This document shows, in pieces, positions 1 to 64,000 of a stretch of 64,000 bases of DNA. Both the position numbers and the translations under genes were made by a program. This stretch comes from Limisphaerales bacterium (GTDB lineage Bacteria > Verrucomicrobiota > Verrucomicrobiia > Limisphaerales > SXTU01). Numbering within the stretch: position 1 is the stretch's first letter; every line of letters begins with the position of its first letter. Under the pieces are notes generated by a model, which had not been told where the DNA came from, did not search any database, and saw nothing but the letters and a program-made list of their open reading frames with translations. Location: positions 138,805 to 202,804 of the forward strand of contig WRPG01000002.1 of the NCBI GenBank assembly GCA_009773355.1, written 5' to 3'.

Positions 1-1272
1 GGACGCGAAGTGACCGTGAGCAGCCGCTGGACGCTGGTGCGCGACGACGAGGGCAACCCAAACTCGGTGCTCGTGCTCAACACGGACATCACCGAGAAGA
101 AGCGGCTGGAGAGCCAGTTCCTCCGCTCGCAGCGCATGGAGAGCATCGGCACGCTGGCCGGCGGCGTGGCCCACGACCTGAACAACATCCTTTCGCCCAT
201 CATGATGTCCGCGCCGATCCTGCGAATGCCCGAGCTGCCCGCCGAGGATTTTGAGCGGCTGCTGGACACCATCGAGACCAATGCCCAGCGCGGCGGGGAC
301 ATCGTGAAGCAGTTGCTGGCGTTTGGCCGCGGGGTCGAGGGCGAGCGCGTGGTGGTGCAGCCGCGCCACATCATCAAGGAGATGGTCAAGATCGCGCGCG
401 AGACGTTCCCGAAGAACCTCACCATCAGCGCCGAGGTGCCCGACAACCTCTGGCCCATCATGGGCGACCCGACCCACACACACCAGATTCTCCTGAACCT
501 GTGCATCAACGCCCGCGACGCCATGCCCAACGGCGGCACGCTCAAGGTCATCGCGGAGAACGTGCAACTCGACGAACACTACGTCGCGCAGGACACGGAG
601 GCGAAACAGGGGCCGTTCGTCAGCATTCGCGTCACGGACACGGGCACGGGCATCCCGAAGGAAATCCTGGACAAGATTTTCGACCCGTTCTTTACGACCA
701 AGGAAATCGGCAAGGGCACGGGACTGGGCTTGGCGACCGTGATGGGCATCGTCAAGAGCTACGGCGGCCTCATCCATGTTTACAGCGAGGTGGGCAAGGG
801 CACGTCCTTCAACGTGCTGCTGCCCGCCGCCCCCAACGCCGTGTCCGCCAGCGACGACTCGACGCGCGAACCACTGCCGCTCGGCCAGGGCGAAACCATC
901 CTCGTGGTGGACGACGAGCCGGGCATTCTCGGAGCGACGAGCAAGCTGCTGGAGCGGCACAACTACCAGGTGCTCTCCGCCGCCGACGGCGCGGAGGCGC
1001 TGACGCTCTTTTCCAGCCACCGCAAGCGCATCCGGCTCATCATGACCGACGTGATGATGCCGGTGATGGACGGCGTGGCCCTCACGCGGGTGATCAAGAA
1101 GATGGACACCGACGTGAAGCTGCTGGCCTCCAGCGGACTGGAGCACGACGCCAAGTTCGACGAGTTGCGCACGCTGGGCGTGAACGCCTTCCTGACCAAG
1201 CCTTACACCGCCGAGAAGCTGCTGCAGACGTTGCGGGAGCTGCTCGCCGGAGCACCAGCCGCCCGCGATTGA
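1..1272 (+). CDS. Hybrid sensor histidine kinase (PAS/PAC-HisKA-HATPase-REC), 5'-truncated by window edge
   Basis: H-box [12 protein letters not shown]-box [13 protein letters not shown]-boxes DTGTGI/FFTTK/GTGLGL, C-terminal receiver (VVDDE...TDVMMP...KP); frame is open from position 1. Confidence 0.92.
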
Positions 1273-1280
1273 CCTGACCC

Positions 1281-2873
1281 ATGTCCGCTCCCAGTCCCAT
1301 CCCCCAGCCGGATCCGCCCGCCGTAAAAAACGGGAAGCAAGCCCGCCAGCGTCACCAGTGGCACCTGATGTATTACGTGCTGGCGGCGTTCAACATCCTC
1401 ACGGTCGGATTCACCCTCCGGCTGAACCACCAGATGCAGGAGGCCTTCGCCCGCAGCGTCGAAGTCAGCGCCGCCTGGGACCGCCGGCTGAAGGACTACG
1501 GCGATCTCATCGGCACTGCGCAGGCGGTCCAGGCCCGGTGCAACAACGTGTTTGTCACCCGCGACCCCGTCCGGCAGCGGGAAGAGATGAAACTGGCCTA
1601 CAACAGCTTCAAGGACCGCCTCCGGGCCAAGCGCGGCGAGGCCCTCGTGGCGGTCGAGGGCGTGGAAAGCCGCCGGCTCATCGAGGAGTTCGACAAGCTC
1701 CGCTCCGCCGTGGACGGCATGATCGAGACGGCGGAGGAACTCTTCGACCGCTTTCCAACCGACAAGCCCGACGAGGCCGCCCGCCGGCTGGTGAATGTGA
1801 ACCGCGACTACGCCGGCATCATGGCCGTGCTCTCCGACCTGCGCCTCAAGGTCAGCGGCATCCAGACGCGCATCTTCGACAAGCAGATGGAGGAGTTCGC
1901 CCGGCTGCGCCGCCTGGAGTTTGTCGTCGCCATCCTGGTGCTGGTGATGCTGGGCAGCGCGGTCTTCTACGGCGAGCGCATCACCCGCCGCATGAACGCC
2001 GACGCGGAGGCGCTGGACCGCGCGCAGCATGAGCTGGTGGACACCGCGCGGCGCGCCGGCATGGCGGAGATCGCCACGGGCGTGCTGCATAACGTCGGCA
2101 ACGTGCTCAACAGCGTGAACGTCTCCGCTTCGCTTGTCGCCGAGAGTGTCCGCAAATCCAAGGTCGGCAACGTCGAGCGCGTCGCCAAAATGCTCTCCGA
2201 GAACGAGGCAAAACTCGGCGAGTTCCTGACGAACGATCCCAAGGGCAGGCAGGTGCCCGCTTTCCTCAAGACGCTCGCGGACCACTTGCAGGAGGAGCAG
2301 ACGCGGATGCTCAAGGAACTGGACTCACTCGCCCAGAGCGTCGAGCACGTGAAGACCATCATCGCGATGCAGCAGAACTACGCGAAGGTCACGGGCATTC
2401 ACGAGACGATGGCCGTGGTGGACGTGGTCGAGGATGCGCTGCGGCTCAATGCCATCTCCTTCACCCGCCACGAAATCAAGGTGAAGCGCGAGTTCGAGGC
2501 CAAGCCCACCGCCACGCTCGAGCGGCACAAGGTCATGCAAATCCTCGTCAACCTGCTCACCAACGCCAAGCACGCGCTCGACAAGCCCGAGGTGAAGGAC
2601 AAGACTCTGACCGTGCGCGTCGCCCTGAATGGCAACGAAACCGTCCGCATCTCCGTCGTGGACACCGGCTCCGGCATCACGTCGGAGAGCATGGCGCGCC
2701 TCTTCCAGCACGGGTTCACCACCAAGCCGCAGGGCCACGGCTTCGGCCTGCATCACGGCGCGCTGGCGGCGAAGGAGATGGGCGGCGCCCTCACCGCGCA
2801 CAGTGACGGCGAGGGCAAGGGCGCGACCTTCACGCTGGAAATCCCGATTCGCCCCCCGGAGGCGAAGGCGTAG
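1281..2873 (+). CDS. Membrane-bound sensor histidine kinase
   Basis: Two hydrophobic segments, H-box GVLHNVGNVLN, NLLTNAKHA, DTGSGI, FTTK, GHGFGLH. Confidence 0.9.
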   Translation: MSAPSPIPQPDPPAVKNGKQARQRHQWHLMYYVLAAFNILTVGFTLRLNHQMQEAFARSVEVSAAWDRRLKDYGDLIGTAQAVQARCNNVFVTRDPVRQREEMKLAYNSFKDRLRAKRGEALVAVEGVESRRLIEEFDKLRSAVDGMIETAEELFDRFPTDKPDEAARRLVNVNRDYAGIMAVLSDLRLKVSGIQTRIFDKQMEEFARLRRLEFVVAILVLVMLGSAVFYGERITRRMNADAEALDRAQHELVDTARRAGMAEIATGVLHNVGNVLNSVNVSASLVAESVRKSKVGNVERVAKMLSENEAKLGEFLTNDPKGRQVPAFLKTLADHLQEEQTRMLKELDSLAQSVEHVKTIIAMQQNYAKVTGIHETMAVVDVVEDALRLNAISFTRHEIKVKREFEAKPTATLERHKVMQILVNLLTNAKHALDKPEVKDKTLTVRVALNGNETVRISVVDTGSGITSESMARLFQHGFTTKPQGHGFGLHHGALAAKEMGGALTAHSDGEGKGATFTLEIPIRPPEAKA

Positions 2874-2900
2874 TCACCTGCCACTCGCCACCTGTCACTT
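2873..2900. repeat. Heptamer tandem array (GYCACYY x4) at gene junction
   Basis: gtcacct gccactc gccacct gtcactt between stop 2873 and start 2907. Confidence 0.6.
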
Positions 2901-2906
2901 GCCTTA

Positions 2907-5327
2907 ATGCACCGCATCCTCGTCATAGACGACAACCGCGCGATTCACGACGACTTCCGGAAGATTCTCTGCCCGGCGTCAGCGGCGGTGGCGGACCTGA
3001 GCGCGGCGGAGGCGGCGTTGTTTGGCGACGATTTGCCCACCGAGACCAAGCCCGAATACGAGATGGACTCCGCCTATCAGGGGCAGGAGGCGCTCGCGCT
3101 GGTCAGCAAGTCCGTCATGGCGAACCATCCCTACAGCCTCGCGTTCGTGGATGTGCGGATGCCGCCGGGCTGGGACGGCATCGAGACCATCACCCGGCTC
3201 TGGCAGGCGGACCCGTATCTGCAATGCGTCATCTGCACCGCCTACTCGGATTACTCGTGGGAGGAGATGGTCGGCAAGCTGGGCCGCAACGACCGCCTGC
3301 TGATTCTCAAGAAGCCCTTCGACAACGTCGAGGTCAGCCAGCTTGTCGTCGCGCTCACCGAGAAATGGACCCTTGGCCGGCAGGCCCGCTCGCAGATGCG
3401 GAACATGGAGTCGCTCGTCTCGGAGCGCACCGCGCAGCTTGAACGCTCCGTCGCCCTCACCCAGGCCACGCTCGACTCCACCGCCGATGGCATCCTGGTC
3501 GTGAACAAGGAGGGCCGCATGGCCGGCTACAACAAGAAGTTCCTCGCCATCTGGAACCTCCCGCCCTCGCTCATCGAGTCCAAGCACTACCAGGACATGC
3601 TCAACGCCGTCCTGTGGCAGATCAAGGACCCCGAGGGCTTCAACAAAAAGTTCAGCGAGCTGAACGACACCCCGGAGGCCGCCAGCTACGACCTCATCGA
3701 GTTCGTGGACGGGCGCATCTTCGAGCGCTACTCGCAGCCGCAGCGCGTGGGCGACCAGATTTCCGGGCGCGTCTGGAGCTTCCGCGACATCACCGAGCGC
3801 AAGAAGGCCGAACGGCGGATTTTCGAGCAGGCCAGACTCATTGACCTCGCCCAGGACGCGATCGTCGTCCGCGACCTCGGCCACTGGATCACCTCGTGGA
3901 ACAAGGGCGCGGAACGGCTCTTCGGCTGGACGGCGGAGGAGATCAAGGGCCGCCAAGTCACCGAACTGCTTTACCGCGACGCCGCCGCCTTCGAGACCGC
4001 GCAGAAGGAGCTGCTCGACAAGGGTTCGTGGAGCGGCGAAATCCGCCAGCTCACCAAGGCGGGTCACGAGGTCGTCGTCAACTCGCGCTGGACGCTCGTG
4101 CGCGACGAGGAGGACCACCCCAGCGCGGTTCTCTCCATCAACACCGACATCACCGAGAAGAAGAAGCTCGAGAGCCAGTTCCTCCGCTCGCAGCGCATGG
4201 AGAGCATCGGCACGCTCGCCGGCGGCGTGGCGCACGACCTCAACAACATCCTCGCGCCCATCATGATGTCCGCCCCGCTGCTCCGGCAGGGGCTTGGACC
4301 GCGTGAGACGGAGACGCTCATCACCAACATCGAGACCAGCGCGCAGCGCGGCGCGGACATCGTGAAGCAGCTCCTCGCCTTCGCCCGCGGGATGGAGGGC
4401 GAGCGCGTCGTCGTCAACCTCCGGCACATGGTGGACGAGATGGCGAAGATTGTGCGCGAGACCTTCCCCAAGAACATCACCGTCCAATCCAAGGCCAGCC
4501 GCGACCTCTGGCCCATCATCGGCGACCCCACGCACATCCATCAGGTCCTCCTCAATCTCTGCATCAACGCCCGGGATGCGATGCCCAACGGCGGCGGCAT
4601 CACCATCGTCGCCGAGAACATGACGATTGACGACCACTACGCCAGCTTCGACGCCGAGGCGAAGAAGGGGCCATACGTTGTCCTCCGCGTTGCCGACACG
4701 GGCACCGGCATTCCGCCCGAGATTCTCGACAAGATTTTCGACCCCTTTTTCACCACCAAGGAGCACGGCAAGGGCACCGGCCTGGGTCTCTCCACCGTGC
4801 TCGGCATCGCCAAGAGCCACGGCGGCTTCCTCAACGTCACCAGCGAAATCGGCAAGGGCACGACCTTCTCCTGCTTCTTCCCCGCCACGCCCAACGCCAA
4901 GCCCGAGGCGCGCGCGGAGAGGAAGGCCCTCGCGCGCGGCAACGGCGAGACCATCCTCGTGGTGGACGACGAGGCCGGCATCCTCAACGCCGCCAAGAAG
5001 CTCCTCGAAACCAACGGCTACAAGGTCATCACCAGCAGCGACGGCGTCGAGGCCCTCGCCGTCTATGCCCAGCACCGGGATTCCATCAAGGCCGTCCTGA
5101 CGGACGTGATGATGCCGGTGATGGACGGGGCCGCCATGATGCGCGTCCTCAAGAAACTGGAACCCAACATCAAGGTCATCGCCACCAGCGGCATTGACCA
5201 GGACGCGAAGTTCGAGGAGTTGAAATCGCTCGGCATGAAGGCCTTCATCGCCAAGCCCTACACGGCCGAGAAGATTCTCACCACGCTCCGTGACGTGCTC
5301 GCTCCCGAAGCGCCGGGGCCTGCCTGA
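2907..5327 (+). CDS. Hybrid histidine kinase (REC-PAS-PAS-HisKA-HATPase-REC)
   Basis: N-terminal receiver (LVIDDN...FVDVRMPPGWDG), PAS motifs, AHDLNN H-box, C-terminal receiver. Confidence 0.92.
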   Translation: MHRILVIDDNRAIHDDFRKILCPASAAVADLSAAEAALFGDDLPTETKPEYEMDSAYQGQEALALVSKSVMANHPYSLAFVDVRMPPGWDGIETITRLWQADPYLQCVICTAYSDYSWEEMVGKLGRNDRLLILKKPFDNVEVSQLVVALTEKWTLGRQARSQMRNMESLVSERTAQLERSVALTQATLDSTADGILVVNKEGRMAGYNKKFLAIWNLPPSLIESKHYQDMLNAVLWQIKDPEGFNKKFSELNDTPEAASYDLIEFVDGRIFERYSQPQRVGDQISGRVWSFRDITERKKAERRIFEQARLIDLAQDAIVVRDLGHWITSWNKGAERLFGWTAEEIKGRQVTELLYRDAAAFETAQKELLDKGSWSGEIRQLTKAGHEVVVNSRWTLVRDEEDHPSAVLSINTDITEKKKLESQFLRSQRMESIGTLAGGVAHDLNNILAPIMMSAPLLRQGLGPRETETLITNIETSAQRGADIVKQLLAFARGMEGERVVVNLRHMVDEMAKIVRETFPKNITVQSKASRDLWPIIGDPTHIHQVLLNLCINARDAMPNGGGITIVAENMTIDDHYASFDAEAKKGPYVVLRVADTGTGIPPEILDKIFDPFFTTKEHGKGTGLGLSTVLGIAKSHGGFLNVTSEIGKGTTFSCFFPATPNAKPEARAERKALARGNGETILVVDDEAGILNAAKKLLETNGYKVITSSDGVEALAVYAQHRDSIKAVLTDVMMPVMDGAAMMRVLKKLEPNIKVIATSGIDQDAKFEELKSLGMKAFIAKPYTAEKILTTLRDVLAPEAPGPA

Positions 5328-5339
5328 GCCGTCACGCCG

Positions 5340-6284
5340 ATGACGCTCCAGCCCGCCAGTCTTGCCGACCTCTCCCGGCTGCTCGCCGACTGCCACGCTG
5401 CGAAGCGCCCGATCACGTCCGTTGACCTCGCCGCCCTCGCCGCCGTCCGAGAATACACTCCAGAGGACATGACCGTGACTGTGGAGGGGGGGATGAACTT
5501 GGCCGAGCTGCAAGGCCAGCTCGCCGCGCGCGGCCAGTGGCTCCCGATAGACCCGCCCCACGCCGACCGCGTGACCATCCGCCAGCTCCTCTCCGAAAAC
5601 CTCTCCGGCCCCCGGCGCTGCGGTTTCGGGACCATTCGCGAGCACCTCATCGGACTGGAAGCGGTGCTCGCGGACGGCCGCGTCACGCACTCTGGCGGCA
5701 AAGTCGTGAAGAATGTCGCCGGCTACGACCTTCTGAAACTCTTTGTCGGCGCGCGGGACGGCCTCGGCATCATCAGCGCCGCGACCTTCAAGCTCCGCCC
5801 GTTGCCGGAGCAGGAAGTCGTCTTGAGCGCGCAGTTCAAATCGCTCTCTGCCGCTTGGGTCGCCGTCCAAGCCATGCTCGATTCTCCACTCACCCCCGTC
5901 ATCCTTGATCTCCACAACCTCGCTGCTGACGGCTCCGCCTCCGATGCCTTCACCGCCCGTCTCGGTTTCGCCGGCACCCGCGAGGAAGTCGAGTGGCAGC
6001 GCGGCCGTGCCGGCGACTTGCAGTCGCCGTCCGCCGCGCCCGACTGCGAGCAAGCCTTCTGGTCCGCCGACGCTCCCGTTCACACCGAATCCGTCCTCCC
6101 GAGCAAACTTGACGAAGCGCTTTCCACACTCGGCTCCGTGCCCTTCATCGCCCGCGCCGCCAACGGCATCATCCACCATCGCGGCGTTCCGCTGCCGCGC
6201 TCCGCGTCATCCGCCGGCGCGCTGGCGCAACGCCTGAAAGACACCTTCGACCCGCACCACATCCTCCCCGCCGCGCCGCTGTGA
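5340..6284 (+). CDS. glcE: FAD-binding oxidoreductase, glycolate oxidase GlcE-like subunit
   Basis: GGKVVKNVAGYDLLKLF motif, C-terminal FDPHHIL; adjacent to glcF. Confidence 0.75.
   Translation: MTLQPASLADLSRLLADCHAAKRPITSVDLAALAAVREYTPEDMTVTVEGGMNLAELQGQLAARGQWLPIDPPHADRVTIRQLLSENLSGPRRCGFGTIREHLIGLEAVLADGRVTHSGGKVVKNVAGYDLLKLFVGARDGLGIISAATFKLRPLPEQEVVLSAQFKSLSAAWVAVQAMLDSPLTPVILDLHNLAADGSASDAFTARLGFAGTREEVEWQRGRAGDLQSPSAAPDCEQAFWSADAPVHTESVLPSKLDEALSTLGSVPFIARAANGIIHHRGVPLPRSASSAGALAQRLKDTFDPHHILPAAPL
6005..6056. repeat. REP-like element in-frame inside glcE
   Basis: 6005-6034 is 29/30 identical to intergenic 44792-44821; encodes RAGDLQSPS; degenerate right arm follows. Confidence 0.75.
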
Positions 6285-7600
6285 CTGTCGCCTCCGAACC
6301 ATTCCTCGACGAGCAGACCGCGCTCGCCTGCGTCCACTGCGGCCTCTGCCTCGGCTCGTGCCCGACCTATCTGGAGACGGGCAACGAGAATGATTCTCCG
6401 CGCGGGCGCATCTACCTCATGCGCGCCGTGCAGGACGGCCGCCTCCCGCTCGGCGACACCGCCGTCCGGCACATTGACACCTGTCTCGGCTGCCGCGCCT
6501 GCGAAGCGGCCTGTCCCAGTGGCGTCCACTACGGCGAGCTGCTCGAAGCCACCCGCGACCACATCGAACGTCACCATCACCGCTCACCCTTTCAGAACTT
6601 CCTCCGCCGCGTCGTCATCGAACGGATCTTCCCGCATCCGCTGCGGATGAAACTGGCCCTGCTTCCTGCCCGCCTGCTCAAGCGCGCCGGCGCGGAGCAT
6701 CTGTTTCCCCAGTTCGTGCAGGACTCGCTCGCCCTGCTTCCGGCCGAGATGAACGAAGGTCACTTGCCGGAACTCTCCCGTGCCGGCGATTTGCAATCGC
6801 CGTCGGGGGGCGGCGGTTACAAACCGCCGGCACGGCCGCGCGGCCGCGTCGGCTTCATCCGGGGCTGCGTGATGAACGTCATGTTCGGGCGCACGAACGA
6901 GCACTCCATCCGCCTCTTGAACCGCGCGGGCTATGACGTGGTCACGCCCCGTGATCAAGGCTGTTGCGGCGCGCTCCACGCCCACGGCGGCAATCTGGCC
7001 GCCGCCCGCGAGGCCGCCCGCGCGAACCTCGCCGCCTTCGCCCGCGAGCCGCTCGACGCCATTATCATCAACGCCGCCGGCTGCGGCTCCACGCTCAAGG
7101 AATACAACCACCTGCTCGCCGCCGACCCGCGCGCCGCCGCCTTCAGCGCGAAAGTGAAAGACCTCTCCGAGTTTCTTGTGGCTGCCGGCTTTCAATCGGC
7201 AATCGGCAATCGGCGATCGGCAATCAAAGTGACCTTTCACGACGCCTGCCACCTCGCGCATGCCCAGCGCATCACGCATCCGCCCCGTCTGCTGGTCAAA
7301 GCCGTCGCCGGTGCAAACTACGTCGAGATGCCGGAGTCCGATGTCTGCTGCGGCAGCGCCGGCAGCTACAACCTCACTGAGCCGGAGATGGCCGAACGCC
7401 TCCAGCGGCGGAAGGTCGAAAACATCCTCCGCACCGGCGCGACCTGCGTCGTCACCACCAACCCCGGCTGCCTCCTACAAATGCGCGCCGGCCTGGACGC
7501 GGCTGGTGCCACCCACATCGAGACCTTGCACATCGCGGACTTTCTGGAACGCAGCCTCGCCTGCTCCGCACCGGTGATGACGAGAGGCGGCTTCAACTGA
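6281..7600 (+). CDS. glcF: Glycolate oxidase Fe-S subunit
   Basis: CVHCGLCLGSCP and CLGCRACEAACP ferredoxin motifs, two CCG domains; GTGA overlap with glcE. Confidence 0.85.
   Translation: MTVASEPFLDEQTALACVHCGLCLGSCPTYLETGNENDSPRGRIYLMRAVQDGRLPLGDTAVRHIDTCLGCRACEAACPSGVHYGELLEATRDHIERHHHRSPFQNFLRRVVIERIFPHPLRMKLALLPARLLKRAGAEHLFPQFVQDSLALLPAEMNEGHLPELSRAGDLQSPSGGGGYKPPARPRGRVGFIRGCVMNVMFGRTNEHSIRLLNRAGYDVVTPRDQGCCGALHAHGGNLAAAREAARANLAAFAREPLDAIIINAAGCGSTLKEYNHLLAADPRAAAFSAKVKDLSEFLVAAGFQSAIGNRRSAIKVTFHDACHLAHAQRITHPPRLLVKAVAGANYVEMPESDVCCGSAGSYNLTEPEMAERLQRRKVENILRTGATCVVTTNPGCLLQMRAGLDAAGATHIETLHIADFLERSLACSAPVMTRGGFN
6778..6835. repeat. Complete REP doublet in-frame inside glcF
   Basis: Terminal inverted repeat ccgtgccggcg...cgccggcacgg with two internal hairpins; encodes RAGDLQSPSGGGGYKPPAR. 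Confidence 0.8.
7193..7225. repeat. Heptamer array (CAATCGG x4.7) in-frame inside glcF
   Basis: caatcgg caatcgg caatcgg cgatcgg caatc; encodes QSAIGNRRSAI. Confidence 0.8.
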
Positions 7601-7623
7601 CGGAGCGCTGACTTCAGTCCGCT
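7601..7623. repeat. Solo GGAG-type REP-like hairpin after glcF
   Basis: cggagcgctgacttcagtccgct, same GGAGCGC-headed architecture as the elements at 25519 and 58868. Confidence 0.45.
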
Positions 7624-7847
7624 GCCATGCCCAAGTGCTTGTGGCAGCCATGTCAGGCACGGATTTATTGTGCCTTTGCCCCGGTTGGATTCGCTCCCAC
7701 GTCCGCAGTCCCACCAAGTGGGGCAGAGGCGGCTCCTCCAGCCGGTCGGAGGTGGCTTTTGCGCCGCCGACCTGGGCACGCGCACTCTCCAAGTGCGCCG
7801 GAGATTGCTCGCAAGATTCCCTGTCCGGCGGACGAATGCATCCGCTG

Positions 7848-8030
7848 ATGGTCTCGGCCCTGCCCGTGAATCTGCCCGTCGCGAACCCGCTGCACACCCG
7901 GCCGAGCCTGCTGGGCCAGCTCCAGGACGGGGCGGACGAGCGAAGCTGGCGCGACTTCTTCGAGACCTGCTGCGGCTGATCCACAGCGCGGCGCAGGTGC
8001 ATCTGGCGAAGCACGGCGAGCAGGCGCAGA
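7848..8030 (+). pseudogene. Remnant of an ECF-type sigma-70 factor (frameshift plus internal deletion)
   Basis: TRPSLLGQLQDGADERSWRDFFET, then frameshift to RLIHSAA, then QVHLAKH; resembles the N- and C-terminal motifs of PVC ECF sigma factors. Confidence 0.6.
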
Positions 8031-8088
8031 CCAATGGGCCCGCCGGCTGGAGAAAAACTTTCGCCAGCCCCGCCCCTCCGGATTGGAA

Positions 8089-8748
8089 TCAGGGCAATGC
8101 GTTCGGGCGCGCCAGCACCGCGCGGAGCACGGCGGCCAGGCGCCGGGCGGCGAGCTTGGAGTGGCGGCCGAGGGCGATCAGCGCGGGAATCTTGCGCGGG
8201 CGGCGGAGCACCGAGCGGGCGAGCTTGCCGAGGCTCAACTTGCCGTCCGCGTTCACCAGCGCGTTGAAGTCCAGCGGCAGGTCTTCCTGCGCGGTGTCGG
8301 AGATGGCCCGCACGGTGGCGCTCGGGATGCCGCGTTCGCGGCACAGTTGGCGGATGATGTCGGATTCCATCTCGACCGCGTCCGCGCCCGTGCGCTCGCG
8401 CAGCATCGCCTTTTCGTAACCGGTCACGGCCACGCGCTCCGCACAATGAAACCGCGCGGCCACCGCGCCCGCGTCGAGCAACGCCTGGCGCAGGGGGAAG
8501 GCTTCATCCGTGTCGCAAACGACTGTCCCGAGCCGCAGCGTCGAGTTCAGCGCGCCGGCGAAACCACAGGTAAGAACCAGGCTCCAGGCGTCCGCCGCGA
8601 GCTTCGCCTTCACCGCACGTTCGGCGGCGGCGGCCCCCATGCCAGTGACCAGAATCGTGACGTTGGGCGGCAGCCCACGGCGAAGGGGCGCGGCCTCCTC
8701 CTTCACCGCGAAGCAGACGAGGATCGGGCCTTGAGGCAGACCGCTCAT
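8089..8748 (-). CDS. Hopanoid-associated nucleoside phosphorylase (HpnG-like)
   Basis: PNP/MTAN motifs TGMG, GFAGAL, AVEMES, VRAISD; 3 nt downstream of shc. Confidence 0.75.
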   Translation of the reverse strand: MSGLPQGPILVCFAVKEEAAPLRRGLPPNVTILVTGMGAAAAERAVKAKLAADAWSLVLTCGFAGALNSTLRLGTVVCDTDEAFPLRQALLDAGAVAARFHCAERVAVTGYEKAMLRERTGADAVEMESDIIRQLCRERGIPSATVRAISDTAQEDLPLDFNALVNADGKLSLGKLARSVLRRPRKIPALIALGRHSKLAARRLAAVLRAVLARPNALP

Positions 8749-8751
8749 GGA

Positions 8752-10785
8752 TTAACGCGCGGTCGGTTGGCCGTTGAGTGGTGGCTTGCCGGTGCTTGGA
8801 GTGACTGGCGGCTTTTGATCCAGCAGCTTGCGATACGTCGCCAGCGCCAGCAGCGGCCAGGAGTTCCGATACATGTCGTATTTGAGGTAGAACACGCAGG
8901 GGAATCCGGTGCCGGTGATCTCGTCCTCGGACCACGAGCCGTCGCGGTTCTGCGTGCCGCAAAGGAACTCGATGCCGCGCTTGAGCGCGGGCAGGTCGGG
9001 GTCGCCGAAGGTGCAGAGGCCCATGACGGCCCACGCGGTCTGCGAGGCGGTGCTCGGTCCCCGGCCCTTGTGGACGGGGTCGTCGTAGGTGTTGCAGCGC
9101 TCGCCCCAACCGCCGTCCTCGTGCTGGACGCTCATAAGCCACTCGCGCGCGCGCAGGAGCCACGGCTCGGTCATGTCGTAATCCAGCGCCTTGAGACCGC
9201 GCAGCACCTGCCAGGTGCCGTAGATGTAGTTCACGCCCCAGCGGCCGTAGAAGCTGCCGTCCTCCTCCTGCAGCTTCTTCATGAAGGCGAGGCCGCGCTT
9301 GACTTGCGGATTCTCCTTTCGCACGCCTTCGAGGCCCATGACTTCAAGAATGCGCGCGGTGATGTCCACGCACTCGGGGTCGAGCATGGCGTTGTGGTCG
9401 GCGAAGGGGACTTTCTCCAGGATGCTTTTGGTGCAGTCTTTGTCGAAGGCCGCCCAGCCGCCATCCTTGCACTGGAAGGCGAGCATCCAATCGTAGCCGC
9501 GCCGGAAGCATTCGTCACGGCGCTTCGGGTTGTCGGTGGCAATCTGCCGCAACGCGAGCAGCACCATCGCGGTGTCGTCCACGTCGGGGTTCCACTTGTT
9601 GTTGAACTCGAAGACCCAGCCGCTCGGCTCCACAGAGACCGGGTTTTTGTTGAACCAGTCGCCCCGAAAACGAATCTCCCGGTCCATGAGCCAGTTCGCC
9701 GCCTGCTTCATGTGCGGGTGCTCGGCGGGCACGCCGGACTCGCGCATGGCGATGCTCACGATGGCGGTGTCCCACACCGGCGAAAAGCACGGCTCGATGC
9801 GCATCGAGTCGGTGGTGTGATGTTCAAGGCGCTTCAGCTCCTTGTATTCGCGGGCGAAGATGGGGTGATCACGCTTGTAGCCGAGGACTTCGAGCGCGAT
9901 GACGCTGTTGAGCATCGCGGGGAAGATGGCGGCGAGGCCGTCGCTGCCCTCGAAGCGCTCCAGCATCCACTGCTCGCACTTCTTGAGCGCGCGCTTGCGG
10001 AACGGGTGGACACTCTGGCGCGCGACCCACTCGGCGAGCTTGTGCAGGCGGTCGAGCCAGAGGAAGGCGTTGCGCAGGCCCAAGTCGAAGTAGCGCGGGC
10101 GCAGCGCCTCATCCAGCTCCCACTTCCCGTTCGGGTAAAGCTCGTCGAGGTTCACGCCGTTCTTGAGCGGGCGCGTGGGGCGGAAGTGATTGATGATGGC
10201 CAGCGGCACGAGCATCGCGCGCGACCAGTTGCTCATGTCCCAAAAGTTGACGTGAAACCATTTGCCGATGAGCAGCACCTCGCAGGGGATGGAAGGAACG
10301 TGGTTCCAGCCCACGAGGCCGATGAGCGCGAGATAGAGCTTCGAGAACGTGTTCATCCGCGGCACACCGCCGAGGTTGCGGGCCATCTCGCGGGCCTTGA
10401 GCATGCGCGGGTCGGTGACGGACACGCCGGCGAGCTTGAGGGCGAGGTAGGCCTTGATGGTGGCGTTCACCTCTGAGGGGCCGTGCGGGTAGATGTTCCA
10501 GCCGCCGTCGTCGAGTTGGCGCTCGAAGATGTGGTTCACCGCGCGCCGCTGCCACTCGGAGTCCACCGAGTCCGACCAATGGTGGTAGGCCACCATGTCG
10601 GACACGAGCGTCACGTCCACGATGAGTTCGCCGACCCAGTAGCCGTCCGGGTGCTGGACGCTGAGAAGGTAGTCCTGCGACCGCTTCGTGGCGCCGGCGA
10701 CATCGGCGGCGGACAACTCGCCAAAAGCGAAGGCAGGTTGTGCAGCGGGCGGGTTGGTTCGTCCTGTTGGGGTGACAACTGACAT
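8752..10785 (-). CDS. shc: Squalene-hopene cyclase
   Basis: DxDDTA motif (PDVDDTAMV), QW repeats (QHPDGYW, QCKDGGW, QHEDGGWGE), GRWGVNYIYGT, TGTGFP. Confidence 0.97.
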   Translation of the reverse strand: MSVVTPTGRTNPPAAQPAFAFGELSAADVAGATKRSQDYLLSVQHPDGYWVGELIVDVTLVSDMVAYHHWSDSVDSEWQRRAVNHIFERQLDDGGWNIYPHGPSEVNATIKAYLALKLAGVSVTDPRMLKAREMARNLGGVPRMNTFSKLYLALIGLVGWNHVPSIPCEVLLIGKWFHVNFWDMSNWSRAMLVPLAIINHFRPTRPLKNGVNLDELYPNGKWELDEALRPRYFDLGLRNAFLWLDRLHKLAEWVARQSVHPFRKRALKKCEQWMLERFEGSDGLAAIFPAMLNSVIALEVLGYKRDHPIFAREYKELKRLEHHTTDSMRIEPCFSPVWDTAIVSIAMRESGVPAEHPHMKQAANWLMDREIRFRGDWFNKNPVSVEPSGWVFEFNNKWNPDVDDTAMVLLALRQIATDNPKRRDECFRRGYDWMLAFQCKDGGWAAFDKDCTKSILEKVPFADHNAMLDPECVDITARILEVMGLEGVRKENPQVKRGLAFMKKLQEEDGSFYGRWGVNYIYGTWQVLRGLKALDYDMTEPWLLRAREWLMSVQHEDGGWGERCNTYDDPVHKGRGPSTASQTAWAVMGLCTFGDPDLPALKRGIEFLCGTQNRDGSWSEDEITGTGFPCVFYLKYDMYRNSWPLLALATYRKLLDQKPPVTPSTGKPPLNGQPTAR

Positions 10786-10844
10786 GCGGCGCGAATCTGG
10801 AAAACAGCGCTGGGGGAGTAAAGAATTATTCCGGCGACGGAAAT

Positions 10845-11274
10845 GGCTTCGGAAGGGCTGTAAGCCGAATTCTGTCTGCGGCCTTGCGACCGGAGAGAAT
10901 CATTTGTCTCAGCAGCCAATACCCGGAACCCATCCCGCTTTCGCGGAAACTGGCGCGGGCCGCGCCGTGGTTCCCTATTTGGCCTTGCACCCGATGGGGT
11001 TTGCCGTGCCCCCGCGCTTGCGCTTGGGGCGGTGCGCTCTTACCGCACCTTTTCACCCTTGCCGGGTATGACATGGCAGTTTTCTGGTTTCCCATTGGAC
11101 TACCATGCCGTCCCGGCGGTCTGATTTTCTGTGGCACTGTCCGTCGGCGCGCCTCTCGGCGAACCGCCCGCGTGTATCTCCGGCTGAACCGGAGTTACGC
11201 GGCATCGCGCCCTGCGGTGTTCGGACTTTCCTCCCGCGGACAAGCCGCGAGCGATTCTCTGCCCTTCCGAAGCC
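10845..11274 (-). ncRNA. rnpB: RNase P RNA (bacterial type A)
   Basis: Minus strand has GAGGAAAGTCCG near the 5' end, AGTGCCACAGAAA, GGGTGAAAAGGTGCGGTAAGAGCGCACC and ACAGAATTCGGCTTA near the 3' end; ends pair as P1 (ggcttcggaagggc/gcccttccgaagcc). Confidence 0.95.
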
Positions 11275-11280
11275 GGCGGG

Positions 11281-11309
11281 ACGGTAATACAAGCGGTGCT
11301 TGGCAGCAA
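11281..11309 (-). promoter_or_regulatory. Sigma70-like promoter of rnpB
   Basis: TTGCTG-N17-TACCGT, ending 6 nt before the P1 5' end at 11274. Confidence 0.65.
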
Positions 11310-11327
11310 GCCGCCTTCTCCTCCGGC

Positions 11328-12056
11328 TCAATCCACCGCCGCCAGTTCCATGTCCCGAGTGAAGTAGATGATGCGGCCGCAGTGCGGGCAGGCATTGATC
11401 TCGGACTGCGACTGGCAGGCGACCATCACCTGCGTCGGCAACCGCATGTGGCAGCCGCCGCATGCGCTGTGCTGGATGCCGACGATGACGTTCTCGCCCT
11501 TGCTCTTGAGCAGCCGCTCGTAGCGTGCCAGCGCGCCTTCCTCGACGGCGGCGGCCAGCTCCGCGCGGTTGGCCTGCAACTCGGCGAGCTTGGCCTTGAA
11601 GTTCTCCTCGCGCTTGCCCAGTTCGGTCACTTCCGCGTCCACGTCCTTCTTCGCCTGGGCGGCAAGCTTGGTGGCTGCGGCAACGTCCTTCGCCACGGCG
11701 TCGGCCTGCTCCATGAGGACCAGAATCTGATCCTCGAGTTTGGAGATGTTGCCCTTGCACGTCTCGATCTCGTGCGCCAGCGCGCGATACTCCTCGTTCT
11801 TCTTGGTCTGGAGCTGCTGCTGGGAATACTTGGCGATCCTTTCCTCCTGCGCCTGCACATCCAGCTCCAGCTTCTTCTTGTCCGACTCGATCTGCTTGGC
11901 CTTGAGCTTGGCGGCGTCGAGCGCCTGCTGGGAGGAGTTGGCGCGGGACTTGGCACGCTCACGCTGCGGGGTGATGGACGCCAGTTCGGCCTGGGTGCGG
12001 AGGAGGTTGCGGTCGCGGTCTTGGAGAACGAGGAGTTTTTCGATGGCTTCGAGCAT
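11328..12056 (-). CDS. C4-type zinc-ribbon coiled-coil protein (CT398/DUF164-like)
   Basis: Long coiled coil, C-terminal CGGCH...CPHCGRI; adjacent to rnpB. Confidence 0.88.
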   Translation of the reverse strand: MLEAIEKLLVLQDRDRNLLRTQAELASITPQRERAKSRANSSQQALDAAKLKAKQIESDKKKLELDVQAQEERIAKYSQQQLQTKKNEEYRALAHEIETCKGNISKLEDQILVLMEQADAVAKDVAAATKLAAQAKKDVDAEVTELGKREENFKAKLAELQANRAELAAAVEEGALARYERLLKSKGENVIVGIQHSACGGCHMRLPTQVMVACQSQSEINACPHCGRIIYFTRDMELAAVD

Positions 12057-12079
12057 GCGCGGCTTTCTTTGTTCGCGAA

Positions 12080-12108
12080 AAGCTATCGGCCATGCTACGC
12101 CAAGTCAA
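12080..12108 (-). promoter_or_regulatory. Sigma70-like promoter
   Basis: TTGACT-N17-TAGCTT upstream of the zinc-ribbon gene. Confidence 0.6.
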
Positions 12109-12180
12109 TGCACGCCGCCGCCCGGTGCCGCCGGCAAATTTTTTGAACAACCACCCCGCCCTCCGTTCCAAGGTGACAGC

Positions 12181-13686
12181 ATGAAAACAAACCGCTTCTC
12201 CACCGCCCTGTGCCTGCTGGCGCTCGCCGGCTCGCAGACGCTCGCCCCGCTCCAGGCCGCTCAAAAGGAGTCCGCCGCCATCGCCTTGGCCCGCCAGTTG
12301 AACCAGGCTTTCATCGAGGTGGCCGACCAAGTCTCGCCCTCCGTCGTCGTCATCCGCGTCGCGCAGAAGCAGGACCGCAGCGGCTTCAGCTCGGATGGCG
12401 AGGGCAATCCTTTTTTTGAGATGCTGCCGCGCGAGTTTCGCCGCCAGTTGGAGGAGCAGTTTGAGAAGCGCAAAAAGCAGCCGCAGTCCGAACCCCAGCC
12501 CGAGCGCCCGCCTCAGTTCAACGGCCAGGGCAGCGGCGTCGTCATCCGCGAGGATGGCTACATCCTCACCAACCGTCACGTCGTCGAGGACGCCGAGAAG
12601 ATCGAGATCCGCTTCAAGGACGGGCGCACCTTCCCCGCAACCATCCGCGGCGTGGACCCGCGCTCCGATGTCGCCGTGCTGAAGATTGAGGCCAAGGGCC
12701 TGCCCGCCGCGAAGTTCGCCGACTCGGACAAGACCCGCGTGGGCGAGTTCGCCATCGCCATCGGCGCGCCGTTCAACCTCGACTACAGCGTCACCTTCGG
12801 GCACGTCAGCGCCAAGGGCCGCAGCGCCCTGCTCCCCGACGCCTCGCCCTTGACGCCGATGGATCAGGATTTCATCCAGACCGACGCGAGCATCAACCCC
12901 GGCAACAGCGGCGGCCCGCTGGTCAACATCAACGGCGAGATCATCGGCATCAACACCCTCATCCGCGGCCTCCGCAGTGGCATCGGCTTCGCCATCCCCG
13001 CAAATCTCGCGCGCGAACTCTCCGACGCCCTCATCAAGAATGGGAAGGTCATCCGCGCCCGCCTCGGGCTGGCCGTCAAGGGCCTTAAGGACGATCCCGA
13101 ACTCCGCGCCCAGTCCTTCAAGGGCGTCACCGACGGCATCTTGGTCAGCGGCATCCAGCAAAACGGCCCCGCCGAAAGATCCGAGTTGAAGCTCGAGGAC
13201 GTCATCACCCATGTCGAAGGCACTCCCGTCACCAACGTCCAGCAGCTCCGCAATTCCATCCGCAACAAAGTCGGCATCCCCGTCACCCTCAGCGTGGTCC
13301 GCAACGGCAAGCCGATGAAGATCAAGGTCACCCCGGAGGAATGGCCTGACGAACCGGCCGACTTGTTGGCCAGCAACAAGCCGAGCAACGAAGTTCAGGC
13401 CGACGACCTCGGCATCACGGTGAAGGCACTCACCCGCGAGCTGGCCCGGGAGCACAGCGTGAAGCTCACCGAAGGCTTGATCGTGACGGAAGTGGATGCC
13501 GGCAGCCCCGCCGCCAAGCGCGGCCTCAAGGCCGGGATCGTCATCACCGAGGTCAACGGCAAGCCCGTGTCCGACCTGCGCGACTTCAGCGCGGCGCTCA
13601 AGGGAGCCGACCTCAAGAAAGGCGTCCGGCTGGAAATCATCAGCGACGGCTTCAAGAAGTTCGAGGTGCTGAAGTCTGGCGACTGA
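12181..13686 (+). CDS. HtrA/DegQ-family serine protease with two PDZ domains
   Basis: Signal peptide from ATG 12181, TNRHVV, DVAVLK, IQTDASINPGNSGGPL, two PDZ-like segments. Confidence 0.92.
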   Translation: MKTNRFSTALCLLALAGSQTLAPLQAAQKESAAIALARQLNQAFIEVADQVSPSVVVIRVAQKQDRSGFSSDGEGNPFFEMLPREFRRQLEEQFEKRKKQPQSEPQPERPPQFNGQGSGVVIREDGYILTNRHVVEDAEKIEIRFKDGRTFPATIRGVDPRSDVAVLKIEAKGLPAAKFADSDKTRVGEFAIAIGAPFNLDYSVTFGHVSAKGRSALLPDASPLTPMDQDFIQTDASINPGNSGGPLVNINGEIIGINTLIRGLRSGIGFAIPANLARELSDALIKNGKVIRARLGLAVKGLKDDPELRAQSFKGVTDGILVSGIQQNGPAERSELKLEDVITHVEGTPVTNVQQLRNSIRNKVGIPVTLSVVRNGKPMKIKVTPEEWPDEPADLLASNKPSNEVQADDLGITVKALTRELAREHSVKLTEGLIVTEVDAGSPAAKRGLKAGIVITEVNGKPVSDLRDFSAALKGADLKKGVRLEIISDGFKKFEVLKSGD

Positions 13687-13784
13687 ACCGCCGGGTTCTG
13701 TCCGCGCCGGTTCCGGGTGATCAGTGTCCGGCCCTGAACCCGGTTGGCCGTTGCGGCGGGATGAAGCCGCGCTCCCCGCTTGCC

Positions 13785-15005
13785 TTACCGCACGACCTCG
13801 AAGGCGAAGCCCTTCAGATACTCCGTCTCGGGAATGCACGGAATGAAGGGATGATCCGGCGACTGGCTGAACGTCGCCACGCGGCGCAGCACACGGCGGG
13901 TGTCGAACGCGGCGGAGAGAATCACGTCCTGAAAGGTCACACTGTCCACATGGTGCGAGCAGCAGAAGGTGGCGAGCAGGCCGCCGGGCTTGAGCAGCTT
14001 GAGCGCGCGCAGGTGGATTTCCTTGTAGCCGCGCAACGCGTCCGGCACGGAGGCGCGGTTCCGCGTGAAGGACGGCGGGTCGAGCACGATGGCGTCGAAC
14101 TTGGGAATGACCCGCTCATGCGGGCCGACGGTGGTCTGGGCCTTGAGCCAGTCGAAGACGTTCGCGGCCTCGAAGGTGCATTTCTCCGCCAGTCCGTTCG
14201 CGGCGGCGTTGCGCGTGGCGGCGGCAATGGCGTCCGCGCTTTGGTCGAGGCCGTGGACGTGCGCGGCTCCGGCGCGGGCGGCGTGCAGGGCAAAGCCGCC
14301 GAGGAAGCTGAAACAGTCGAGGACGTTCGCGCCCGGCGTGAGGGCGATGAGCTCGGCGGTGCGCTGGTAGTTGGCCTGCTGGTCGAGGTAGAGGCCGGTC
14401 TTGTGGCCGGCGCGCAGGTCGGTCTCGAACTTGAGGCCGTTGAGCGTCACCGTCACCGGGCCGTCGAGAGTGCCTTCCAGCATTCCATTCGCTTCGGGCA
14501 GGCCCTCGAATTTGCGCGAGGCCATCTCGTTGCGCTCCACGATGGCGCGCGGGTTGAAGATGGACTTGAGCGCGGCGACGATGAGCGGCTTGCGCATGTC
14601 CATGCCGAGCGCGGAGGTCTGCACCACGAGCACGTCGTCGTATTTGTCCACGATCAGGCCGCTGAGAAAATCGCCCTCGGCGCTGACGACGCGGAAGGAG
14701 GTCGCACCGGGCAAATGCCGCTGGCGGATGGCGAGCGCCGCGCGGATGCGGGCCTCGAAGAACGCCTGGTCCACCGTGACATGCTCGTGCGTGATCACGC
14801 GCACGGTGATCTTGGACTGCGCGTTGTAGAGGCCGAGGCCGAGCCAGTGCTTGCGATGGTCGTTCACCTCGACGAGATCACCGTCCTTCACGCCCGGAGC
14901 GACGTGCATGATGGCTCCGGCGTAAATCCACGGGTGCCCGGCGACGATGCGGTCGGCTTCGCGGGGCTTGAGAATGACGAGGGGCAGGGCAGGGGAGGCG
15001 CTCAT
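13785..15005 (-). CDS. RlmI/YccW-family SAM-dependent rRNA methyltransferase
   Basis: PUA-like GHPWIY, GHKTGLYLDQ, VLDPPSF, PETEYLKG. Confidence 0.88.
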   Translation of the reverse strand: MSASPALPLVILKPREADRIVAGHPWIYAGAIMHVAPGVKDGDLVEVNDHRKHWLGLGLYNAQSKITVRVITHEHVTVDQAFFEARIRAALAIRQRHLPGATSFRVVSAEGDFLSGLIVDKYDDVLVVQTSALGMDMRKPLIVAALKSIFNPRAIVERNEMASRKFEGLPEANGMLEGTLDGPVTVTLNGLKFETDLRAGHKTGLYLDQQANYQRTAELIALTPGANVLDCFSFLGGFALHAARAGAAHVHGLDQSADAIAAATRNAAANGLAEKCTFEAANVFDWLKAQTTVGPHERVIPKFDAIVLDPPSFTRNRASVPDALRGYKEIHLRALKLLKPGGLLATFCCSHHVDSVTFQDVILSAAFDTRRVLRRVATFSQSPDHPFIPCIPETEYLKGFAFEVVR

Positions 15006-15132
15006 GTTTGTAGACAGGTTGGGAAGCGCGGGCCATGAAGCCAGGGCGCGCCGCTTCGGGGCGCAGATGAAGGCAGACCCGGCGGGCGGGGGAAAGTCTT
15101 TTGTTGGTGGCGGGCGGGTTCGCGCGCCCGGA

Positions 15133-15771
15133 TCACTCCGCCAGCTTGCCGACGGGAATCTCGGCCTTGTAGCGGCCCAGCAGCTTCAACTCGATCACGC
15201 CGGCTTCCTCGCCGGTCTTGCGGACGGCCATCACGACGGGGGCCGCGCCCTTGGATTTCTCGGCCGTCAGCGGCACGCGCAGCACGGGCGAACTGCTCTT
15301 GCCGTAGAGGGCGAGCTGAAACTCCTTCTTCCCGGCCTTCTCGATACCGAGGGTGAACACGGCCAGCTCCAGCTCTTTGTCCTTCGTGGTGACCTTCACG
15401 AGCCGGAGCTTGTCGTTGGACAACGCGGCGTCCTTGTCCTTGGGCGCGAGCTGCCTGGTCCACAACTGCCCGACGGGCATCGCCTCACCCTTGGATTTTT
15501 TCCGGGCAGCCTTGTCACCTTTGGCCGCCTTTTCGACTTTCAAGCGCTTGTCTGGAATGAGCAGCGCGCCCACGTCGCCAGCCTTGAACCCGACGGCCTG
15601 GTCGGGGGCAAGTTCGAGCTTGAGCGGCAGGTCGCCGAGGCGGGTGTTGGCGTCCATGAGCAGCGCGGTGGCCTTGGACAATTCCTCCGGGGTGAGCTGG
15701 GTCGGTTCCTGAGCGTGCAGGGCGCTGAGGCAGGCAAAGGCGGCCACGAGAAACAGGAGTCTGGTTTTCAT
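15133..15771 (-). CDS. Hypothetical secreted protein
   Basis: Signal peptide, typical codon usage, no recognisable motif. Confidence 0.7.
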   Translation of the reverse strand: MKTRLLFLVAAFACLSALHAQEPTQLTPEELSKATALLMDANTRLGDLPLKLELAPDQAVGFKAGDVGALLIPDKRLKVEKAAKGDKAARKKSKGEAMPVGQLWTRQLAPKDKDAALSNDKLRLVKVTTKDKELELAVFTLGIEKAGKKEFQLALYGKSSSPVLRVPLTAEKSKGAAPVVMAVRKTGEEAGVIELKLLGRYKAEIPVGKLAE

Positions 15772-15850
15772 GCTGGTTGGCAGCTGAGGCGCCCCATGCC
15801 AGACGCGCGCTCAAAAACTTCCGTTACAACCCGGCGGGCGAACCATCCAG

Positions 15851-16642
15851 CTATGGCCCCCACATGTTGGTGCCATGGATCCATTGCTCGCGGGTGATGA
15901 GTCGCGCCGAACCATCGGCGAAGGCAGCGTTACCTTGGTCAGTCAGCTTGCGGTTGGCGTTGGGAACGGCAGCGGAACTCTGGCGATTGTGATGAAAGAT
16001 GAAATTGTTGCAAGTGATCCTGGGCTGCGTTGGCGAGTTGTAAAGCGAGCTGTTGCTGTCGTCCACATTGTCGGGAGGGGTGTCGGTATCCAAGTTGAAG
16101 GGAAACACCGTCGGGGAATAGATGACCTGATTGGTGGACTCGCCGACGAGAAACGTGCTTGCGGCAATCTGTCCCAGGCGGGATGAGCCTCCCGTGCCCG
16201 TAATGGTGCTGAAGTAGCCGATGACGCGATTATAGTTCGGTGCCGTGGTAATGGTGATGGTGCCGACTGGGGTGCCGCTGCTGTTGACGATTTGTCTTGA
16301 GAGAAGCGATGGGCAACCAAGCTTCGGCTCAAACTCGGAGGTGATGGTGGCACTTCGCATCCCGATGTAGGGTGCCAACACAGCACGCCATTCTGGCGAT
16401 TGACCCAAAGGGTCGCCTGCTGGCCGGGAATAGGCGTAGGGCGGCAGCTTGTCGTCGTTGTCACCGGCATACAGCGTCAAGCCGATGGCCACCTGCTTCC
16501 GGTTGCTGAGACACTTTGACATCTTGGCCTTCTCCTTGGCCTTGCCCAGGGCCGGCAGGAGCATTCCGGCCAGGATGGCGATGATCGCGATGACGACGAG
16601 GAGTTCGATCAGGGTGAAGGCCGAGGAGGTTCTCGATTTCAT
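15851..16642 (-). CDS. Prepilin-type N-terminal cleavage/methylation protein with H-X9-DG-like C-terminus
   Basis: [25 protein letters not shown]; C-terminal HH...GNAAFADGS. Confidence 0.9.
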
Positions 16643-16720
16643 ACGAATAGTCGCACCGTGGAGGCAGTTGGAGCAGTCGTCAAGGAGCGGTTGAAGGCGG
16701 AGGTTGAAACGCGTTCTCGG

Positions 16721-17482
16721 CTACGGCCCCCACATGCCGCCGTCGTTTTTGAGCCACTGGTCGCGGTTGATGACCCGCGCAGACCCGTCGGCGAAGCAGA
16801 CATTGCCTTGGTCCGTCAACTTGACGTTGACATTTGGAGGGGCGGACGAATTCTGGCGGTTGTGGTGGAAGAGGAAGTTGTTGAACTTCACCCCCGGCAA
16901 TGGAGGGGTGGCACTACCATCTGGGATGCCGTCGTCATCGGTGTCCGAGTTCATGTTCCAATTCGGATTACTGGGAGTGTAGATGACGATGTTTGTGGAC
17001 TCGCCGACGAGAAAAGTGCCTGCGGGCACCTGCAGCAGCCGCATCGAGCCGCCGGCCCCACTCGCAACCGTGTGATAATTGATTACCCGGTTGTAGTTCG
17101 GCGCGGTGGTGATGCCCCCCAGCGCCGGGGTGAAGAGGGCGGGACAGCCGAGTTTGTTTTCGAAGTCATTCGCGACATTCGGTCGGACGCCTACGTAACT
17201 GGAAATGACAGTCTTCCAATCAGGCGCCTGGGTGGGCGTGCCAGGCGGTGGATAGACGCCCCCGTAGTTGTAAGCATACGGCGGCAGCTTGTCATCATTA
17301 TCGCCCGCGTAGATGTTGAACCCCAGCGCAACTTGCTTTCGGTTGCTCAGGCACTTGGTCATCTTCGCCTTGGCCTTGGCCTTGCTCAAGACCGGCAGGA
17401 GCATCCCGGCGAGGATGGCGATGATCGCGATGACGACGAGGAGTTCGATCAGGGTGAAGGCGGATATGCGTCGTAGTTTCAC
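16721..17482 (-). CDS. Prepilin-type N-terminal cleavage/methylation protein (tandem paralog)
   Basis: [25 protein letters not shown]; C-terminal GNVCFADGS. Confidence 0.9.
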
Positions 17483-17852
17483 GGCTTGCCGTTAAAAGGT
17501 GTCTGGCGGCACGGTTCGTCGCCGCGAGCGGCTTGTCAACGGCCAAACATGGAGTTTGACCGGCCACCAACTCATAGCCAACCCGATGCCAGCCGCGTGG
17601 TTTTGCCGCACATGGCGGATGAATTGAAGTCCACGCGGGCAGAAGCTCCCTTTGTGCTCCGTGAATTCAACCGGCTGGTCAATTGGATCAGCCACCCGAG
17701 CTTTTTCCCGCCGACGAGGTGACGGCGATCGATGCCGGCAAGAATCCTGATCGAACTGAAAATGAGCCGTGCGCTTCTTGCCAGCCGGCTCAGAAAAAGA
17801 CACCCGCAGCCCGTGGCTCCGCCGCCAGCGAGTCCCCGCACGCCGTCGCACC

Positions 17853-19004
17853 TCAAGCGGGCAGCGGTGGCGGGACGATGTAGGCTGGACCGGTGCCAGC
17901 GGAACCAAGTCTCGTCCTGACGGCCTCAGCCAGCGGGGTGGGCAAAGCCAGGAAGACGGTCGCGCGGCTGTCCAATTCCTTCGGGCTGCGGATGGAATGC
18001 CCGAAACACGTCTTTCCAATGCGGCTCGGGTCTTCGTCCACGAAGAAATCCACGCGCCCGTCCAGCTCGCCGTAGAGCCAAGTCGCCGCGATGGAGGTGC
18101 CGAAGAGGCCGAAGTTGCCTTTCGCTGACATCGCCTTCGCATGGGCGCGCACGGCAGCGAGCCAGTCCAGCCGCGCTTGCACGGCAGGCAGCACGGACGG
18201 GAGCGCCACCGCCGGCGTGTCGGAGGCCGGGGATTTCCGCGCGACGAGGGTGAGTTCCTTCGCCACCCAGTCGTTGGCGGCGGCGAGGATTTCGAAGCCG
18301 ACACCGCGCACGAGTTCCCGCAGCACCGGCAGGAAGAAGTGCGACGAGTGGTCCGCGACGAGGAACATGAACGGGTTGGCCGCGCAGTCGGGCACCTCGA
18401 TGAGCAGCAGGCCGCCGGGTTCGAGCTTGTCCCAGATGCGCCGCAGGATGGCGCGCGGCTCGGGGATGTGCTCCAGCGCGTGCAGCAGGCTGATGAGCTG
18501 GAACTGGCCGGGCACCGTGTCCAGGTCGCCCACATACAACCGCTCGACGCCGGGGATCGCCTGCACCGTCGCGCAGTAGTGGTCGTTCACCTCCACGCCC
18601 GCGAGCTTCCAGTTGGGCGCGAGCTGGCTGAAGGCCCGGAGCATTGCGCCGTTGCCGCAGCCGATGTCCAGCATCCGTCCGGCAGGCGGCACGGACACTT
18701 CCTTCAGCACGCGTTGGAGAAGCCGGGCCGAGCGCGTGGTGGCCTGGCCCGAGGCCTGATCGAAGACGCTTTGCTCCACGCCGTGGCTGGTGTGGTAGAT
18801 CGTGTAAGCGTCGTAGATCGCCTTGGCCTCCGCGTGCCAGCGCGCATCCAGCACCGCCTGCGCGCACTGGCAGGCGGGGCAAACGGCGCATTGGCCGCCG
18901 GCGGGCCAGGGCTTGCAGTCGGAGGTCACGCGGCGGAAGCCATCGTAGCCCGCGACCAGCATGACCGGCCCCGCGCCGCAGACGTGACAGGCGGGCGCGC
19001 TCAT
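17853..19004 (-). CDS. Class I SAM methyltransferase with N-terminal Zn-binding Cys motifs (sugar C-methyltransferase-like)
   Basis: CHVCG...CPAC, LDIGCGNG, HALEHI, C-terminal FFVDED. Confidence 0.75.
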   Translation of the reverse strand: MSAPACHVCGAGPVMLVAGYDGFRRVTSDCKPWPAGGQCAVCPACQCAQAVLDARWHAEAKAIYDAYTIYHTSHGVEQSVFDQASGQATTRSARLLQRVLKEVSVPPAGRMLDIGCGNGAMLRAFSQLAPNWKLAGVEVNDHYCATVQAIPGVERLYVGDLDTVPGQFQLISLLHALEHIPEPRAILRRIWDKLEPGGLLLIEVPDCAANPFMFLVADHSSHFFLPVLRELVRGVGFEILAAANDWVAKELTLVARKSPASDTPAVALPSVLPAVQARLDWLAAVRAHAKAMSAKGNFGLFGTSIAATWLYGELDGRVDFFVDEDPSRIGKTCFGHSIRSPKELDSRATVFLALPTPLAEAVRTRLGSAGTGPAYIVPPPLPA

Positions 19005-19699
19005 GCGGTGCGCGGGCCGCAGGCCAGGCCGATGACGTATTGGGACATCGGGAAGTAGCCGGTGTGGACCACCTCGTCGTTCATGGAGAAGACGAAGACG
19101 TTGTGAAAGTGCCGCAGGAGCAGCGCCTTCATCGCGGGGCCGTCCTTGCAGTTGACGTGGCCGGCCTTGCTCGCGGCGCTGGCATAAACTTGCGAGTTGG
19201 CTGAAGGGCAGCCCAGCACCAGCACGCCGTGCGGCTGGAGCGAGGCGGCGATGTTCCCCACGAACCGGTCCTCGACCGCGGCCGGGATGTGCTCGACGAC
19301 GTCCATCGCGTAAGCCCCGTCAAACGTGCCGGGACACGGGCCGGCGATCATGTCGTGGAGGAACACGTCGAACTTCCAGCGGCCTTCCTCCATGCGCTGC
19401 TGCACGTCCGCGACGAACACGGGGTCGAAGTCGGTGGCCGTGAGCTTGCCGACCTCCTGCTGCACGATGCGCGTGCCGAAGGCGTCCGCGCAGCCAACTT
19501 CCAGCACATGGGCGCAGCCACTGAGCATCTTGGCGGCGAACTTGTAGCGCGAGGTGAGGAACGCGAGGTGGCGCGGGTCGTGGTGCCACATGTAGTTCAC
19601 CATGAGGCCGAGCTGGGTGCGGCCCTGGCGGCGCTCCAAGTCCAGGCAGCACTGGTATTGCGGTTCCTTCGTCTCGGGTTGGGGAGTTGGGTCGCTCAT
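19001..19699 (-). CDS. Class I SAM methyltransferase
   Basis: VLEVGCADAFG, DVVEHI; ATGA overlap with the next gene. Confidence 0.82.
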   Translation of the reverse strand: MSDPTPQPETKEPQYQCCLDLERRQGRTQLGLMVNYMWHHDPRHLAFLTSRYKFAAKMLSGCAHVLEVGCADAFGTRIVQQEVGKLTATDFDPVFVADVQQRMEEGRWKFDVFLHDMIAGPCPGTFDGAYAMDVVEHIPAAVEDRFVGNIAASLQPHGVLVLGCPSANSQVYASAASKAGHVNCKDGPAMKALLLRHFHNVFVFSMNDEVVHTGYFPMSQYVIGLACGPRTA

Positions 19700-19709
19700 G
19701 GCGGGCAAG

Positions 19710-20369
19710 TCATTTGAAGCAGACAAAATCCCAGTCGCCGGTGTAGCCGGTCTGCTGGAAGATGAATTCCCATTCCTCGGGGCGGAAGAAGCATTCGCAG
19801 GTGAGCTGCCAATACATCAGGTTCACCTTCTCGCGCTCGTTCAGGTAGGAGTCCATCACGATGAACTTGTGTCGCCGGCCCACGCGCTCGATCTCGCGCA
19901 GCGCCTGGAAGAGCTGCGGCAGCGCGAGGTTGTGCAGCGTGTTGATGGAGAGCACCAGGTCGAAACTCTTGTCCGCATACGCCGAGAGGTCCGCCGCCGT
20001 GCCGGTGCGGAGGAAGGGCTTCACGTCGTCCATCGCGTTCGCAATCGCGTAGTCGGAGATGTCCAGGCCGAACGCCTCCATGCCTTCCGCCCGGAAGTCA
20101 TGCACCACGAAACCCTTCGCGCAGCCGATGTCCAGCACGCGGTCGCCGGGCTTGAGGCCGTAGTGCGCGATCAGCTTGCGCGCGAAGGCCACCCAGCGTC
20201 CGTCATACTTGAACCCGCCGTAGCCATAGCGCCGGTCGCCGTCGAAGTATTCCTGCCCGAACCGCTTCGACACCGTGGCGCACTCGGCCTTGTCGTAGTC
20301 CACGACGCGCTGCACGTAGTTGCGCTTCGTCGCGTTGTGGATGCCGGAGATGAAGTCGAGTTTCGCCAT
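19710..20369 (-). CDS. Class I SAM methyltransferase
   Basis: YFDGDRRYGYGG, VLDIGCAKGF, FDLVLSINTLHNL. Confidence 0.85.
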   Translation of the reverse strand: MAKLDFISGIHNATKRNYVQRVVDYDKAECATVSKRFGQEYFDGDRRYGYGGFKYDGRWVAFARKLIAHYGLKPGDRVLDIGCAKGFVVHDFRAEGMEAFGLDISDYAIANAMDDVKPFLRTGTAADLSAYADKSFDLVLSINTLHNLALPQLFQALREIERVGRRHKFIVMDSYLNEREKVNLMYWQLTCECFFRPEEWEFIFQQTGYTGDWDFVCFK

Positions 20370-20381
20370 GCGCGGGAGCGG

Positions 20382-21308
20382 TCAGCCGGCCAGTTCCGCC
20401 ACTTCCTGGAAGATCACCGCCGGGTCCAGGCCGTGGGCCTTGAGCAGGTCATAGTGCGAGCCATAGACGTGGATGAACTCATCCTTCAGCGAATACGTGC
20501 GCAGCCGGCAACGCGCGCCGCTGTCCCACGCAATCGCCTTCACCTGCGGACCCAGCCCGCCGAACGGCGCGTGCTCCTCCAGCACCACGACCGTCTTGAA
20601 CTTCGCCAGCAGCGCGCGGATGCCGGGCTCGTCCAGCGGCTTGAGGCTGTGGACGGAGACGACGGCGGTGGAGAGGTTCTTCTCCCTTTCCAACTTCGCC
20701 GCGAGTTCACAGGCCATCTTCGTGATCGGCCCGTAGGTGAGGAAGCACACGTCCGTGCCACCCCGGATGCAGCGCACCTTGCCAAACTGAAACGGTTCCG
20801 GCGCGGCCGCCGTGAGATCCGGCTCGCCCGCCTTGCCCAGCCGCAGATAGACCGGCCCGGTGACACCCATGCTCGCCTTGGTCACGGCGGCGGACTCCGC
20901 AGGGTCGCAGGGCGCGAGCACCGTCATGTGCGGGATGGCGCTCATGAGCGCGACGTCTTCCTGCGCGTGGTGTGTGCTGCCGAGCGTGGAGTAATTCACG
21001 CCGCCGCCCACGCCGACGAGCTTCACCGGCAGATTCTGGTAGCAGCAGTCCAGCCGCACCTGCTCGAACGGCCGGTAGATGGTGAACGTGGCGATGGTGT
21101 AGGCAAACGGCACCATGCCGCGCAGCGCCAGCCCCGCGCACATGCCCACCATGATCTGCTCGGCCACGCCGACGTTGATGAAGCGCTCCGGCGATTCCTT
21201 CTGGAAGGAGGCCACGCCCGCCGCCGCGGTGATGTCCGCGACCACGAGGCAGATGCGCCGATCGTTTTTGGCGAGGTCGTAGAAGGCGTTGGCGAAGGCG
21301 TTTCTCAC
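20382..21308 (-). CDS. Transketolase-like, pyrimidine-binding/C-terminal subunit
   Basis: RFINVGVAEQ, GSTHHAQED, YLRLGK, KPLD, EEH; GTG start overlaps the stop of the N-terminal subunit. Confidence 0.88.
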   Translation of the reverse strand: MRNAFANAFYDLAKNDRRICLVVADITAAAGVASFQKESPERFINVGVAEQIMVGMCAGLALRGMVPFAYTIATFTIYRPFEQVRLDCCYQNLPVKLVGVGGGVNYSTLGSTHHAQEDVALMSAIPHMTVLAPCDPAESAAVTKASMGVTGPVYLRLGKAGEPDLTAAAPEPFQFGKVRCIRGGTDVCFLTYGPITKMACELAAKLEREKNLSTAVVSVHSLKPLDEPGIRALLAKFKTVVVLEEHAPFGGLGPQVKAIAWDSGARCRLRTYSLKDEFIHVYGSHYDLLKAHGLDPAVIFQEVAELAG

Positions 21309-22126
21309 GGGTTGCAACCCTCCACTTCCTTGATCGCTATCTGATACTCCTCCGCGTTCGGCGCGCGGTAGTGCCAGATCGGGACGTTCTCCATGTAGCT
21401 TACGCCCTTGCCCTTCGTCGTGCGGCCCAGCAGCACAAACGGCTTCGTGCCGCTGCGCGCCTTCACCGCGTCGTGGATCGCCTGGGGGTTGTGCCCGTCC
21501 ACCTCGACGCACTCCCACCCGAACGCCCGGAGCTTGTCGAGCATCGGGTAAAAATTCGGCAGCGTCTTGCTCGTCTGGCCCAGCGATTGAAAGTCGTTCA
21601 AGTCCACCAGCGCCACCAGCCGCGTGATGCCGAAGGACGGCGCGACCATCAACGCCTCCCACACGGAGCCTTCCTGCAGCTCGCCATCACTCATCACCAC
21701 GAAGATGTCGCGGGCCTTGGCGTTCAGCTTGTCCGCGTAGGCCATGCCCACCGCCAGCCCCAGCCCGTGCCCGAGCGACCCGGTCGAGGCCGCGATGCCC
21801 GGCGTGCCATAGTCGGGATGCGTCGCCAGCGGGAAGCCCGGCCGGCAGAAGTTCTCCAGCCACGCGGACGGGATGACGCCCAGTTCCTCCAGCACCACAT
21901 ACTGCGCGGGGGAACCGTGTCCCTTCGAGAGGACGAACGTGTCCTCCGTCTCGGGATCGCCCGTGCGGTGCATCAGGCCGAAGTAGCTCGTGGCCACCAG
22001 CTCCAGGCACGAGAAGGACGGCGCGATGTGCAGCGCGCCGACGGTCTGCGAGATGTCGAGGATGCGGCGCCGGTAGCGCTGGCAGCGGGCCTGGACGGCG
22101 GCCGCGTCAAAGGGTGGAGTCGCCAT
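21305..22126 (-). CDS. Transketolase-like, TPP-binding N-terminal subunit
   Basis: LSKGH, STGSLGHGL, SDGELQEGSVWEA, TTKGKGVSYME. Confidence 0.9.
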   Translation of the reverse strand: MATPPFDAAAVQARCQRYRRRILDISQTVGALHIAPSFSCLELVATSYFGLMHRTGDPETEDTFVLSKGHGSPAQYVVLEELGVIPSAWLENFCRPGFPLATHPDYGTPGIAASTGSLGHGLGLAVGMAYADKLNAKARDIFVVMSDGELQEGSVWEALMVAPSFGITRLVALVDLNDFQSLGQTSKTLPNFYPMLDKLRAFGWECVEVDGHNPQAIHDAVKARSGTKPFVLLGRTTKGKGVSYMENVPIWHYRAPNAEEYQIAIKEVEGCNP

Positions 22127-22133
22127 GGTCTGC

Positions 22134-23126
22134 CTACGTGCGGAGGACGTAGCCTGTGGGCACGTCGCGGATTTGGTCGAGATACTGGCGGCCCCAGGCG
22201 ATCATTTCCTGGACGCCTTCCTCAATGCTGATCTGCGCCTCCCAGCCGACGTCCTGCTTGATCGCGCTGCTGTCCAGCCAATACCGGCTGTCTTGCCCCA
22301 GCCGGTCGGGCACCACCTCGCAAAGCTGCTCGAAGGGCATCGGGAACCCCTCGGCCACCTTCGCCACGAGGTTGCGGATCGAGATCGGGAGCGGCGGGCC
22401 GGCGTTATAGACCTTGCCCAGCGGGGCTTTCTCGGAGACGAGCAGGATCGCCCGGGCCAGGTCGCGCGCGTGGATGTAGGACTTCTCCGCGCGCCCACCG
22501 CCTTGGAGCGGGAGCTTCTGCCCGGTGAGGCCGCACAGCACGGCGCGCGGGATCACGCGGTGCAGGAGCTGGCCGGGGCAGTAGGCGTTCGAGGGGCGGA
22601 TGATGTTCATGCGGAACTTGAGCACGTTCGCCACGGACATCAGGTAGAGGTCGAAGGCCGCCTTGGACGCGGCGTAAGGGCTGGTGGGCTGGAGCGGCGT
22701 GGTCTCCTTCGCCGCGAAATTCACCGAGCCGTAAAGCTCGCTGGTGCCGATCTGGATGAAGCGCTCCATGTAGTCGCGTTTCATCAGGTCCTCGCTCATC
22801 TTCGTGAGCGCCACGCAGTTGGTCTCGAAGAAGCGCCAGGATTTCTTCCACGACACCGCGCCCTCGCCCTGCGCCGCGTAGCTGATGATCACCTCGGGCT
22901 TCTCGGCGTCGAACAGCTCGAACAGCCGGTCCTGCTCGTGGACGAGGTGGATCTGGTGGTAGGCGTAGCGCGGGTCGCCCTTGCCCACGTTCAGGGAGAA
23001 TGGCTCGGGCTTCTCCGGGTTGCGGCCCACGCAGATGACCTTGCGGGCGTCGGCATTGGCGAGCAGATACAGCGCCGTGTGGATGCCGAAGGAGCCGCCG
23101 CCGCCGAGGATCACGTAGGTCTTCAT
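22134..23126 (-). CDS. NDP-sugar 4,6-dehydratase-like SDR
   Basis: GGGGSFG, GTSELYGS, PTSPYAASK, DRLGQDSRY. Confidence 0.82.
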   Translation of the reverse strand: MKTYVILGGGGSFGIHTALYLLANADARKVICVGRNPEKPEPFSLNVGKGDPRYAYHQIHLVHEQDRLFELFDAEKPEVIISYAAQGEGAVSWKKSWRFFETNCVALTKMSEDLMKRDYMERFIQIGTSELYGSVNFAAKETTPLQPTSPYAASKAAFDLYLMSVANVLKFRMNIIRPSNAYCPGQLLHRVIPRAVLCGLTGQKLPLQGGGRAEKSYIHARDLARAILLVSEKAPLGKVYNAGPPLPISIRNLVAKVAEGFPMPFEQLCEVVPDRLGQDSRYWLDSSAIKQDVGWEAQISIEEGVQEMIAWGRQYLDQIRDVPTGYVLRT

Positions 23127-23184
23127 TTGGTTTGTTTGCCGGGCTGCCGCCCGCCTGCAACGGGCCGGCGAAAGGGGGCTGTAA

Positions 23185-23643
23185 CTAGCGCGGTTTGGCC
23201 GGACGGTAAAGCTTCTTTTGGGCCGCCAACGCGAGATCCCAGACCTCGGTGAGATAGTCCGGCATGGGGTGCTGGCCGATCTCCGCGCGAGGAACGAAAC
23301 GCACCTCCTGCCCCTCATAACAGAACACCGGGCTGACCCCGTCATAATCCGCGCGCCAGAAACTCAACCGAAACTCCCGCCCCGTGTCCGGGCTGAGGTA
23401 GTCGAACTCGGTCAACGGCTCCAGCGTCGCGCAGTCGTAACCCGTCTCCTCCAGAAACTCCCGCCGGGCGCAGGCCTGGCAGGTTTCGTCCGGCTCGCAA
23501 TGACCGCCGGGAAACACCCACAACCCCGCCGCGCTCAGGCCCGGCTTGTCGTCCCGGTGCTGGAGCAGTGCCGCTCCATCCGCCCGCAGCAGAACCACGC
23601 CGCCGATGCGCGGACGTTCGGGGGCGGAAACCGGATTGGCCAT
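23185..23643 (-). CDS. NUDIX hydrolase
   Basis: Nudix box GGHCEPDETCQACARREFLEETG. Confidence 0.85.
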   Translation of the reverse strand: MANPVSAPERPRIGGVVLLRADGAALLQHRDDKPGLSAAGLWVFPGGHCEPDETCQACARREFLEETGYDCATLEPLTEFDYLSPDTGREFRLSFWRADYDGVSPVFCYEGQEVRFVPRAEIGQHPMPDYLTEVWDLALAAQKKLYRPAKPR

Positions 23644-23653
23644 GATGAAGGGT

Positions 23654-24550
23654 TTAGCCGGCGACCAGTTCATCCCGCATCTCCGCCAGGCCCTGCGCCA
23701 GCGGGCGGCATTGGAAGTCGGGGAACTCTCGCCGCAGCCGGGCGACGTCAAAATGCCGGTGCGTGATGATCGCTCCGGGGGCGCGCGGCTGGCGGATGAT
23801 TTCCACCGGACGCGGGCAAAGCCGCGCGATGACCTGCGCGACTTCGAGGAAGGAAACGGACTGGCCGGTCGCGGCGTTCAGCGCGCCCTCCGTGCGTCGG
23901 GTGAGGCACAGGGCTATCAGCCGTGACAAGTCGCGCGCGTGGATGTGGTCGCGTTGTTCCTCGCCGTCGCCAAACAGCGCAATGCGCCCGTCCTTGAGCG
24001 CCGTGCGGAGGAAGCGGTTCGGGCCATAGCTGTTGTGTGTGTCGCCCGGGCCATAGACGGCGCACGGGCGGACGATGCACAGCGGCGTCTTTGCCACGGC
24101 GGCGGAGTGCAGCAGCATCTCCTCGCGCGCGGCGTGCATCTTGCCGTAGAGGCCGATGCCCGCGCGCGGCGTCGCCTCGGTGAAGGGGGCCGGCTGATCT
24201 TCAAACACCGCGTCCGAGCTGAGGTAAATGATCTGCGTGCAGGGCGACGACTCGATGGCGGCGCACACGTTGGCGGCCATGGTCAGGTTCCGCATGAAGG
24301 TCCGCACGTCCTTGCCCTTCTCCGGCGTGAGCGCCGAAGTCATCACCAGCGCATCGTCTGGGCGCAGGCGCACGCGGAGCTGGCTGGCCGTGTCGGGTTG
24401 AAGCAAATCCACCCGGGCGGAACCAATCACCTCCACCGCCATGCCTTGTGCCGGGAGGAACTGCGCGAGGTCGCGCGCGATGAACCCGTTCGCTCCGAGG
24501 ATGACGACGCGGGCGGGGTTTCGGGGCGTGGCGTTGTGGTGCGTGAGCAT
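23654..24550 (-). CDS. NAD-dependent epimerase/dehydratase (SDR)
   Basis: GANGFIA, SSDAVF, YGKMH, YGPNRF; paralog of the adjacent gene. Confidence 0.82.
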   Translation of the reverse strand: MLTHHNATPRNPARVVILGANGFIARDLAQFLPAQGMAVEVIGSARVDLLQPDTASQLRVRLRPDDALVMTSALTPEKGKDVRTFMRNLTMAANVCAAIESSPCTQIIYLSSDAVFEDQPAPFTEATPRAGIGLYGKMHAAREEMLLHSAAVAKTPLCIVRPCAVYGPGDTHNSYGPNRFLRTALKDGRIALFGDGEEQRDHIHARDLSRLIALCLTRRTEGALNAATGQSVSFLEVAQVIARLCPRPVEIIRQPRAPGAIITHRHFDVARLRREFPDFQCRPLAQGLAEMRDELVAG

Positions 24551-24561
24551 GGCGTGGCGGG

Positions 24562-25446
24562 TCAACGCGAGTCGGTGGCGCGCATCCGCTCCAGACCCGC
24601 GCGCAGGTCCACGGGGGTAAAATCAGGAAACAGCCGGCGCAGCAACGAGGCATCGAAGGACCGGTAGCCGCCGTGGGGCATCGGCCCCTGACGCGGCGAA
24701 CCCGTCACCCTCACGCGCGGCTCGAACAGCGTCGCCGCCAGCTCCGCAACCGTGCGGAAGCTTGTGACGGTGCCGCTGATCGCGTTCACCACGCCGGTCG
24801 CGCGGTGCACCACACAGCGTCGGACAATCTCCGCCACGTCCTCGATGCAGATGTGATCGCGCTGCTCCTCGCCCTCGCCAAAGAGCACGATGTCCTTGCC
24901 CGAACGCGCCAGCCGCAGGAAGCGGTTCGGCCCGTAGCCGTTGTGCGGATCGCCCGGCCCGAAGATCAGCGTCGGCCGCACGATGGCCAGCGGGATGCCG
25001 GGCAGCTCGGACTTGAGCATGACTTCACGGGCAAGGTGCATCACGCCGTGCAGCGACCCCGGCTCGGCCGGCGAGGCCTCGGTCATCGGCGCGCGCGAGT
25101 CCGCATAGACCGCGTCCGAACTGACATAGACGAGATGTGCGACCGGCTGCGCCTTCACTGCCTCGATGGCCGCCTGCATCATGCGCAGGTTGTCCAGGAG
25201 CATCGCGGGGTTCTTCACCGGCGCGAGCGCGGAGGTGAGCACGAGCGTGGTGCTGCTGGTGAGCTGCGCGGCCAATCGCTGCGCGGCGTCAGACGCGAGC
25301 AGGTCCACTTCCTTGCGCGTGAGTGGCACGATTTCCACGCCATCGCGCCGCAGCCGCGCGAGCGTCGCGCGGCCGACAAAGCCGCCCGCGCCCATGATGA
25401 CGACCCGCGCAGGCGGCGTGCCCTGCAGTTGATTAAGCGTAAGCAT
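24562..25446 (-). CDS. NAD-dependent epimerase/dehydratase (SDR)
   Basis: GAGGFVG, SSDAVY, HGVMH in place of YxxxK, YGPNRF. Confidence 0.82.
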   Translation of the reverse strand: MLTLNQLQGTPPARVVIMGAGGFVGRATLARLRRDGVEIVPLTRKEVDLLASDAAQRLAAQLTSSTTLVLTSALAPVKNPAMLLDNLRMMQAAIEAVKAQPVAHLVYVSSDAVYADSRAPMTEASPAEPGSLHGVMHLAREVMLKSELPGIPLAIVRPTLIFGPGDPHNGYGPNRFLRLARSGKDIVLFGEGEEQRDHICIEDVAEIVRRCVVHRATGVVNAISGTVTSFRTVAELAATLFEPRVRVTGSPRQGPMPHGGYRSFDASLLRRLFPDFTPVDLRAGLERMRATDSR

Positions 25447-25518
25447 AAGCGGCACGCCCGTCTCCGACCCGGAGCGTTCCCATTCGAAGTCCGCAACCGG
25501 GCAGAACGCCAACCGCCC

Positions 25519-25625
25519 CGGAGCGCGACCCTCTGGGCCGCAGCGGCAGCCTGACAGAAAGAGCCGCGGACATTCCCACGTCATTCCCTGCTGCCAGCCG
25601 CTGCGGCCCAGAGGGCCGCGCTCCG
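25519..25625. repeat. GGAG-type REP doublet
   Basis: cggagcgcgaccctctgggccgcagcggc ... gccgctgcggcccagagggccgcgctccg, near-perfect 29-bp inverted repeat. Confidence 0.8.
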
Positions 25626-25686
25626 CAGCCAGTGCGCGGACGCACCCCGCGTCGCACACCTTCCGCTTCACGTTTTACGTTCCGCT

Positions 25687-26994
25687 TCATTTCATTCCCC
25701 CGCCCGCCCCCAGCCTTGGCGACGCGCCGAGCTGGTAGTAGTCAAATCCCAGCGCCGCCGCCTGCTCGCCGTCCAGCACCCCGAACGGGTCCAGCAGGAT
25801 GTTCCCCGGCATCGCCGCGCGGATGTCTGCCAAATTCAGCTTCCGAAACTCCGGCCACGGCGTGGGAATCACGAGCGCGTGCGCGCCGCGACAGGCATCC
25901 AGCGCGGTGTCGCATTGGCTGAACTGCGGATACGCGCCCGCCGGCAGCCGCACGACGGGGTCGTAGGCCTGCTTGCGGCATTCGGAGATGCCCGCGACGA
26001 ACTGGAGCGACGGCGAGTTCTTCGTCGAGTGCGTGTTCTCCTTGTAGGCGAGGCCCAGCACCGCGACGGTCGCGCGCGCGAGCGGGAGGGCGCGGCGTGC
26101 GCAGGCCTCGCGGAAAGTGCGGGCGGTCCAGTCCTTCCGGTGCGCGCTGTTGCGCTGCCACGCGTCCACGATGCCCGTGTCCGCCAGCGATCCTTCCGCG
26201 AGCCGCTTCACCGTGACAAGGTCGCGCTCCAGGTTGCCGCCGGCGATGCCGAGGCCGGGCGCGAGATACGCCTTCGGGCCGATGCGCGCGTCGAGGCGCA
26301 GGGCGGGGGCGATCTCCGCCCAGTCCGCGCCAATGTGTTCGCAAACCTCCGCGAGCGTGTTCGTGGTGGCCACGGAGGAGACGAGGAAGCAGTTGATGGC
26401 AATCTTCGCCAGCTCCGCGCTCTCATAGCGCATCGCGAGCACCGGGCAGCCGAAAGCCGCCAGCCAGCGCGCGTAGTCCGGCGGCAGCGGGGTGCGCGGG
26501 TCCGCGCAGCCGACGATGTGGCGCTCGGGCTGGAGCGCGCGCGCGATGGCGTTGCCGAAGACGAGCGTCTCGACCTGATAGTGCAACGCGCCGCCCAGGC
26601 GCGGGCCTTGCGCGGCCAGCGTGCGGGTGAAGCCGGGCGGCACCTGGCAGAGAATCACCGCCGTCGCGTCCGGCGCGAGCTGCGGAGCCGTGTGCGCGAG
26701 CAACTGTCGGAGCGGGCCGAGGTCGCTGCGGTTCGCCGCGTCGGTCGGCACGTCGAGCGAGTAGAAGACGACGCGGCACTTCGCCAGCGCGGCGGGGTCC
26801 GGCGTGAAGTTGAGCTTCGCCTTGTGCGCGGCGAAGAGGTCATCAAGCCCTGGTTCGGAAACGGGGAACTGTCCTTGCCCCAGCCGCTCGCACAGCGCGG
26901 CATCGCGATCAAACCCGACCACGTCAAACCCCTTCGCCGCCGTGGCGAGGCCATGGACGATGCCGAGATGCGAGAGGCCGACGAAGCCAATCAT
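25687..26994 (-). CDS. UDP-glucose/GDP-mannose dehydrogenase family protein (non-canonical)
   Basis: GLSHLG, SAELAKIAINCFL, DARIG, LGLAYKENTHSTKNSP; canonical catalytic Cys position reads GGNLERD. Confidence 0.85.
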   Translation of the reverse strand: MIGFVGLSHLGIVHGLATAAKGFDVVGFDRDAALCERLGQGQFPVSEPGLDDLFAAHKAKLNFTPDPAALAKCRVVFYSLDVPTDAANRSDLGPLRQLLAHTAPQLAPDATAVILCQVPPGFTRTLAAQGPRLGGALHYQVETLVFGNAIARALQPERHIVGCADPRTPLPPDYARWLAAFGCPVLAMRYESAELAKIAINCFLVSSVATTNTLAEVCEHIGADWAEIAPALRLDARIGPKAYLAPGLGIAGGNLERDLVTVKRLAEGSLADTGIVDAWQRNSAHRKDWTARTFREACARRALPLARATVAVLGLAYKENTHSTKNSPSLQFVAGISECRKQAYDPVVRLPAGAYPQFSQCDTALDACRGAHALVIPTPWPEFRKLNLADIRAAMPGNILLDPFGVLDGEQAAALGFDYYQLGASPRLGAGGGMK

Positions 26995-27905
26995 GGCGGG
27001 GGAAGTTGAGTTTTCAGCGCATCGAGGTGCGCGCCAATCCACAGGTCGTTGTCCCAGTTCGTCCCGCCGGTGCGGGCGAGCGCGAGGAAGTGGTCATGCT
27101 CCAGCCTCCACGTCGGGTCGGGCTGCTCCAGCGTCTCGATCGTTTCCTCCGGCCGGCCGCTGGGGAAGATACGTTTGCGCACCGTGAGCGTGCTCGGGCC
27201 CCACTTGCACAGGCACTGGATGTGCGCGCTGCCCAGCTCGCCGTAGAGATCGAGCGAGAAGGTGTTCCGCCATGAGAGCAGCGTGGCCTCCATCTCCCAG
27301 ACCGCCGGCCCGTCGAAGCCGTAGATCACATGGTCAGGGGATTGGTTCTCAAAGCGGTTCGCGCTCCAGACGCGGCCGAAGTCCTCGCGCGCGCCAAAGA
27401 GGAAGTGCGCCATGTCGAGCATATGCGAGCCGAGGTCGGGCAGCACGCCCGCGCCCTGGTCGCGCCACGGGGAGTTGCGCACGTCCCGCGCCGTGCCGTT
27501 GCCGTAGAAGATGCGCGTGAGATAAACCCGGCCCAGCGCACCGGAATCCACGACCTGCTTCACCTTGGCAATGTGCGGCTCGAAGCGATGATTGTAAGCC
27601 GTGTAAGCCGCCGCCTTCGTGCGCTGCGCGTGTGCGATCAGCTCCCGGATCTCGTTGGCCGGCGCGAGCAAGGGCTTCTCCACGAGCACATGCTTCCCGT
27701 TCGAGACCAGATGCCGGAGAATCGGGACCTTCGCGTCGTCCGGCACGCAGACACAGGCGGCGTCGTAGCGGTCGAGCGGGACTTCCTGGATGGTCTTGAA
27801 GTCCACGCCAGCAGCCACCGGGTCCACCACCGCCACCACGCGATCCCCCGCGACCGCACGGCGTTTGCGGCCCTGCACTCCGAGGCCGATGATGACGATT
27901 CTCAT
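26991..27905 (-). CDS. Gfo/Idh/MocA family oxidoreductase
   Basis: IIGLGVQG, HVLVEKP, YNHRF, DLGSHMLD. Confidence 0.88.
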   Translation of the reverse strand: MRIVIIGLGVQGRKRRAVAGDRVVAVVDPVAAGVDFKTIQEVPLDRYDAACVCVPDDAKVPILRHLVSNGKHVLVEKPLLAPANEIRELIAHAQRTKAAAYTAYNHRFEPHIAKVKQVVDSGALGRVYLTRIFYGNGTARDVRNSPWRDQGAGVLPDLGSHMLDMAHFLFGAREDFGRVWSANRFENQSPDHVIYGFDGPAVWEMEATLLSWRNTFSLDLYGELGSAHIQCLCKWGPSTLTVRKRIFPSGRPEETIETLEQPDPTWRLEHDHFLALARTGGTNWDNDLWIGAHLDALKTQLPPP

Positions 27906-29452
27906 TCGAACCGCGCGCGTTTCTCGACCTCCGCCAGCTTCTTGAGCACGGCGTCCGGGGCCACCGGGTTGTTGCCATCGTGTTCGCAGGCCACGGCCGC
28001 GGCGATGGAGCCGAGGATGCTCGCGACCACGTTCGAGCCGGTGACCTTGAGCGACAGCGTGGCATAGGCCAGCAGCGCGTCGCCGGCACCCACCGCGTCC
28101 ACGACGTTCCCGGCGAAGCTGTCCACCGTGAAGAACGAGCGCACGTTCGGATCGGGCGAGCGGTAGGTGATGAGTCCGCGCTCGCCGAGCTTGAGGATGA
28201 GCGTCTTGCAGCGCGCCTTCTTGTAGAGGTCCAGCGCGAGCGGGCGCACGGTGGAGTCCTGGTCGCCGAGGGCGAAGCGCGCCTCGCGCTCGTTCGGCGT
28301 GATGAGGTCGAAATCCTGGAACTCGAGGATGTTGCCCCAGCGGTTGGCGACCTGGCTGTCCGCCACGCGCATCACGCCGGCGGGCACGGCGGCGGTGAGC
28401 GGCGGGATGGTGTGCTTGTTGAACAGGCCGTGCCGGAAATCGCTGAAGACCGCGACATGCACGGGATGCGCGGCGAGCTGCGCCTTGAGCTTTTCGAGAA
28501 TCTTGTCGGAGATCGGGCGGTTATCGAGCTTGTCCACCTTCAACATCCGGTAGCCGTTGGTGATGAAGGCGTTTTTGTGCGTCGTCGGCCGCGTCGGGTC
28601 CACCACCGCTTCGACCGTGATGCCGGCGGACTTGAGATCGTCCACCACGAAGTCCTTGAGCGCGTCGTTGCCCAGCATGGTGGAGAAGACCACTTCCCCG
28701 CCCGCCGCGCGCATGTGCTTGGCCACCACCGCCGCGCCGCCGGAGAAATCCACCGCGCGCTCATATTTCACGCTAAAGGTCGGCGTCTTGGCCGTGCCGC
28801 CGATGAGCGTGCAATAGGTGTAGCCGTCCACGATGGTGTCGCCGATCACATGCACGCGCACGCCGCGCATCTTGTCGAGCGCGGTTCGCAGGTCCGCGAA
28901 GCCCAGGCCCTCGGATTCGAGGAGTGCGTGCAGCTTGTCCACCGCGAGGTTCGGCGGCGTCAGGTCAATGATCGCCGACGAGGACATGATCAGGTCGCCC
29001 GGAGTGAAGACCACTTCGCCGCCGTAGCTTTCGAGCGTCGCGATCTCCTCCTTCGTCTTCGGGTGGACGCCCTCGGAGGAATACTCGTAGCCCTTCGCGA
29101 AGAAGTCCGGCTGGATGAACTGGAGGTTCTCGATGGGCGTGGCGTTCTCGTCCACGATCACGTAGTCCACGCATTCGAGGGCGGCGAGGTTCATCGCGCG
29201 GAGTTCCTGCGGGACGAAGGGGCGGAAGTTGGCCTTGTTGATGTGTGCGTCGGACGTAAGGCTGGCGATGAGCTTGTCCGCCTTGCTCTTGGCATACATC
29301 AGGTGCCGGATATGGCCGGGATGCACGAGGTCGAACGTGCCGTGGCACATGATGACGCTGTGCGGACGCGGACGCGGGCCGATGGCCTCGCGCAGTTGCT
29401 CGCGCGTCATGATCTTCCGACGGTAATCGGGCTGCTTGTCAGGCGGAGTCAT
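27902..29452 (-). CDS. Bifunctional cytidylyltransferase-like/PfkB sugar kinase (HldE-like, swapped domain order)
   Basis: N-terminal HGTFDLVHPGH (HxGH), C-terminal TPNEREA and DAVGAGD. Confidence 0.85.
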   Translation of the reverse strand: MTPPDKQPDYRRKIMTREQLREAIGPRPRPHSVIMCHGTFDLVHPGHIRHLMYAKSKADKLIASLTSDAHINKANFRPFVPQELRAMNLAALECVDYVIVDENATPIENLQFIQPDFFAKGYEYSSEGVHPKTKEEIATLESYGGEVVFTPGDLIMSSSAIIDLTPPNLAVDKLHALLESEGLGFADLRTALDKMRGVRVHVIGDTIVDGYTYCTLIGGTAKTPTFSVKYERAVDFSGGAAVVAKHMRAAGGEVVFSTMLGNDALKDFVVDDLKSAGITVEAVVDPTRPTTHKNAFITNGYRMLKVDKLDNRPISDKILEKLKAQLAAHPVHVAVFSDFRHGLFNKHTIPPLTAAVPAGVMRVADSQVANRWGNILEFQDFDLITPNEREARFALGDQDSTVRPLALDLYKKARCKTLILKLGERGLITYRSPDPNVRSFFTVDSFAGNVVDAVGAGDALLAYATLSLKVTGSNVVASILGSIAAAVACEHDGNNPVAPDAVLKKLAEVEKRARFE

Positions 29453-29528
29453 GCAAAGGAAATTGTCGGTCGTTGGCTGCGGACTTTAACGGGCCGCCGG
29501 GAAAAGGCGAGGCGAAGTAGGGCGAAGG

Positions 29529-30533
29529 CTACTTCTTCTCCCCGCCGAGAAACGCAAACCACGTCTTCGTCGCCTGCGCGATGGAGGCCTGATCCCACAC
29601 CGGAGCCTGCCGCCAATACTCGATGTTTGCCAGCAGGTTCGCCACGCCCTGCTCGAACGGCACGAGCTGCTTCCAGCCAAGGTCGCGCGTGATCTTCGTG
29701 ATGTCCGCCCAGGTGCTGTCCGGCTCGCCGGGGCGCTTGGGCAGGTGAATCACTGGGCCGCCGAGCAGCTCGACGATGCGGTTGACCGGCTGCGGATTGC
29801 CCGCGCCGAGATTCCAGATCTGGCCCGCCAGATCGGACTTCGCCGCGAGATAGAAGGCCCGCGCCACGTCGGTCACGTAGAGGAAGTCGCGCCGCTGCGT
29901 GCCGTCGCCGACGACGGTGAAGGGCTTGCCCGCGAGCTTCTGCGCCAGGAAGACGCCGAAGACCGCGCCGTAAGCGCCGGAAGTTTTGGAGCGCGTGCCG
30001 TAGGCGTTGAAGATGCGGATAGAGTTGACCGGCAGCTTGTAGGCGCGGCTCCAGTGCAGCACGGCCTCCTCGCCCATATATTTGCTCAACGCGTAGGGAT
30101 GCTCGCATGCGATGGGCGCGTCCTCGCGCGTGGGCACGGCGGCCAGGCCGTAGCAGGAGGAGGACGCGGCATAGACGAGCTTGCGCACCTGCGCGTGCCG
30201 GGCGCATTCGAGCACCTTGATCGTGCCCATGACGTTTGTGCTGAGATAATCCACCGGCCGCTCGATGGACGGCACGATGTCGCCGATGCCGCCGAAGTGG
30301 ATCACGTAGCTCGCGCCTGCGAAGAGTGGATCGTTGGCAGCGAGGTCGCGGATGTCGCGGACTTCGACGACGAGGTCGGGGTTGTCCTTGTGCTGCTGGA
30401 GGTTTTCGAGCCGGCCGCCGACGAGGTTGTCAATGACATGGACGCGGTGTCCCTCGGCGAGGAGCAAGTCCACCATGTGGCTGCCGATAAAGCCGGCGCC
30501 ACCAGTGACAACGGCGATGGGTTTGGCGGGCAT
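29529..30533 (-). CDS. NAD-dependent epimerase/dehydratase (SDR)
   Basis: VTGGAGFIGSH, ASSSCYG, YALSK, GDGTQRRDF. Confidence 0.9.
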   Translation of the reverse strand: MPAKPIAVVTGGAGFIGSHMVDLLLAEGHRVHVIDNLVGGRLENLQQHKDNPDLVVEVRDIRDLAANDPLFAGASYVIHFGGIGDIVPSIERPVDYLSTNVMGTIKVLECARHAQVRKLVYAASSSCYGLAAVPTREDAPIACEHPYALSKYMGEEAVLHWSRAYKLPVNSIRIFNAYGTRSKTSGAYGAVFGVFLAQKLAGKPFTVVGDGTQRRDFLYVTDVARAFYLAAKSDLAGQIWNLGAGNPQPVNRIVELLGGPVIHLPKRPGEPDSTWADITKITRDLGWKQLVPFEQGVANLLANIEYWRQAPVWDQASIAQATKTWFAFLGGEKK

Positions 30534-30540
30534 CGAACGG

Positions 30541-30578
30541 GGAAGATTGGGATTTGGGTTGTGGTTAGGATTAGGTGG
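30541..30578. repeat. Hexamer array (GATTRG-like), one flank of the oxidase insert
   Basis: ggaagattgggatttgggttgtggttaggattagg; inverse motif atcctaatccc at ~32357-32367. Confidence 0.55.
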
Positions 30579-30817
30579 CAGCTGCCGGAGCCTGGCCTCA
30601 GTCGCAATTGAAAAACCTGCCGTGGGAGCCCAGCATGGTGTCGCAGTGGCCTTTCGTCGAGCGGACACTCCGGTGGCTGATTGTGTCAGCGCGGTCCGAC
30701 TGGCGCCTCCCGGCCGTAGCGGGTGCGGCGATGCCTGGTGACAGCGCCATCAGCGCGGGAAGCTTCTCTGTCATCGTGTTCCTTTCGACATTGCTGGTGT
30801 CGCGCGAATCTGTCACT

Positions 30818-32257
30818 TCATCGGCGTAGAGCTGCCGGAGGTTCCACGTTGAAGTTGAGCATCATCCCGGCATCTTCGTGCTCCAAGTTGTGGCAGTGCT
30901 TGATGAACCGTCCCGCATGGGCGTCGAAGCGGACCAGGACGGCGACCGTTTCGTTTGGGTTCACGAGCACCGTGTCTTTCCAGCCGCCATCCGTCGGTGT
31001 CAGCATCCCAGTGCTCCGGCTGAGGACTTGAAACAGGGTTCCGTGCGGGTGCATCGGGTGGGGCAGCATGCTTCGGTTCTTGAACTCCCATCGCTCCAGC
31101 TGATTCCAAGGGACCGTGAAGTTTGTGACTTCCATCTTGAACTGCGCCCCGTTGATGAAGTGGGCCATGCGCTCCATGGTGATGTCGAACGTGCGGGTGC
31201 GGGCGGCCTTGCTCTCGTTGTAGGCCAGAATACTCGACAGCTTCCTCGGCACTTTGCCGGGGACGGTGTTGGGCTTGTCCACGTAAAACCTCATCACATC
31301 GAGCGAACTCCCTTGGCTCGGCCCCATGCCCATTCCCATCATGCCCATGCCTCCCCCCATTCTCATCCCGCCTGGCTCGAATGGCACGCTCCGCAGGGTC
31401 AAGCCGGTCCCGACGGCATCGCGGGTGAAATCCACCACCACATCCGCCCGCTCGCCCGGAGCGAGGGTCAGGTAGGTGACGGCTACCGGTGCCGCCAGGA
31501 GTCCGCCGTCTGTGCCGATGACTTGAAAGCTGCGGCCGTCATCGAATCCGAGTTTCAATATTCGCGCGTTGGAGCCATTCACCCAGCGCAGGCGATAGCT
31601 GGACCTGTCCACGGACATCCAGACATCAGGCGTGCCGTTCACAAGAGCCGCGTCGCCCAGGAAGCCCATCATCATGTCCATCATGTTTGGGTTGTAGGTC
31701 AGTTCGCGGCGGGGATTAAGCCGCTTGTCGGCGATGAGCATGGGGATGTCGTGTGAGCCTCTCGGCAGGCCGAGCGCGCCTTCCTCCGGGTCCTCCACAA
31801 TGAACAGGCCTGCCAGCCCGCGGTAAACTTGCTTGGCGGTCAGTCCGTCAGTGTGCGCGTGGTAGAAATAGGTTCCTGCCCGGTTAAGGATGGGAAAACT
31901 CACCCGGTAGCCCTGGCCCGGAGGGACGGCACTTTGCGGAAGCCCGTCCATGGCGGAGGGCGCAAGGATGCCGTGCCAGTGCAAGACCAACGGTTCATTG
32001 AGCTTGTTGCTGACGCTGGCCGAGAAAGTGTCACCGCGCCGCACCCGGATCGTCGGGGCGGGCAGGGAGTTGTTCACCATCAGCACGGACGCCGGAAAGC
32101 CCGGCCAGACCGCGATGGTGCCATTCGCCGCCGTGAGGGTAGTCCCGTTGGTGAACTCTGGCGTTGGCCGCAGTTCATTGCCGGGGTGCGTCGCCGCGCG
32201 GCTGGCGGGCACAAACAACACGAGCCCGGCCAGAATCCAGTTTGAAATCGAGTTCAT
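30818..32257 (-). CDS. Multicopper oxidase (CueO/laccase-like) with Met-rich loop
   Basis: HWHG, YHAH, HPMHPHG, HCHNLEHEDAGMM copper ligands; signal peptide; GGMRMGGGMGMMGMGMG. Confidence 0.92.
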   Translation of the reverse strand: MNSISNWILAGLVLFVPASRAATHPGNELRPTPEFTNGTTLTAANGTIAVWPGFPASVLMVNNSLPAPTIRVRRGDTFSASVSNKLNEPLVLHWHGILAPSAMDGLPQSAVPPGQGYRVSFPILNRAGTYFYHAHTDGLTAKQVYRGLAGLFIVEDPEEGALGLPRGSHDIPMLIADKRLNPRRELTYNPNMMDMMMGFLGDAALVNGTPDVWMSVDRSSYRLRWVNGSNARILKLGFDDGRSFQVIGTDGGLLAAPVAVTYLTLAPGERADVVVDFTRDAVGTGLTLRSVPFEPGGMRMGGGMGMMGMGMGPSQGSSLDVMRFYVDKPNTVPGKVPRKLSSILAYNESKAARTRTFDITMERMAHFINGAQFKMEVTNFTVPWNQLERWEFKNRSMLPHPMHPHGTLFQVLSRSTGMLTPTDGGWKDTVLVNPNETVAVLVRFDAHAGRFIKHCHNLEHEDAGMMLNFNVEPPAALRR

Positions 32258-32368
32258 TCAGGCTGGTTTCCGACTTATGCGGCATGGACAACCGAGACTC
32301 ACGGCGAGAAACTGGGACCGGAAGGGGCGTTGAGCTTGATGTCGGACTTTCACTTGATCCTAATCCCG

Positions 32369-33373
32369 CTACTTCAGCCCCAGCTTCTTCACGCTCTTCA
32401 CGTTCACGAACGCCTCGTCGGTGATCGTGTTGGTCGGGAACTTCCCGGCTTTGAACGCGCGGCACAGGTCGCGCACGGCGTCCTCGATGGTGCGCTTGGG
32501 CCGCCAGCCGAGCACCTGTTCGATCTTGCGCGAGGTGATCCGGTAGGAGCGCGGGTCGTTCGTGGTCGTGCGTTCGATGCGGATGGGCGGGCGCTCGGGG
32601 AACTCCTCGCCGACGATCTGCTTCGTGATCTCGGCCAACTCGTTGACGGTCTGGTTTTGATAGCCCGCGTTGAAGGTCTGCCCGGCGAGCTTCTCCTTGG
32701 GCATCGTGAGCGCCTCGGCGTAGAGGTCCGTCACGTCCTCGATGTGGATGTTCGGCCGCTGCTGGTCGCCGCCGAAGACGGTGATGACGCCTTTGTGATA
32801 GGCGTGGTTGGTCAGGATGTTCACCGTCAGGTCGAAGCGCATCCGGGGCGAGTAGCCGCAGACGGTCGCCGGGCGGAAGGTGACCACGGTCATCTGCGGC
32901 GACTGATACTTGAAGGCGATGGGTTCGCAGAGGCCCTTGTATTTGTTGTAGTCGGTCAGCGGGACAAGCGGGTGCTCCTCGGTGACTTCCGGCGAATCGC
33001 TCACGCCATAGACGGAGCTGGACGAGACGTTGATGAACCGCTCGACCGTGCCCGCCGCAGCCGTGGCCTGCATGAGCGGCTCGAAGCACTCGTAGTTCAT
33101 CGTCCGGCTCAACGACGGGTCGAGGTCGAAGCTCGGGTCGTTCGAGATGCACGCCATGTGGATGACGGCGTCGCAGCCACGCAGCGCCCCGGCGTATTTT
33201 TTGGTGTCGCGGATGTCGCCCTCGATGACCGTAAGCCGCGGGTGCGGCGTCAGCCCGGCCGAGCCAAAGAGCATCAAATCATAGACGACCACCTCGCAGC
33301 CCATGGCGAGGAGCTTGGGGACGAGGATGCAGCCTTTGTAGCCGGCGCCGCCGGTGACGAGAACACGTTTCAC
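32369..33373 (-). CDS. NAD-dependent epimerase/dehydratase (SDR)
   Basis: VTGGAGYKG, SSSSVYG, YNKYK, RPATVCGYSPRMRFDL. Confidence 0.9.
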   Translation of the reverse strand: MKRVLVTGGAGYKGCILVPKLLAMGCEVVVYDLMLFGSAGLTPHPRLTVIEGDIRDTKKYAGALRGCDAVIHMACISNDPSFDLDPSLSRTMNYECFEPLMQATAAAGTVERFINVSSSSVYGVSDSPEVTEEHPLVPLTDYNKYKGLCEPIAFKYQSPQMTVVTFRPATVCGYSPRMRFDLTVNILTNHAYHKGVITVFGGDQQRPNIHIEDVTDLYAEALTMPKEKLAGQTFNAGYQNQTVNELAEITKQIVGEEFPERPPIRIERTTTNDPRSYRITSRKIEQVLGWRPKRTIEDAVRDLCRAFKAGKFPTNTITDEAFVNVKSVKKLGLK

Positions 33374-33423
33374 AAGTGGGCAGAGGGTAGGAATGAAGTT
33401 TGGACTGTCGAGCGAAAATCAGG

Positions 33424-33494
33424 CCGTAGCCGCCGACGTGAGGAGGCGGACTCCGTAGCCAGCCGAATCCGCCTCCTCACGTCGGCGGCTACGG
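33424..33494. repeat. GTAG-type REP doublet
   Basis: Perfect 27-bp inverted repeat ccgtagccgccgacgtgaggaggcgga / tccgcctcctcacgtcggcggctacgg. Confidence 0.88.
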
Positions 33495-33513
33495 GGGATG
33501 GGCGGGAGGTTCA

Positions 33514-34239
33514 TCACGCCGTCGCGATGCGGAAGCCGGCGGCCTGCGCGTCGTTGTAGAACATCTTCACGGTGTCGAGCGAGTATTCGGAGAGGTCTTT
33601 GCCCACGAGGTTCAGCTTGCCGAGGATGTCGTGCGTCACCGTGATCACGTGGCAGCCGATGCTGTCCGCGTGGAAGATGTTCAGCAGCTCGCGCGGGCTG
33701 GCCCAGATGAGTTCGGCCTTGGGATTCGGCGCGAGCAGGCGCACCGCTTCGGCCATCTGCGGCAACGGGTCATGGCCCGTGTCCGCGACGCGCCCGGCGA
33801 ACACCGAGACGTAGCTCGCCACGTTGGGCGAGAGGCACGCGACCACGTCGCGCACCTGGTCGTTGGTCATGAGCGCGGTGACGTTGAGCTGCACGCCGGC
33901 CTGCGCGAGGCGGCGGATGAGCGGCCCGGCGAACTCGCGCTTCGTGTTCGTCACGGGAATCTTCACATAAACATTCGCGCCCCACGACGCGATCTCGCGC
34001 GCCTGCTGCTCCATCTCGGCGAAGTCGTCCGAGAACACCTCGAAGGACACCGGCGCGTTGCCGATGATCTTGAGCACCTCGTGCGAGAAGGCCTTGTAGT
34101 CCGTCACGCCAGCTTTGCGCATCAGCGTCGGGTTGGTGGTGAAGCCCTTGATGAGCGGGTTCGCCGCCAGGGTCGCAATGCCTTTGAGGTCCGCGCCATC
34201 GGCGAAGACCTTCACTTTGAGTTCGCTGGTTTGCTTCAT
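33514..34239 (-). CDS. Transaldolase (short TalC/FSA type), glycan-cluster associated
   Basis: FADGA, GFTTNPTL, Schiff-base Lys in VYVKIP, NVTA, SVFAGR, WASPR. Confidence 0.9.
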   Translation of the reverse strand: MKQTSELKVKVFADGADLKGIATLAANPLIKGFTTNPTLMRKAGVTDYKAFSHEVLKIIGNAPVSFEVFSDDFAEMEQQAREIASWGANVYVKIPVTNTKREFAGPLIRRLAQAGVQLNVTALMTNDQVRDVVACLSPNVASYVSVFAGRVADTGHDPLPQMAEAVRLLAPNPKAELIWASPRELLNIFHADSIGCHVITVTHDILGKLNLVGKDLSEYSLDTVKMFYNDAQAAGFRIATA

Positions 34240-34268
34240 AGTTGTTTCCGGGCGGACGATAGCGCGAT

Positions 34269-34790
34269 TCACTGGCCGAGGATAATCCGCACTGCCTCGG
34301 GTAAATTCCTGACGGTGAAGTCCGGCGCGTCGCGCAGCACCTCGGCATAGCCGTAATCCACGAAAATCGTCCGGCAACCGGCGGCCTTGCCCGCCGACAC
34401 ATCCCGCCAGCGGTCGCCGACCATGAACGACTCGGCGAGGGACAAGCCCAGTTCGCGCGCGGCGTTGGTGAGCAGGCCCGGCTTGGGCTTGCGGCAATCG
34501 CAAGCGTCGGCATCCACATGGCGGCAGACGCGGATGTCGTCCAGCGGCAGCTCGCGGCGCAGACGCTCGTGCATGGCGTCGAGCACGGCTCGGTCGAGCT
34601 TCCCCGTCGCCACGTCGGGCTGGTTCGTCACCACGACCAGCCGCCAGCCTGCGGACTTCAGCTCGCGCGTCGCCTCGATCACGCCGGGCAGCAACTCCAA
34701 ATCCTCCAGCCGGCGCGGGGCGAAAGGCTTGCCGTCGCGCGTCTCCGACCGCGTCAGCACGCCGTCGCGGTCGAGAAAGACGGCACGCAT
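34269..34790 (-). CDS. HAD-IIIA sugar-bisphosphate phosphatase (GmhB-like)
   Basis: FLDRDGV, VTNQ, CRH...CDCRKPKPG, MVGDRWRD. Confidence 0.88.
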   Translation of the reverse strand: MRAVFLDRDGVLTRSETRDGKPFAPRRLEDLELLPGVIEATRELKSAGWRLVVVTNQPDVATGKLDRAVLDAMHERLRRELPLDDIRVCRHVDADACDCRKPKPGLLTNAARELGLSLAESFMVGDRWRDVSAGKAAGCRTIFVDYGYAEVLRDAPDFTVRNLPEAVRIILGQ

Positions 34791-34813
34791 CACTCAGCGG
34801 GGGAAAGGGCGGA

Positions 34814-35046
34814 AACCACGAATGGACACGAAGGAACACGAACGCTGAAAACTCTGGAGGCTGCGCCTGCACCAGCGATGGTAGGGCGCGCTGTCCTCAG
34901 CGCGCCGCCGAAATCTTGTGGCGTGCGGGTCCTCGCGGCGGGGTGAGGACACCCCGCCCTACCATCGCCGGCCCCGGAGCGCGCTCCGGGAAAATGCACG
35001 GGCTGACTTCCTCCCCATTCGTGTCTCTTCGTGTCCATTCGTGGTT
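34814..35046. repeat. Composite element: CACGAA 10-mer inverted arms enclosing a GTAG-type REP doublet
   Basis: Outer arms 34814-34842 / 35018-35046 (27/29 complementary); inner gcgatggtagggcg...cgccctaccatcgc at 34875-34968. Confidence 0.82.
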
Positions 35047-35058
35047 AAATCAGCCAGC

Positions 35059-35667
35059 TCAGGCTTTTTTGGCTTCGAGGCCTTCCCACTTGTTGGCCTG
35101 CATCAGCACCGCCGGGTGCGTGACCAGGCAATGCCAGATCACTGCCTGAAACGCCTCCGCGTGCGGTGTGATTGCGTTCGCGTCCACCGTCGGCACCACC
35201 ACCACGACATCGCCCGCCTTCTTCGTGTAGCCGCCGTCGCGGCCCACGATACCGAACACCTTCAGCCCGCGCTTCTTCGCCTCGTCCACCGCGCGGACGA
35301 GGTTCGGGCTGACGTTGCGCACCGCGTCCCCGCCGCCGACTGAGAAAATCATGATCGCGTCGCGCTCGTTGGCGCGGCTGACCTTGAGCCAGCCCTCGAA
35401 GACCGTGGGCCAGCCCTCGTCGTTCGTGCGCGCGGTCAGCTCGGCCACGTTGTCGCACGGGCTGTAGGCTTCGATGCCGCCGAGCTTGCGGAAATCATTC
35501 ACCGCATGGCTGCAGTTGGCCGCGCTGCCGCCGACGCCGAGGAGGAAGAGCCGTCCGCCGCGCTCGCGCAGGGCCGCGAGTTCGAGCGCCAACCGGTCAA
35601 TCTGGGCCGCGTCCAGCGCGGCGGCGATCTGCCGGACCTGGTCGAGATACGTTTGCGCGTGCGTCAT
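35059..35667 (-). CDS. SIS-domain phosphosugar isomerase (GmhA-like)
   Basis: GVGGSAANCSH, TARTND, SVGGG, GRDGG, HAEAFQ. Confidence 0.85.
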   Translation of the reverse strand: MTHAQTYLDQVRQIAAALDAAQIDRLALELAALRERGGRLFLLGVGGSAANCSHAVNDFRKLGGIEAYSPCDNVAELTARTNDEGWPTVFEGWLKVSRANERDAIMIFSVGGGDAVRNVSPNLVRAVDEAKKRGLKVFGIVGRDGGYTKKAGDVVVVVPTVDANAITPHAEAFQAVIWHCLVTHPAVLMQANKWEGLEAKKA

Positions 35668-35806
35668 GCGCCCTTGTCGTAGCAGGAGCCGGTTGATTTG
35701 AAAACTACGGTGTTCATCGGAGCGCCGATCCGTCGCAATGGAACTGTCGGCGGCGGCGTCCATCCCTGTGTATGCACCGGTTTCAAGAGTCTCAACCAGG
35801 CAGGAC

Positions 35807-37072
35807 GTGAACGCGCTCACCCGCCGCACCTTCCTTCGCGCCGCCGGCGTCTCGCTCGCGTTGCCGATGCTGGAATCGCTCCAGCCGCGCGCCTTCGCTG
35901 CCGGCAAGTCTGCACCGATTCGCCGGATGCTCTTCATTTGCACGCCGCTAGGGGTGCATCCCGCGAACTTCTTTCCGACTGAGGCGGGCCGCGATTACGC
36001 GCTCTCGCCGTATCTGGAGGTGCTCAAGGATTTCCGCAACGACTTCACCGTGATGTCCGGCCTCGCGCATCCCGAGGTCGGGTCGAGCCACGATTCCATC
36101 TTCAGTTTCCTCACCGGCGCACCGCATCCGGAGATTCGCGCGGGCTTCCGCAACAGCATTTCCGTGGACCAGTTCGCCGCCGAGCGCATCGGCGGGCAGA
36201 CGCGTTTTCCCAGCCTGTCGCTCTCGGCGGAGGGCTTTGGGCTTTCGTGGACGCGCAGCGGCGCGCTCGTGCCGCCGGACTTGTATCCGGCGAATGTCTT
36301 CGCCCGCCTCTTCCTCGAAGGCCGGCCCGACGAGGTGCAGGCGCAGGCGCGGCGGTTGCGCGACGGCCAGAGCATCCTCGACACCGTGCGCGAGCAGGCC
36401 CGGCGCTTGCAGCCGTCGCTCGGCACGCGCGACCGCGAGAAGATGGACGAGTATTTCACCAGCGTCCGCGAGCTGGAGCAGCGCATGGTCACGAACGAGG
36501 AGTGGTCCAAGAAGCCCAAGCCGAAGGTGGAGGCGAAACCGCCGCAGAACGTCATGAACTCCGCCGACCTCATCGGCAAAAACCGGAGCATGTTCGACCT
36601 CATCCACCTCGCGTTGCAGACCGACTCCACGCGGCTCATCTCGATGCTCCTCCTCGGCACCAGCCTCGTGCCGCCGATTCCAGGTGTCTCGCAGGGCCAC
36701 CACGACCTCTCGCACCACGGCCAAGACCCGGTGAAGCTCGCGCAGCTCAAGACACTGGAAGTCGAGAAGATGAAGACGCTCGTCGAACTGCTCACGAAGC
36801 TGAAGCAGAGCGAGGAACAGGGCGAAAGCCTTCTGAACCGGACCATGGTTTTCTTCAGCAGCAACCTCGGCAACGCGAGCAACCACTCCACGCGCAACCT
36901 CCCCGTTCTCCTCGCAGGCGGCGGCTTCAAGCACGGCCAGCACCTCGCCTTCGACCCGAAGTCCCCGCCGCCGCTCTGCAACCTCTACGTCTCCATGCTC
37001 CAGCGCATGGGCATCGAGGCGGAGAAGTTCAGCTCCGGCACCGGGCCGTTGAAGGGGTTGGACATGGTCTGA
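35807..37072 (+). CDS. DUF1552 domain protein (Tat signal)
   Basis: TRRTFLRAAG, SISVDQ, HHDLSHHG, NLPVLLAGG, PLCNLYVSML. Confidence 0.85.
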   Translation: MNALTRRTFLRAAGVSLALPMLESLQPRAFAAGKSAPIRRMLFICTPLGVHPANFFPTEAGRDYALSPYLEVLKDFRNDFTVMSGLAHPEVGSSHDSIFSFLTGAPHPEIRAGFRNSISVDQFAAERIGGQTRFPSLSLSAEGFGLSWTRSGALVPPDLYPANVFARLFLEGRPDEVQAQARRLRDGQSILDTVREQARRLQPSLGTRDREKMDEYFTSVRELEQRMVTNEEWSKKPKPKVEAKPPQNVMNSADLIGKNRSMFDLIHLALQTDSTRLISMLLLGTSLVPPIPGVSQGHHDLSHHGQDPVKLAQLKTLEVEKMKTLVELLTKLKQSEEQGESLLNRTMVFFSSNLGNASNHSTRNLPVLLAGGGFKHGQHLAFDPKSPPPLCNLYVSMLQRMGIEAEKFSSGTGPLKGLDMV

Positions 37073-37121
37073 TGTGGGCGTTGCGTCCGCCCGTCATTGC
37101 CGCCAGCATTGACACAGACTA

Positions 37122-39125
37122 TTGAACGCACTTCGTTCCATCCTGAGGCTCGCGGTGGTTTGCCTTGCCGTTGGCATCACGTCTGGCTTCGCCGCGACGC
37201 CTTCGCTCGAAGCGGGGCGCAAGCATTGGGCCTTTCAACCAGTGCGCGCGGTCCAACTTCCAACGGTGAAGGACGCGACGTGGTCGCGGAACGACGTGGA
37301 CCGGTTCATTCTCGCGGCGCTGGAAGCGAAAGGACTGAAACCGTCACCGGAAGCAGACCGGCGCACGTTGATTCGCCGAGTGACGTTTGACCTCATCGGC
37401 TTGCCACCGACGCCGGAGGAGGTCGAGGCGTTCGTGCGTGATACTTCGCCGCAGGCTTGGGAGCGCGTCGTGGACCGACTGCTCGCCAGCCCGCACTACG
37501 GCGAGCGCTGGGGGCGGCACTGGCTGGACCTGGCGCGCTACGCGGACAGCAGCGGCTTCCACAACGATCTGGACCGGCCGCACGCGTGGCGATACCGCGA
37601 TTACGTCATCCGCAGCTTCAACGAGGACAAGCCCTACGCGCGGTTCATCGCCGAGCAACTCGCGGGCGACGAGGTGCCGGGCGCAAGCGAGGAAACGCTC
37701 GTGGCCACCGGCTTCTGCCGCAACGGCCCGACCAACGACGACAACATGGGCAACAACAAGGAGCAGTATCGCCTCGACGAGCTGGATGACGTGATCTCCA
37801 CCACCTCGACGGTCTTCCTCGGCCTCACGGTGGGCTGCGCTCGCTGCCACGACCACAAGTATGACCCGGTCACGAGCGCGGATTACTACAGCCTGCTCGC
37901 GGTCTTCAATGGCACGGTAAAGAAGGGCGTGCCGAAGGAGAGCGACGAGAAGGACAAGGCGAAGGAGTTGGTGAAGTTGCAGGCGCTCATCGAGACAAAG
38001 GCAACAGTGCCGCCGACCTATTTGCTTCGTCGCGGCAGCCTGCAAAACAAGGGGCCGGAAGTCCCGCCCGCCGCGCCGCTGGTGCTCGTGTCGAACCCGC
38101 TTCGCTTCCCGGAGCCAGCGGCGGACGCGAAGTCCTCGGGCCGCCGCCGCACGCTCGCAGAATGGATTGCCGCGCCGGACAACCCGCTGACGTGGCGCGT
38201 GCTGGCGAACCGCATCTGGCAGCATCACTTCGGGCAAGGGCTGGTCGCGACGGCGAGCAACTTTGGCTTCAACGGCACGCGGCCCACGCACCCGGAGCTG
38301 CTCGATTTCCTCGCAGCCCGGCTGGTCGCGGAGGGCGGAAGGTGGAAGCCGTTGCACAAACTGATTCTGATGTCGGCCACGTATGGGCAGGAGGTGGGGG
38401 GAAGTAATCAGTATGCAGTGGTCAGTGTTCAGTCAGGGACGCGCCCGGCTGCCGAGCGCCCTACTGAACACTGGACACTGAATACTGAACACTCTCGGGC
38501 CGCCGTCCTCGACCCCGACAACACCCTCCTCTGGCGTGCGAACCTCCAGCGCCTCTCCGCCGAGTCATTGCGCGACAGCATCCTCTCCGTCAGCGGGAAG
38601 CTGAACCCGCAGCTCGGCGGGCCGGGCATCAAGCCGCGCATCCGGGCCGACCTGCTCACGGCCAGTCAGCGCAACAAGTGGCCCACGCTCACCACCGAGG
38701 GGCCGGCGCAGTGGCGACGCAGCGTCTATATCTACGTGAAGCGCCAGTTGCTCATGCCGATGATGGAACTCTTCGACGCGCCCACGACCACGGACAGTTG
38801 CGCCGAACGCACCAAGAGCGTGGTGCCCACCCAGGCGCTGGTGCTGATGAACGATGAGTTCGTCGAGGACCACGCGGGTTTTCTCGCGCAGCGCGCTGCA
38901 ACGGACGTGGGCGGGGATTTGTCCAAGGCGATTGAGCGAATGCATCAGCTCGCACTCGCCCGCGTGCCAACAGCGGAACGGCTGCGTCAAGCAACGGGGT
39001 TTGTCACCGCCCGCGAGTCGGTCTACGAGAAAGAGGCCGGAGCGAAGGAAGCGCCCCGCCAGCGCGCGCTCACGGACCTCGCGCATGTGCTCTTCAACAG
39101 CAGCGAGTTCATCACCATCGAATGA
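37122..39125 (+). CDS. DUF1549/DUF1553 (PSD1) protein
   Basis: HWAFQP, YGERWGRHWLDLARY, CARCHDHK, PTHPELLD, RRSVY, LFNSSEF. Confidence 0.9.
   Translation: MNALRSILRLAVVCLAVGITSGFAATPSLEAGRKHWAFQPVRAVQLPTVKDATWSRNDVDRFILAALEAKGLKPSPEADRRTLIRRVTFDLIGLPPTPEEVEAFVRDTSPQAWERVVDRLLASPHYGERWGRHWLDLARYADSSGFHNDLDRPHAWRYRDYVIRSFNEDKPYARFIAEQLAGDEVPGASEETLVATGFCRNGPTNDDNMGNNKEQYRLDELDDVISTTSTVFLGLTVGCARCHDHKYDPVTSADYYSLLAVFNGTVKKGVPKESDEKDKAKELVKLQALIETKATVPPTYLLRRGSLQNKGPEVPPAAPLVLVSNPLRFPEPAADAKSSGRRRTLAEWIAAPDNPLTWRVLANRIWQHHFGQGLVATASNFGFNGTRPTHPELLDFLAARLVAEGGRWKPLHKLILMSATYGQEVGGSNQYAVVSVQSGTRPAAERPTEHWTLNTEHSRAAVLDPDNTLLWRANLQRLSAESLRDSILSVSGKLNPQLGGPGIKPRIRADLLTASQRNKWPTLTTEGPAQWRRSVYIYVKRQLLMPMMELFDAPTTTDSCAERTKSVVPTQALVLMNDEFVEDHAGFLAQRAATDVGGDLSKAIERMHQLALARVPTAERLRQATGFVTARESVYEKEAGAKEAPRQRALTDLAHVLFNSSEFITIE
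38403..38493. repeat. Heptamer inverted-array element in-frame inside the DUF1553 gene
   Basis: AGTRNTC x4 ... ACTGAAC x4; encodes SNQYAVVSVQ...TEHWTLNTEH. Confidence 0.85.
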
Positions 39126-40537
39126 ACCTGACCCGCAGACGAATGCTTCAGTTGGGCGGCGGCGGCTTCGGCGCGCTGGCGCTGAACTCGCTGTTGCACG
39201 CGGATGGCGCGCTGGCCGCGCCGGCTTCTACGAACCCGCTGTCCGCGCACCCGCCGCACTTCGCCCCGCGCGCCAAGTCCGTCATCTTCCTCTTCATGTA
39301 TGGCGGGCCGAGCCATGTGGACTTGTTCGACCCCAAGCCCGAGCTGGAGAAGTGGCACGGCAAGGCGATTCCCGTCTGGAAGCCCGAGGACGCGTTCATG
39401 GGCCGCAAGACCCAGAACGTGGCGATGAAGAGCTACTTCCAGTTCGCCAAGCACGGCGCGGCGGGCATTGACATTGCGGAGACGTATCCGCACCTCGCGC
39501 GCCAGGCGGACGACTTGTGCGTCATCCGCTCGATGCACACAGAGAGCAACAACCACGGCCCCGCGCTCTTCCAGATGAACAGCGGCTTTGTGTTGCCGGG
39601 CCGTCCGAGCATGGGCTCGTGGGTGACTTACGGACTCGGCTCCGAAAGCGAGAATCTCCCCGCCTACGTGGTGCTGCTCGACCACCAGGGCGCGCCAGTG
39701 AACGGGGCGTTGAACTGGTCGAACGGTTTCATGCCCGCCGCGTTTCAAGGCGTGCCGTTCCGTTCGAGCGGCGACCCCATCGCCTACCTCACGCCGCCGA
39801 AGAACGTTTCCGCCAGCCAGCAGCGCGCACGCCTCGACCTGCTCCGCCAGTGGAACGAGGAATACGCCGCCGCGAACCCCGCCGAGTCCAGCCTCGCCGC
39901 GCGGATCGCGAGCTATGAGCTGGCGTTCCGCATGCAGATGAGCGCCGCCGAGTGCGTGGATGTCGCACGCGAGCCGGAATCCATCCGCAAGCTCTACGGC
40001 CTCGACCGTCCGGTCACGCAGCACTTCGGGCGCAACTGCCTGCTGGCCCGCCGGCTCGTCGAGCGCGGCGTGCGTTTCGTGCAGCTCTATAGCGGCGGCA
40101 ACGAAGGTCCGAAGGCGTGGGACGCGCACGACGATCTGAAGAAGAACCACGACCTCCACTGCGCGGAGACGGACCAGCCCATCGCCGCGCTGCTGAATGA
40201 CTTGAAGGCCACGGGCCTGCTGGATACGACCCTCGTCATCTGGGGCGGCGAGTTCGGGCGTTCACCGGTCGCTGAAAATGGCAAGGGCCGCGACCATCAC
40301 CCCAAAGGCTTCACGATGTGGATGGCCGGCGGCGGCATTCGCGGTGGCATGATCCACGGCGCGACGGACGAGTTTGGCTACAGCGCGGTGGAGAAGCCCG
40401 TCTCCGTCCCCGACCTGCACGCGACGATTCTCCACCAACTTGGCCTGAACCACGAGCAGCTCACCTATCGCAACACCGGCCGCGACTACCGCCTCACCGA
40501 CGTGAGTGGCGAGATCGTGCGAGAGCTGCTGGCGTAG
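39122..40537 (+). CDS. DUF1501 domain protein (Tat signal)
   Basis: TRRRMLQ, FMYGGPSHVDLFDPKP, LARRLVERGVRFVQ, GGEFGR, GRDHH. Confidence 0.9.
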   Translation: MNLTRRRMLQLGGGGFGALALNSLLHADGALAAPASTNPLSAHPPHFAPRAKSVIFLFMYGGPSHVDLFDPKPELEKWHGKAIPVWKPEDAFMGRKTQNVAMKSYFQFAKHGAAGIDIAETYPHLARQADDLCVIRSMHTESNNHGPALFQMNSGFVLPGRPSMGSWVTYGLGSESENLPAYVVLLDHQGAPVNGALNWSNGFMPAAFQGVPFRSSGDPIAYLTPPKNVSASQQRARLDLLRQWNEEYAAANPAESSLAARIASYELAFRMQMSAAECVDVAREPESIRKLYGLDRPVTQHFGRNCLLARRLVERGVRFVQLYSGGNEGPKAWDAHDDLKKNHDLHCAETDQPIAALLNDLKATGLLDTTLVIWGGEFGRSPVAENGKGRDHHPKGFTMWMAGGGIRGGMIHGATDEFGYSAVEKPVSVPDLHATILHQLGLNHEQLTYRNTGRDYRLTDVSGEIVRELLA

Positions 40538-41327
40538 CCGGGTTAGCCGGCAGTTCAACTGCTTTATTGGGTCCGCGACCATCCCTGCGGTTGTGACGGA
40601 GCTTTTCCAACTCCCCGCGCAAGGGCAGCCAGTAGGCTTTGTCCCGCTGGCGTTCGTCCATTTCTTCGGCCAGCAACGCCTGCTCCAATCCGCCCGCGCT
40701 CCCGGTTTGCGCGTGCGCGAGCAGGGGGCGTTGCCTGACCAGCCGGCGGCAAACAGCCGGATGACGGCTGGCGAGTTCCCGGAGCAGCTCCGGGGTGCGG
40801 AGCTGTTGAAACCAGAAGCGGAGCCGCGCGGCTGACGGGTTCCTCCAGTGCGTGAAAAAATGGGCCTCGAGCAGGCGCCGGATCATCGGCCAGTCCTTGT
40901 CGCGCTGGGTTTTCTTGGCCTGCACCAAGTCGGGCAGGGAAAGCAGGTCGCATTTTTCGCCGCCGGAAAGTTCCAGCGTCGTCCGGCGCCGCCAGAGTTT
41001 GTCGAAGGGATCAACCCCGCGCATTTTGGACATCACGTCCACCCGCATTCGCAGCGCATCGGGATGCTGGCACCGAAAGTGAACGGCGTGCCCGCGCCGG
41101 AGGTATTTCAGGGCGAAGGGCGGCACGGCGATGGACTCGGCCCGCAGGTCGGCGAGCGCCTTGCGCAGCCGCGCGAGGTTCGCCGCGTCGGCCAGGATGG
41201 CGAAATCCGTGTCGCGGCTAAACTCGGCCGCGCCGTAAAACACGCACGCTTGTCCGCCCATGAGCAGGGCGCGGACGCGATGCGCGCGCATCGAAGAAAG
41301 GACTTTGCGTATCGGGTTCGGGATCAA
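40494..41327 (-). CDS. Predicted nucleotidyltransferase-superfamily protein (putative toxin)
   Basis: MGGQACVFYG...SRDTD motif, later VDVM and LVQAKK..RDKD; TTG start with GGAGG 5 nt upstream. Confidence 0.65.
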   Translation of the reverse strand: MIPNPIRKVLSSMRAHRVRALLMGGQACVFYGAAEFSRDTDFAILADAANLARLRKALADLRAESIAVPPFALKYLRRGHAVHFRCQHPDALRMRVDVMSKMRGVDPFDKLWRRRTTLELSGGEKCDLLSLPDLVQAKKTQRDKDWPMIRRLLEAHFFTHWRNPSAARLRFWFQQLRTPELLRELASRHPAVCRRLVRQRPLLAHAQTGSAGGLEQALLAEEMDERQRDKAYWLPLRGELEKLRHNRRDGRGPNKAVELPANPATPAALARSRHSRR

Positions 41328-41448
41328 GCGAGCCTCCGAGCGCGAGATAGATCTGCCAGACCCGCTCGCTCTCCAGCCAGCGTTGGACTGGGGTGAGCCG
41401 ATACCACTCGGCCCACTCGCCGCCAACCAGTTCTTCCGGCTGAATCAT
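41218..41448 (-). CDS. Small hypothetical protein (putative antitoxin/partner)
   Basis: 76 aa, WYRLTPVQRW motif; upstream of and overlapping the nucleotidyltransferase; preceded by TTTACA-N17-TATTTA. Confidence 0.6.
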   Translation of the reverse strand: MIQPEELVGGEWAEWYRLTPVQRWLESERVWQIYLALGGSLDPEPDTQSPFFDARASRPRPAHGRTSVRVLRRGRV

Positions 41449-41506
41449 GGAGATTAAATATCAGCCTCGGGCTGTGGTGTAAACGATGCCGGTTCAGGCG
41501 GACACG

Positions 41507-43381
41507 CTACTCCACCGTCACGCTCTTGGCGAGGTTGCGGGGCTTGTCAACGTCGCAGCCGCGCGCGACGGCGATGTGGTAGCTGAGGAGTTGCAGCGGG
41601 ATGACCGCCAGGAGCGGGTGCAGCGGTTCCCAAGTCGCCGGAAGGTAGATGACGTCTTCGACTTTTTCCTTGATGCGCTCGTTGCCTTCGGTGGCGAGCG
41701 CGATGATGGGGCCTTTGCGCGCCTTGATTTCCTCCAAGTTGCTGAAGGTCTTCTCGTAGAGCGCGTCGGTCGGGGCGATGAAGACGGTCGGGGTCTTCTC
41801 ATCAATCATCGCGATGGGGCCGTGCTTCATTTCGGCGGCGGGGTAGCCCTCGGCGTGGATGTAAGAAATCTCCTTGAGCTTGAGCGCGCCTTCGAGGGCG
41901 ACGGGGAAGTTGTATTGGCGGCCCAGGAAGAAGAAGTCTTCGGCGTGCGCATACTTGAGGGCGATACGCTTGATCTCCTCGTTCTGGTCGAGGATGCGCT
42001 GAATCTGGTCGGGGATGGCTTCGAGGGCTTTGATGATCTGGGTGCCGCGCCGGTTGGAGAGCATCCGAATGCGGCCCATCATCAAGGCGAACATGGTCAG
42101 CACGCTGACCTGGCTGACGAAGGCCTTCGTGGAGGCGACGCCAATCTCCGGACCAGCGTGCAGGTAGATGCCGCCGTCCGCCTCGCGCGCGATGGTGCTG
42201 CCGACGACGTTGCAGATGGAGAGGACCTTGTGGCCGCGACGCTTGGACTCGCGCAGGCCGGCGAGCGTGTCGGCGGTTTCGCCGGACTGGGTGATGACGA
42301 GGCAGAGGGTGTTCTTCTCGATGGGCGCGTTGCGGTAGCGGAACTCGGAGGCGTATTCGATCTCGACCGGGATGTGCGCGAACTCCTCGATGAGATACTC
42401 GCCCACGAGGGCGGCGTGCCAGCTCGTGCCGCAGGCGGTGATGACGATCTGGTCCACGGCGCGCAGTTCGGCGGTGGTCATGTTCAGGCCACCGAATTTC
42501 GCGGTGCCGTCCTCGGCATCGAGGCGGCCACGGATGGCGTTCTGCACGGTCTTGGGCTGCTCGAAGATTTCCTTGAGCATGTAGTGCGCGAACGTCCCAC
42601 GCTCGGCGGCGTCGGCGTCGAACTCGATTTTCGAAAGCTGGAACGAAGCAACCTCGTTGCCGAGCGAGTCCATCTTGAACTGGTCGGGGAACAGCGTGAC
42701 GACATCGTAGTCCTTAAGGTAGATGACCGTGCGGGTGTGGCTGACGATGGCACTGGCGTCACTGGCGAGGAAGTGCTCGCCCTCGCCGACGCCCACGATG
42801 AGCGGGCTGCCGCGCCGCGCGCCGACCATCACGCCGGGGTGGTCCGTGCAGATGACGCCGATGCCGTAGGTGCCGATGACTTCGCGCAACGCGTTCATCA
42901 CGGCCTGCGCGAGCGGGTGCGTGCCCTCTCCGTTCCAGGTTGCCTTCCCCGCTTCGGTGAGCCGCGCGTAGTGGTGGCCGATGAGATGCGCGAGGACTTC
43001 GGTGTCAGTGGCGGATTTGAAAGTGTCACCACCCTTGAGGAAACGCTCCTTCAACGTGTCGAAGTTCTCGATGACGCCGTTGTGGACGATGGCGATTTTT
43101 CCCGACTGGTCGAGGTGCGGGTGGGAGTTTTCGTCCGTCGGCGGGCCGTGCGTGGCCCAACGCGTGTGGCCCATGCCGACCTGGCCGTAGATGGGATTGG
43201 CCTGCACGAGCTTCGCCAGCCCCTCGTCAATCTTGCCCTTCTTCTTGCGCGTGCCCAGCTCGCGGTTTTGCAGGACGGCCACACCGGCGGAGTCGTAGCC
43301 TCGATATTCGAGCCGGCGAAGCCCCTCGATGAGGATGGGGGTGGCCTGCTGTTTCCCGATGTATCCGATGATGCCGCACAT
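41507..43381 (-). CDS. glmS: Glutamine--fructose-6-phosphate transaminase
   Basis: MCGIIG, LEYRGYDSAG, GHTRWATHG, SQ/TQSGETADT, C-terminal PRNLAKSVTVE. Confidence 0.98.
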   Translation of the reverse strand: MCGIIGYIGKQQATPILIEGLRRLEYRGYDSAGVAVLQNRELGTRKKKGKIDEGLAKLVQANPIYGQVGMGHTRWATHGPPTDENSHPHLDQSGKIAIVHNGVIENFDTLKERFLKGGDTFKSATDTEVLAHLIGHHYARLTEAGKATWNGEGTHPLAQAVMNALREVIGTYGIGVICTDHPGVMVGARRGSPLIVGVGEGEHFLASDASAIVSHTRTVIYLKDYDVVTLFPDQFKMDSLGNEVASFQLSKIEFDADAAERGTFAHYMLKEIFEQPKTVQNAIRGRLDAEDGTAKFGGLNMTTAELRAVDQIVITACGTSWHAALVGEYLIEEFAHIPVEIEYASEFRYRNAPIEKNTLCLVITQSGETADTLAGLRESKRRGHKVLSICNVVGSTIAREADGGIYLHAGPEIGVASTKAFVSQVSVLTMFALMMGRIRMLSNRRGTQIIKALEAIPDQIQRILDQNEEIKRIALKYAHAEDFFFLGRQYNFPVALEGALKLKEISYIHAEGYPAAEMKHGPIAMIDEKTPTVFIAPTDALYEKTFSNLEEIKARKGPIIALATEGNERIKEKVEDVIYLPATWEPLHPLLAVIPLQLLSYHIAVARGCDVDKPRNLAKSVTVE

Positions 43382-43476
43382 GGCTGGTGATTGGGGAAAT
43401 TTGGGTTGTTGCTTGCGCTTACGCTGAAAAAAAGGTTAAAGGTTCGCTCAACCGAACCGCAAGTAAGGATTTATTT

Positions 43477-44784
43477 ATGGCCGCACCGCGTCGCATGGCT
43501 CCCCACGTTCCCAATGTCCTCGCCGTCGTCATGGGCGGCGGGCAGGGCACCCGGCTCTGGCCGCTCACGCAGGACCGTTCCAAGCCGGCCGTCCCGCTCG
43601 CGGGCAAATACCGCATCGTGGACATCCCCATCTCGAACTGCATCAACTCCGGCTACCGCCGCGTGTATCTGCTCACGCAGTTCAACACCGCCTCGCTCCA
43701 CCGCCACATCAGCCAGAGCTACAAGTTCGACCACTTCAGCGGCGGCTTCGTGGAACTGCTCGCCGCCGAGCAGACCATGCACAGCACCTCGTGGTATCAG
43801 GGCACCGCCGACGCCGTGCGCAAAAACCTCGTCCACCTGCTCAACCACGACTGGGAATACTGCCTCATTCTCAGCGGCGACCAGCTCTACCGGATGGATT
43901 TCCGCCGCATCATCGCGCAGCACGCGGAGACCAAGGCTGACCTCACCATTGCCACCATCCCCGTCACCCGCGACAGCGCGCAATCCCTCGGCATCCTTCA
44001 GATTGGCGAGGACCGCCGCATCTCGAACTTCGTCGAGAAGCCCAAGGATCCCGCCATCCTCGACTCGCTCAAAATCCCGCGCGAGTCCTACGACGCGCTG
44101 GACATCGAGGGCAACGACGAGTTCTACCTCGCCTCGATGGGCATCTACGTCTTCAACCGCTCCGTCATGGTCAAGCTGCTGGACAACGACTTCACCGACT
44201 TCGGCAAGCACATCATTCCCGGGGCCATCACCAGCCACCGCGTCTTCAGCTACGTCTATCAGGGCTACTGGGAGGACATCGGAACGATCAAGAGCTTCTT
44301 CGAGGCGAACCTCGACTCCGCCGAGGAGTTGCCCAAGTTCAACTTCTTCGACATGAGCGCGCCGATCTACACGCGCCCGCGCTTCCTGCCCGGCAGCAAG
44401 ATCAACGGCGCGAGCATTGACCACGCGCTCGTCGCCGACGGCTGCATCATCAGCCACGCGCACATCAGCCACTCCGTCGTCGGCCTCCGCAGCTTCGTGG
44501 GCATCGGCACCAACCTCCATCGAGTGATAATGATGGGCGCGGACTACTACGAGTCACAGGCCAGCCTCCATGAGAACCTCAACGCCGGACGCCCCCGCAT
44601 GGGCATCGGCCAGCACTGCCGCATCGAGAACACCATCTTGGACAAGAACGCGCGCATCGGTGACAACTGCGTCATCTCCCCCGCCGGCAAGCCGGAGAAT
44701 TTCGATGGCAACGGCTATGTCATCCGCGACGGCATCGTCATCATCCCCAAGAACGGCGTCATTCCGCACGGCACGGTCATTTGA
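43477..44784 (+). CDS. glgC: Glucose-1-phosphate adenylyltransferase
   Basis: GGGQGTRLWPLT, RSKPAVP, LTQFN, WYQGTADAVR, ASMGIYVF, YWEDIGT. Confidence 0.95.
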   Translation: MAAPRRMAPHVPNVLAVVMGGGQGTRLWPLTQDRSKPAVPLAGKYRIVDIPISNCINSGYRRVYLLTQFNTASLHRHISQSYKFDHFSGGFVELLAAEQTMHSTSWYQGTADAVRKNLVHLLNHDWEYCLILSGDQLYRMDFRRIIAQHAETKADLTIATIPVTRDSAQSLGILQIGEDRRISNFVEKPKDPAILDSLKIPRESYDALDIEGNDEFYLASMGIYVFNRSVMVKLLDNDFTDFGKHIIPGAITSHRVFSYVYQGYWEDIGTIKSFFEANLDSAEELPKFNFFDMSAPIYTRPRFLPGSKINGASIDHALVADGCIISHAHISHSVVGLRSFVGIGTNLHRVIMMGADYYESQASLHENLNAGRPRMGIGQHCRIENTILDKNARIGDNCVISPAGKPENFDGNGYVIRDGIVIIPKNGVIPHGTVI

Positions 44785-44791
44785 TTGAAAC

Positions 44792-44889
44792 CCGTGCCGG
44801 TGACTTGCAGTCGCCGTCCGCAGGGGCGCCTTTGAAGCAGCGGCACAGGGCAGCCAACCCGCAACGCGGCGACTGCAAGTCGCCGGCAC
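44792..44889. repeat. GTGCCG-type REP doublet (intergenic copy of the glcE/glcF element)
   Basis: ccgtgccggtgacttgcagtcgccg ... cggcgactgcaagtcgccggcac. Confidence 0.82.
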
Positions 44890-44951
44890 TCGCTCTGGAC
44901 TCAGGGAACGCGTAACCACTCCCCGTCGGTCCCCGTCCGCTTCACCACGTT

Positions 44952-45602
44952 ATGAAAACCGCCACCCTCCTGCTCGTGTTCGTTTCTGCGTTCGCCGCGT
45001 TCAGCTCTCCCGCCGCCGAACTCGAACCCAAGCTCGGCAAGCAGGGTGCCTTGCTCATGGAGGAGAAGTTCGACGGCAAGGAGTTGCCCAAGAACTGGAA
45101 CCGCAACGCGGGCAAACTCACCGTCGCCGAGGGCGTCCTCAAGGCCAGCGAAGTCGCCGCCGACAAGCACGCTGCCGCCTTCCGCCGCCCGCTGCCCATC
45201 CAGGACGCCGCGATCGGCGTGAAGTTCCGCTTCGAGGGCGCGAAGATGTTTCACGTCGGCTTTGACCCAGCGCCCGGCGAGCTGAAGAAGCAGGGCCACC
45301 TGTTTTCCCTCATCATCACACCCGCCGGCCTGAGCATCACCGAACACAACGACAAGTCCGACCCCAAGTCCACCAACAAGGCGCTCGCCAAGCGCGTGGC
45401 CACGTTTGAAAAGGGCCGCTGGTATGAACTGCTCCTCGAAGTAAAGGGCGACGACGTGCTGGCGCAGATTGCCGGGATGGAGCCGCTTCGCGCCACGAGC
45501 AAGGACTTCCACGTCAAGAAGCCCGGCCTCGTCTTCCGCACCGGCGGCAAGGACACCGACGAGGTTCATCTCGACGAGGTCCGGGTGTGGGAGTTGAAGT
45601 GA
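44952..45602 (+). CDS. Hypothetical secreted protein, possibly a ConA/jelly-roll fold
   Basis: Signal peptide, beta-rich pattern ending LDEVRVWE. Confidence 0.65.
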   Translation: MKTATLLLVFVSAFAAFSSPAAELEPKLGKQGALLMEEKFDGKELPKNWNRNAGKLTVAEGVLKASEVAADKHAAAFRRPLPIQDAAIGVKFRFEGAKMFHVGFDPAPGELKKQGHLFSLIITPAGLSITEHNDKSDPKSTNKALAKRVATFEKGRWYELLLEVKGDDVLAQIAGMEPLRATSKDFHVKKPGLVFRTGGKDTDEVHLDEVRVWELK

Positions 45603-45738
45603 ATGATCGTTTTCCCGCGCAGGGCGGCTGTGGGCGGCCGGGCGCAACGACTCGGGGCGGAGGGCGCCGTCCGGTTCGCTTCCGCCACTGACACAACGAA
45701 TCCTTTCCTTTGGGCCGCATTATCTCCATGATCGAGCC

Positions 45739-47103
45739 ATGAAATCGTTCCTGCTTGCCGGTCTCTCCGCCTTGTTGGTTGCCGCCAACGCCTTCGCCCA
45801 AAATCCGCCCGCCGCGCCCGCCGCGCCGCCCGCGTTCAAGAAGGTCGTCACCACGATGGACCTCAAGGACGGCGACACCGTCGTCTTCCTCGGCGACAGC
45901 ATCACGCACCAGTGCCTCTACACCCAATACGTCGAGGACTACTTCTACACGCGCTTCCCGAACAAGAAGCTCCGCTTCCACAACGCCGGCGTCGGCGGCG
46001 ACCGCGCGTCCAGCGCCCTCGCCCGCTTCGACGAGGATGTCGCCAGCTTCAAGCCCAAGTATGTCACCATCCTGCTGGGCATGAACGACGGCTCCTACCG
46101 CGACTTCGACAAGGCCATCTTCGACACCTACCAGAAGGACATGACCACGCTGCTTGACCAGCTCGCCAAGCTCGGCGCGACGGCCATCCCGATGACGCCG
46201 ACCATGCACGACGCCCGCGCCGCGCGTCTCCGTGGCAAGAGCGGCGAGCCGCGCGACACTTACTATAACGGCGTGCTTGCGCTCTATGGCGCGTGGCTCG
46301 CGGAGCAGGCGCAGGTGCGCGGCCTCGGCTTCGTGGACATGTATTCCCCGCTCAACCACCTCACGCTGGCGGAGCGCAAGAAAGACCCCGCCTTCACCCT
46401 CATCAAGGACGCCGTGCATCCCGACGCGCCCGGCCAGGTCGTCATGGCGCAGGCGGTCATCAACGACATCTGCCCGAAGTCCCAAGTCTCGAACATCACC
46501 ATCGCCCCGAAGGACGGCAAGCCCGCCGCGACCGCCGGCAACGGCAAGATCACAGACTTCTCCGCCACCGACGCGCGCATCGCCTTCACCTTCACGGGCA
46601 ACGCCCTTCCTTGGGTGCTGCCGCCCGAGGCCGCGCTGGGCTACAAACTCACCGCCGCCGGCCACCGCAACAGTGGCGAGGTCTTCGCCGCGCGCGGCCT
46701 CAAGCCGGGCAAATACGAGCTGAAGATTGACGGCCAGAGCGTGGGCGCCTGGACCGACGCCGTGCTCGGCTTCAAGGTCGAGTTGCAGGAGAACGACAAG
46801 ACACCGCAATACCAGCAGGCCCTCAAGGTCGCGCTGCTCAACAAGGAGAAGAACGACACCGCCACGCGCCCGCTGCGCAACCTGTGGGGTTCGCTCAAGG
46901 GCAAGCGCAGCCAGCTCGCCCAGCTTGCCGCGAAGAAGGATCCGACCCTCGACACCAAGAAGGCCGAGTTCGAGAAATGGTTCGCCAATGACTTCAAGAC
47001 CGGCGTCGCCAAGCTCAACGCCGCCGTGGACGAATTCGACGCGCGCATCTACCAGGCCGCCAAGCCCCAGCCCCGCAAGTATGAGCTGGTGCGGGTGAAC
47101 TGA
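45739..47103 (+). CDS. SGNH/GDSL hydrolase
   Basis: FLGDSIT, NAGVGG, GMND, DAVHP; signal peptide. Confidence 0.9.
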
Positions 47104-47311
47104 GCGCCATTTAGCCGGAGGGGATAAGGACGAGTTGATGGCGGGTGAAACGCCGGTTGAGCCGGTCGGGCTGTGCGCCGCAGGCCGCCATGTCGCCAAC
47201 CTTGGGGCTGAGTCAAAGCCAGCTTGCGCCCACTCAAACGCGGGTGGCATGAATGCCGTCCGCAGGCGTCCCGTCAGGGTTCAAGACAGTCACCTAGTTC
47301 ACGGCACCGTT

Positions 47312-48652
47312 ATGCTGACCATCCTCGGACCCGCCCAAGGCCGTTTCTGTGACGGCGTTTCCCGGCGCAACTTCCTCCGCCTCGGCGCGCTGGGCCTGGG
47401 CGGGCTGGCCCTGCCACAACTCCTCGAAGCCGAGGCCAGGGCCGGCATCCGCAAGTCGCACAAGGCCGTCATCAACATCTTCCTCGCGGGCGGGCCGCCG
47501 CATCAGGACATGTTCGACCTGAAGCCGGACGCGCCGCGGGAAGTGCGGGGCGAGTTCAAGCCCATCAAGACCAACGTCCCCGGCATGGAGGTTTGCGAGC
47601 TGTTCCCGCGCCTCGCCCAGTGCGCGGACAAATACACCATCATCCGCTCGATGGTCGGCGCGGCGGGCGGGCACGACGCCTTTCAATGCCAGACCGGACG
47701 CGCGCCCCGCAACCAGCCGGCCGGCGGCTGGCCCTCCCTCGGCGCGGTGCTCTCCAAGGTCCAAGGCAACACCGTGCCCGGCATGCCGGCCTTCGTCGGT
47801 CTCGCGCCGAACACGGGGCACCGCCCGTGGGGCGACCCCGGCCCGGCGGGCTTCCTGGGACCCGCGCACTCCGCGTTCAAGCCGAACAAGGAGGGCAAGG
47901 AGGACATGGTCCTGAACGGCGTCTCGGCCAGCCGCCTGGATGACCGCCGCGCGCTGCTCACCGCCTTTGATCACTTCCGCCGCGACGTGGACAACAGCGG
48001 CTTGGTGGAGGGCCTCGACGCGTTCCACCAGCAGGCCTTCGCGATGCTGACCTCCAGCCGCCTCGCCGAGGCGCTGGACCTGAGCAAGGAAGACCAGAAG
48101 CTCCGCGACCGCTACGGGCGCGGCTTTCCGAACTTGAAGGACGATGGCTCCCATCGCCTGTTGGACGACTTTCTCATGGCGCGGCGGCTCGTCGAGGCGG
48201 GCGTGCGCTGCGTGACCATCGCGTTCAGCCGCTGGGACTGGCACGGGAACAACTTCGGCCAGGCGCGCGAGGAATTCCCGCTGCTCGACAAGGGCCTCTC
48301 CGCGCTCATCGAGGACCTGCACGCGCGCGGCATGGACCGCGACGTGAGCGTCGTGGTCTGGGGCGAGTTTGGCCGCACGCCCAAGATCAATACCAACGCC
48401 GGCCGCGATCACTGGCCGAACGTGTCCTTTGCGCTGCTTGCCGGCGGGGGAATGCGGCACGGGCAGGTCATCGGGGCGACCAGCCGCGACGCGGGGGAAT
48501 GCATTGACCGGCCGGTGAAGTTCGGCGACGTGTTCGCGACACTCTACCAGCAGCTCGGCCTCGACCCGCACAACGACATGGTGAGCGACCTGACGGGCCG
48601 CCCGCAGCACTTGGTTGACCCCGGCTGCGAGCCGCTGCGTGAGTTGGTGTAA
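47312..48652 (+). CDS. DUF1501 domain protein
   Basis: [44 protein letters not shown]. Confidence 0.9.
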
Positions 48653-48692
48653 AACGTGTGCCGGGGCACTATCGGCGGGGGGACATCGAGCG

Positions 48693-49034
48693 TCATCGCC
48701 ACACGCGCTTCCATGCCTTCAGTTTGCCGTCCGGCGCAAAGGTGAGGCGCAGCAGGCGGTCGGGGTCGCGCACGCCCTCGGTGCGGACGACGCGTCCGTC
48801 GGGGAAGGAGTGATAGATGGGATTGCTCCGGCCGCGTGCCACGAGCCAGTCCGCCACCCGCGTGCCGTCGGTGAGCGGCGCGCTCTTCTCCGGCGGCCCC
48901 ATGTCCTTGACGGCGGCGTCGAATGTGTAGCTGCCCACGCGGGCATCCCAGTCAAGCTTCGGCGGCGTGGTGCAGGCGGTCGCGAGCAAGGCCAGCAGGG
49001 CGGTGAGCAGGAAAAGTTGAGCGGTGGGTTTCAT
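48693..49034 (-). CDS. Hypothetical lipoprotein
   Basis: Lipobox LATAC, MGPP motif. Confidence 0.75.
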   Translation of the reverse strand: MKPTAQLFLLTALLALLATACTTPPKLDWDARVGSYTFDAAVKDMGPPEKSAPLTDGTRVADWLVARGRSNPIYHSFPDGRVVRTEGVRDPDRLLRLTFAPDGKLKAWKRVWR

Positions 49035-49041
49035 GGCGGTG

Positions 49042-50001
49042 TCAGGCGCGCGGGTGAGCGGCGGCGTAGGCTTGTTTCAAGCGCTCGGTCGTGACGTGCG
49101 TATAGACCTGCGTGGTGACGAGGTTCTTGTGGCCCAGCAGCTCCTGCACGCTGCGGAGGTCCGCGCCGTTGTCGAGCAGGTGCGTGGCAAAGCTGTGCCG
49201 GAGCTTGTGCGGCGTAAGGCTGGCGTCGAGGCCGGCGGCGAGGAGGTAACGCTTGAGCCGCTGCTGGACTTGCGTGGGGCGGATGGGTTCCACACCGTCC
49301 GCGTCGGCGAGGAACACGGGTGCGTCCGCTGCCGGCGCGTGGGGCAGCGCCTGCCAGTAGGCGAGGATCGCGCGCAAGGCCGGCACGCCGATGGGAATCT
49401 GCCGTTCCTTCCGGCCCTTGCCGCGCACCTGGAGAATGCGGTCGGTCTGGTTCAAGTCTTCGACGCGCAGGCCGCAGACTTCGCTGATGCGCAGGCCGCA
49501 GGAGTAAATCGTCTCCAGAATCGCGGCGTCGCGGAGGAAGTCGGATTTGGCGACGGGGTGTTCGCTCGTCTGACACTCGCGCTCGAACTCGCGGAGCGGG
49601 GTTTCGAGGAGCGCCTTCGCCTGAGCGACGGTGACGAACTTGGGCAGCCGGCGTTCGGGCTTGGGCATCGTGAGGTTGCGGATGGGCGATGCAACGACGT
49701 GGCCGCGGCGGATGAGGAATTTGTAGAAGGTGCGCAGCGCGCTGAAGGTGAGGTGAATCGTGGCGCGGCTAAGTTCGCGCCGGCTGAGGTGGCGGAGGAA
49801 GGCGCGGAAGTCGTCGCGCTGAAGGCTTGCCCACGCGGGCTGCGATTGTCGCTCTGCCTCGTGCCAGCGGCGGAACTCCGCGAGCGCGTCCGAGTAGTTG
49901 CGATGCGTGTATTCGGATGCGCCGCGATCCGTGGCGAGATGGGTGAGAAACTCCGCGACCCAGATATCCACAGGCTGCTCTGTTGGTTGCGGCGTGCTCA
50001 C
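49042..50001 (-). CDS. xerC: Tyrosine recombinase, XerC-like
   Basis: GLRISE, GKGRKER, HKLRHSFATHLL, LLGH, TQVYTH; GTG start preceded by TGGCAG-N17-TACTCT. Confidence 0.8.
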   Translation of the reverse strand: MSTPQPTEQPVDIWVAEFLTHLATDRGASEYTHRNYSDALAEFRRWHEAERQSQPAWASLQRDDFRAFLRHLSRRELSRATIHLTFSALRTFYKFLIRRGHVVASPIRNLTMPKPERRLPKFVTVAQAKALLETPLREFERECQTSEHPVAKSDFLRDAAILETIYSCGLRISEVCGLRVEDLNQTDRILQVRGKGRKERQIPIGVPALRAILAYWQALPHAPAADAPVFLADADGVEPIRPTQVQQRLKRYLLAAGLDASLTPHKLRHSFATHLLDNGADLRSVQELLGHKNLVTTQVYTHVTTERLKQAYAAAHPRA

Positions 50002-50042
50002 GCGGCAAGAGTAGTCCGCAGCGAGCCAGTCTGCCAGAGGCG

Positions 50043-50118
50043 AGTAGCTCGACATTCCAATGTCGAGTGTTCGGGCGCAGGTCAGGCGTGGCTCTCGACA
50101 TTGGAATGTCGAGCTACT
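50043..50118. repeat. GTAG-type REP doublet
   Basis: Perfect 25-bp inverted repeat agtagctcgacattccaatgtcgag / ctcgacattggaatgtcgagctact. Confidence 0.85.
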
Positions 50119-50125
50119 TGAAAGC

Positions 50126-50153
50126 GAAAGGCCGCCTGCGAAGGCGGCCTTTC
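50126..50153 (-). terminator. Probable intrinsic terminator
   Basis: gaaaggccgcc-loop-ggcggcctttc hairpin ~20 nt downstream of the redoxin stop. Confidence 0.55.
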
Positions 50154-50174
50154 AAACGGAATTGAGTTGGAGAA

Positions 50175-52012
<1,838 letters not shown>

Positions 52013-52015
52013 AGC

Positions 52016-52107
52016 CTCACGCAACGGGCGCGAAGGCCGCAAAGGCGAATCAAGGCGGGGCGTCCCCTTTCAAAATTCCTTTGCGTCCGCTGCGGCCTTT
52101 GCGTGAG
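52016..52107. repeat. CGCAAAGG-type inverted arms
   Basis: ctcacgcaacgggcgcgaaggccgcaaagg ... cctttgcgtccgctgcggcctttgcgtgag. Confidence 0.7.
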
Positions 52108-52112
52108 ACAGT

Positions 52113-52772
52113 TCATCCGTCGAACGCAAACCAGTGCCGGCACTGTAGCAGCAGCGCGAAGAGCCACACCAGCCACACGCCGCCTCGGTAATACAGCCAG
52201 ACGGCCACGGCGCTGTTCAACGCGCGGAAGAACGCCAGCCCCAGCGCCACGTCCCACGTCAACGCCGCCGACACGCTCTGCAGCTTCAACGCGAACACCA
52301 GCAGGCCGAACAACACCGTGGCGACCGCCGCGAGCTTCACACCCGGCAGCAGCCGCACAAAGAACGCGAATGGTGCGAAACAGAGGAAGAGTTGCTCCAT
52401 CGCCAGGTTGAACAGGACGTGCTCCGCCCACTGAGCCGGGTTGCGGGGAAAGTCCGTGGGCGCAAGCTGACGGAGCGTGGGATCGCCGAAATGGAACGAG
52501 ATGGCTGCTCCAGCGCCGCCGAGCGCGAGCGCGACCAGCCAAAGATTTGGCGAAACGCGCTTGGGAAAGACTTCGAGCCGGCCGTGCTTCTCATGCCACG
52601 CGAAGACCGCCCCCCACATCACGAGGGCTGCCCAGCCCACCACGGCTACGAGAAACCACACGTCGTCCTTGCGCTGCGTCCAGTGGGCGAGACGCGGGTA
52701 GCAGGCGAGGGCGGTGAGTGCGGCCGCGATGGCCGCGCGCAGCAGGACGACGGGTTCGGCGAGGGAGCGCAC
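52113..52772 (-). CDS. Integral membrane protein (possibly degenerate CPBP/Abi-like)
   Basis: Multiple hydrophobic helices; MEQLF segment. Confidence 0.65.
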   Translation of the reverse strand: MRSLAEPVVLLRAAIAAALTALACYPRLAHWTQRKDDVWFLVAVVGWAALVMWGAVFAWHEKHGRLEVFPKRVSPNLWLVALALGGAGAAISFHFGDPTLRQLAPTDFPRNPAQWAEHVLFNLAMEQLFLCFAPFAFFVRLLPGVKLAAVATVLFGLLVFALKLQSVSAALTWDVALGLAFFRALNSAVAVWLYYRGGVWLVWLFALLLQCRHWFAFDG

Positions 52773-52777
52773 AAGGA

Positions 52778-52865
52778 AAGTTCAAAGTTCCAAGTTTCGA
52801 GTTCCAAGTCGCTGGCGCAGGTTCGCGTGCCCAACCTTGAACCTTGGACTTGGAACTTGGAACCT
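52778..52865. repeat. Heptamer inverted-array element (GTTCCAA / TTGGAAC)
   Basis: aagttcaaagttccaagtttcgagttccaagt ... ccttgaaccttggacttggaacttggaacct. Confidence 0.85.
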
Positions 52866-52871
52866 GTCCGC

Positions 52872-53408
52872 CTACTTCAGCCCGCTCTCAATCATCTTCT
52901 CGAAGTCCGCGCGCGCGCCCTTCACGAGCGCGGCGGGGCCGGTGAGGCGGACGAACACGCTGCCCTCGCTGCCCTCGACGATGCCGCCGAGCAGCGCGAA
53001 GCCGGCCTTGGGCGTGGGCGGCTGTCCCGGCATCCCGCTCTTGTAGGTGCCCTCGGCGGAGACGTAGGTGACGACGGCCTTGGCGAACTTCTTTTCCTCG
53101 GTCTTGGCGTTGATCTTGTCGCGGCCCTCCTCGAACTGACCGAACCAGCGGTCCACATTCGCCTTCGTGCCGCCGCTCTGCGGGCCGAAGAAGAAGAACA
53201 CGACCTCGCCCGGCTCCTTGGCGTCCTTGGCCGTGACCTTGAGCTGGGCCTTGCGCATCTGCGACTGGACCTCGACCCATTCCCAGGAGCCGGGGCGTTT
53301 GAAGGTGAACTCACTGACCTTGAAAGTCTCGGGGCCGGCGGCGTGAACCGTTGCGGTGAGCCAGAGGGCGGACAGGCAGAGCAGGGCAGGGCGGAGCAGT
53401 AGTTTCAT
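52872..53408 (-). CDS. Hypothetical secreted protein
   Basis: Signal peptide; GGTKANVDRWFGQF motif; preceded by TTGCCT-N17-TACCAG. Confidence 0.78.
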   Translation of the reverse strand: MKLLLRPALLCLSALWLTATVHAAGPETFKVSEFTFKRPGSWEWVEVQSQMRKAQLKVTAKDAKEPGEVVFFFFGPQSGGTKANVDRWFGQFEEGRDKINAKTEEKKFAKAVVTYVSAEGTYKSGMPGQPPTPKAGFALLGGIVEGSEGSVFVRLTGPAALVKGARADFEKMIESGLK

Positions 53409-53611
53409 GCGCGCTCTGGTAGCGAAGCCCGCGCGCCAAGGCAAGCACCAAGGGCGTTGCTTATGGCCCATGCCCGGGAACTGGATGCAACTGGACCACG
53501 CGCAGAGTAGCTCGTGCTCGGTGGGGTGCCAAGGTGCGCTCCAGTGAACTTCTGATTGACCCCTGCCTGCCTTTGTTGGCTCAATGACGCCGCTCTAACC
53601 CAACTCGCCGC

Positions 53612-55933
53612 ATGGCCCACATCACCGCAGGGAGTGGCAGGTTCCAGAAAGTCACCGCGCAGGTTGCGCGCAGGCTGTCGGGACTGGCTTTGTTCTTTGG
53701 CTTGAACCTCGGGCTGGGATTGCTGGCTCTCGCTGCCGAGCGCTTCGACGACATTTCCGTTTCCCCGCAGGTATTCTTCCAGGGCCAGACCTACCACGGT
53801 TACGTCGAGATGCGCTTCGCCGTCGAGAACCAGTCCACCGACCGCACCCGCAAGGTCACGCTCGCCACGCCGCACCAGGCCCACGGCTGGGGCAACAACC
53901 TCCGCCGCGTCGAGCGCACCGTCACCGTCAGCCCCGGCGCGACGGTGAATGTCACGCTCTGGCAGCCGCCGCTGATGCTGAACGGCGACAACCAGGTGGA
54001 TGTCATCGTGGACGGGCGTTTTCGCGGGGCCATCCCGCGCGGCGGGAATAACCAGCACATGCAACGGCACGCGCACTCCGGCATTCCCAGCGGCCCGCGC
54101 GCGGTGCTGGTGAGCCGCAGTTTGAACAGCGACGACCTCGACAAGGCCTTTCGCGGCGGAGTGGTGGCGAAGGGGCCGAGCGGCCATTTCTCCGCCGACC
54201 AGGCCACCGGCGCGCCCAACGTCTCTGCCCGCTCCGCCGGGATGCAGGCGTGGGCGTGGACACCCGACAACTTCGGGCGTGGCGGCCCGGAATGGCTGGA
54301 GCTGGACTACAAGCCCGCGCGCACGGGCGCAAAGTTCCTCCGCATCCACAAGCTGGGCTGGGATCAGGCTTTCAAGTCCGTCGTGCTCAAGGCTGAGGAC
54401 GGCACCGAACTCGCCACGGTCATGGTGACGAATCATGTGAACCGCACGATTTCCCTCAACGTGCTGCAAGTGGCGCTGCCGACGCTGACCAACGCGATTG
54501 CCACCATCCGCCTGAATGTCAACGCCTCCGGCGCGGGCAACCAGGTGGGCGTGGATGCGGTGGAGTTGTCCGACGGCTCGACGTCCAGCTTCGCGGCGGA
54601 CGCCCGCGCCAGCAGCACCTGGGCGACGCGCATGTCGCACTCGTCGTCCTCCACGACCTATCAAGGGCCGACTGTGCTGCGCAGCGAACTGGAAGCGACC
54701 GGCTGGAGCGAGGCATGGCTGGCGTTCACGGCCTTCGACCTCGTGGTGCTGTCGCGTGGCGACCTCGCGGCGATGAACGCAGCGCAGCAGAACGCGTTGC
54801 GCAGCTACGTGGAGGCGGGCGGTGGACTGGCGGTGCTGGGCCTGACGGAGTTGCCGAAGGCTTGGGCAAGCGGGGCGTCGCAAAAGGTGGCCGACACCCG
54901 AAACTCAACCCTCGCCCGCTCTTACCTGGGCTTTGGCCAGGTTCTGTTGCTTGGTGCTGGCAACATTGTCGGATTGGAGCGGCTTCAGGTGGATGCGCTG
55001 CGCGAGCTTGCCCGCGAGTGCGGCCAGGTCTGGCAGTCCATGCCCACCGAGGGCAACGCGAACACCGAGTTCCCCGTCATCGAGGACGCGCGCATCCCCG
55101 TGCGCGGCATCGTGTTCATCATGCTGGCGTTCATCCTCGTGGTCGGGCCGGTCAACATCTTCTTCTGCGCCCGCGCCAACAATCGCATCGCGATGCTCTG
55201 GACCATCCCGCTGATTTCCTTCGTCACCTGCGCCGTCGTGTTTGGTTACTCGCTGATGAGCGAGGGCATCACGCCCACCACGCGCACGGAGGCGCTGACC
55301 ATTCTCGACCAGGTGTCGCACCGCGCCACCACGCTCGCGCGGCAGGCGTTTTACACGCCGCTCACGCCCGGCGACGGCCTCCGCTACAGCCACGACACCG
55401 AGGTCACGCCGCTCGTGGACGTGAACCGCTACAACGGCGGCAACTCGCGCGAGCTGGAGCTGTCGCAAGCGCAGCACCTCGTGCGCGGCTGGATTACGGC
55501 GCGCGTGCCGGCGCACTTCGCGCTGCGCAAGTCCGAGACGCGCCGCGAGCGCATCACGGTGCAGAAGCTGCCGGACGGCCGCGTCACCGTGGTCAACGGC
55601 TTGGGTGCGGACGTCCAGACGCTGTGGCTGCGCGATGACAAGGGGCGCTTGTTCAAGGGCGAGGCGTTGAAGGCGGGGCAGAATGTGGCGCTGGGAGCGC
55701 CTGAACAAGTTAGTGAGAGAAGCACCACCGTTGATTTGGCGAGCGTGTATCAAGGCTCGTGGGCAGGCGCGCATGATGCGTTTGTGTTGTCGCCCGCGAG
55801 CCATCTGCGCCCCAACACCTACCTCGCCGTGCTCGCCGAAGCCCCTTTCATCGAAACCGGCCTCGCCAAGCCCGGCAAGGCCCGCGCCCGCCAGACCATC
55901 ATCGGCGTGCTCGCCCCGGAGGATGTGAAATGA
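53612..55933 (+). CDS. Large membrane-anchored hypothetical protein of the ABC/VWA operon
   Basis: N-terminal hydrophobic segment, GATase-like YVEAGGGL, TM pair ILVVGPVN...WTIPLIS. Confidence 0.8.
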   Translation: MAHITAGSGRFQKVTAQVARRLSGLALFFGLNLGLGLLALAAERFDDISVSPQVFFQGQTYHGYVEMRFAVENQSTDRTRKVTLATPHQAHGWGNNLRRVERTVTVSPGATVNVTLWQPPLMLNGDNQVDVIVDGRFRGAIPRGGNNQHMQRHAHSGIPSGPRAVLVSRSLNSDDLDKAFRGGVVAKGPSGHFSADQATGAPNVSARSAGMQAWAWTPDNFGRGGPEWLELDYKPARTGAKFLRIHKLGWDQAFKSVVLKAEDGTELATVMVTNHVNRTISLNVLQVALPTLTNAIATIRLNVNASGAGNQVGVDAVELSDGSTSSFAADARASSTWATRMSHSSSSTTYQGPTVLRSELEATGWSEAWLAFTAFDLVVLSRGDLAAMNAAQQNALRSYVEAGGGLAVLGLTELPKAWASGASQKVADTRNSTLARSYLGFGQVLLLGAGNIVGLERLQVDALRELARECGQVWQSMPTEGNANTEFPVIEDARIPVRGIVFIMLAFILVVGPVNIFFCARANNRIAMLWTIPLISFVTCAVVFGYSLMSEGITPTTRTEALTILDQVSHRATTLARQAFYTPLTPGDGLRYSHDTEVTPLVDVNRYNGGNSRELELSQAQHLVRGWITARVPAHFALRKSETRRERITVQKLPDGRVTVVNGLGADVQTLWLRDDKGRLFKGEALKAGQNVALGAPEQVSERSTTVDLASVYQGSWAGAHDAFVLSPASHLRPNTYLAVLAEAPFIETGLAKPGKARARQTIIGVLAPEDVK

Positions 55934-56208
55934 AGCTCGCAATGCCCAACCCAGTTTGTGTGCCGGGTGCGTCTTGGACTGCGCTGGCAGAGCGCAGCGG
56001 CGACAGCGCTTTGGCTTCCCGCGAAGCGGAGGCCTCGGAGTTTAATTTCGTGCGCCGGCAGGAAACCGCTCTGCGGGACCGGAAAGCGGCGTCGCGCTCC
56101 GCTTGCCGCCGCAGTCCAAGAGGCGCTCGTTGCTCCGATGCGGTTTGGAGCTTGGCGCTTGGAGCTTCTTTGGAGCTTGGAACTTGGGATTTGGAGGGCG
56201 CGTCATGA
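55930..56208 (+). other. Repeat-derived junction ORF (92 aa) over a REP doublet (55972-56121) and TTGGARC heptamers (56143-56195)
   Basis: ATGA overlap with the upstream stop and ATGA overlap with the downstream start. Confidence 0.6.
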
Positions 56209-57134
56209 AAGTTCAAGTCCGCGGCCTTCACAAACGCTTCGGCAAGACCGTGGCGGTGGACAACTTCACATTCTCCTTCGACAACGGCCATGTCTTTGGC
56301 TTCGTCGGGCCGAACGGCGCGGGCAAGACCACGACGATGCGTGTCATCGCGACGCTGGAGGAGCCGACCGAGGGCGATGTGCTCATCAACGGCATCTCCG
56401 TCCGCGAGGAGCCGGAGTATGCCCGCCGCAGCGTCGGCTACGTGCCCGACTCGCTGCCCGCGCACAACGACGTGACCGTCCACGAGTATCTGGACTTTTA
56501 CGCGCGGGCCTACGGCTTGCAGGGCGCGAAGCGGCGCGAGGCGGTCGGCGCGGTCGAGGAGTTCACGGGCGTCACGGGCATCCTCGACAAGCATCTCAAG
56601 GCGCTCTCCAAGGGCATGAAGCAGCGCGTCACGCTGGGCCGTGCGCTCATCCACAACCCCGATGTGCTCATCCTCGACGAGCCTGCCGCCGGCCTCGACC
56701 CGCGCGCGCGTGTCGAGTTGCGCGAGCTGCTGGCCGTGCTCGCCACGCAGAACAAGGCCATCCTCATCAGCTCGCACATCCTCACGGAGCTGACCGAGAT
56801 TTGTAACGGCGTGGTCATCGTCGAGCGCGGCAAGCTGTTGGAGTCCGGCACCGTGGCGGACGTGCTCAAGAAGTCCACGCCGCACCGCGCCTTCGCCATC
56901 CGCGTGCTGGGCGAGGCGTCCGCGCTCGTGAAGGAACTGCTGCAAACGCCCCATGTCATCAATGCCCGCGAAGTTGGTGGCGAGGTGTTGTTGGAATTGG
57001 AGGGCGAAGAATCCGCCGGCTGCGAGTTGCTCTCGGCTCTCGTCGGCAAGGGCTTCAAGGTCGCCGAGTTCAAGCAGAGCAAGGCGAACCTGGAGGACAT
57101 CTTCATGAACGTGACGAAGGGAGGGGTGCAATGA
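56205..57134 (+). CDS. ABC transporter ATP-binding protein
   Basis: GPNGAGKTT, LSKGMKQR, ILDEP, SSHIL. Confidence 0.95.
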   Translation: MKVQVRGLHKRFGKTVAVDNFTFSFDNGHVFGFVGPNGAGKTTTMRVIATLEEPTEGDVLINGISVREEPEYARRSVGYVPDSLPAHNDVTVHEYLDFYARAYGLQGAKRREAVGAVEEFTGVTGILDKHLKALSKGMKQRVTLGRALIHNPDVLILDEPAAGLDPRARVELRELLAVLATQNKAILISSHILTELTEICNGVVIVERGKLLESGTVADVLKKSTPHRAFAIRVLGEASALVKELLQTPHVINAREVGGEVLLELEGEESAGCELLSALVGKGFKVAEFKQSKANLEDIFMNVTKGGVQ

Positions 57135-57262
57135 GCGCGAAGCGAAACGGAGTGGTGGAGTGTTGGAGTGCTGGAGTGCTGACCCAAAACGCACCGGCAT
57201 CGTCCGCGCAGTTCCACCACTCCATTACTCCATCACTCCACCACTCCGCTGTCCCCCGATGA
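57131..57262 (+). other. Repeat-derived junction ORF (43 aa) over octamer inverted arrays (GGAGTGNT / CACTCCAY, 57149-57247)
   Basis: MSAKRNGVVECWSAGVL...HHSITPSLHHSAVPR*; ATGA overlaps at both ends. Confidence 0.6.
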
Positions 57263-58824
57263 ACTTCCCCACCCCTTCCAACTGGCGCACCTGGGAACCC
57301 AATCCCATCGTTGTGAAGGAGCTTCGGCAGGCCGTGCGGAGCTGGGCGGTCACGGGAATGCTGATGGTGTTCCTCGCCGTCTTGTTCTTCGTCACTGTTG
57401 GCTTCCTGCTGGGACAGAGCTTTCACATCAGTCCGAACCAGGCGCTGGGCCGGGACATTTTCCAGTTCTTCCTGCCAGTGTTGAGCCTCGTCGGCTTCGT
57501 GTTCATCCCGGTCTATGTCGGCGGACGGCTCACGGCGGAGCGGCTGGAGGGCAACGTGGACATGCTCTACATCACCACGCTCTCGGCGGCGCGCATCATC
57601 CGGGGCAAGCTGCTCTGCGGCATCTATCTCACCGTGTTGTTCTTCAGCGTGTGCGCGCCGTTCATGGTGTTCACGAATCTGCTGCGCGGCATTGACCTGC
57701 CGACGGTGTTCGTGCTGCTGGTCATCGCGTTCCTGCTGTCCATCCTGTCGTTGCAGGCGGCGATTTTCCTGTCCTGCCTGCCCGCGAGCAAAGGGCTGAA
57801 ACTCCTCGTCGGCCTGCCGGCGGGCGGGTTCATGATGAGCCTGGTCGGCATGATGACCGCGATGGCGCATGAACTCATGCGCGAGGGCGTCGGCAGCCGG
57901 CTGGGGACGTGGAACTTCTGGGGGCCGGCGTTGAGCCTGTTGTTCATTGGCCTGCTGCTGTTTGGCTTCCTGCATCTGGCGGCCATCGCGCTGATTTCGC
58001 CGCCGTCGGCCAACCGCGCGCTGCCGTTGCGCGGCTATGTGACGGGGGCGTGGCTGCTCACGGTGGTCGTCGCGGTGATTTGGGCCGTGACCGAGGCCAG
58101 CCCGTGGCCCGTGCTTGCCTGGTCGTCGTTCACGACTGGCGTGCTCGTTCTCGCGCTGCTGATTTCCGCAGCGGAGGGCGATGACCAAAGCGTTCGCATC
58201 CGACGCACCATCCCTGAGTTTGGGCCAAAGCGAGGGCTGGCGTTCTTCTTATACAGCAGCACTGCGGGCGGGCTGGCGTGGACCGTCGTGCTCGCTGCTG
58301 CCACGATGGTGTTCACCTGGCTGGTGTTGGATGGTGGACTCTTTGACTGGCTGCTGGCGCTTTGGCGGGCGGGCGGCACCACCTCCGGGCGGATTAGTCA
58401 CGGCGACTTGGACAATTTCACTCGCTTCCTTTCCACTATTTTCCTCTATGCCCTCGCCTACGTGCTGCTCGGCCTGTTCATCTATCGCCGCTTTCAGCCT
58501 CATCGTCCGCCCATCTTTGCCGCGATGACCGCCGTCGCGCTGCCCGCGCTCTGGGCCATCGTGCCGAACCTCGTGCTGTTCTTCCTCAACAAGCTCTCAT
58601 GGGATGCGTTGCAGGAGCGACAGCTTGGCAACATCTTCAACGTCTTCGCGATGAAGGACCGCAGCTTCATCGTGGACCACCAGCTTTGCGCGCTGGCGCT
58701 GGTGACCATCGGCGTCGTGCTGAACCTGAGATGGTTCCTCGCCCAACGCGCCGCCTTCCAACCGCTGCGGCGCGAAACTCTGCCCGTCGTCCCGCCGCCC
58801 AGCCATGACCGTGCGCCCGTTTAA
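57259..58824 (+). CDS. ABC-2 type permease-like membrane protein
   Basis: NPIVVKELRQAVR, ER..GNVDMLYITTLS..RIIRGKL, many TM helices. Confidence 0.85.
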   Translation: MNFPTPSNWRTWEPNPIVVKELRQAVRSWAVTGMLMVFLAVLFFVTVGFLLGQSFHISPNQALGRDIFQFFLPVLSLVGFVFIPVYVGGRLTAERLEGNVDMLYITTLSAARIIRGKLLCGIYLTVLFFSVCAPFMVFTNLLRGIDLPTVFVLLVIAFLLSILSLQAAIFLSCLPASKGLKLLVGLPAGGFMMSLVGMMTAMAHELMREGVGSRLGTWNFWGPALSLLFIGLLLFGFLHLAAIALISPPSANRALPLRGYVTGAWLLTVVVAVIWAVTEASPWPVLAWSSFTTGVLVLALLISAAEGDDQSVRIRRTIPEFGPKRGLAFFLYSSTAGGLAWTVVLAAATMVFTWLVLDGGLFDWLLALWRAGGTTSGRISHGDLDNFTRFLSTIFLYALAYVLLGLFIYRRFQPHRPPIFAAMTAVALPALWAIVPNLVLFFLNKLSWDALQERQLGNIFNVFAMKDRSFIVDHQLCALALVTIGVVLNLRWFLAQRAAFQPLRRETLPVVPPPSHDRAPV

Positions 58825-59020
58825 CGCCAGGCCGCAAAGGCGCAGAGACGCGTCCTCATCCGCCGCCGGAGCGCAGGTGTCCAACCTGCGTGGTCGGAAC
58901 GGCAAAGAACACGCAGGTTGGACACTTGCGCTCCTTCCAAGGTTGGAAGTTGAGCGTTGGACGTTGAGCGTTTCCCCCGCCCGCTTTCCCGCTTTCCCAC
59001 TTTCCCACCTGCTCCGTTAG
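58805..59020 (+). other. Repeat-derived junction ORF (71 aa) over a REP doublet (58868-58934), GTTGRRC heptamers and CTTTCCCR octamers
   Basis: Starts within the last 20 nt of the permease gene; its stop ends 2 nt before the DUF58 ATG. Confidence 0.55.
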
Positions 59021-59022
59021 CC

Positions 59023-59883
59023 ATGTCCCATCGCGAGCATCTCCTCTCCGGCGAAGCGCTCGGCCAGCGTTACGCGCTCGCGGTGCCGCAGACCGCGCTG
59101 GCGGGCATGACCGGCAGCCAGCTCGGCCGCCGCGCGGGCACTTCGATTGATTTTCAGGACTACCGCGAATATCAGCCCGGCGACGACCTCCGCACGATTG
59201 ACTGGAACGTCTTCGCCCGCACCGACCGGCTCACCATCAAACTCTTCCGCGAAGAGGTGAACCCGCACCTCGACCTCGTCCTCGACGCCTCACGTTCGAT
59301 GGCCTTGGAGAACACGCCGAAGTCCGCCGCCACGCTCCGCCTCGCCGCGCTGCTCGGCACGGCGGCGGAGAACGGCCATTGCACGCACGCCACCTGGCTC
59401 GCCGGCGATGGCTTCCAACGCGCCGCCAACGACACGATGCTCCCCTCCGCGTGGGACGGCCTCGCCTTCACCAGCCGCCGCCCGCTTGATGAAGCCTTCA
59501 CCATCCTCCCGCCGCGCCTGCGCCGCCTCGGCATCCGCGTGCTCATCAGCGACCTCATGTGGCCCGTTGAGCCGCTCTCCATCCTGCGCCGCCTCGCGGA
59601 CGGAGCCGCCGCCGTCTTCGTCGTGCAGCTACTCGCCCAAGCCGACACCGAGCCGCCTGAGCACGGCAACATCCAGCTCGTGGACAGCGAGACTGGCGAG
59701 GAGCGCGAAATCTTCGTGGACGCCACCGTCGCCGCCCAATTCCGCGACGCCCTCGCCCGCCACCGCGAAAGCTGGGACGCCGCCTGCCGCCAAACCGGCG
59801 CGCGCTTCGTCTCCCTCGTGGCGGAGAAGCTCGACGCCTCTCTGCCCGCACTGGAAGAGGCGCAGCTTTTGGTTCCGGCCTGA
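59023..59883 (+). CDS. DUF58 domain protein
   Basis: GTSIDFQDYREYQPGDDLRTIDWN, LDASRSM, LISD. Confidence 0.92.
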   Translation: MSHREHLLSGEALGQRYALAVPQTALAGMTGSQLGRRAGTSIDFQDYREYQPGDDLRTIDWNVFARTDRLTIKLFREEVNPHLDLVLDASRSMALENTPKSAATLRLAALLGTAAENGHCTHATWLAGDGFQRAANDTMLPSAWDGLAFTSRRPLDEAFTILPPRLRRLGIRVLISDLMWPVEPLSILRRLADGAAAVFVVQLLAQADTEPPEHGNIQLVDSETGEEREIFVDATVAAQFRDALARHRESWDAACRQTGARFVSLVAEKLDASLPALEEAQLLVPA

Positions 59884-59899
59884 ACACGTTGGTGCTGCG

Positions 59900-60037
59900 A
59901 TGAAAGCTCCAAATACCAAGTTCCAAATCCCAAAGAAGCTCCAAACTCCAAACCCCAAAGCGTCCGCTCTCGGCAGACTGGTTGATGCTTGGAACTTGGA
60001 ACTTGGAGCTTGGGATTTGCCCACATGCCCTTCCTGA
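59900..60037 (+). other. Repeat-derived junction ORF (45 aa) over TCCAA/TTGGA heptamer inverted arrays (59902-60019)
   Basis: ATG 16 nt after the DUF58 stop; stop overlaps the next start by 13 nt. Confidence 0.55.
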
Positions 60038-61803
60038 CTTACCCGCTCGCGCTCCTGGCCGCCGCCGCGCTTCCCGCGCTGGCTGCCATCTACATCCTGC
60101 GCAACCGCTACCGGCGGCGCGAGGTGTCGAGCCTGATGCTCTGGGAGTTCGCCGTCCTCTCGCGCGAGGGCGGTGCGAAGGTCAACAAGCTCCAGCTCCC
60201 GCTCGTCTTCTTTCTCGAACTCATCGCGCTCGCGCTGCTCGTCACCGCCGCCACCGGCCCGCGCTGGCAGTTGCCAGCCCACGCCCGTCCGCTCGTCGTC
60301 ATCCTCGACGATTCCGCCTCGATGCTCGCGAGCGATGGTGCGGCGTCGAACACTCTTCCAGCTAATTCACCGCGCACGAAGGCCGCCGCCGCCCTTGACG
60401 ACCTCCTCAAATCCCGCAAGTTCCTCTCCATCCGCCTCGTCCTCGCCGGGCCGAAGCCCCGCGTCCTCGGCAGCGCCGTCACCACCGCGCCGGAAGTCCG
60501 CGAGCTGCTCGCGCAATGGACCTGTCAGTCGCCTGACTCCGCCCTCGACGCCGCTGTTGCGCTCGCCAACGACCTCGGCGGCCCGCAGTCGCAGTTGCTC
60601 GTGCTCACCGACCACGCCTCGCCTGGCAGCGAGTTCACCGGCAACCGCATCCAGTGGTGGGCCTTCGGAGCGACGCAGCCGAACCTCGCCTTCGTCAACG
60701 CCACCCGCACCACGCACGGCGAGGCCGACCGCGTGCTGCTCGAAGTCGCGAACTACTCCGCCAGCGCCAGCGCCAGCGCCGCCTACCGCATCACGAGCGG
60801 CAGCAACTTGCTCCGCAGCGCCACGCTGACCTTGGAGCCACGCGCCCGCCAACGCCTCATCCTGAATCTGCCGGCCAGCACGCCAGCAATAGAAGCCACG
60901 CTTGCCACCGACGCCCTCGCCGCCGACAACCGCATCACGCTCCTGCCCGCCGTGCGCAAGCGCATCCGTGTGCAGAACTCGCTCGAAGACGCCACGCTCC
61001 GCTCGCTTGTGGACAAGGCGCTTGATTCCACCGGTCTTCGCAGCTCCCTCTTCGCCGCGCCGGAACTCATCCTGCACAACGCGCGCGCCACGCCTGCCGG
61101 CACGAACGCGTGGGGCCTCCGCCTCCTCACCCACACGAACAACCTCGCCGCGCACACCGGCCCGTTCATCGTGGACACCGCGCATCCGCTGGCGCGTGGC
61201 CTCGCGCTCGACGGCGTCGTGTGGACTGCGGGCGCGCCGGGCACGAACCAGTTCGGCCTGCCCATCGTGACCGCCGGCAACACGCCGCTGCTCTCCGCGA
61301 CCGAGGACGCGCTCGGTCGCCAGCAAATCACGCTGCACCTCGTCCCCGACCGCTCGACGCTTTCCGCCACGCCGAACTGGCCGATTCTCTTTTGGAACCT
61401 GCTCACCTGGCGCGCGCGCGAAACGCCCGGCCTGGTGGAAAGCAACTTCCGCCTCGGCTCCGAAGTGGCGGTGCGGGCGCTGACCAACTCCGCGCAACTC
61501 ACTTTGCCCAGCGGCGCGACCCGCGTGCTCACGAAGACCGCCGAGGAATTCGTGCTCGAACCGGAAACCTCCGGCCTGCACACCGTCACGGCGGGCGTGA
61601 GCAAATGGCAATTCGCCGTGAACCTCCTCGCCCCCGAGGAGTCCGACCTCGCCAACGCGAAGACCGGCAAATGGGGCGAGTGGGAGCGCCCCGAGGAGAC
61701 ACGCCGCGAATACTCCAGCGTGCTCTGGCTCTTCGTCCTCGGCGCACTGGTGGTGATGGTCACGCACCTCTTCCTCGTGACCCACAGCAAAGGCCGCGTA
61801 TGA
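60025..61803 (+). CDS. BatA-like N-terminal and VWA domain membrane protein
   Basis: IYILRNRYRRREVSSLMLW, ILDDSASM (MIDAS), VLTD, C-terminal TM. Confidence 0.85.
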   Translation: MPFLTYPLALLAAAALPALAAIYILRNRYRRREVSSLMLWEFAVLSREGGAKVNKLQLPLVFFLELIALALLVTAATGPRWQLPAHARPLVVILDDSASMLASDGAASNTLPANSPRTKAAAALDDLLKSRKFLSIRLVLAGPKPRVLGSAVTTAPEVRELLAQWTCQSPDSALDAAVALANDLGGPQSQLLVLTDHASPGSEFTGNRIQWWAFGATQPNLAFVNATRTTHGEADRVLLEVANYSASASASAAYRITSGSNLLRSATLTLEPRARQRLILNLPASTPAIEATLATDALAADNRITLLPAVRKRIRVQNSLEDATLRSLVDKALDSTGLRSSLFAAPELILHNARATPAGTNAWGLRLLTHTNNLAAHTGPFIVDTAHPLARGLALDGVVWTAGAPGTNQFGLPIVTAGNTPLLSATEDALGRQQITLHLVPDRSTLSATPNWPILFWNLLTWRARETPGLVESNFRLGSEVAVRALTNSAQLTLPSGATRVLTKTAEEFVLEPETSGLHTVTAGVSKWQFAVNLLAPEESDLANAKTGKWGEWERPEETRREYSSVLWLFVLGALVVMVTHLFLVTHSKGRV

Positions 61804-62186
61804 AAAGCTCCAAGTTCCAAATTCCAAATTCCAAAGAAGCTCCAAGCTCCAAGCTCCAACTTGTCGGGCTGAAGGTGACCGGTGTGTTGGCGATGCCTGT
61901 GGAATTCCCGGGCCGTTCTCCCTCACCCCAGCCCTCTCCCGCTGAGAGAGGGAGCGACAGCGTTCGCGTCCGTTGCAAGGGAAGCGGGATGACAGACCGA
62001 GCGCGGCCGAGCTTTCTCCCTCTCCCGGCGGGAGAGGGCAAGGGTGAGGGAGAAAGCGTTCGTTTTCATCAGACCGTTAGGAGCTACAGCAGCTCCGCCA
62101 GTTCGTTTATTTGTGCCGCCGGCATGGCAGGACGCGTCGAACTTGGGATTTCTTTGGAACTTGGAGCTTGGGATTTGGAGCTTTGA
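61800..62186 (+). other. Repeat-derived junction ORF (128 aa) over heptamer arms enclosing a CCCTCACCC-type REP doublet (61916-62054)
   Basis: ATGA overlap with the upstream stop; stop ends 2 nt before ATG 62189. Confidence 0.55.
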
Positions 62187-62188
62187 CG

Positions 62189-64000
62189 ATGTTCATCCTC
62201 TCCCAACCCGTCTGGCTCGCGCTGCTCATTCCGCTGGGCATCCTGTGGGCGTTCTGGCCGATGCCCACGCGGCTGCTGCGCGTGTTGCGCGCCGTGACGC
62301 TCGTCGCGCTCGTGCTCGCAATGGCCCAACCCTCCATCAAGCTCCCTGACCGCGCTGGAACGGTCGTCGTGGTCGCGGACCGCAGCGACTCCATGCCCGC
62401 CGGCGCCAGCGCGCAGGCGAAGGAAGCCGTGGATTTGATTCAGCGCGGCATGGGCGCGCGCGACCAACTCGCCGTCATCAGCTTCGGCCAGCAAACCGCT
62501 GTCGAGCGACCGCCGCAGGGCGGGGAATTCCCCGGCTTCACCGCGCAAGTCGGTGCGGACGCTTCCAATCTTGCCGACGCCCTCGACTCCGCACTCGCGC
62601 TCATTCCGCCGGATGCTCCAGGGCGCATTCTCATTGTCTCCGACGGCAAGTGGACTGGGCGTGACCCGCTCGCCGCCGCCGCGCGCGCCGCCGGTCGCGG
62701 CATCGCGATGGACCACCGCCTCCTCGCGCGCCCCGGCGTCAACGACCTCGCCATCGCCTCGCTCCACACGCCGGAGACCGTGTTGCCCGGTCAGGCTTAC
62801 ATCATGACCGCGTGGTTGCAGTCGCCGGTGGAGCAAACCATCGAGTATCAACTCACGCGCGGCACCACGGTCATCGCGGCGGGCAAGAAGGAAGTTCCCG
62901 CCGGCCGTTCGCGCCTGCTCTTCCGCGACCGCGCCACGACGCCCGGCACCACGCAGTATCAACTCACGCTCAAATCCGCCGCCGCTGACCCCGTGCCCGA
63001 AAACAACTCTGCCCGTGCGCTCGTCGGCGTGCGCGGCCCCAAGCCCATACTCGTCCTCTCACCCACGGCCGACTCCGCCTACGCGCAGCTTCTCCGCAAA
63101 GGTCGCGTGGACCTCGATGCGCGCACGCCTGCCGAGACGCGGTGGACGCTGGAGGAACTCTCGCGCTACTCCGCCGTCGTGCTGGAGAACGTCATGGCCG
63201 CCCAAGTCGGAAGTGCCGGCATGGAGACGCTCGCGGCGTGGGTCGAGACAACCGGCAGCGGCCTGATGATTACCGGCGGGCGCAAGTCCTACGGGCCGGG
63301 CGGCTACTTCGGGTCGCCGCTCGACCGCATTCTCCCGGTCTCGATGGAGATGCGGAAGGAGCACCGCAAGATGCAACTGGCCATCGTCGTCGCGCTCGAC
63401 CGCTCCGGCTCAATGTCCGCGCCGGCGGGCGGCGGGAAGAAGAAAATTGACCTTGCCAACATCGGCACCGTGCAGGTGCTCGACCTGCTCGGCCCGACTG
63501 ACGAATTGGGCGTCATCGCCGTTGACTCGCGGCCACACACGATGGTGGACCTCGCGCCCGTGGACGTGGTGCGCGGCCAGCGCGAGCGCATTCTGAGCAT
63601 TGAGAGCATGGGTGGCGGCATCTTCATCTACGAGGCGCTGGCCGCCGCGTCGCAGATGGTGATGAAGGCGAAGGCGGAGACGAAGCACATCATCCTCTTT
63701 GCCGACGCCGCCGACTCCGAGGAGCCGGGACAATACCGGGCCTTGCTAGAGAAAACCCGCGAGGCGGGCATCACCGTCAGCGTCATCGGCATGGGCACGG
63801 AGGCCGACGTGGATGCGAACCTGCTCAAAGATGTCGCAGCGCTCGGCGGCGGGCAGGTCTACTTCAGCAACTCGCCCGAGGAGTTCCCGCGCATCTTCGC
63901 GCAGGACACTTTTACCGTCGCGCGCAGCACGTTCATCGAGGACAGCACGCCGCTGAAAGTCACTGGCGGCTTCAGCACGCTTGGCGGGCAGGGCGACTGG
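62189..64000 (+). CDS. VWA domain membrane protein, 3'-truncated by window edge
   Basis: Own translation (absent from the ORF track): MFILSQPVWLALL..., VADRSDSM and ALDRSGSMS MIDAS motifs, GGRKSYGPGGY. Confidence 0.88.
   Translation, partial: MFILSQPVWLALLIPLGILWAFWPMPTRLLRVLRAVTLVALVLAMAQPSIKLPDRAGTVVVVADRSDSMPAGASAQAKEAVDLIQRGMGARDQLAVISFGQQTAVERPPQGGEFPGFTAQVGADASNLADALDSALALIPPDAPGRILIVSDGKWTGRDPLAAAARAAGRGIAMDHRLLARPGVNDLAIASLHTPETVLPGQAYIMTAWLQSPVEQTIEYQLTRGTTVIAAGKKEVPAGRSRLLFRDRATTPGTTQYQLTLKSAAADPVPENNSARALVGVRGPKPILVLSPTADSAYAQLLRKGRVDLDARTPAETRWTLEELSRYSAVVLENVMAAQVGSAGMETLAAWVETTGSGLMITGGRKSYGPGGYFGSPLDRILPVSMEMRKEHRKMQLAIVVALDRSGSMSAPAGGGKKKIDLANIGTVQVLDLLGPTDELGVIAVDSRPHTMVDLAPVDVVRGQRERILSIESMGGGIFIYEALAAASQMVMKAKAETKHIILFADAADSEEPGQYRALLEKTREAGITVSVIGMGTEADVDANLLKDVAALGGGQVYFSNSPEEFPRIFAQDTFTVARSTFIEDSTPLKVTGGFSTLGGQGDW

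What the first reader, a model, noticed from the sequence alone, without database searches (positions are those of the whole stretch)
55930..62188. Five of five operon junctions are filled by different repeats, each spanned by a doubly coupled relay ORF
Seen: 55930-56208 (ATGA/ATGA overlaps), 57131-57262 (ATGA/ATGA), 58805-59020 (20-nt overlap / 2-nt gap), 59900-60037 (16-nt gap / 13-nt overlap) and 61800-62186 (ATGA / 2-nt gap). The peptides are unrelated low-complexity repeat translations. The starts at 57259, 59023 and 62189 lack an obvious SD. Similar cases occur at 25433, 34790 and 37072. Open frames are common at this GC content, but both ends coinciding with the flanking stop and start at every junction is hard to attribute to chance (not computed). 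Inference: selfish repeats or emptied cargo cassettes occupy stop/start overlaps and stay harmless because ribosomes are relayed across them. I know of no description of this as a system, and it could be a source of de novo peptides.
Basis: partly seen in the sequence, partly recalled or inferred. Interest (0 to 1): 0.85.

Follow-up and report, generated by a model that had tools for sequence, protein, structure and literature searches.

The report
Relay ORFs across repeat-filled operon junctions
In this uncultured verrucomicrobial genome, hairpin repeats wedged between formerly overlapping operon genes are spanned by short reading frames that begin at the upstream stop and end at the downstream start, apparently to hand ribosomes across, much as described for mycobacterial MIRU repeats.

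Summary
All five short ORFs exist at the stated coordinates. Each starts at or near the upstream gene's stop and ends at or near the downstream start.

This is more than chance:
- Genome-wide, in repeat-bearing same-strand gaps flanked by ATGA on both sides, gap length mod 3 is 10/35/7 in favour of the relay phase.
- A frame opened by the ATG of the upstream ATGA ends at the next gene's start in 45 of 108 cases. For non-start codons at the same position it is 27 of 306.
- Relatives often have direct 4-nt overlaps at junctions 1 and 2. All 16 relatives with inserts there keep an exact RTGA...ATGA frame. The inserts range from 85 to 361 nt, and at junction 2 they come from at least five unrelated hairpin families.

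Junctions 3-5 are weaker: 9 of 19 insert-bearing orthologous junctions have a relay ORF.

Best reading: selfish hairpin repeats survive in translationally coupled junctions only if a throw-away ORF carries ribosomes across. Translation itself is not shown.

The idea is not new. MIRUs in mycobacteria are described the same way. This is a new variant, with palindromic repeats of many families in Verrucomicrobiota. Three of the five junctions share one repeat family, so "different repeats" is only partly right.

The parts
53612..55933 (+). Gene 1 of the operon (773 aa from the first ATG; my caller starts it at 53690). No Pfam family. Ends ...GGAGGATGTGAAATGA.
   Evidence: SD-like GGAGGA before the terminal ATGA
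55930..56208 (+). Relay ORF 1 (92 aa). Its ATG overlaps the gene 1 stop (ATGA) and its TGA overlaps the ABC gene start (ATGA).
   Evidence: Four relatives with inserts here keep a GTGA...ATGA frame; 10 of 15 have a direct overlap.
55934..56204 (.). Junction 1 insert (271 nt). Long hairpin (arms 55964-55989 / 56104-56129) followed by a lone YTTGGAG arm (56141-56196).
   Evidence: MFE -146 kcal/mol, z -5.1; BLAST hits to 102 other gaps
56205..57134 (+). ABC transporter ATPase (309 aa). Ends ...GGGAGGGGTGCAATGA.
   Evidence: PF00005, E 3e-29
57131..57262 (+). Relay ORF 2 (43 aa), ATGA at both ends.
   Evidence: All 12 of 12 insert-bearing relatives keep an RTGA...ATGA frame.
57148..57248 (.). Hairpin with (GGAGTGNT)n / (CACTCC)n arms: 34-nt arms, 88% complementary, 33-nt loop.
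   Evidence: MFE -65, z -4.7. The only Rfam hit is a sub-threshold chance miRNA match.
57259..58824 (+). 521-aa membrane protein (putative ABC permease partner, no Pfam family). The start has no SD.
   Evidence: N-terminus conserved from residue 1 in relatives
58805..59020 (+). Relay ORF 3 (71 aa). 20-nt overlap with the upstream gene; its stop lies 2 nt before the DUF58 start.
   Evidence: Only 4 of 8 short-insert relatives have a comparable ORF.
58868..58934 (.). 28-nt-arm hairpin (93% complementary). It is followed by GTTGGA/GTTGAGCG repeats and CTTTCCC repeats up to 59010.
   Evidence: MFE -94, z -3.0
59023..59883 (+). DUF58 protein (286 aa)
   Evidence: PF01882, E 2e-28
59900..60037 (+). 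Relay ORF 4 (45 aa). Its ATG lies 16 nt after the DUF58 stop and its TGA lies 13 nt inside the next gene. It is the tail of the open frame 59408-60037.
   Evidence: 4 of 7 insert-bearing relatives have a comparable ORF
59903..60019 (.). CTCCAAR...YTTGGAG hairpin element
   Evidence: MFE -55, z -3.6
60025..61803 (+). BatA-N / VWA protein (592 aa)
   Evidence: PF07584, PF13519
61800..62186 (+). Relay ORF 5 (128 aa). ATGA at the upstream stop; its TGA lies 2 nt before the next start. It is the tail of the open frame 61110-62186.
   Evidence: only 1 of 4 insert-bearing relatives has a comparable ORF
61804..62184 (.). CTCCAAR...YTTGGAG hairpin (51-nt arms) with a nested second hairpin at 61916-62054 (39-nt arms, 90% complementary)
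   Evidence: MFE -206, z -8.7
62189..64000 (+). VWA-domain protein. It runs off the window (953 aa in the contig).

Best explanation
The six genes (unknown 773-aa protein, ABC ATPase, membrane partner, DUF58, BatA/VWA, VWA) form one operon. In the ancestor, neighbouring genes overlapped by 4 nt (RTGA) or abutted, so downstream genes were translated by termination-reinitiation.

Hairpin repeats with tandem-repeat arms have inserted exactly at these junctions. There are many such families in this genome and they usually sit just after stop codons. At junctions 1 and 2 the RTGA is found on both sides of the insert. The left copy keeps the upstream stop, the old start codon and its Shine-Dalgarno sequence. 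The right copy supplies the downstream gene's ATG.

Inserts persist mainly when the old start codon opens a stop-free frame that runs through the hairpin. That frame either ends on the downstream start (TGA inside ATGA) or continues in frame into the downstream gene. Ribosomes leaving the upstream gene would reinitiate on this throw-away ORF, translate through and melt the hairpin, terminate at the next start and reinitiate there. The peptide itself is irrelevant.

Shown: the anatomy, the genome-wide phase and end bias, the ancestral overlaps, and recurrent in-phase inserts in relatives. Inferred: that the ORFs are translated, and that selection acts through reinitiation rather than only through protection from Rho-dependent polarity.
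For: 1. Anatomy.

2. Genome-wide phase. For same-strand gaps of 100-600 nt with ATGA at both ends, gap mod 3 is 12/47/10. The control classes are flat: 150/144/150 and 232/227/224. In repeat-bearing gaps of 60-600 nt it is 10/35/7 (p 1.2e-6), and 29 of the 35 are open.

3. Position-matched control, repeat-bearing gaps of 100-600 nt. Frames starting at the ATG of the upstream ATGA end at the downstream start in 45 of 108 cases. Non-start codons at that position do so in 27 of 306 (odds ratio 7.4, p 4e-13). GTGA gives 34 of 189. Nearby ATGs give 65 of 250 against 2508 of 21122. On the antisense strand, mirrored ORFs number 32 of 1305 against 129 of 1305 on the sense strand.

4. ATGA gene ends are 63 of 1258 at convergent ends, but 10-15% before same-strand gaps of 31 nt or more.

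5. A core SD 4-mer precedes 15 of 34 relay ATGs. That resembles direct overlaps (115 of 360). Only 5 of 34 of the downstream starts have one.

6. Relatives, junction 1: 10 of 15 have a direct ATGA overlap, and the 4 inserts (175-361 nt) are all bridged exactly. Junction 2: 4 of 16 overlap directly, and all 12 inserts (85-346 nt, at least 5 unrelated hairpin families) are bridged exactly. A genome of another family has 4-nt overlaps at 4 of the 5 junctions.

7. Four further relay junctions elsewhere in the genome. In set A, 7 of 8 insert-bearing relatives' loci have gap = 1 mod 3. In set B, 5 of 12 do, and 3 more are bridged with a 7-nt spacer. In sets C and D, every relative in which the upstream gene was found next to the downstream one has a direct overlap or a 2-3 nt gap, apart from one set-D locus (L135) with a 223-nt insert. 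In total, 28 of 36 loci from other genomes are in phase against 12 expected (the loci are not independent).

8. Relay ORFs do not look protein-coding. Their per-codon score is -0.28, against +0.35 for called genes. The 65 strict cases fall into 20 BLAST components.

9. When the old ATG is in frame with the downstream gene (gap = 2 mod 3: 42 of 80 repeat-bearing gaps with ATGA only at the upstream end), the frame is mostly open into that gene.

10. The junction hairpins are very stable. The junctions contain no terminator-like or promoter-like sites.
Against: - There are no RNA, ribosome-profiling or proteomic data, so translation is inferred.
- Junctions 3-5 are bridged in only 9 of 19 insert-bearing orthologous junctions. 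The base rate for any-start relays is roughly 20%.
- In set B only 5 of 12 loci have the strict phase.
- 564 of 658 repeat-bearing gaps have no ATG relay ORF.
- With the ends fixed, interiors stay open in 6-54% of shuffles.
- Gene calls and starts come from my own crude caller. Homology confirms the starts only at the junctions examined.
- The predicted pairing of the downstream start region is not higher at strict relays (0.58 against 0.54, p 0.23), so the 'hairpin occludes the start' step is unsupported.
- Hexamer or octamer arm units could preserve frame by slippage at some sites.
- Relatives are phylogenetically non-independent.
Confidence: 0.7

Rival explanations
1. Chance. In a 66% GC genome with stop-free low-complexity repeats, open frames across gaps are common. 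A flexible definition of 'coupled' then finds one at every junction, with no biological role.
For: With the ends fixed, shuffled interiors keep the ORF in 22%, 54%, 49%, 33% and 6% of trials. ORFs 4 and 5 are tails of long alternative frames. The CTCCAAR arms contain no stop triplet in any frame. Junctions 3-5 are bridged in only 9 of 19 orthologous cases.
Against: The mod-3 bias is 10/35/7 with flat controls. The position-matched comparison is 45 of 108 against 27 of 306. The sense/antisense asymmetry is 129 against 32. At junctions 1 and 2, 16 of 16 orthologous inserts are bridged exactly.
Confidence: 0.1
2. The phase bias is a by-product of the insertion mechanism. Elements of fixed length plus a 4-nt target duplication, or slippage in 6-nt units, would give it without any selection on translation.
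For: RTGA flanks both sides of the inserts at junctions 1 and 2. Exactly 124 nt recurs in several families. Some arms have 6-8 nt units.
Against: The in-phase inserts span 82-364 nt and fall into 20 sequence components. Nested second insertions (325, 346 and 361 nt) also stay in phase. Arms with 7-nt units would not preserve frame by slippage. Gaps without an ATGA at the upstream end show no phase bias: 81/84/85 and 130/124/115.
Confidence: 0.08
3. The ORFs are translated, but the benefit is protection of the operon mRNA from Rho-dependent termination or decay across a long untranslated structured gap. Reinitiation at the downstream start is not the benefit.
For: Any translation across a 100-400 nt gap would shield the transcript. 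Some relay ORFs end 7-13 nt from the start rather than on it. In-frame read-in to the downstream gene is also enriched.
Against: The dominant configuration is the exact TGA-in-ATGA overlap: 40 of 129 loose relays, far above any other offset. Anti-polarity alone does not require that. The downstream starts rarely have an SD (5 of 34).
Confidence: 0.15
4. The relay ORFs encode functional small proteins.
For: They are open, start with ATG, and some have an SD.
Against: Completely unrelated sequences occupy the same junction in sister species. Codon scores are non-coding-like, -0.28 against +0.35. The peptides are translations of hairpin arms.
Confidence: 0.03

Closest known systems
Mycobacterial interspersed repetitive units (MIRUs; Supply et al. 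1997, known to me through the passage read in review PMC12548453)
   Same: Dispersed repeats sit in intra-operon junctions. An ORF inside the repeat is coupled to the flanking gene at -4 nt spacing. This is interpreted as letting a mobile repeat insert with minimal effect on downstream expression.
   Different: MIRUs are 40-100 bp direct tandem units (VNTRs) of a few classes in Mycobacterium; this description is recalled, not tested here. The elements here are single hairpin (inverted-repeat) elements of many unrelated families, in Verrucomicrobiota. Different families occupy the same junction in sister species. There is also a genome-wide phase statistic, and a second outcome in which the frame reads into the downstream gene.
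REP/BIME elements and their RAYT transposases (GTAG/CGTC-tagged REPs; PMC3733652, passages read)
   Same: Both are high-copy palindromic extragenic repeats. Both lie preferentially just after stop codons, between same-strand and convergent genes. Some overlap ORF ends. This genome also has a RAYT-like gene flanked by GTAG-tagged REPs.
   Different: The junction elements here have long arms (23-56 nt) built of 6-8 nt tandem units. I saw no GTAG heads on them when reading. No link to a transposase was established. REPs have not, to my knowledge, been described as carrying doubly coupled ORFs (searches found none).
Rickettsia palindromic elements (RPEs) inserted in frame in protein genes (recalled: Ogata et al. 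2000; mentioned in PMC3733652)
   Same: Palindromic selfish repeats are tolerated because they are translated in frame. This is comparable to the class here in which the old ATG reads through the repeat into the downstream gene.
   Different: RPEs sit inside coding sequences and become part of the protein. The main class here forms a separate ORF between two genes.
Translational coupling by termination-reinitiation, and engineered 'bicistronic design' leader ORFs (review PMC12548453)
   Same: A short ORF whose only role is to deliver a ribosome to an overlapping downstream start and to remove the effect of RNA structure.
   Different: Here it arises naturally, many times, as the survivable form of a repeat insertion.

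Membership tests
MIRU-type coupled intergenic repeat | Repeat dispersed in intergenic regions between co-transcribed genes | tested here: met
   Repeats occur in 810 of 2096 same-strand gaps. Of 123 CTCCAAR arms, 96 lie in same-strand gaps, 1 in a convergent gap and 3 in divergent gaps.
MIRU-type coupled intergenic repeat | ORF within the repeat, in the same direction as the flanking genes, overlapping the upstream stop and downstream start (-4 spacing) | tested here: met
   Junctions 1 and 2 in the window. There are 65 strict RTGA...xTGA cases genome-wide.
MIRU-type coupled intergenic repeat | Unit is a 40-100 bp direct tandem repeat (VNTR); sequence related to mycobacterial MIRU classes (feature recalled) | tested here: not met
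   The elements are inverted repeats (hairpins), one per site. Sequence relatedness to MIRUs was not tested because no MIRU sequence was at hand.
REP / RAYT system | Short palindromes with a conserved GTAG or CGTC head, associated with a Y1 (HUH) RAYT gene | tested here: inconclusive
   A RAYT-like gene flanked by GTAG REPs exists at contig C27:209748-210536. It belongs to a different family from the junction hairpins. I saw no GTAG heads on those when reading, and ran no formal scan.
MITE (transposase-mobilised miniature element) | Terminal inverted repeats plus target-site duplication | tested here: inconclusive
   RTGA is present on both sides of the inserts at junctions 1 and 2, where relatives have a single RTGA. 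This could be a 4-nt duplication, or simply the only survivable outcome. No parent IS was identified.
Termination-reinitiation translational coupling | Stop of the upstream ORF overlaps or lies within a few nt of the downstream start | tested here: met
   Offsets are (-4,+3), (-4,+3), (-20,-3), (+16,+12) and (-4,-3).
Termination-reinitiation translational coupling | Downstream translation depends on translation of the upstream ORF | not testable with these tools
   No RNA holder was listed. This needs reporters or ribosome profiling.
Rfam RNA families (riboswitch, leader and so on) | Match at or above the gathering score | tested here: not met
   The only hit is mir-H1 at 30 bits against a gathering score of 97.

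The most novel reading that the evidence does not exclude
A clade-wide class of junction-homing hairpin elements in Limisphaerales-type Verrucomicrobiota specifically colonises RTGA stop/start overlaps with a 4-nt duplication. At the same junction the elements are repeatedly exchanged or precisely lost between species. They persist by carrying a content-free 'relay' ORF. This would create a standing pool of dozens of translated, fast-evolving random peptides per genome, a natural nursery for de novo genes. It might also act as a tunable valve on operon stoichiometry.
Probability: 0.3. Interest if true: 0.8.

Novelty: new variant of a known kind. Interest (0 to 1): 0.62.

Why it matters
This would be an unusually clean case of selection on 'being translated' with no selection on what is translated. 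It is visible purely from comparative genomics: the phase is kept across unrelated inserts of 85-361 nt at one site.

It extends the MIRU idea from one actinobacterial genus to palindromic repeats of many families in another phylum. That suggests a general rule for how selfish repeats can live inside tightly coupled operons.

Practical consequences:
- Gene callers will report these ORFs as hypothetical proteins, or mis-extend downstream genes.
- Operon predictors that rely on short gaps will split such operons.

It also offers a testable natural source of translated random sequence for studies of de novo gene birth.

Tried and rejected
- Expression: no RNA holder was listed.
- Contigs of four DNA runs from other studies were laid on the stretch. 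One contig of X4 (56307-58961) spans junction 2 and one of X9 (56697-59945) spans junctions 2 and 3, both with no gaps. The other junctions broke the short-read contigs. The listed joints look like cross-matches to other copies of the repeats. This gave no population-level indel test.
- Rfam: nothing at or above threshold.
- Promoter and terminator scan: no promoter-like site; 4 terminator-like sites, all inside genes and fewer than in the shuffles.
- I tested the idea that the hairpin specifically occludes the downstream start. Predicted pairing of positions -20..+3 is 0.58 at strict relays, against 0.54 in other repeat gaps and 0.54 in non-repeat gaps (p 0.23 and 0.07). This was rejected as unsupported. 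Only overall stability is higher (-0.464 against -0.355 kcal/mol per nt).
- I tested whether the ATG is an intrinsic part of the CTCCAAR element. It is not: only 43 of 123 arms have an ATG within 14 nt upstream. On the sense strand of same-strand gaps it is 27 of 50, against 13 of 46 on the antisense strand.
- A FastTree of ABC ATPase plus permease proteins, meant to count independent insertions at junction 2, did not sort the repeat families into clades. Insert-free genomes came out nested among insert-bearing ones. No support values were computed, so I draw no conclusion.
- Literature searches for a description in Verrucomicrobia, or of palindromic repeats with doubly coupled ORFs, found none. 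The search library lacks most subscription journals. Supply et al. 1997 was not read, only its citation in the review. No supplementary files were consulted.
- A possible 21-nt lattice of preferred insert lengths (103, 124, 145, 187 and so on) was noticed post hoc and not tested.
- Not used: structure prediction, complex prediction, protein-database searches on the relay peptides.
- The fold z-scores use mononucleotide shuffles, not dinucleotide shuffles.

Full report
**What is there.**
The window is part of contig C51 of a 6.16-Mb, 162-contig assembly with 65.9% GC. Third codon positions are 87% G+C and only 5.4% A. Relatives' record titles label the lineage Verrucomicrobiota / Limisphaerales / Pedosphaera; several titles are obviously mislabelled.

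Positions 53.6-65 kb carry six same-strand genes:
- an unknown 773-aa protein
- an ABC ATPase (PF00005)
- a 521-aa membrane protein
- a DUF58 protein
- a BatA-N/VWA protein
- a VWA protein

A simple codon-usage gene caller that I wrote called 4715 genes with 86.6% coding density.

**The observation.**
All five short ORFs exist as described. Two are exact ATGA/ATGA bridges: 55930-56208 and 57131-57262. The others are looser:
- 58805-59020: 20-nt overlap upstream, 2-nt gap downstream
- 59900-60037: 16-nt gap upstream, 13-nt overlap downstream
- 61800-62186: ATGA upstream, 2-nt gap downstream

ORFs 4 and 5 are the ends of longer alternative frames.

The gaps are filled by very stable hairpins, with MFE of -55 to -206 kcal/mol and z of -3 to -8.7 against mononucleotide shuffles. 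They have no Rfam match. No terminator-like or promoter-like site lies in the junctions.

Contrary to the title, junctions 1, 4 and 5 share one family: CTCCAAR/YTTGGAG arms of 52-56 nt with 84-88% complementarity. Junction 2 has (GGAGTGNT)n arms. Junction 3 has another hairpin plus two short tandem motifs. The start at 62189 does have a GGAG, with 8 nt between it and the ATG. Of the three 'similar cases', two are relay-like (25690->25433 and 35038->34790, minus strand) and the one at 37072 is not.

**Is it more than chance?**
Openness alone is weak evidence. With the ends fixed and the interior dinucleotide-shuffled, the ORF survives in 22%, 54%, 49%, 33% and 6% of 2000 shuffles (product 0.0012).

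The decisive evidence is phase. Among same-strand gaps of 100-600 nt (n = 1305), 69 have ATGA at both the upstream stop and the downstream start. Their gap length mod 3 is 12/47/10, favouring the one phase in which the upstream ATG reads onto the TGA inside the downstream ATGA. Gaps with ATGA only downstream (150/144/150) or at neither end (232/227/224) are flat.

I defined a repeat-bearing gap as one with BLAST hits to at least 3 other gaps. For such gaps of 60-600 nt the split is 10/35/7 (p 1.2e-6), and 29 of the 35 are open.

A position-matched control gives the same answer. In repeat-bearing gaps of 100-600 nt:
- A frame opened by the ATG of the upstream ATGA ends within -5..+13 nt of the downstream start in 45 of 108 cases.
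- For non-start codons at that position it is 27 of 306 (odds ratio 7.4, p 4e-13).
- GTGA gives 34 of 189.
- Other nearby ATGs give 65 of 250, against 2508 of 21122.

Mirrored ORFs on the antisense strand are four times rarer, 32 against 129 of 1305. Loose ATG relays occur in 94 of 658 repeat-bearing gaps and in 31 of 574 repeat-free gaps. The run of five here is the longest in the genome; the next has three.

**Why ATGA?**
Genes at convergent ends finish in ATGA in 63 of 1258 cases (5%). Genes followed by a same-strand gap of 31 nt or more do so in 10-15%. There are 360 direct 4-nt overlaps in the genome, 268 of them ATGA.

A core Shine-Dalgarno 4-mer precedes 15 of 34 strict relay ATGs. That resembles direct overlaps (115 of 360) and is unlike ordinary upstream gene ends (13-17%). 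Only 5 of 34 of the true downstream starts have one. Ordinary downstream starts have one in about 10% of cases, so this organism uses SD sparingly. In the window, GGAGGA and GGGAGGGG sit just before the relay ATGs of junctions 1 and 2. The relay start therefore looks like the old start site of the downstream gene.

**Relatives.**
I fetched the orthologous operon from 16 genomes.
- A genome of another family (L035) has 4-nt overlaps at junctions 1, 2, 4 and 5.
- Junction 1: 10 of 15 loci have the direct ATGA overlap. Four carry inserts of 250, 175, 361 and 274 nt, all equal to 1 mod 3, each with an open GTGA...ATGA frame. One distant locus has an 82-nt gap with no such ORF.
- Junction 2: 4 of 16 loci overlap directly. 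All 12 inserts (85, 94, 106, 112, 112, 124 four times, 130, 325, 346 nt) equal 1 mod 3 and are bridged exactly.

At junction 2 the inserts belong to at least five unrelated hairpin families, with arm motifs GGAGTG, CTAATCC, CCAATG, AATTGCG and GGGAAT, plus one unclear insert. The 325- and 346-nt inserts contain nested second elements. The downstream protein begins with the same residues whether or not an insert is present, and RTGA flanks the insert on both sides.

Junctions 3-5 are less convincing. Relay ORFs by the loose any-start definition occur in 4 of 8, 4 of 7 and 1 of 4 insert-bearing loci. In four relatives junction 3 instead holds two real, tightly overlapped genes, one prepilin-like of about 300 aa and one of about 237 aa.

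**Replication at other junctions.**
I repeated the comparison at four other strict relay junctions of this genome.
- Set A: one relative has a direct overlap, and 7 of 8 insert-bearing relatives are in phase.
- Set B: two have direct overlaps and 5 of 12 are in phase. Three more are bridged by an ORF from the upstream ATGA that stops 7 nt before the start.
- Sets C and D: every relative in which the upstream gene was found next to the downstream one has a direct overlap or a 2-3 nt gap, apart from one set-D locus (L135) with a 223-nt insert.

Excluding this genome's own copies, 28 of 36 insert-bearing loci are in the relay phase, against 12 expected. The binomial p of 6e-8 is overstated because relatives are not independent.

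**Nature of the ORFs and repeats.**
The 65 strict RTGA...xTGA relays in repeat-bearing gaps fall into 20 BLAST-linked components. Their mean per-codon coding score is -0.28, against +0.35 for called genes. They are translations of hairpin arms, not conserved proteins.

Repeats are frequent: they occupy 810 of 2096 same-strand gaps, 222 of 420 convergent gaps and 122 of 547 divergent gaps. They begin a median of 5-7 nt after stop codons. The CTCCAAR family is almost confined to same-strand gaps, with 96 of 123 arms there, 1 in a convergent gap and 3 in divergent gaps. Its ATG is contextual, not part of the element.

When the old ATG falls in frame with the downstream gene (gap = 2 mod 3: 42 of 80 repeat-bearing gaps with ATGA only at the upstream end; p 0.001), the frame is usually open into that gene. 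The repeat then becomes an N-terminal extension.

**Mechanism proposed.**
Shown: the repeats occupy what were stop/start overlaps, and a frame from the old start to the new start is preserved regardless of insert sequence and length.

Inferred: ribosomes terminating the upstream gene reinitiate at the old start, translate through the hairpin, terminate on the downstream start and reinitiate there. Inserts lacking such a frame are lost from coupled junctions.

The sub-idea that the hairpin specifically buries the downstream start is not supported. A role in preventing Rho-dependent polarity cannot be excluded. However, the dominance of the exact TGA-in-ATGA end (40 of 129 loose relays) favours reinitiation.

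**Comparison with what is known.**
[quoted passage not shown] It cites Supply et al. 1997 (passage read; the 1997 paper was not read). The concept is therefore known.

This case differs in four ways:
- The elements are hairpins, not tandem direct units.
- Many families are involved.
- The phylum is different.
- Different families occupy the same site in sister species.

REP/RAYT biology is the other neighbour (passages read). The genome has a RAYT-like gene flanked by GTAG REPs, but I could not link it to the junction hairpins. Searches for a description in Verrucomicrobia, or of doubly coupled ORFs in palindromic repeats, found none.

**Verdict.**
It is a new variant of a known kind. Translation remains to be demonstrated.

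Noticed in passing
G000 contig C27:209560-210660 (outside the window): A 262-aa Y1/HUH transposase-like gene (PF01797 match, HVH motif). It is flanked on both sides by GTAG-headed short palindromes that hit 60-80 other gaps, a classical REP/RAYT arrangement. Its downstream junction is itself a strict ATGA/ATGA relay of 109 nt.
   Followed up: partly
L024, L028, L029, L031 (relatives), between the permease and DUF58 orthologs: Junction 3 holds about 1.58 kb with two real genes joined by RTGA overlaps: a prepilin-type N-terminal protein of about 300 aa and a protein of about 237 aa. They are absent from this genome and from the other eight relatives compared at this junction, so gene content at this junction also varies.
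   Followed up: partly
window 25433-25690 (-) and 34790-35038 (-): Two further relay-like ORFs over repeats. The first (85 aa) starts at the upstream ATGA and stops about 13 nt inside a likely ATG start near 25446; my caller had chosen TTG at 25512. The second (82 aa) starts about 20 nt after the upstream stop and ends in a TGATG overlap at 34790.
   Followed up: partly
genome-wide and junction 2 orthologs: Exactly 124 nt recurs as the insert length in unrelated families. There are five strict relays of 124 nt in this genome. At junction 2, 124 nt is seen for the GGAGTG, CCAATG and GGGAAT families in different species. Lengths 103, 124, 145, 187, 250, 271 and 292 lie on a 21-nt lattice. This is a post hoc observation and is unexplained.
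   Followed up: no
tree of L021-L036 plus the window: Repeat families at junction 2 do not follow the ABC ATPase plus permease protein tree. Insert-free genomes nest among insert-bearing ones. This hints at exchange, replacement or precise loss of inserts, or simply at an unresolved tree.
   Followed up: partly
genome-wide: Shine-Dalgarno use is low. About 10% of downstream starts in gaps have a core AGGA/GGAG/GAGG 4-mer, against 32% at 4-nt overlaps. ATGA is the commonest start context (1963 of 4715 genes).
   Followed up: partly
window 55964-56129 and many other gaps: One high-copy hairpin family translates as '...LDCGG.RSATPL...SGVAAALCHRSPR'-like peptides. With several other families (MNTD.HG/IRVHPCPSVV, AACCV/TRNTQHA, MPNA/IGHWSL) it would be reported as families of 'hypothetical proteins' by automatic annotation.
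   Followed up: no
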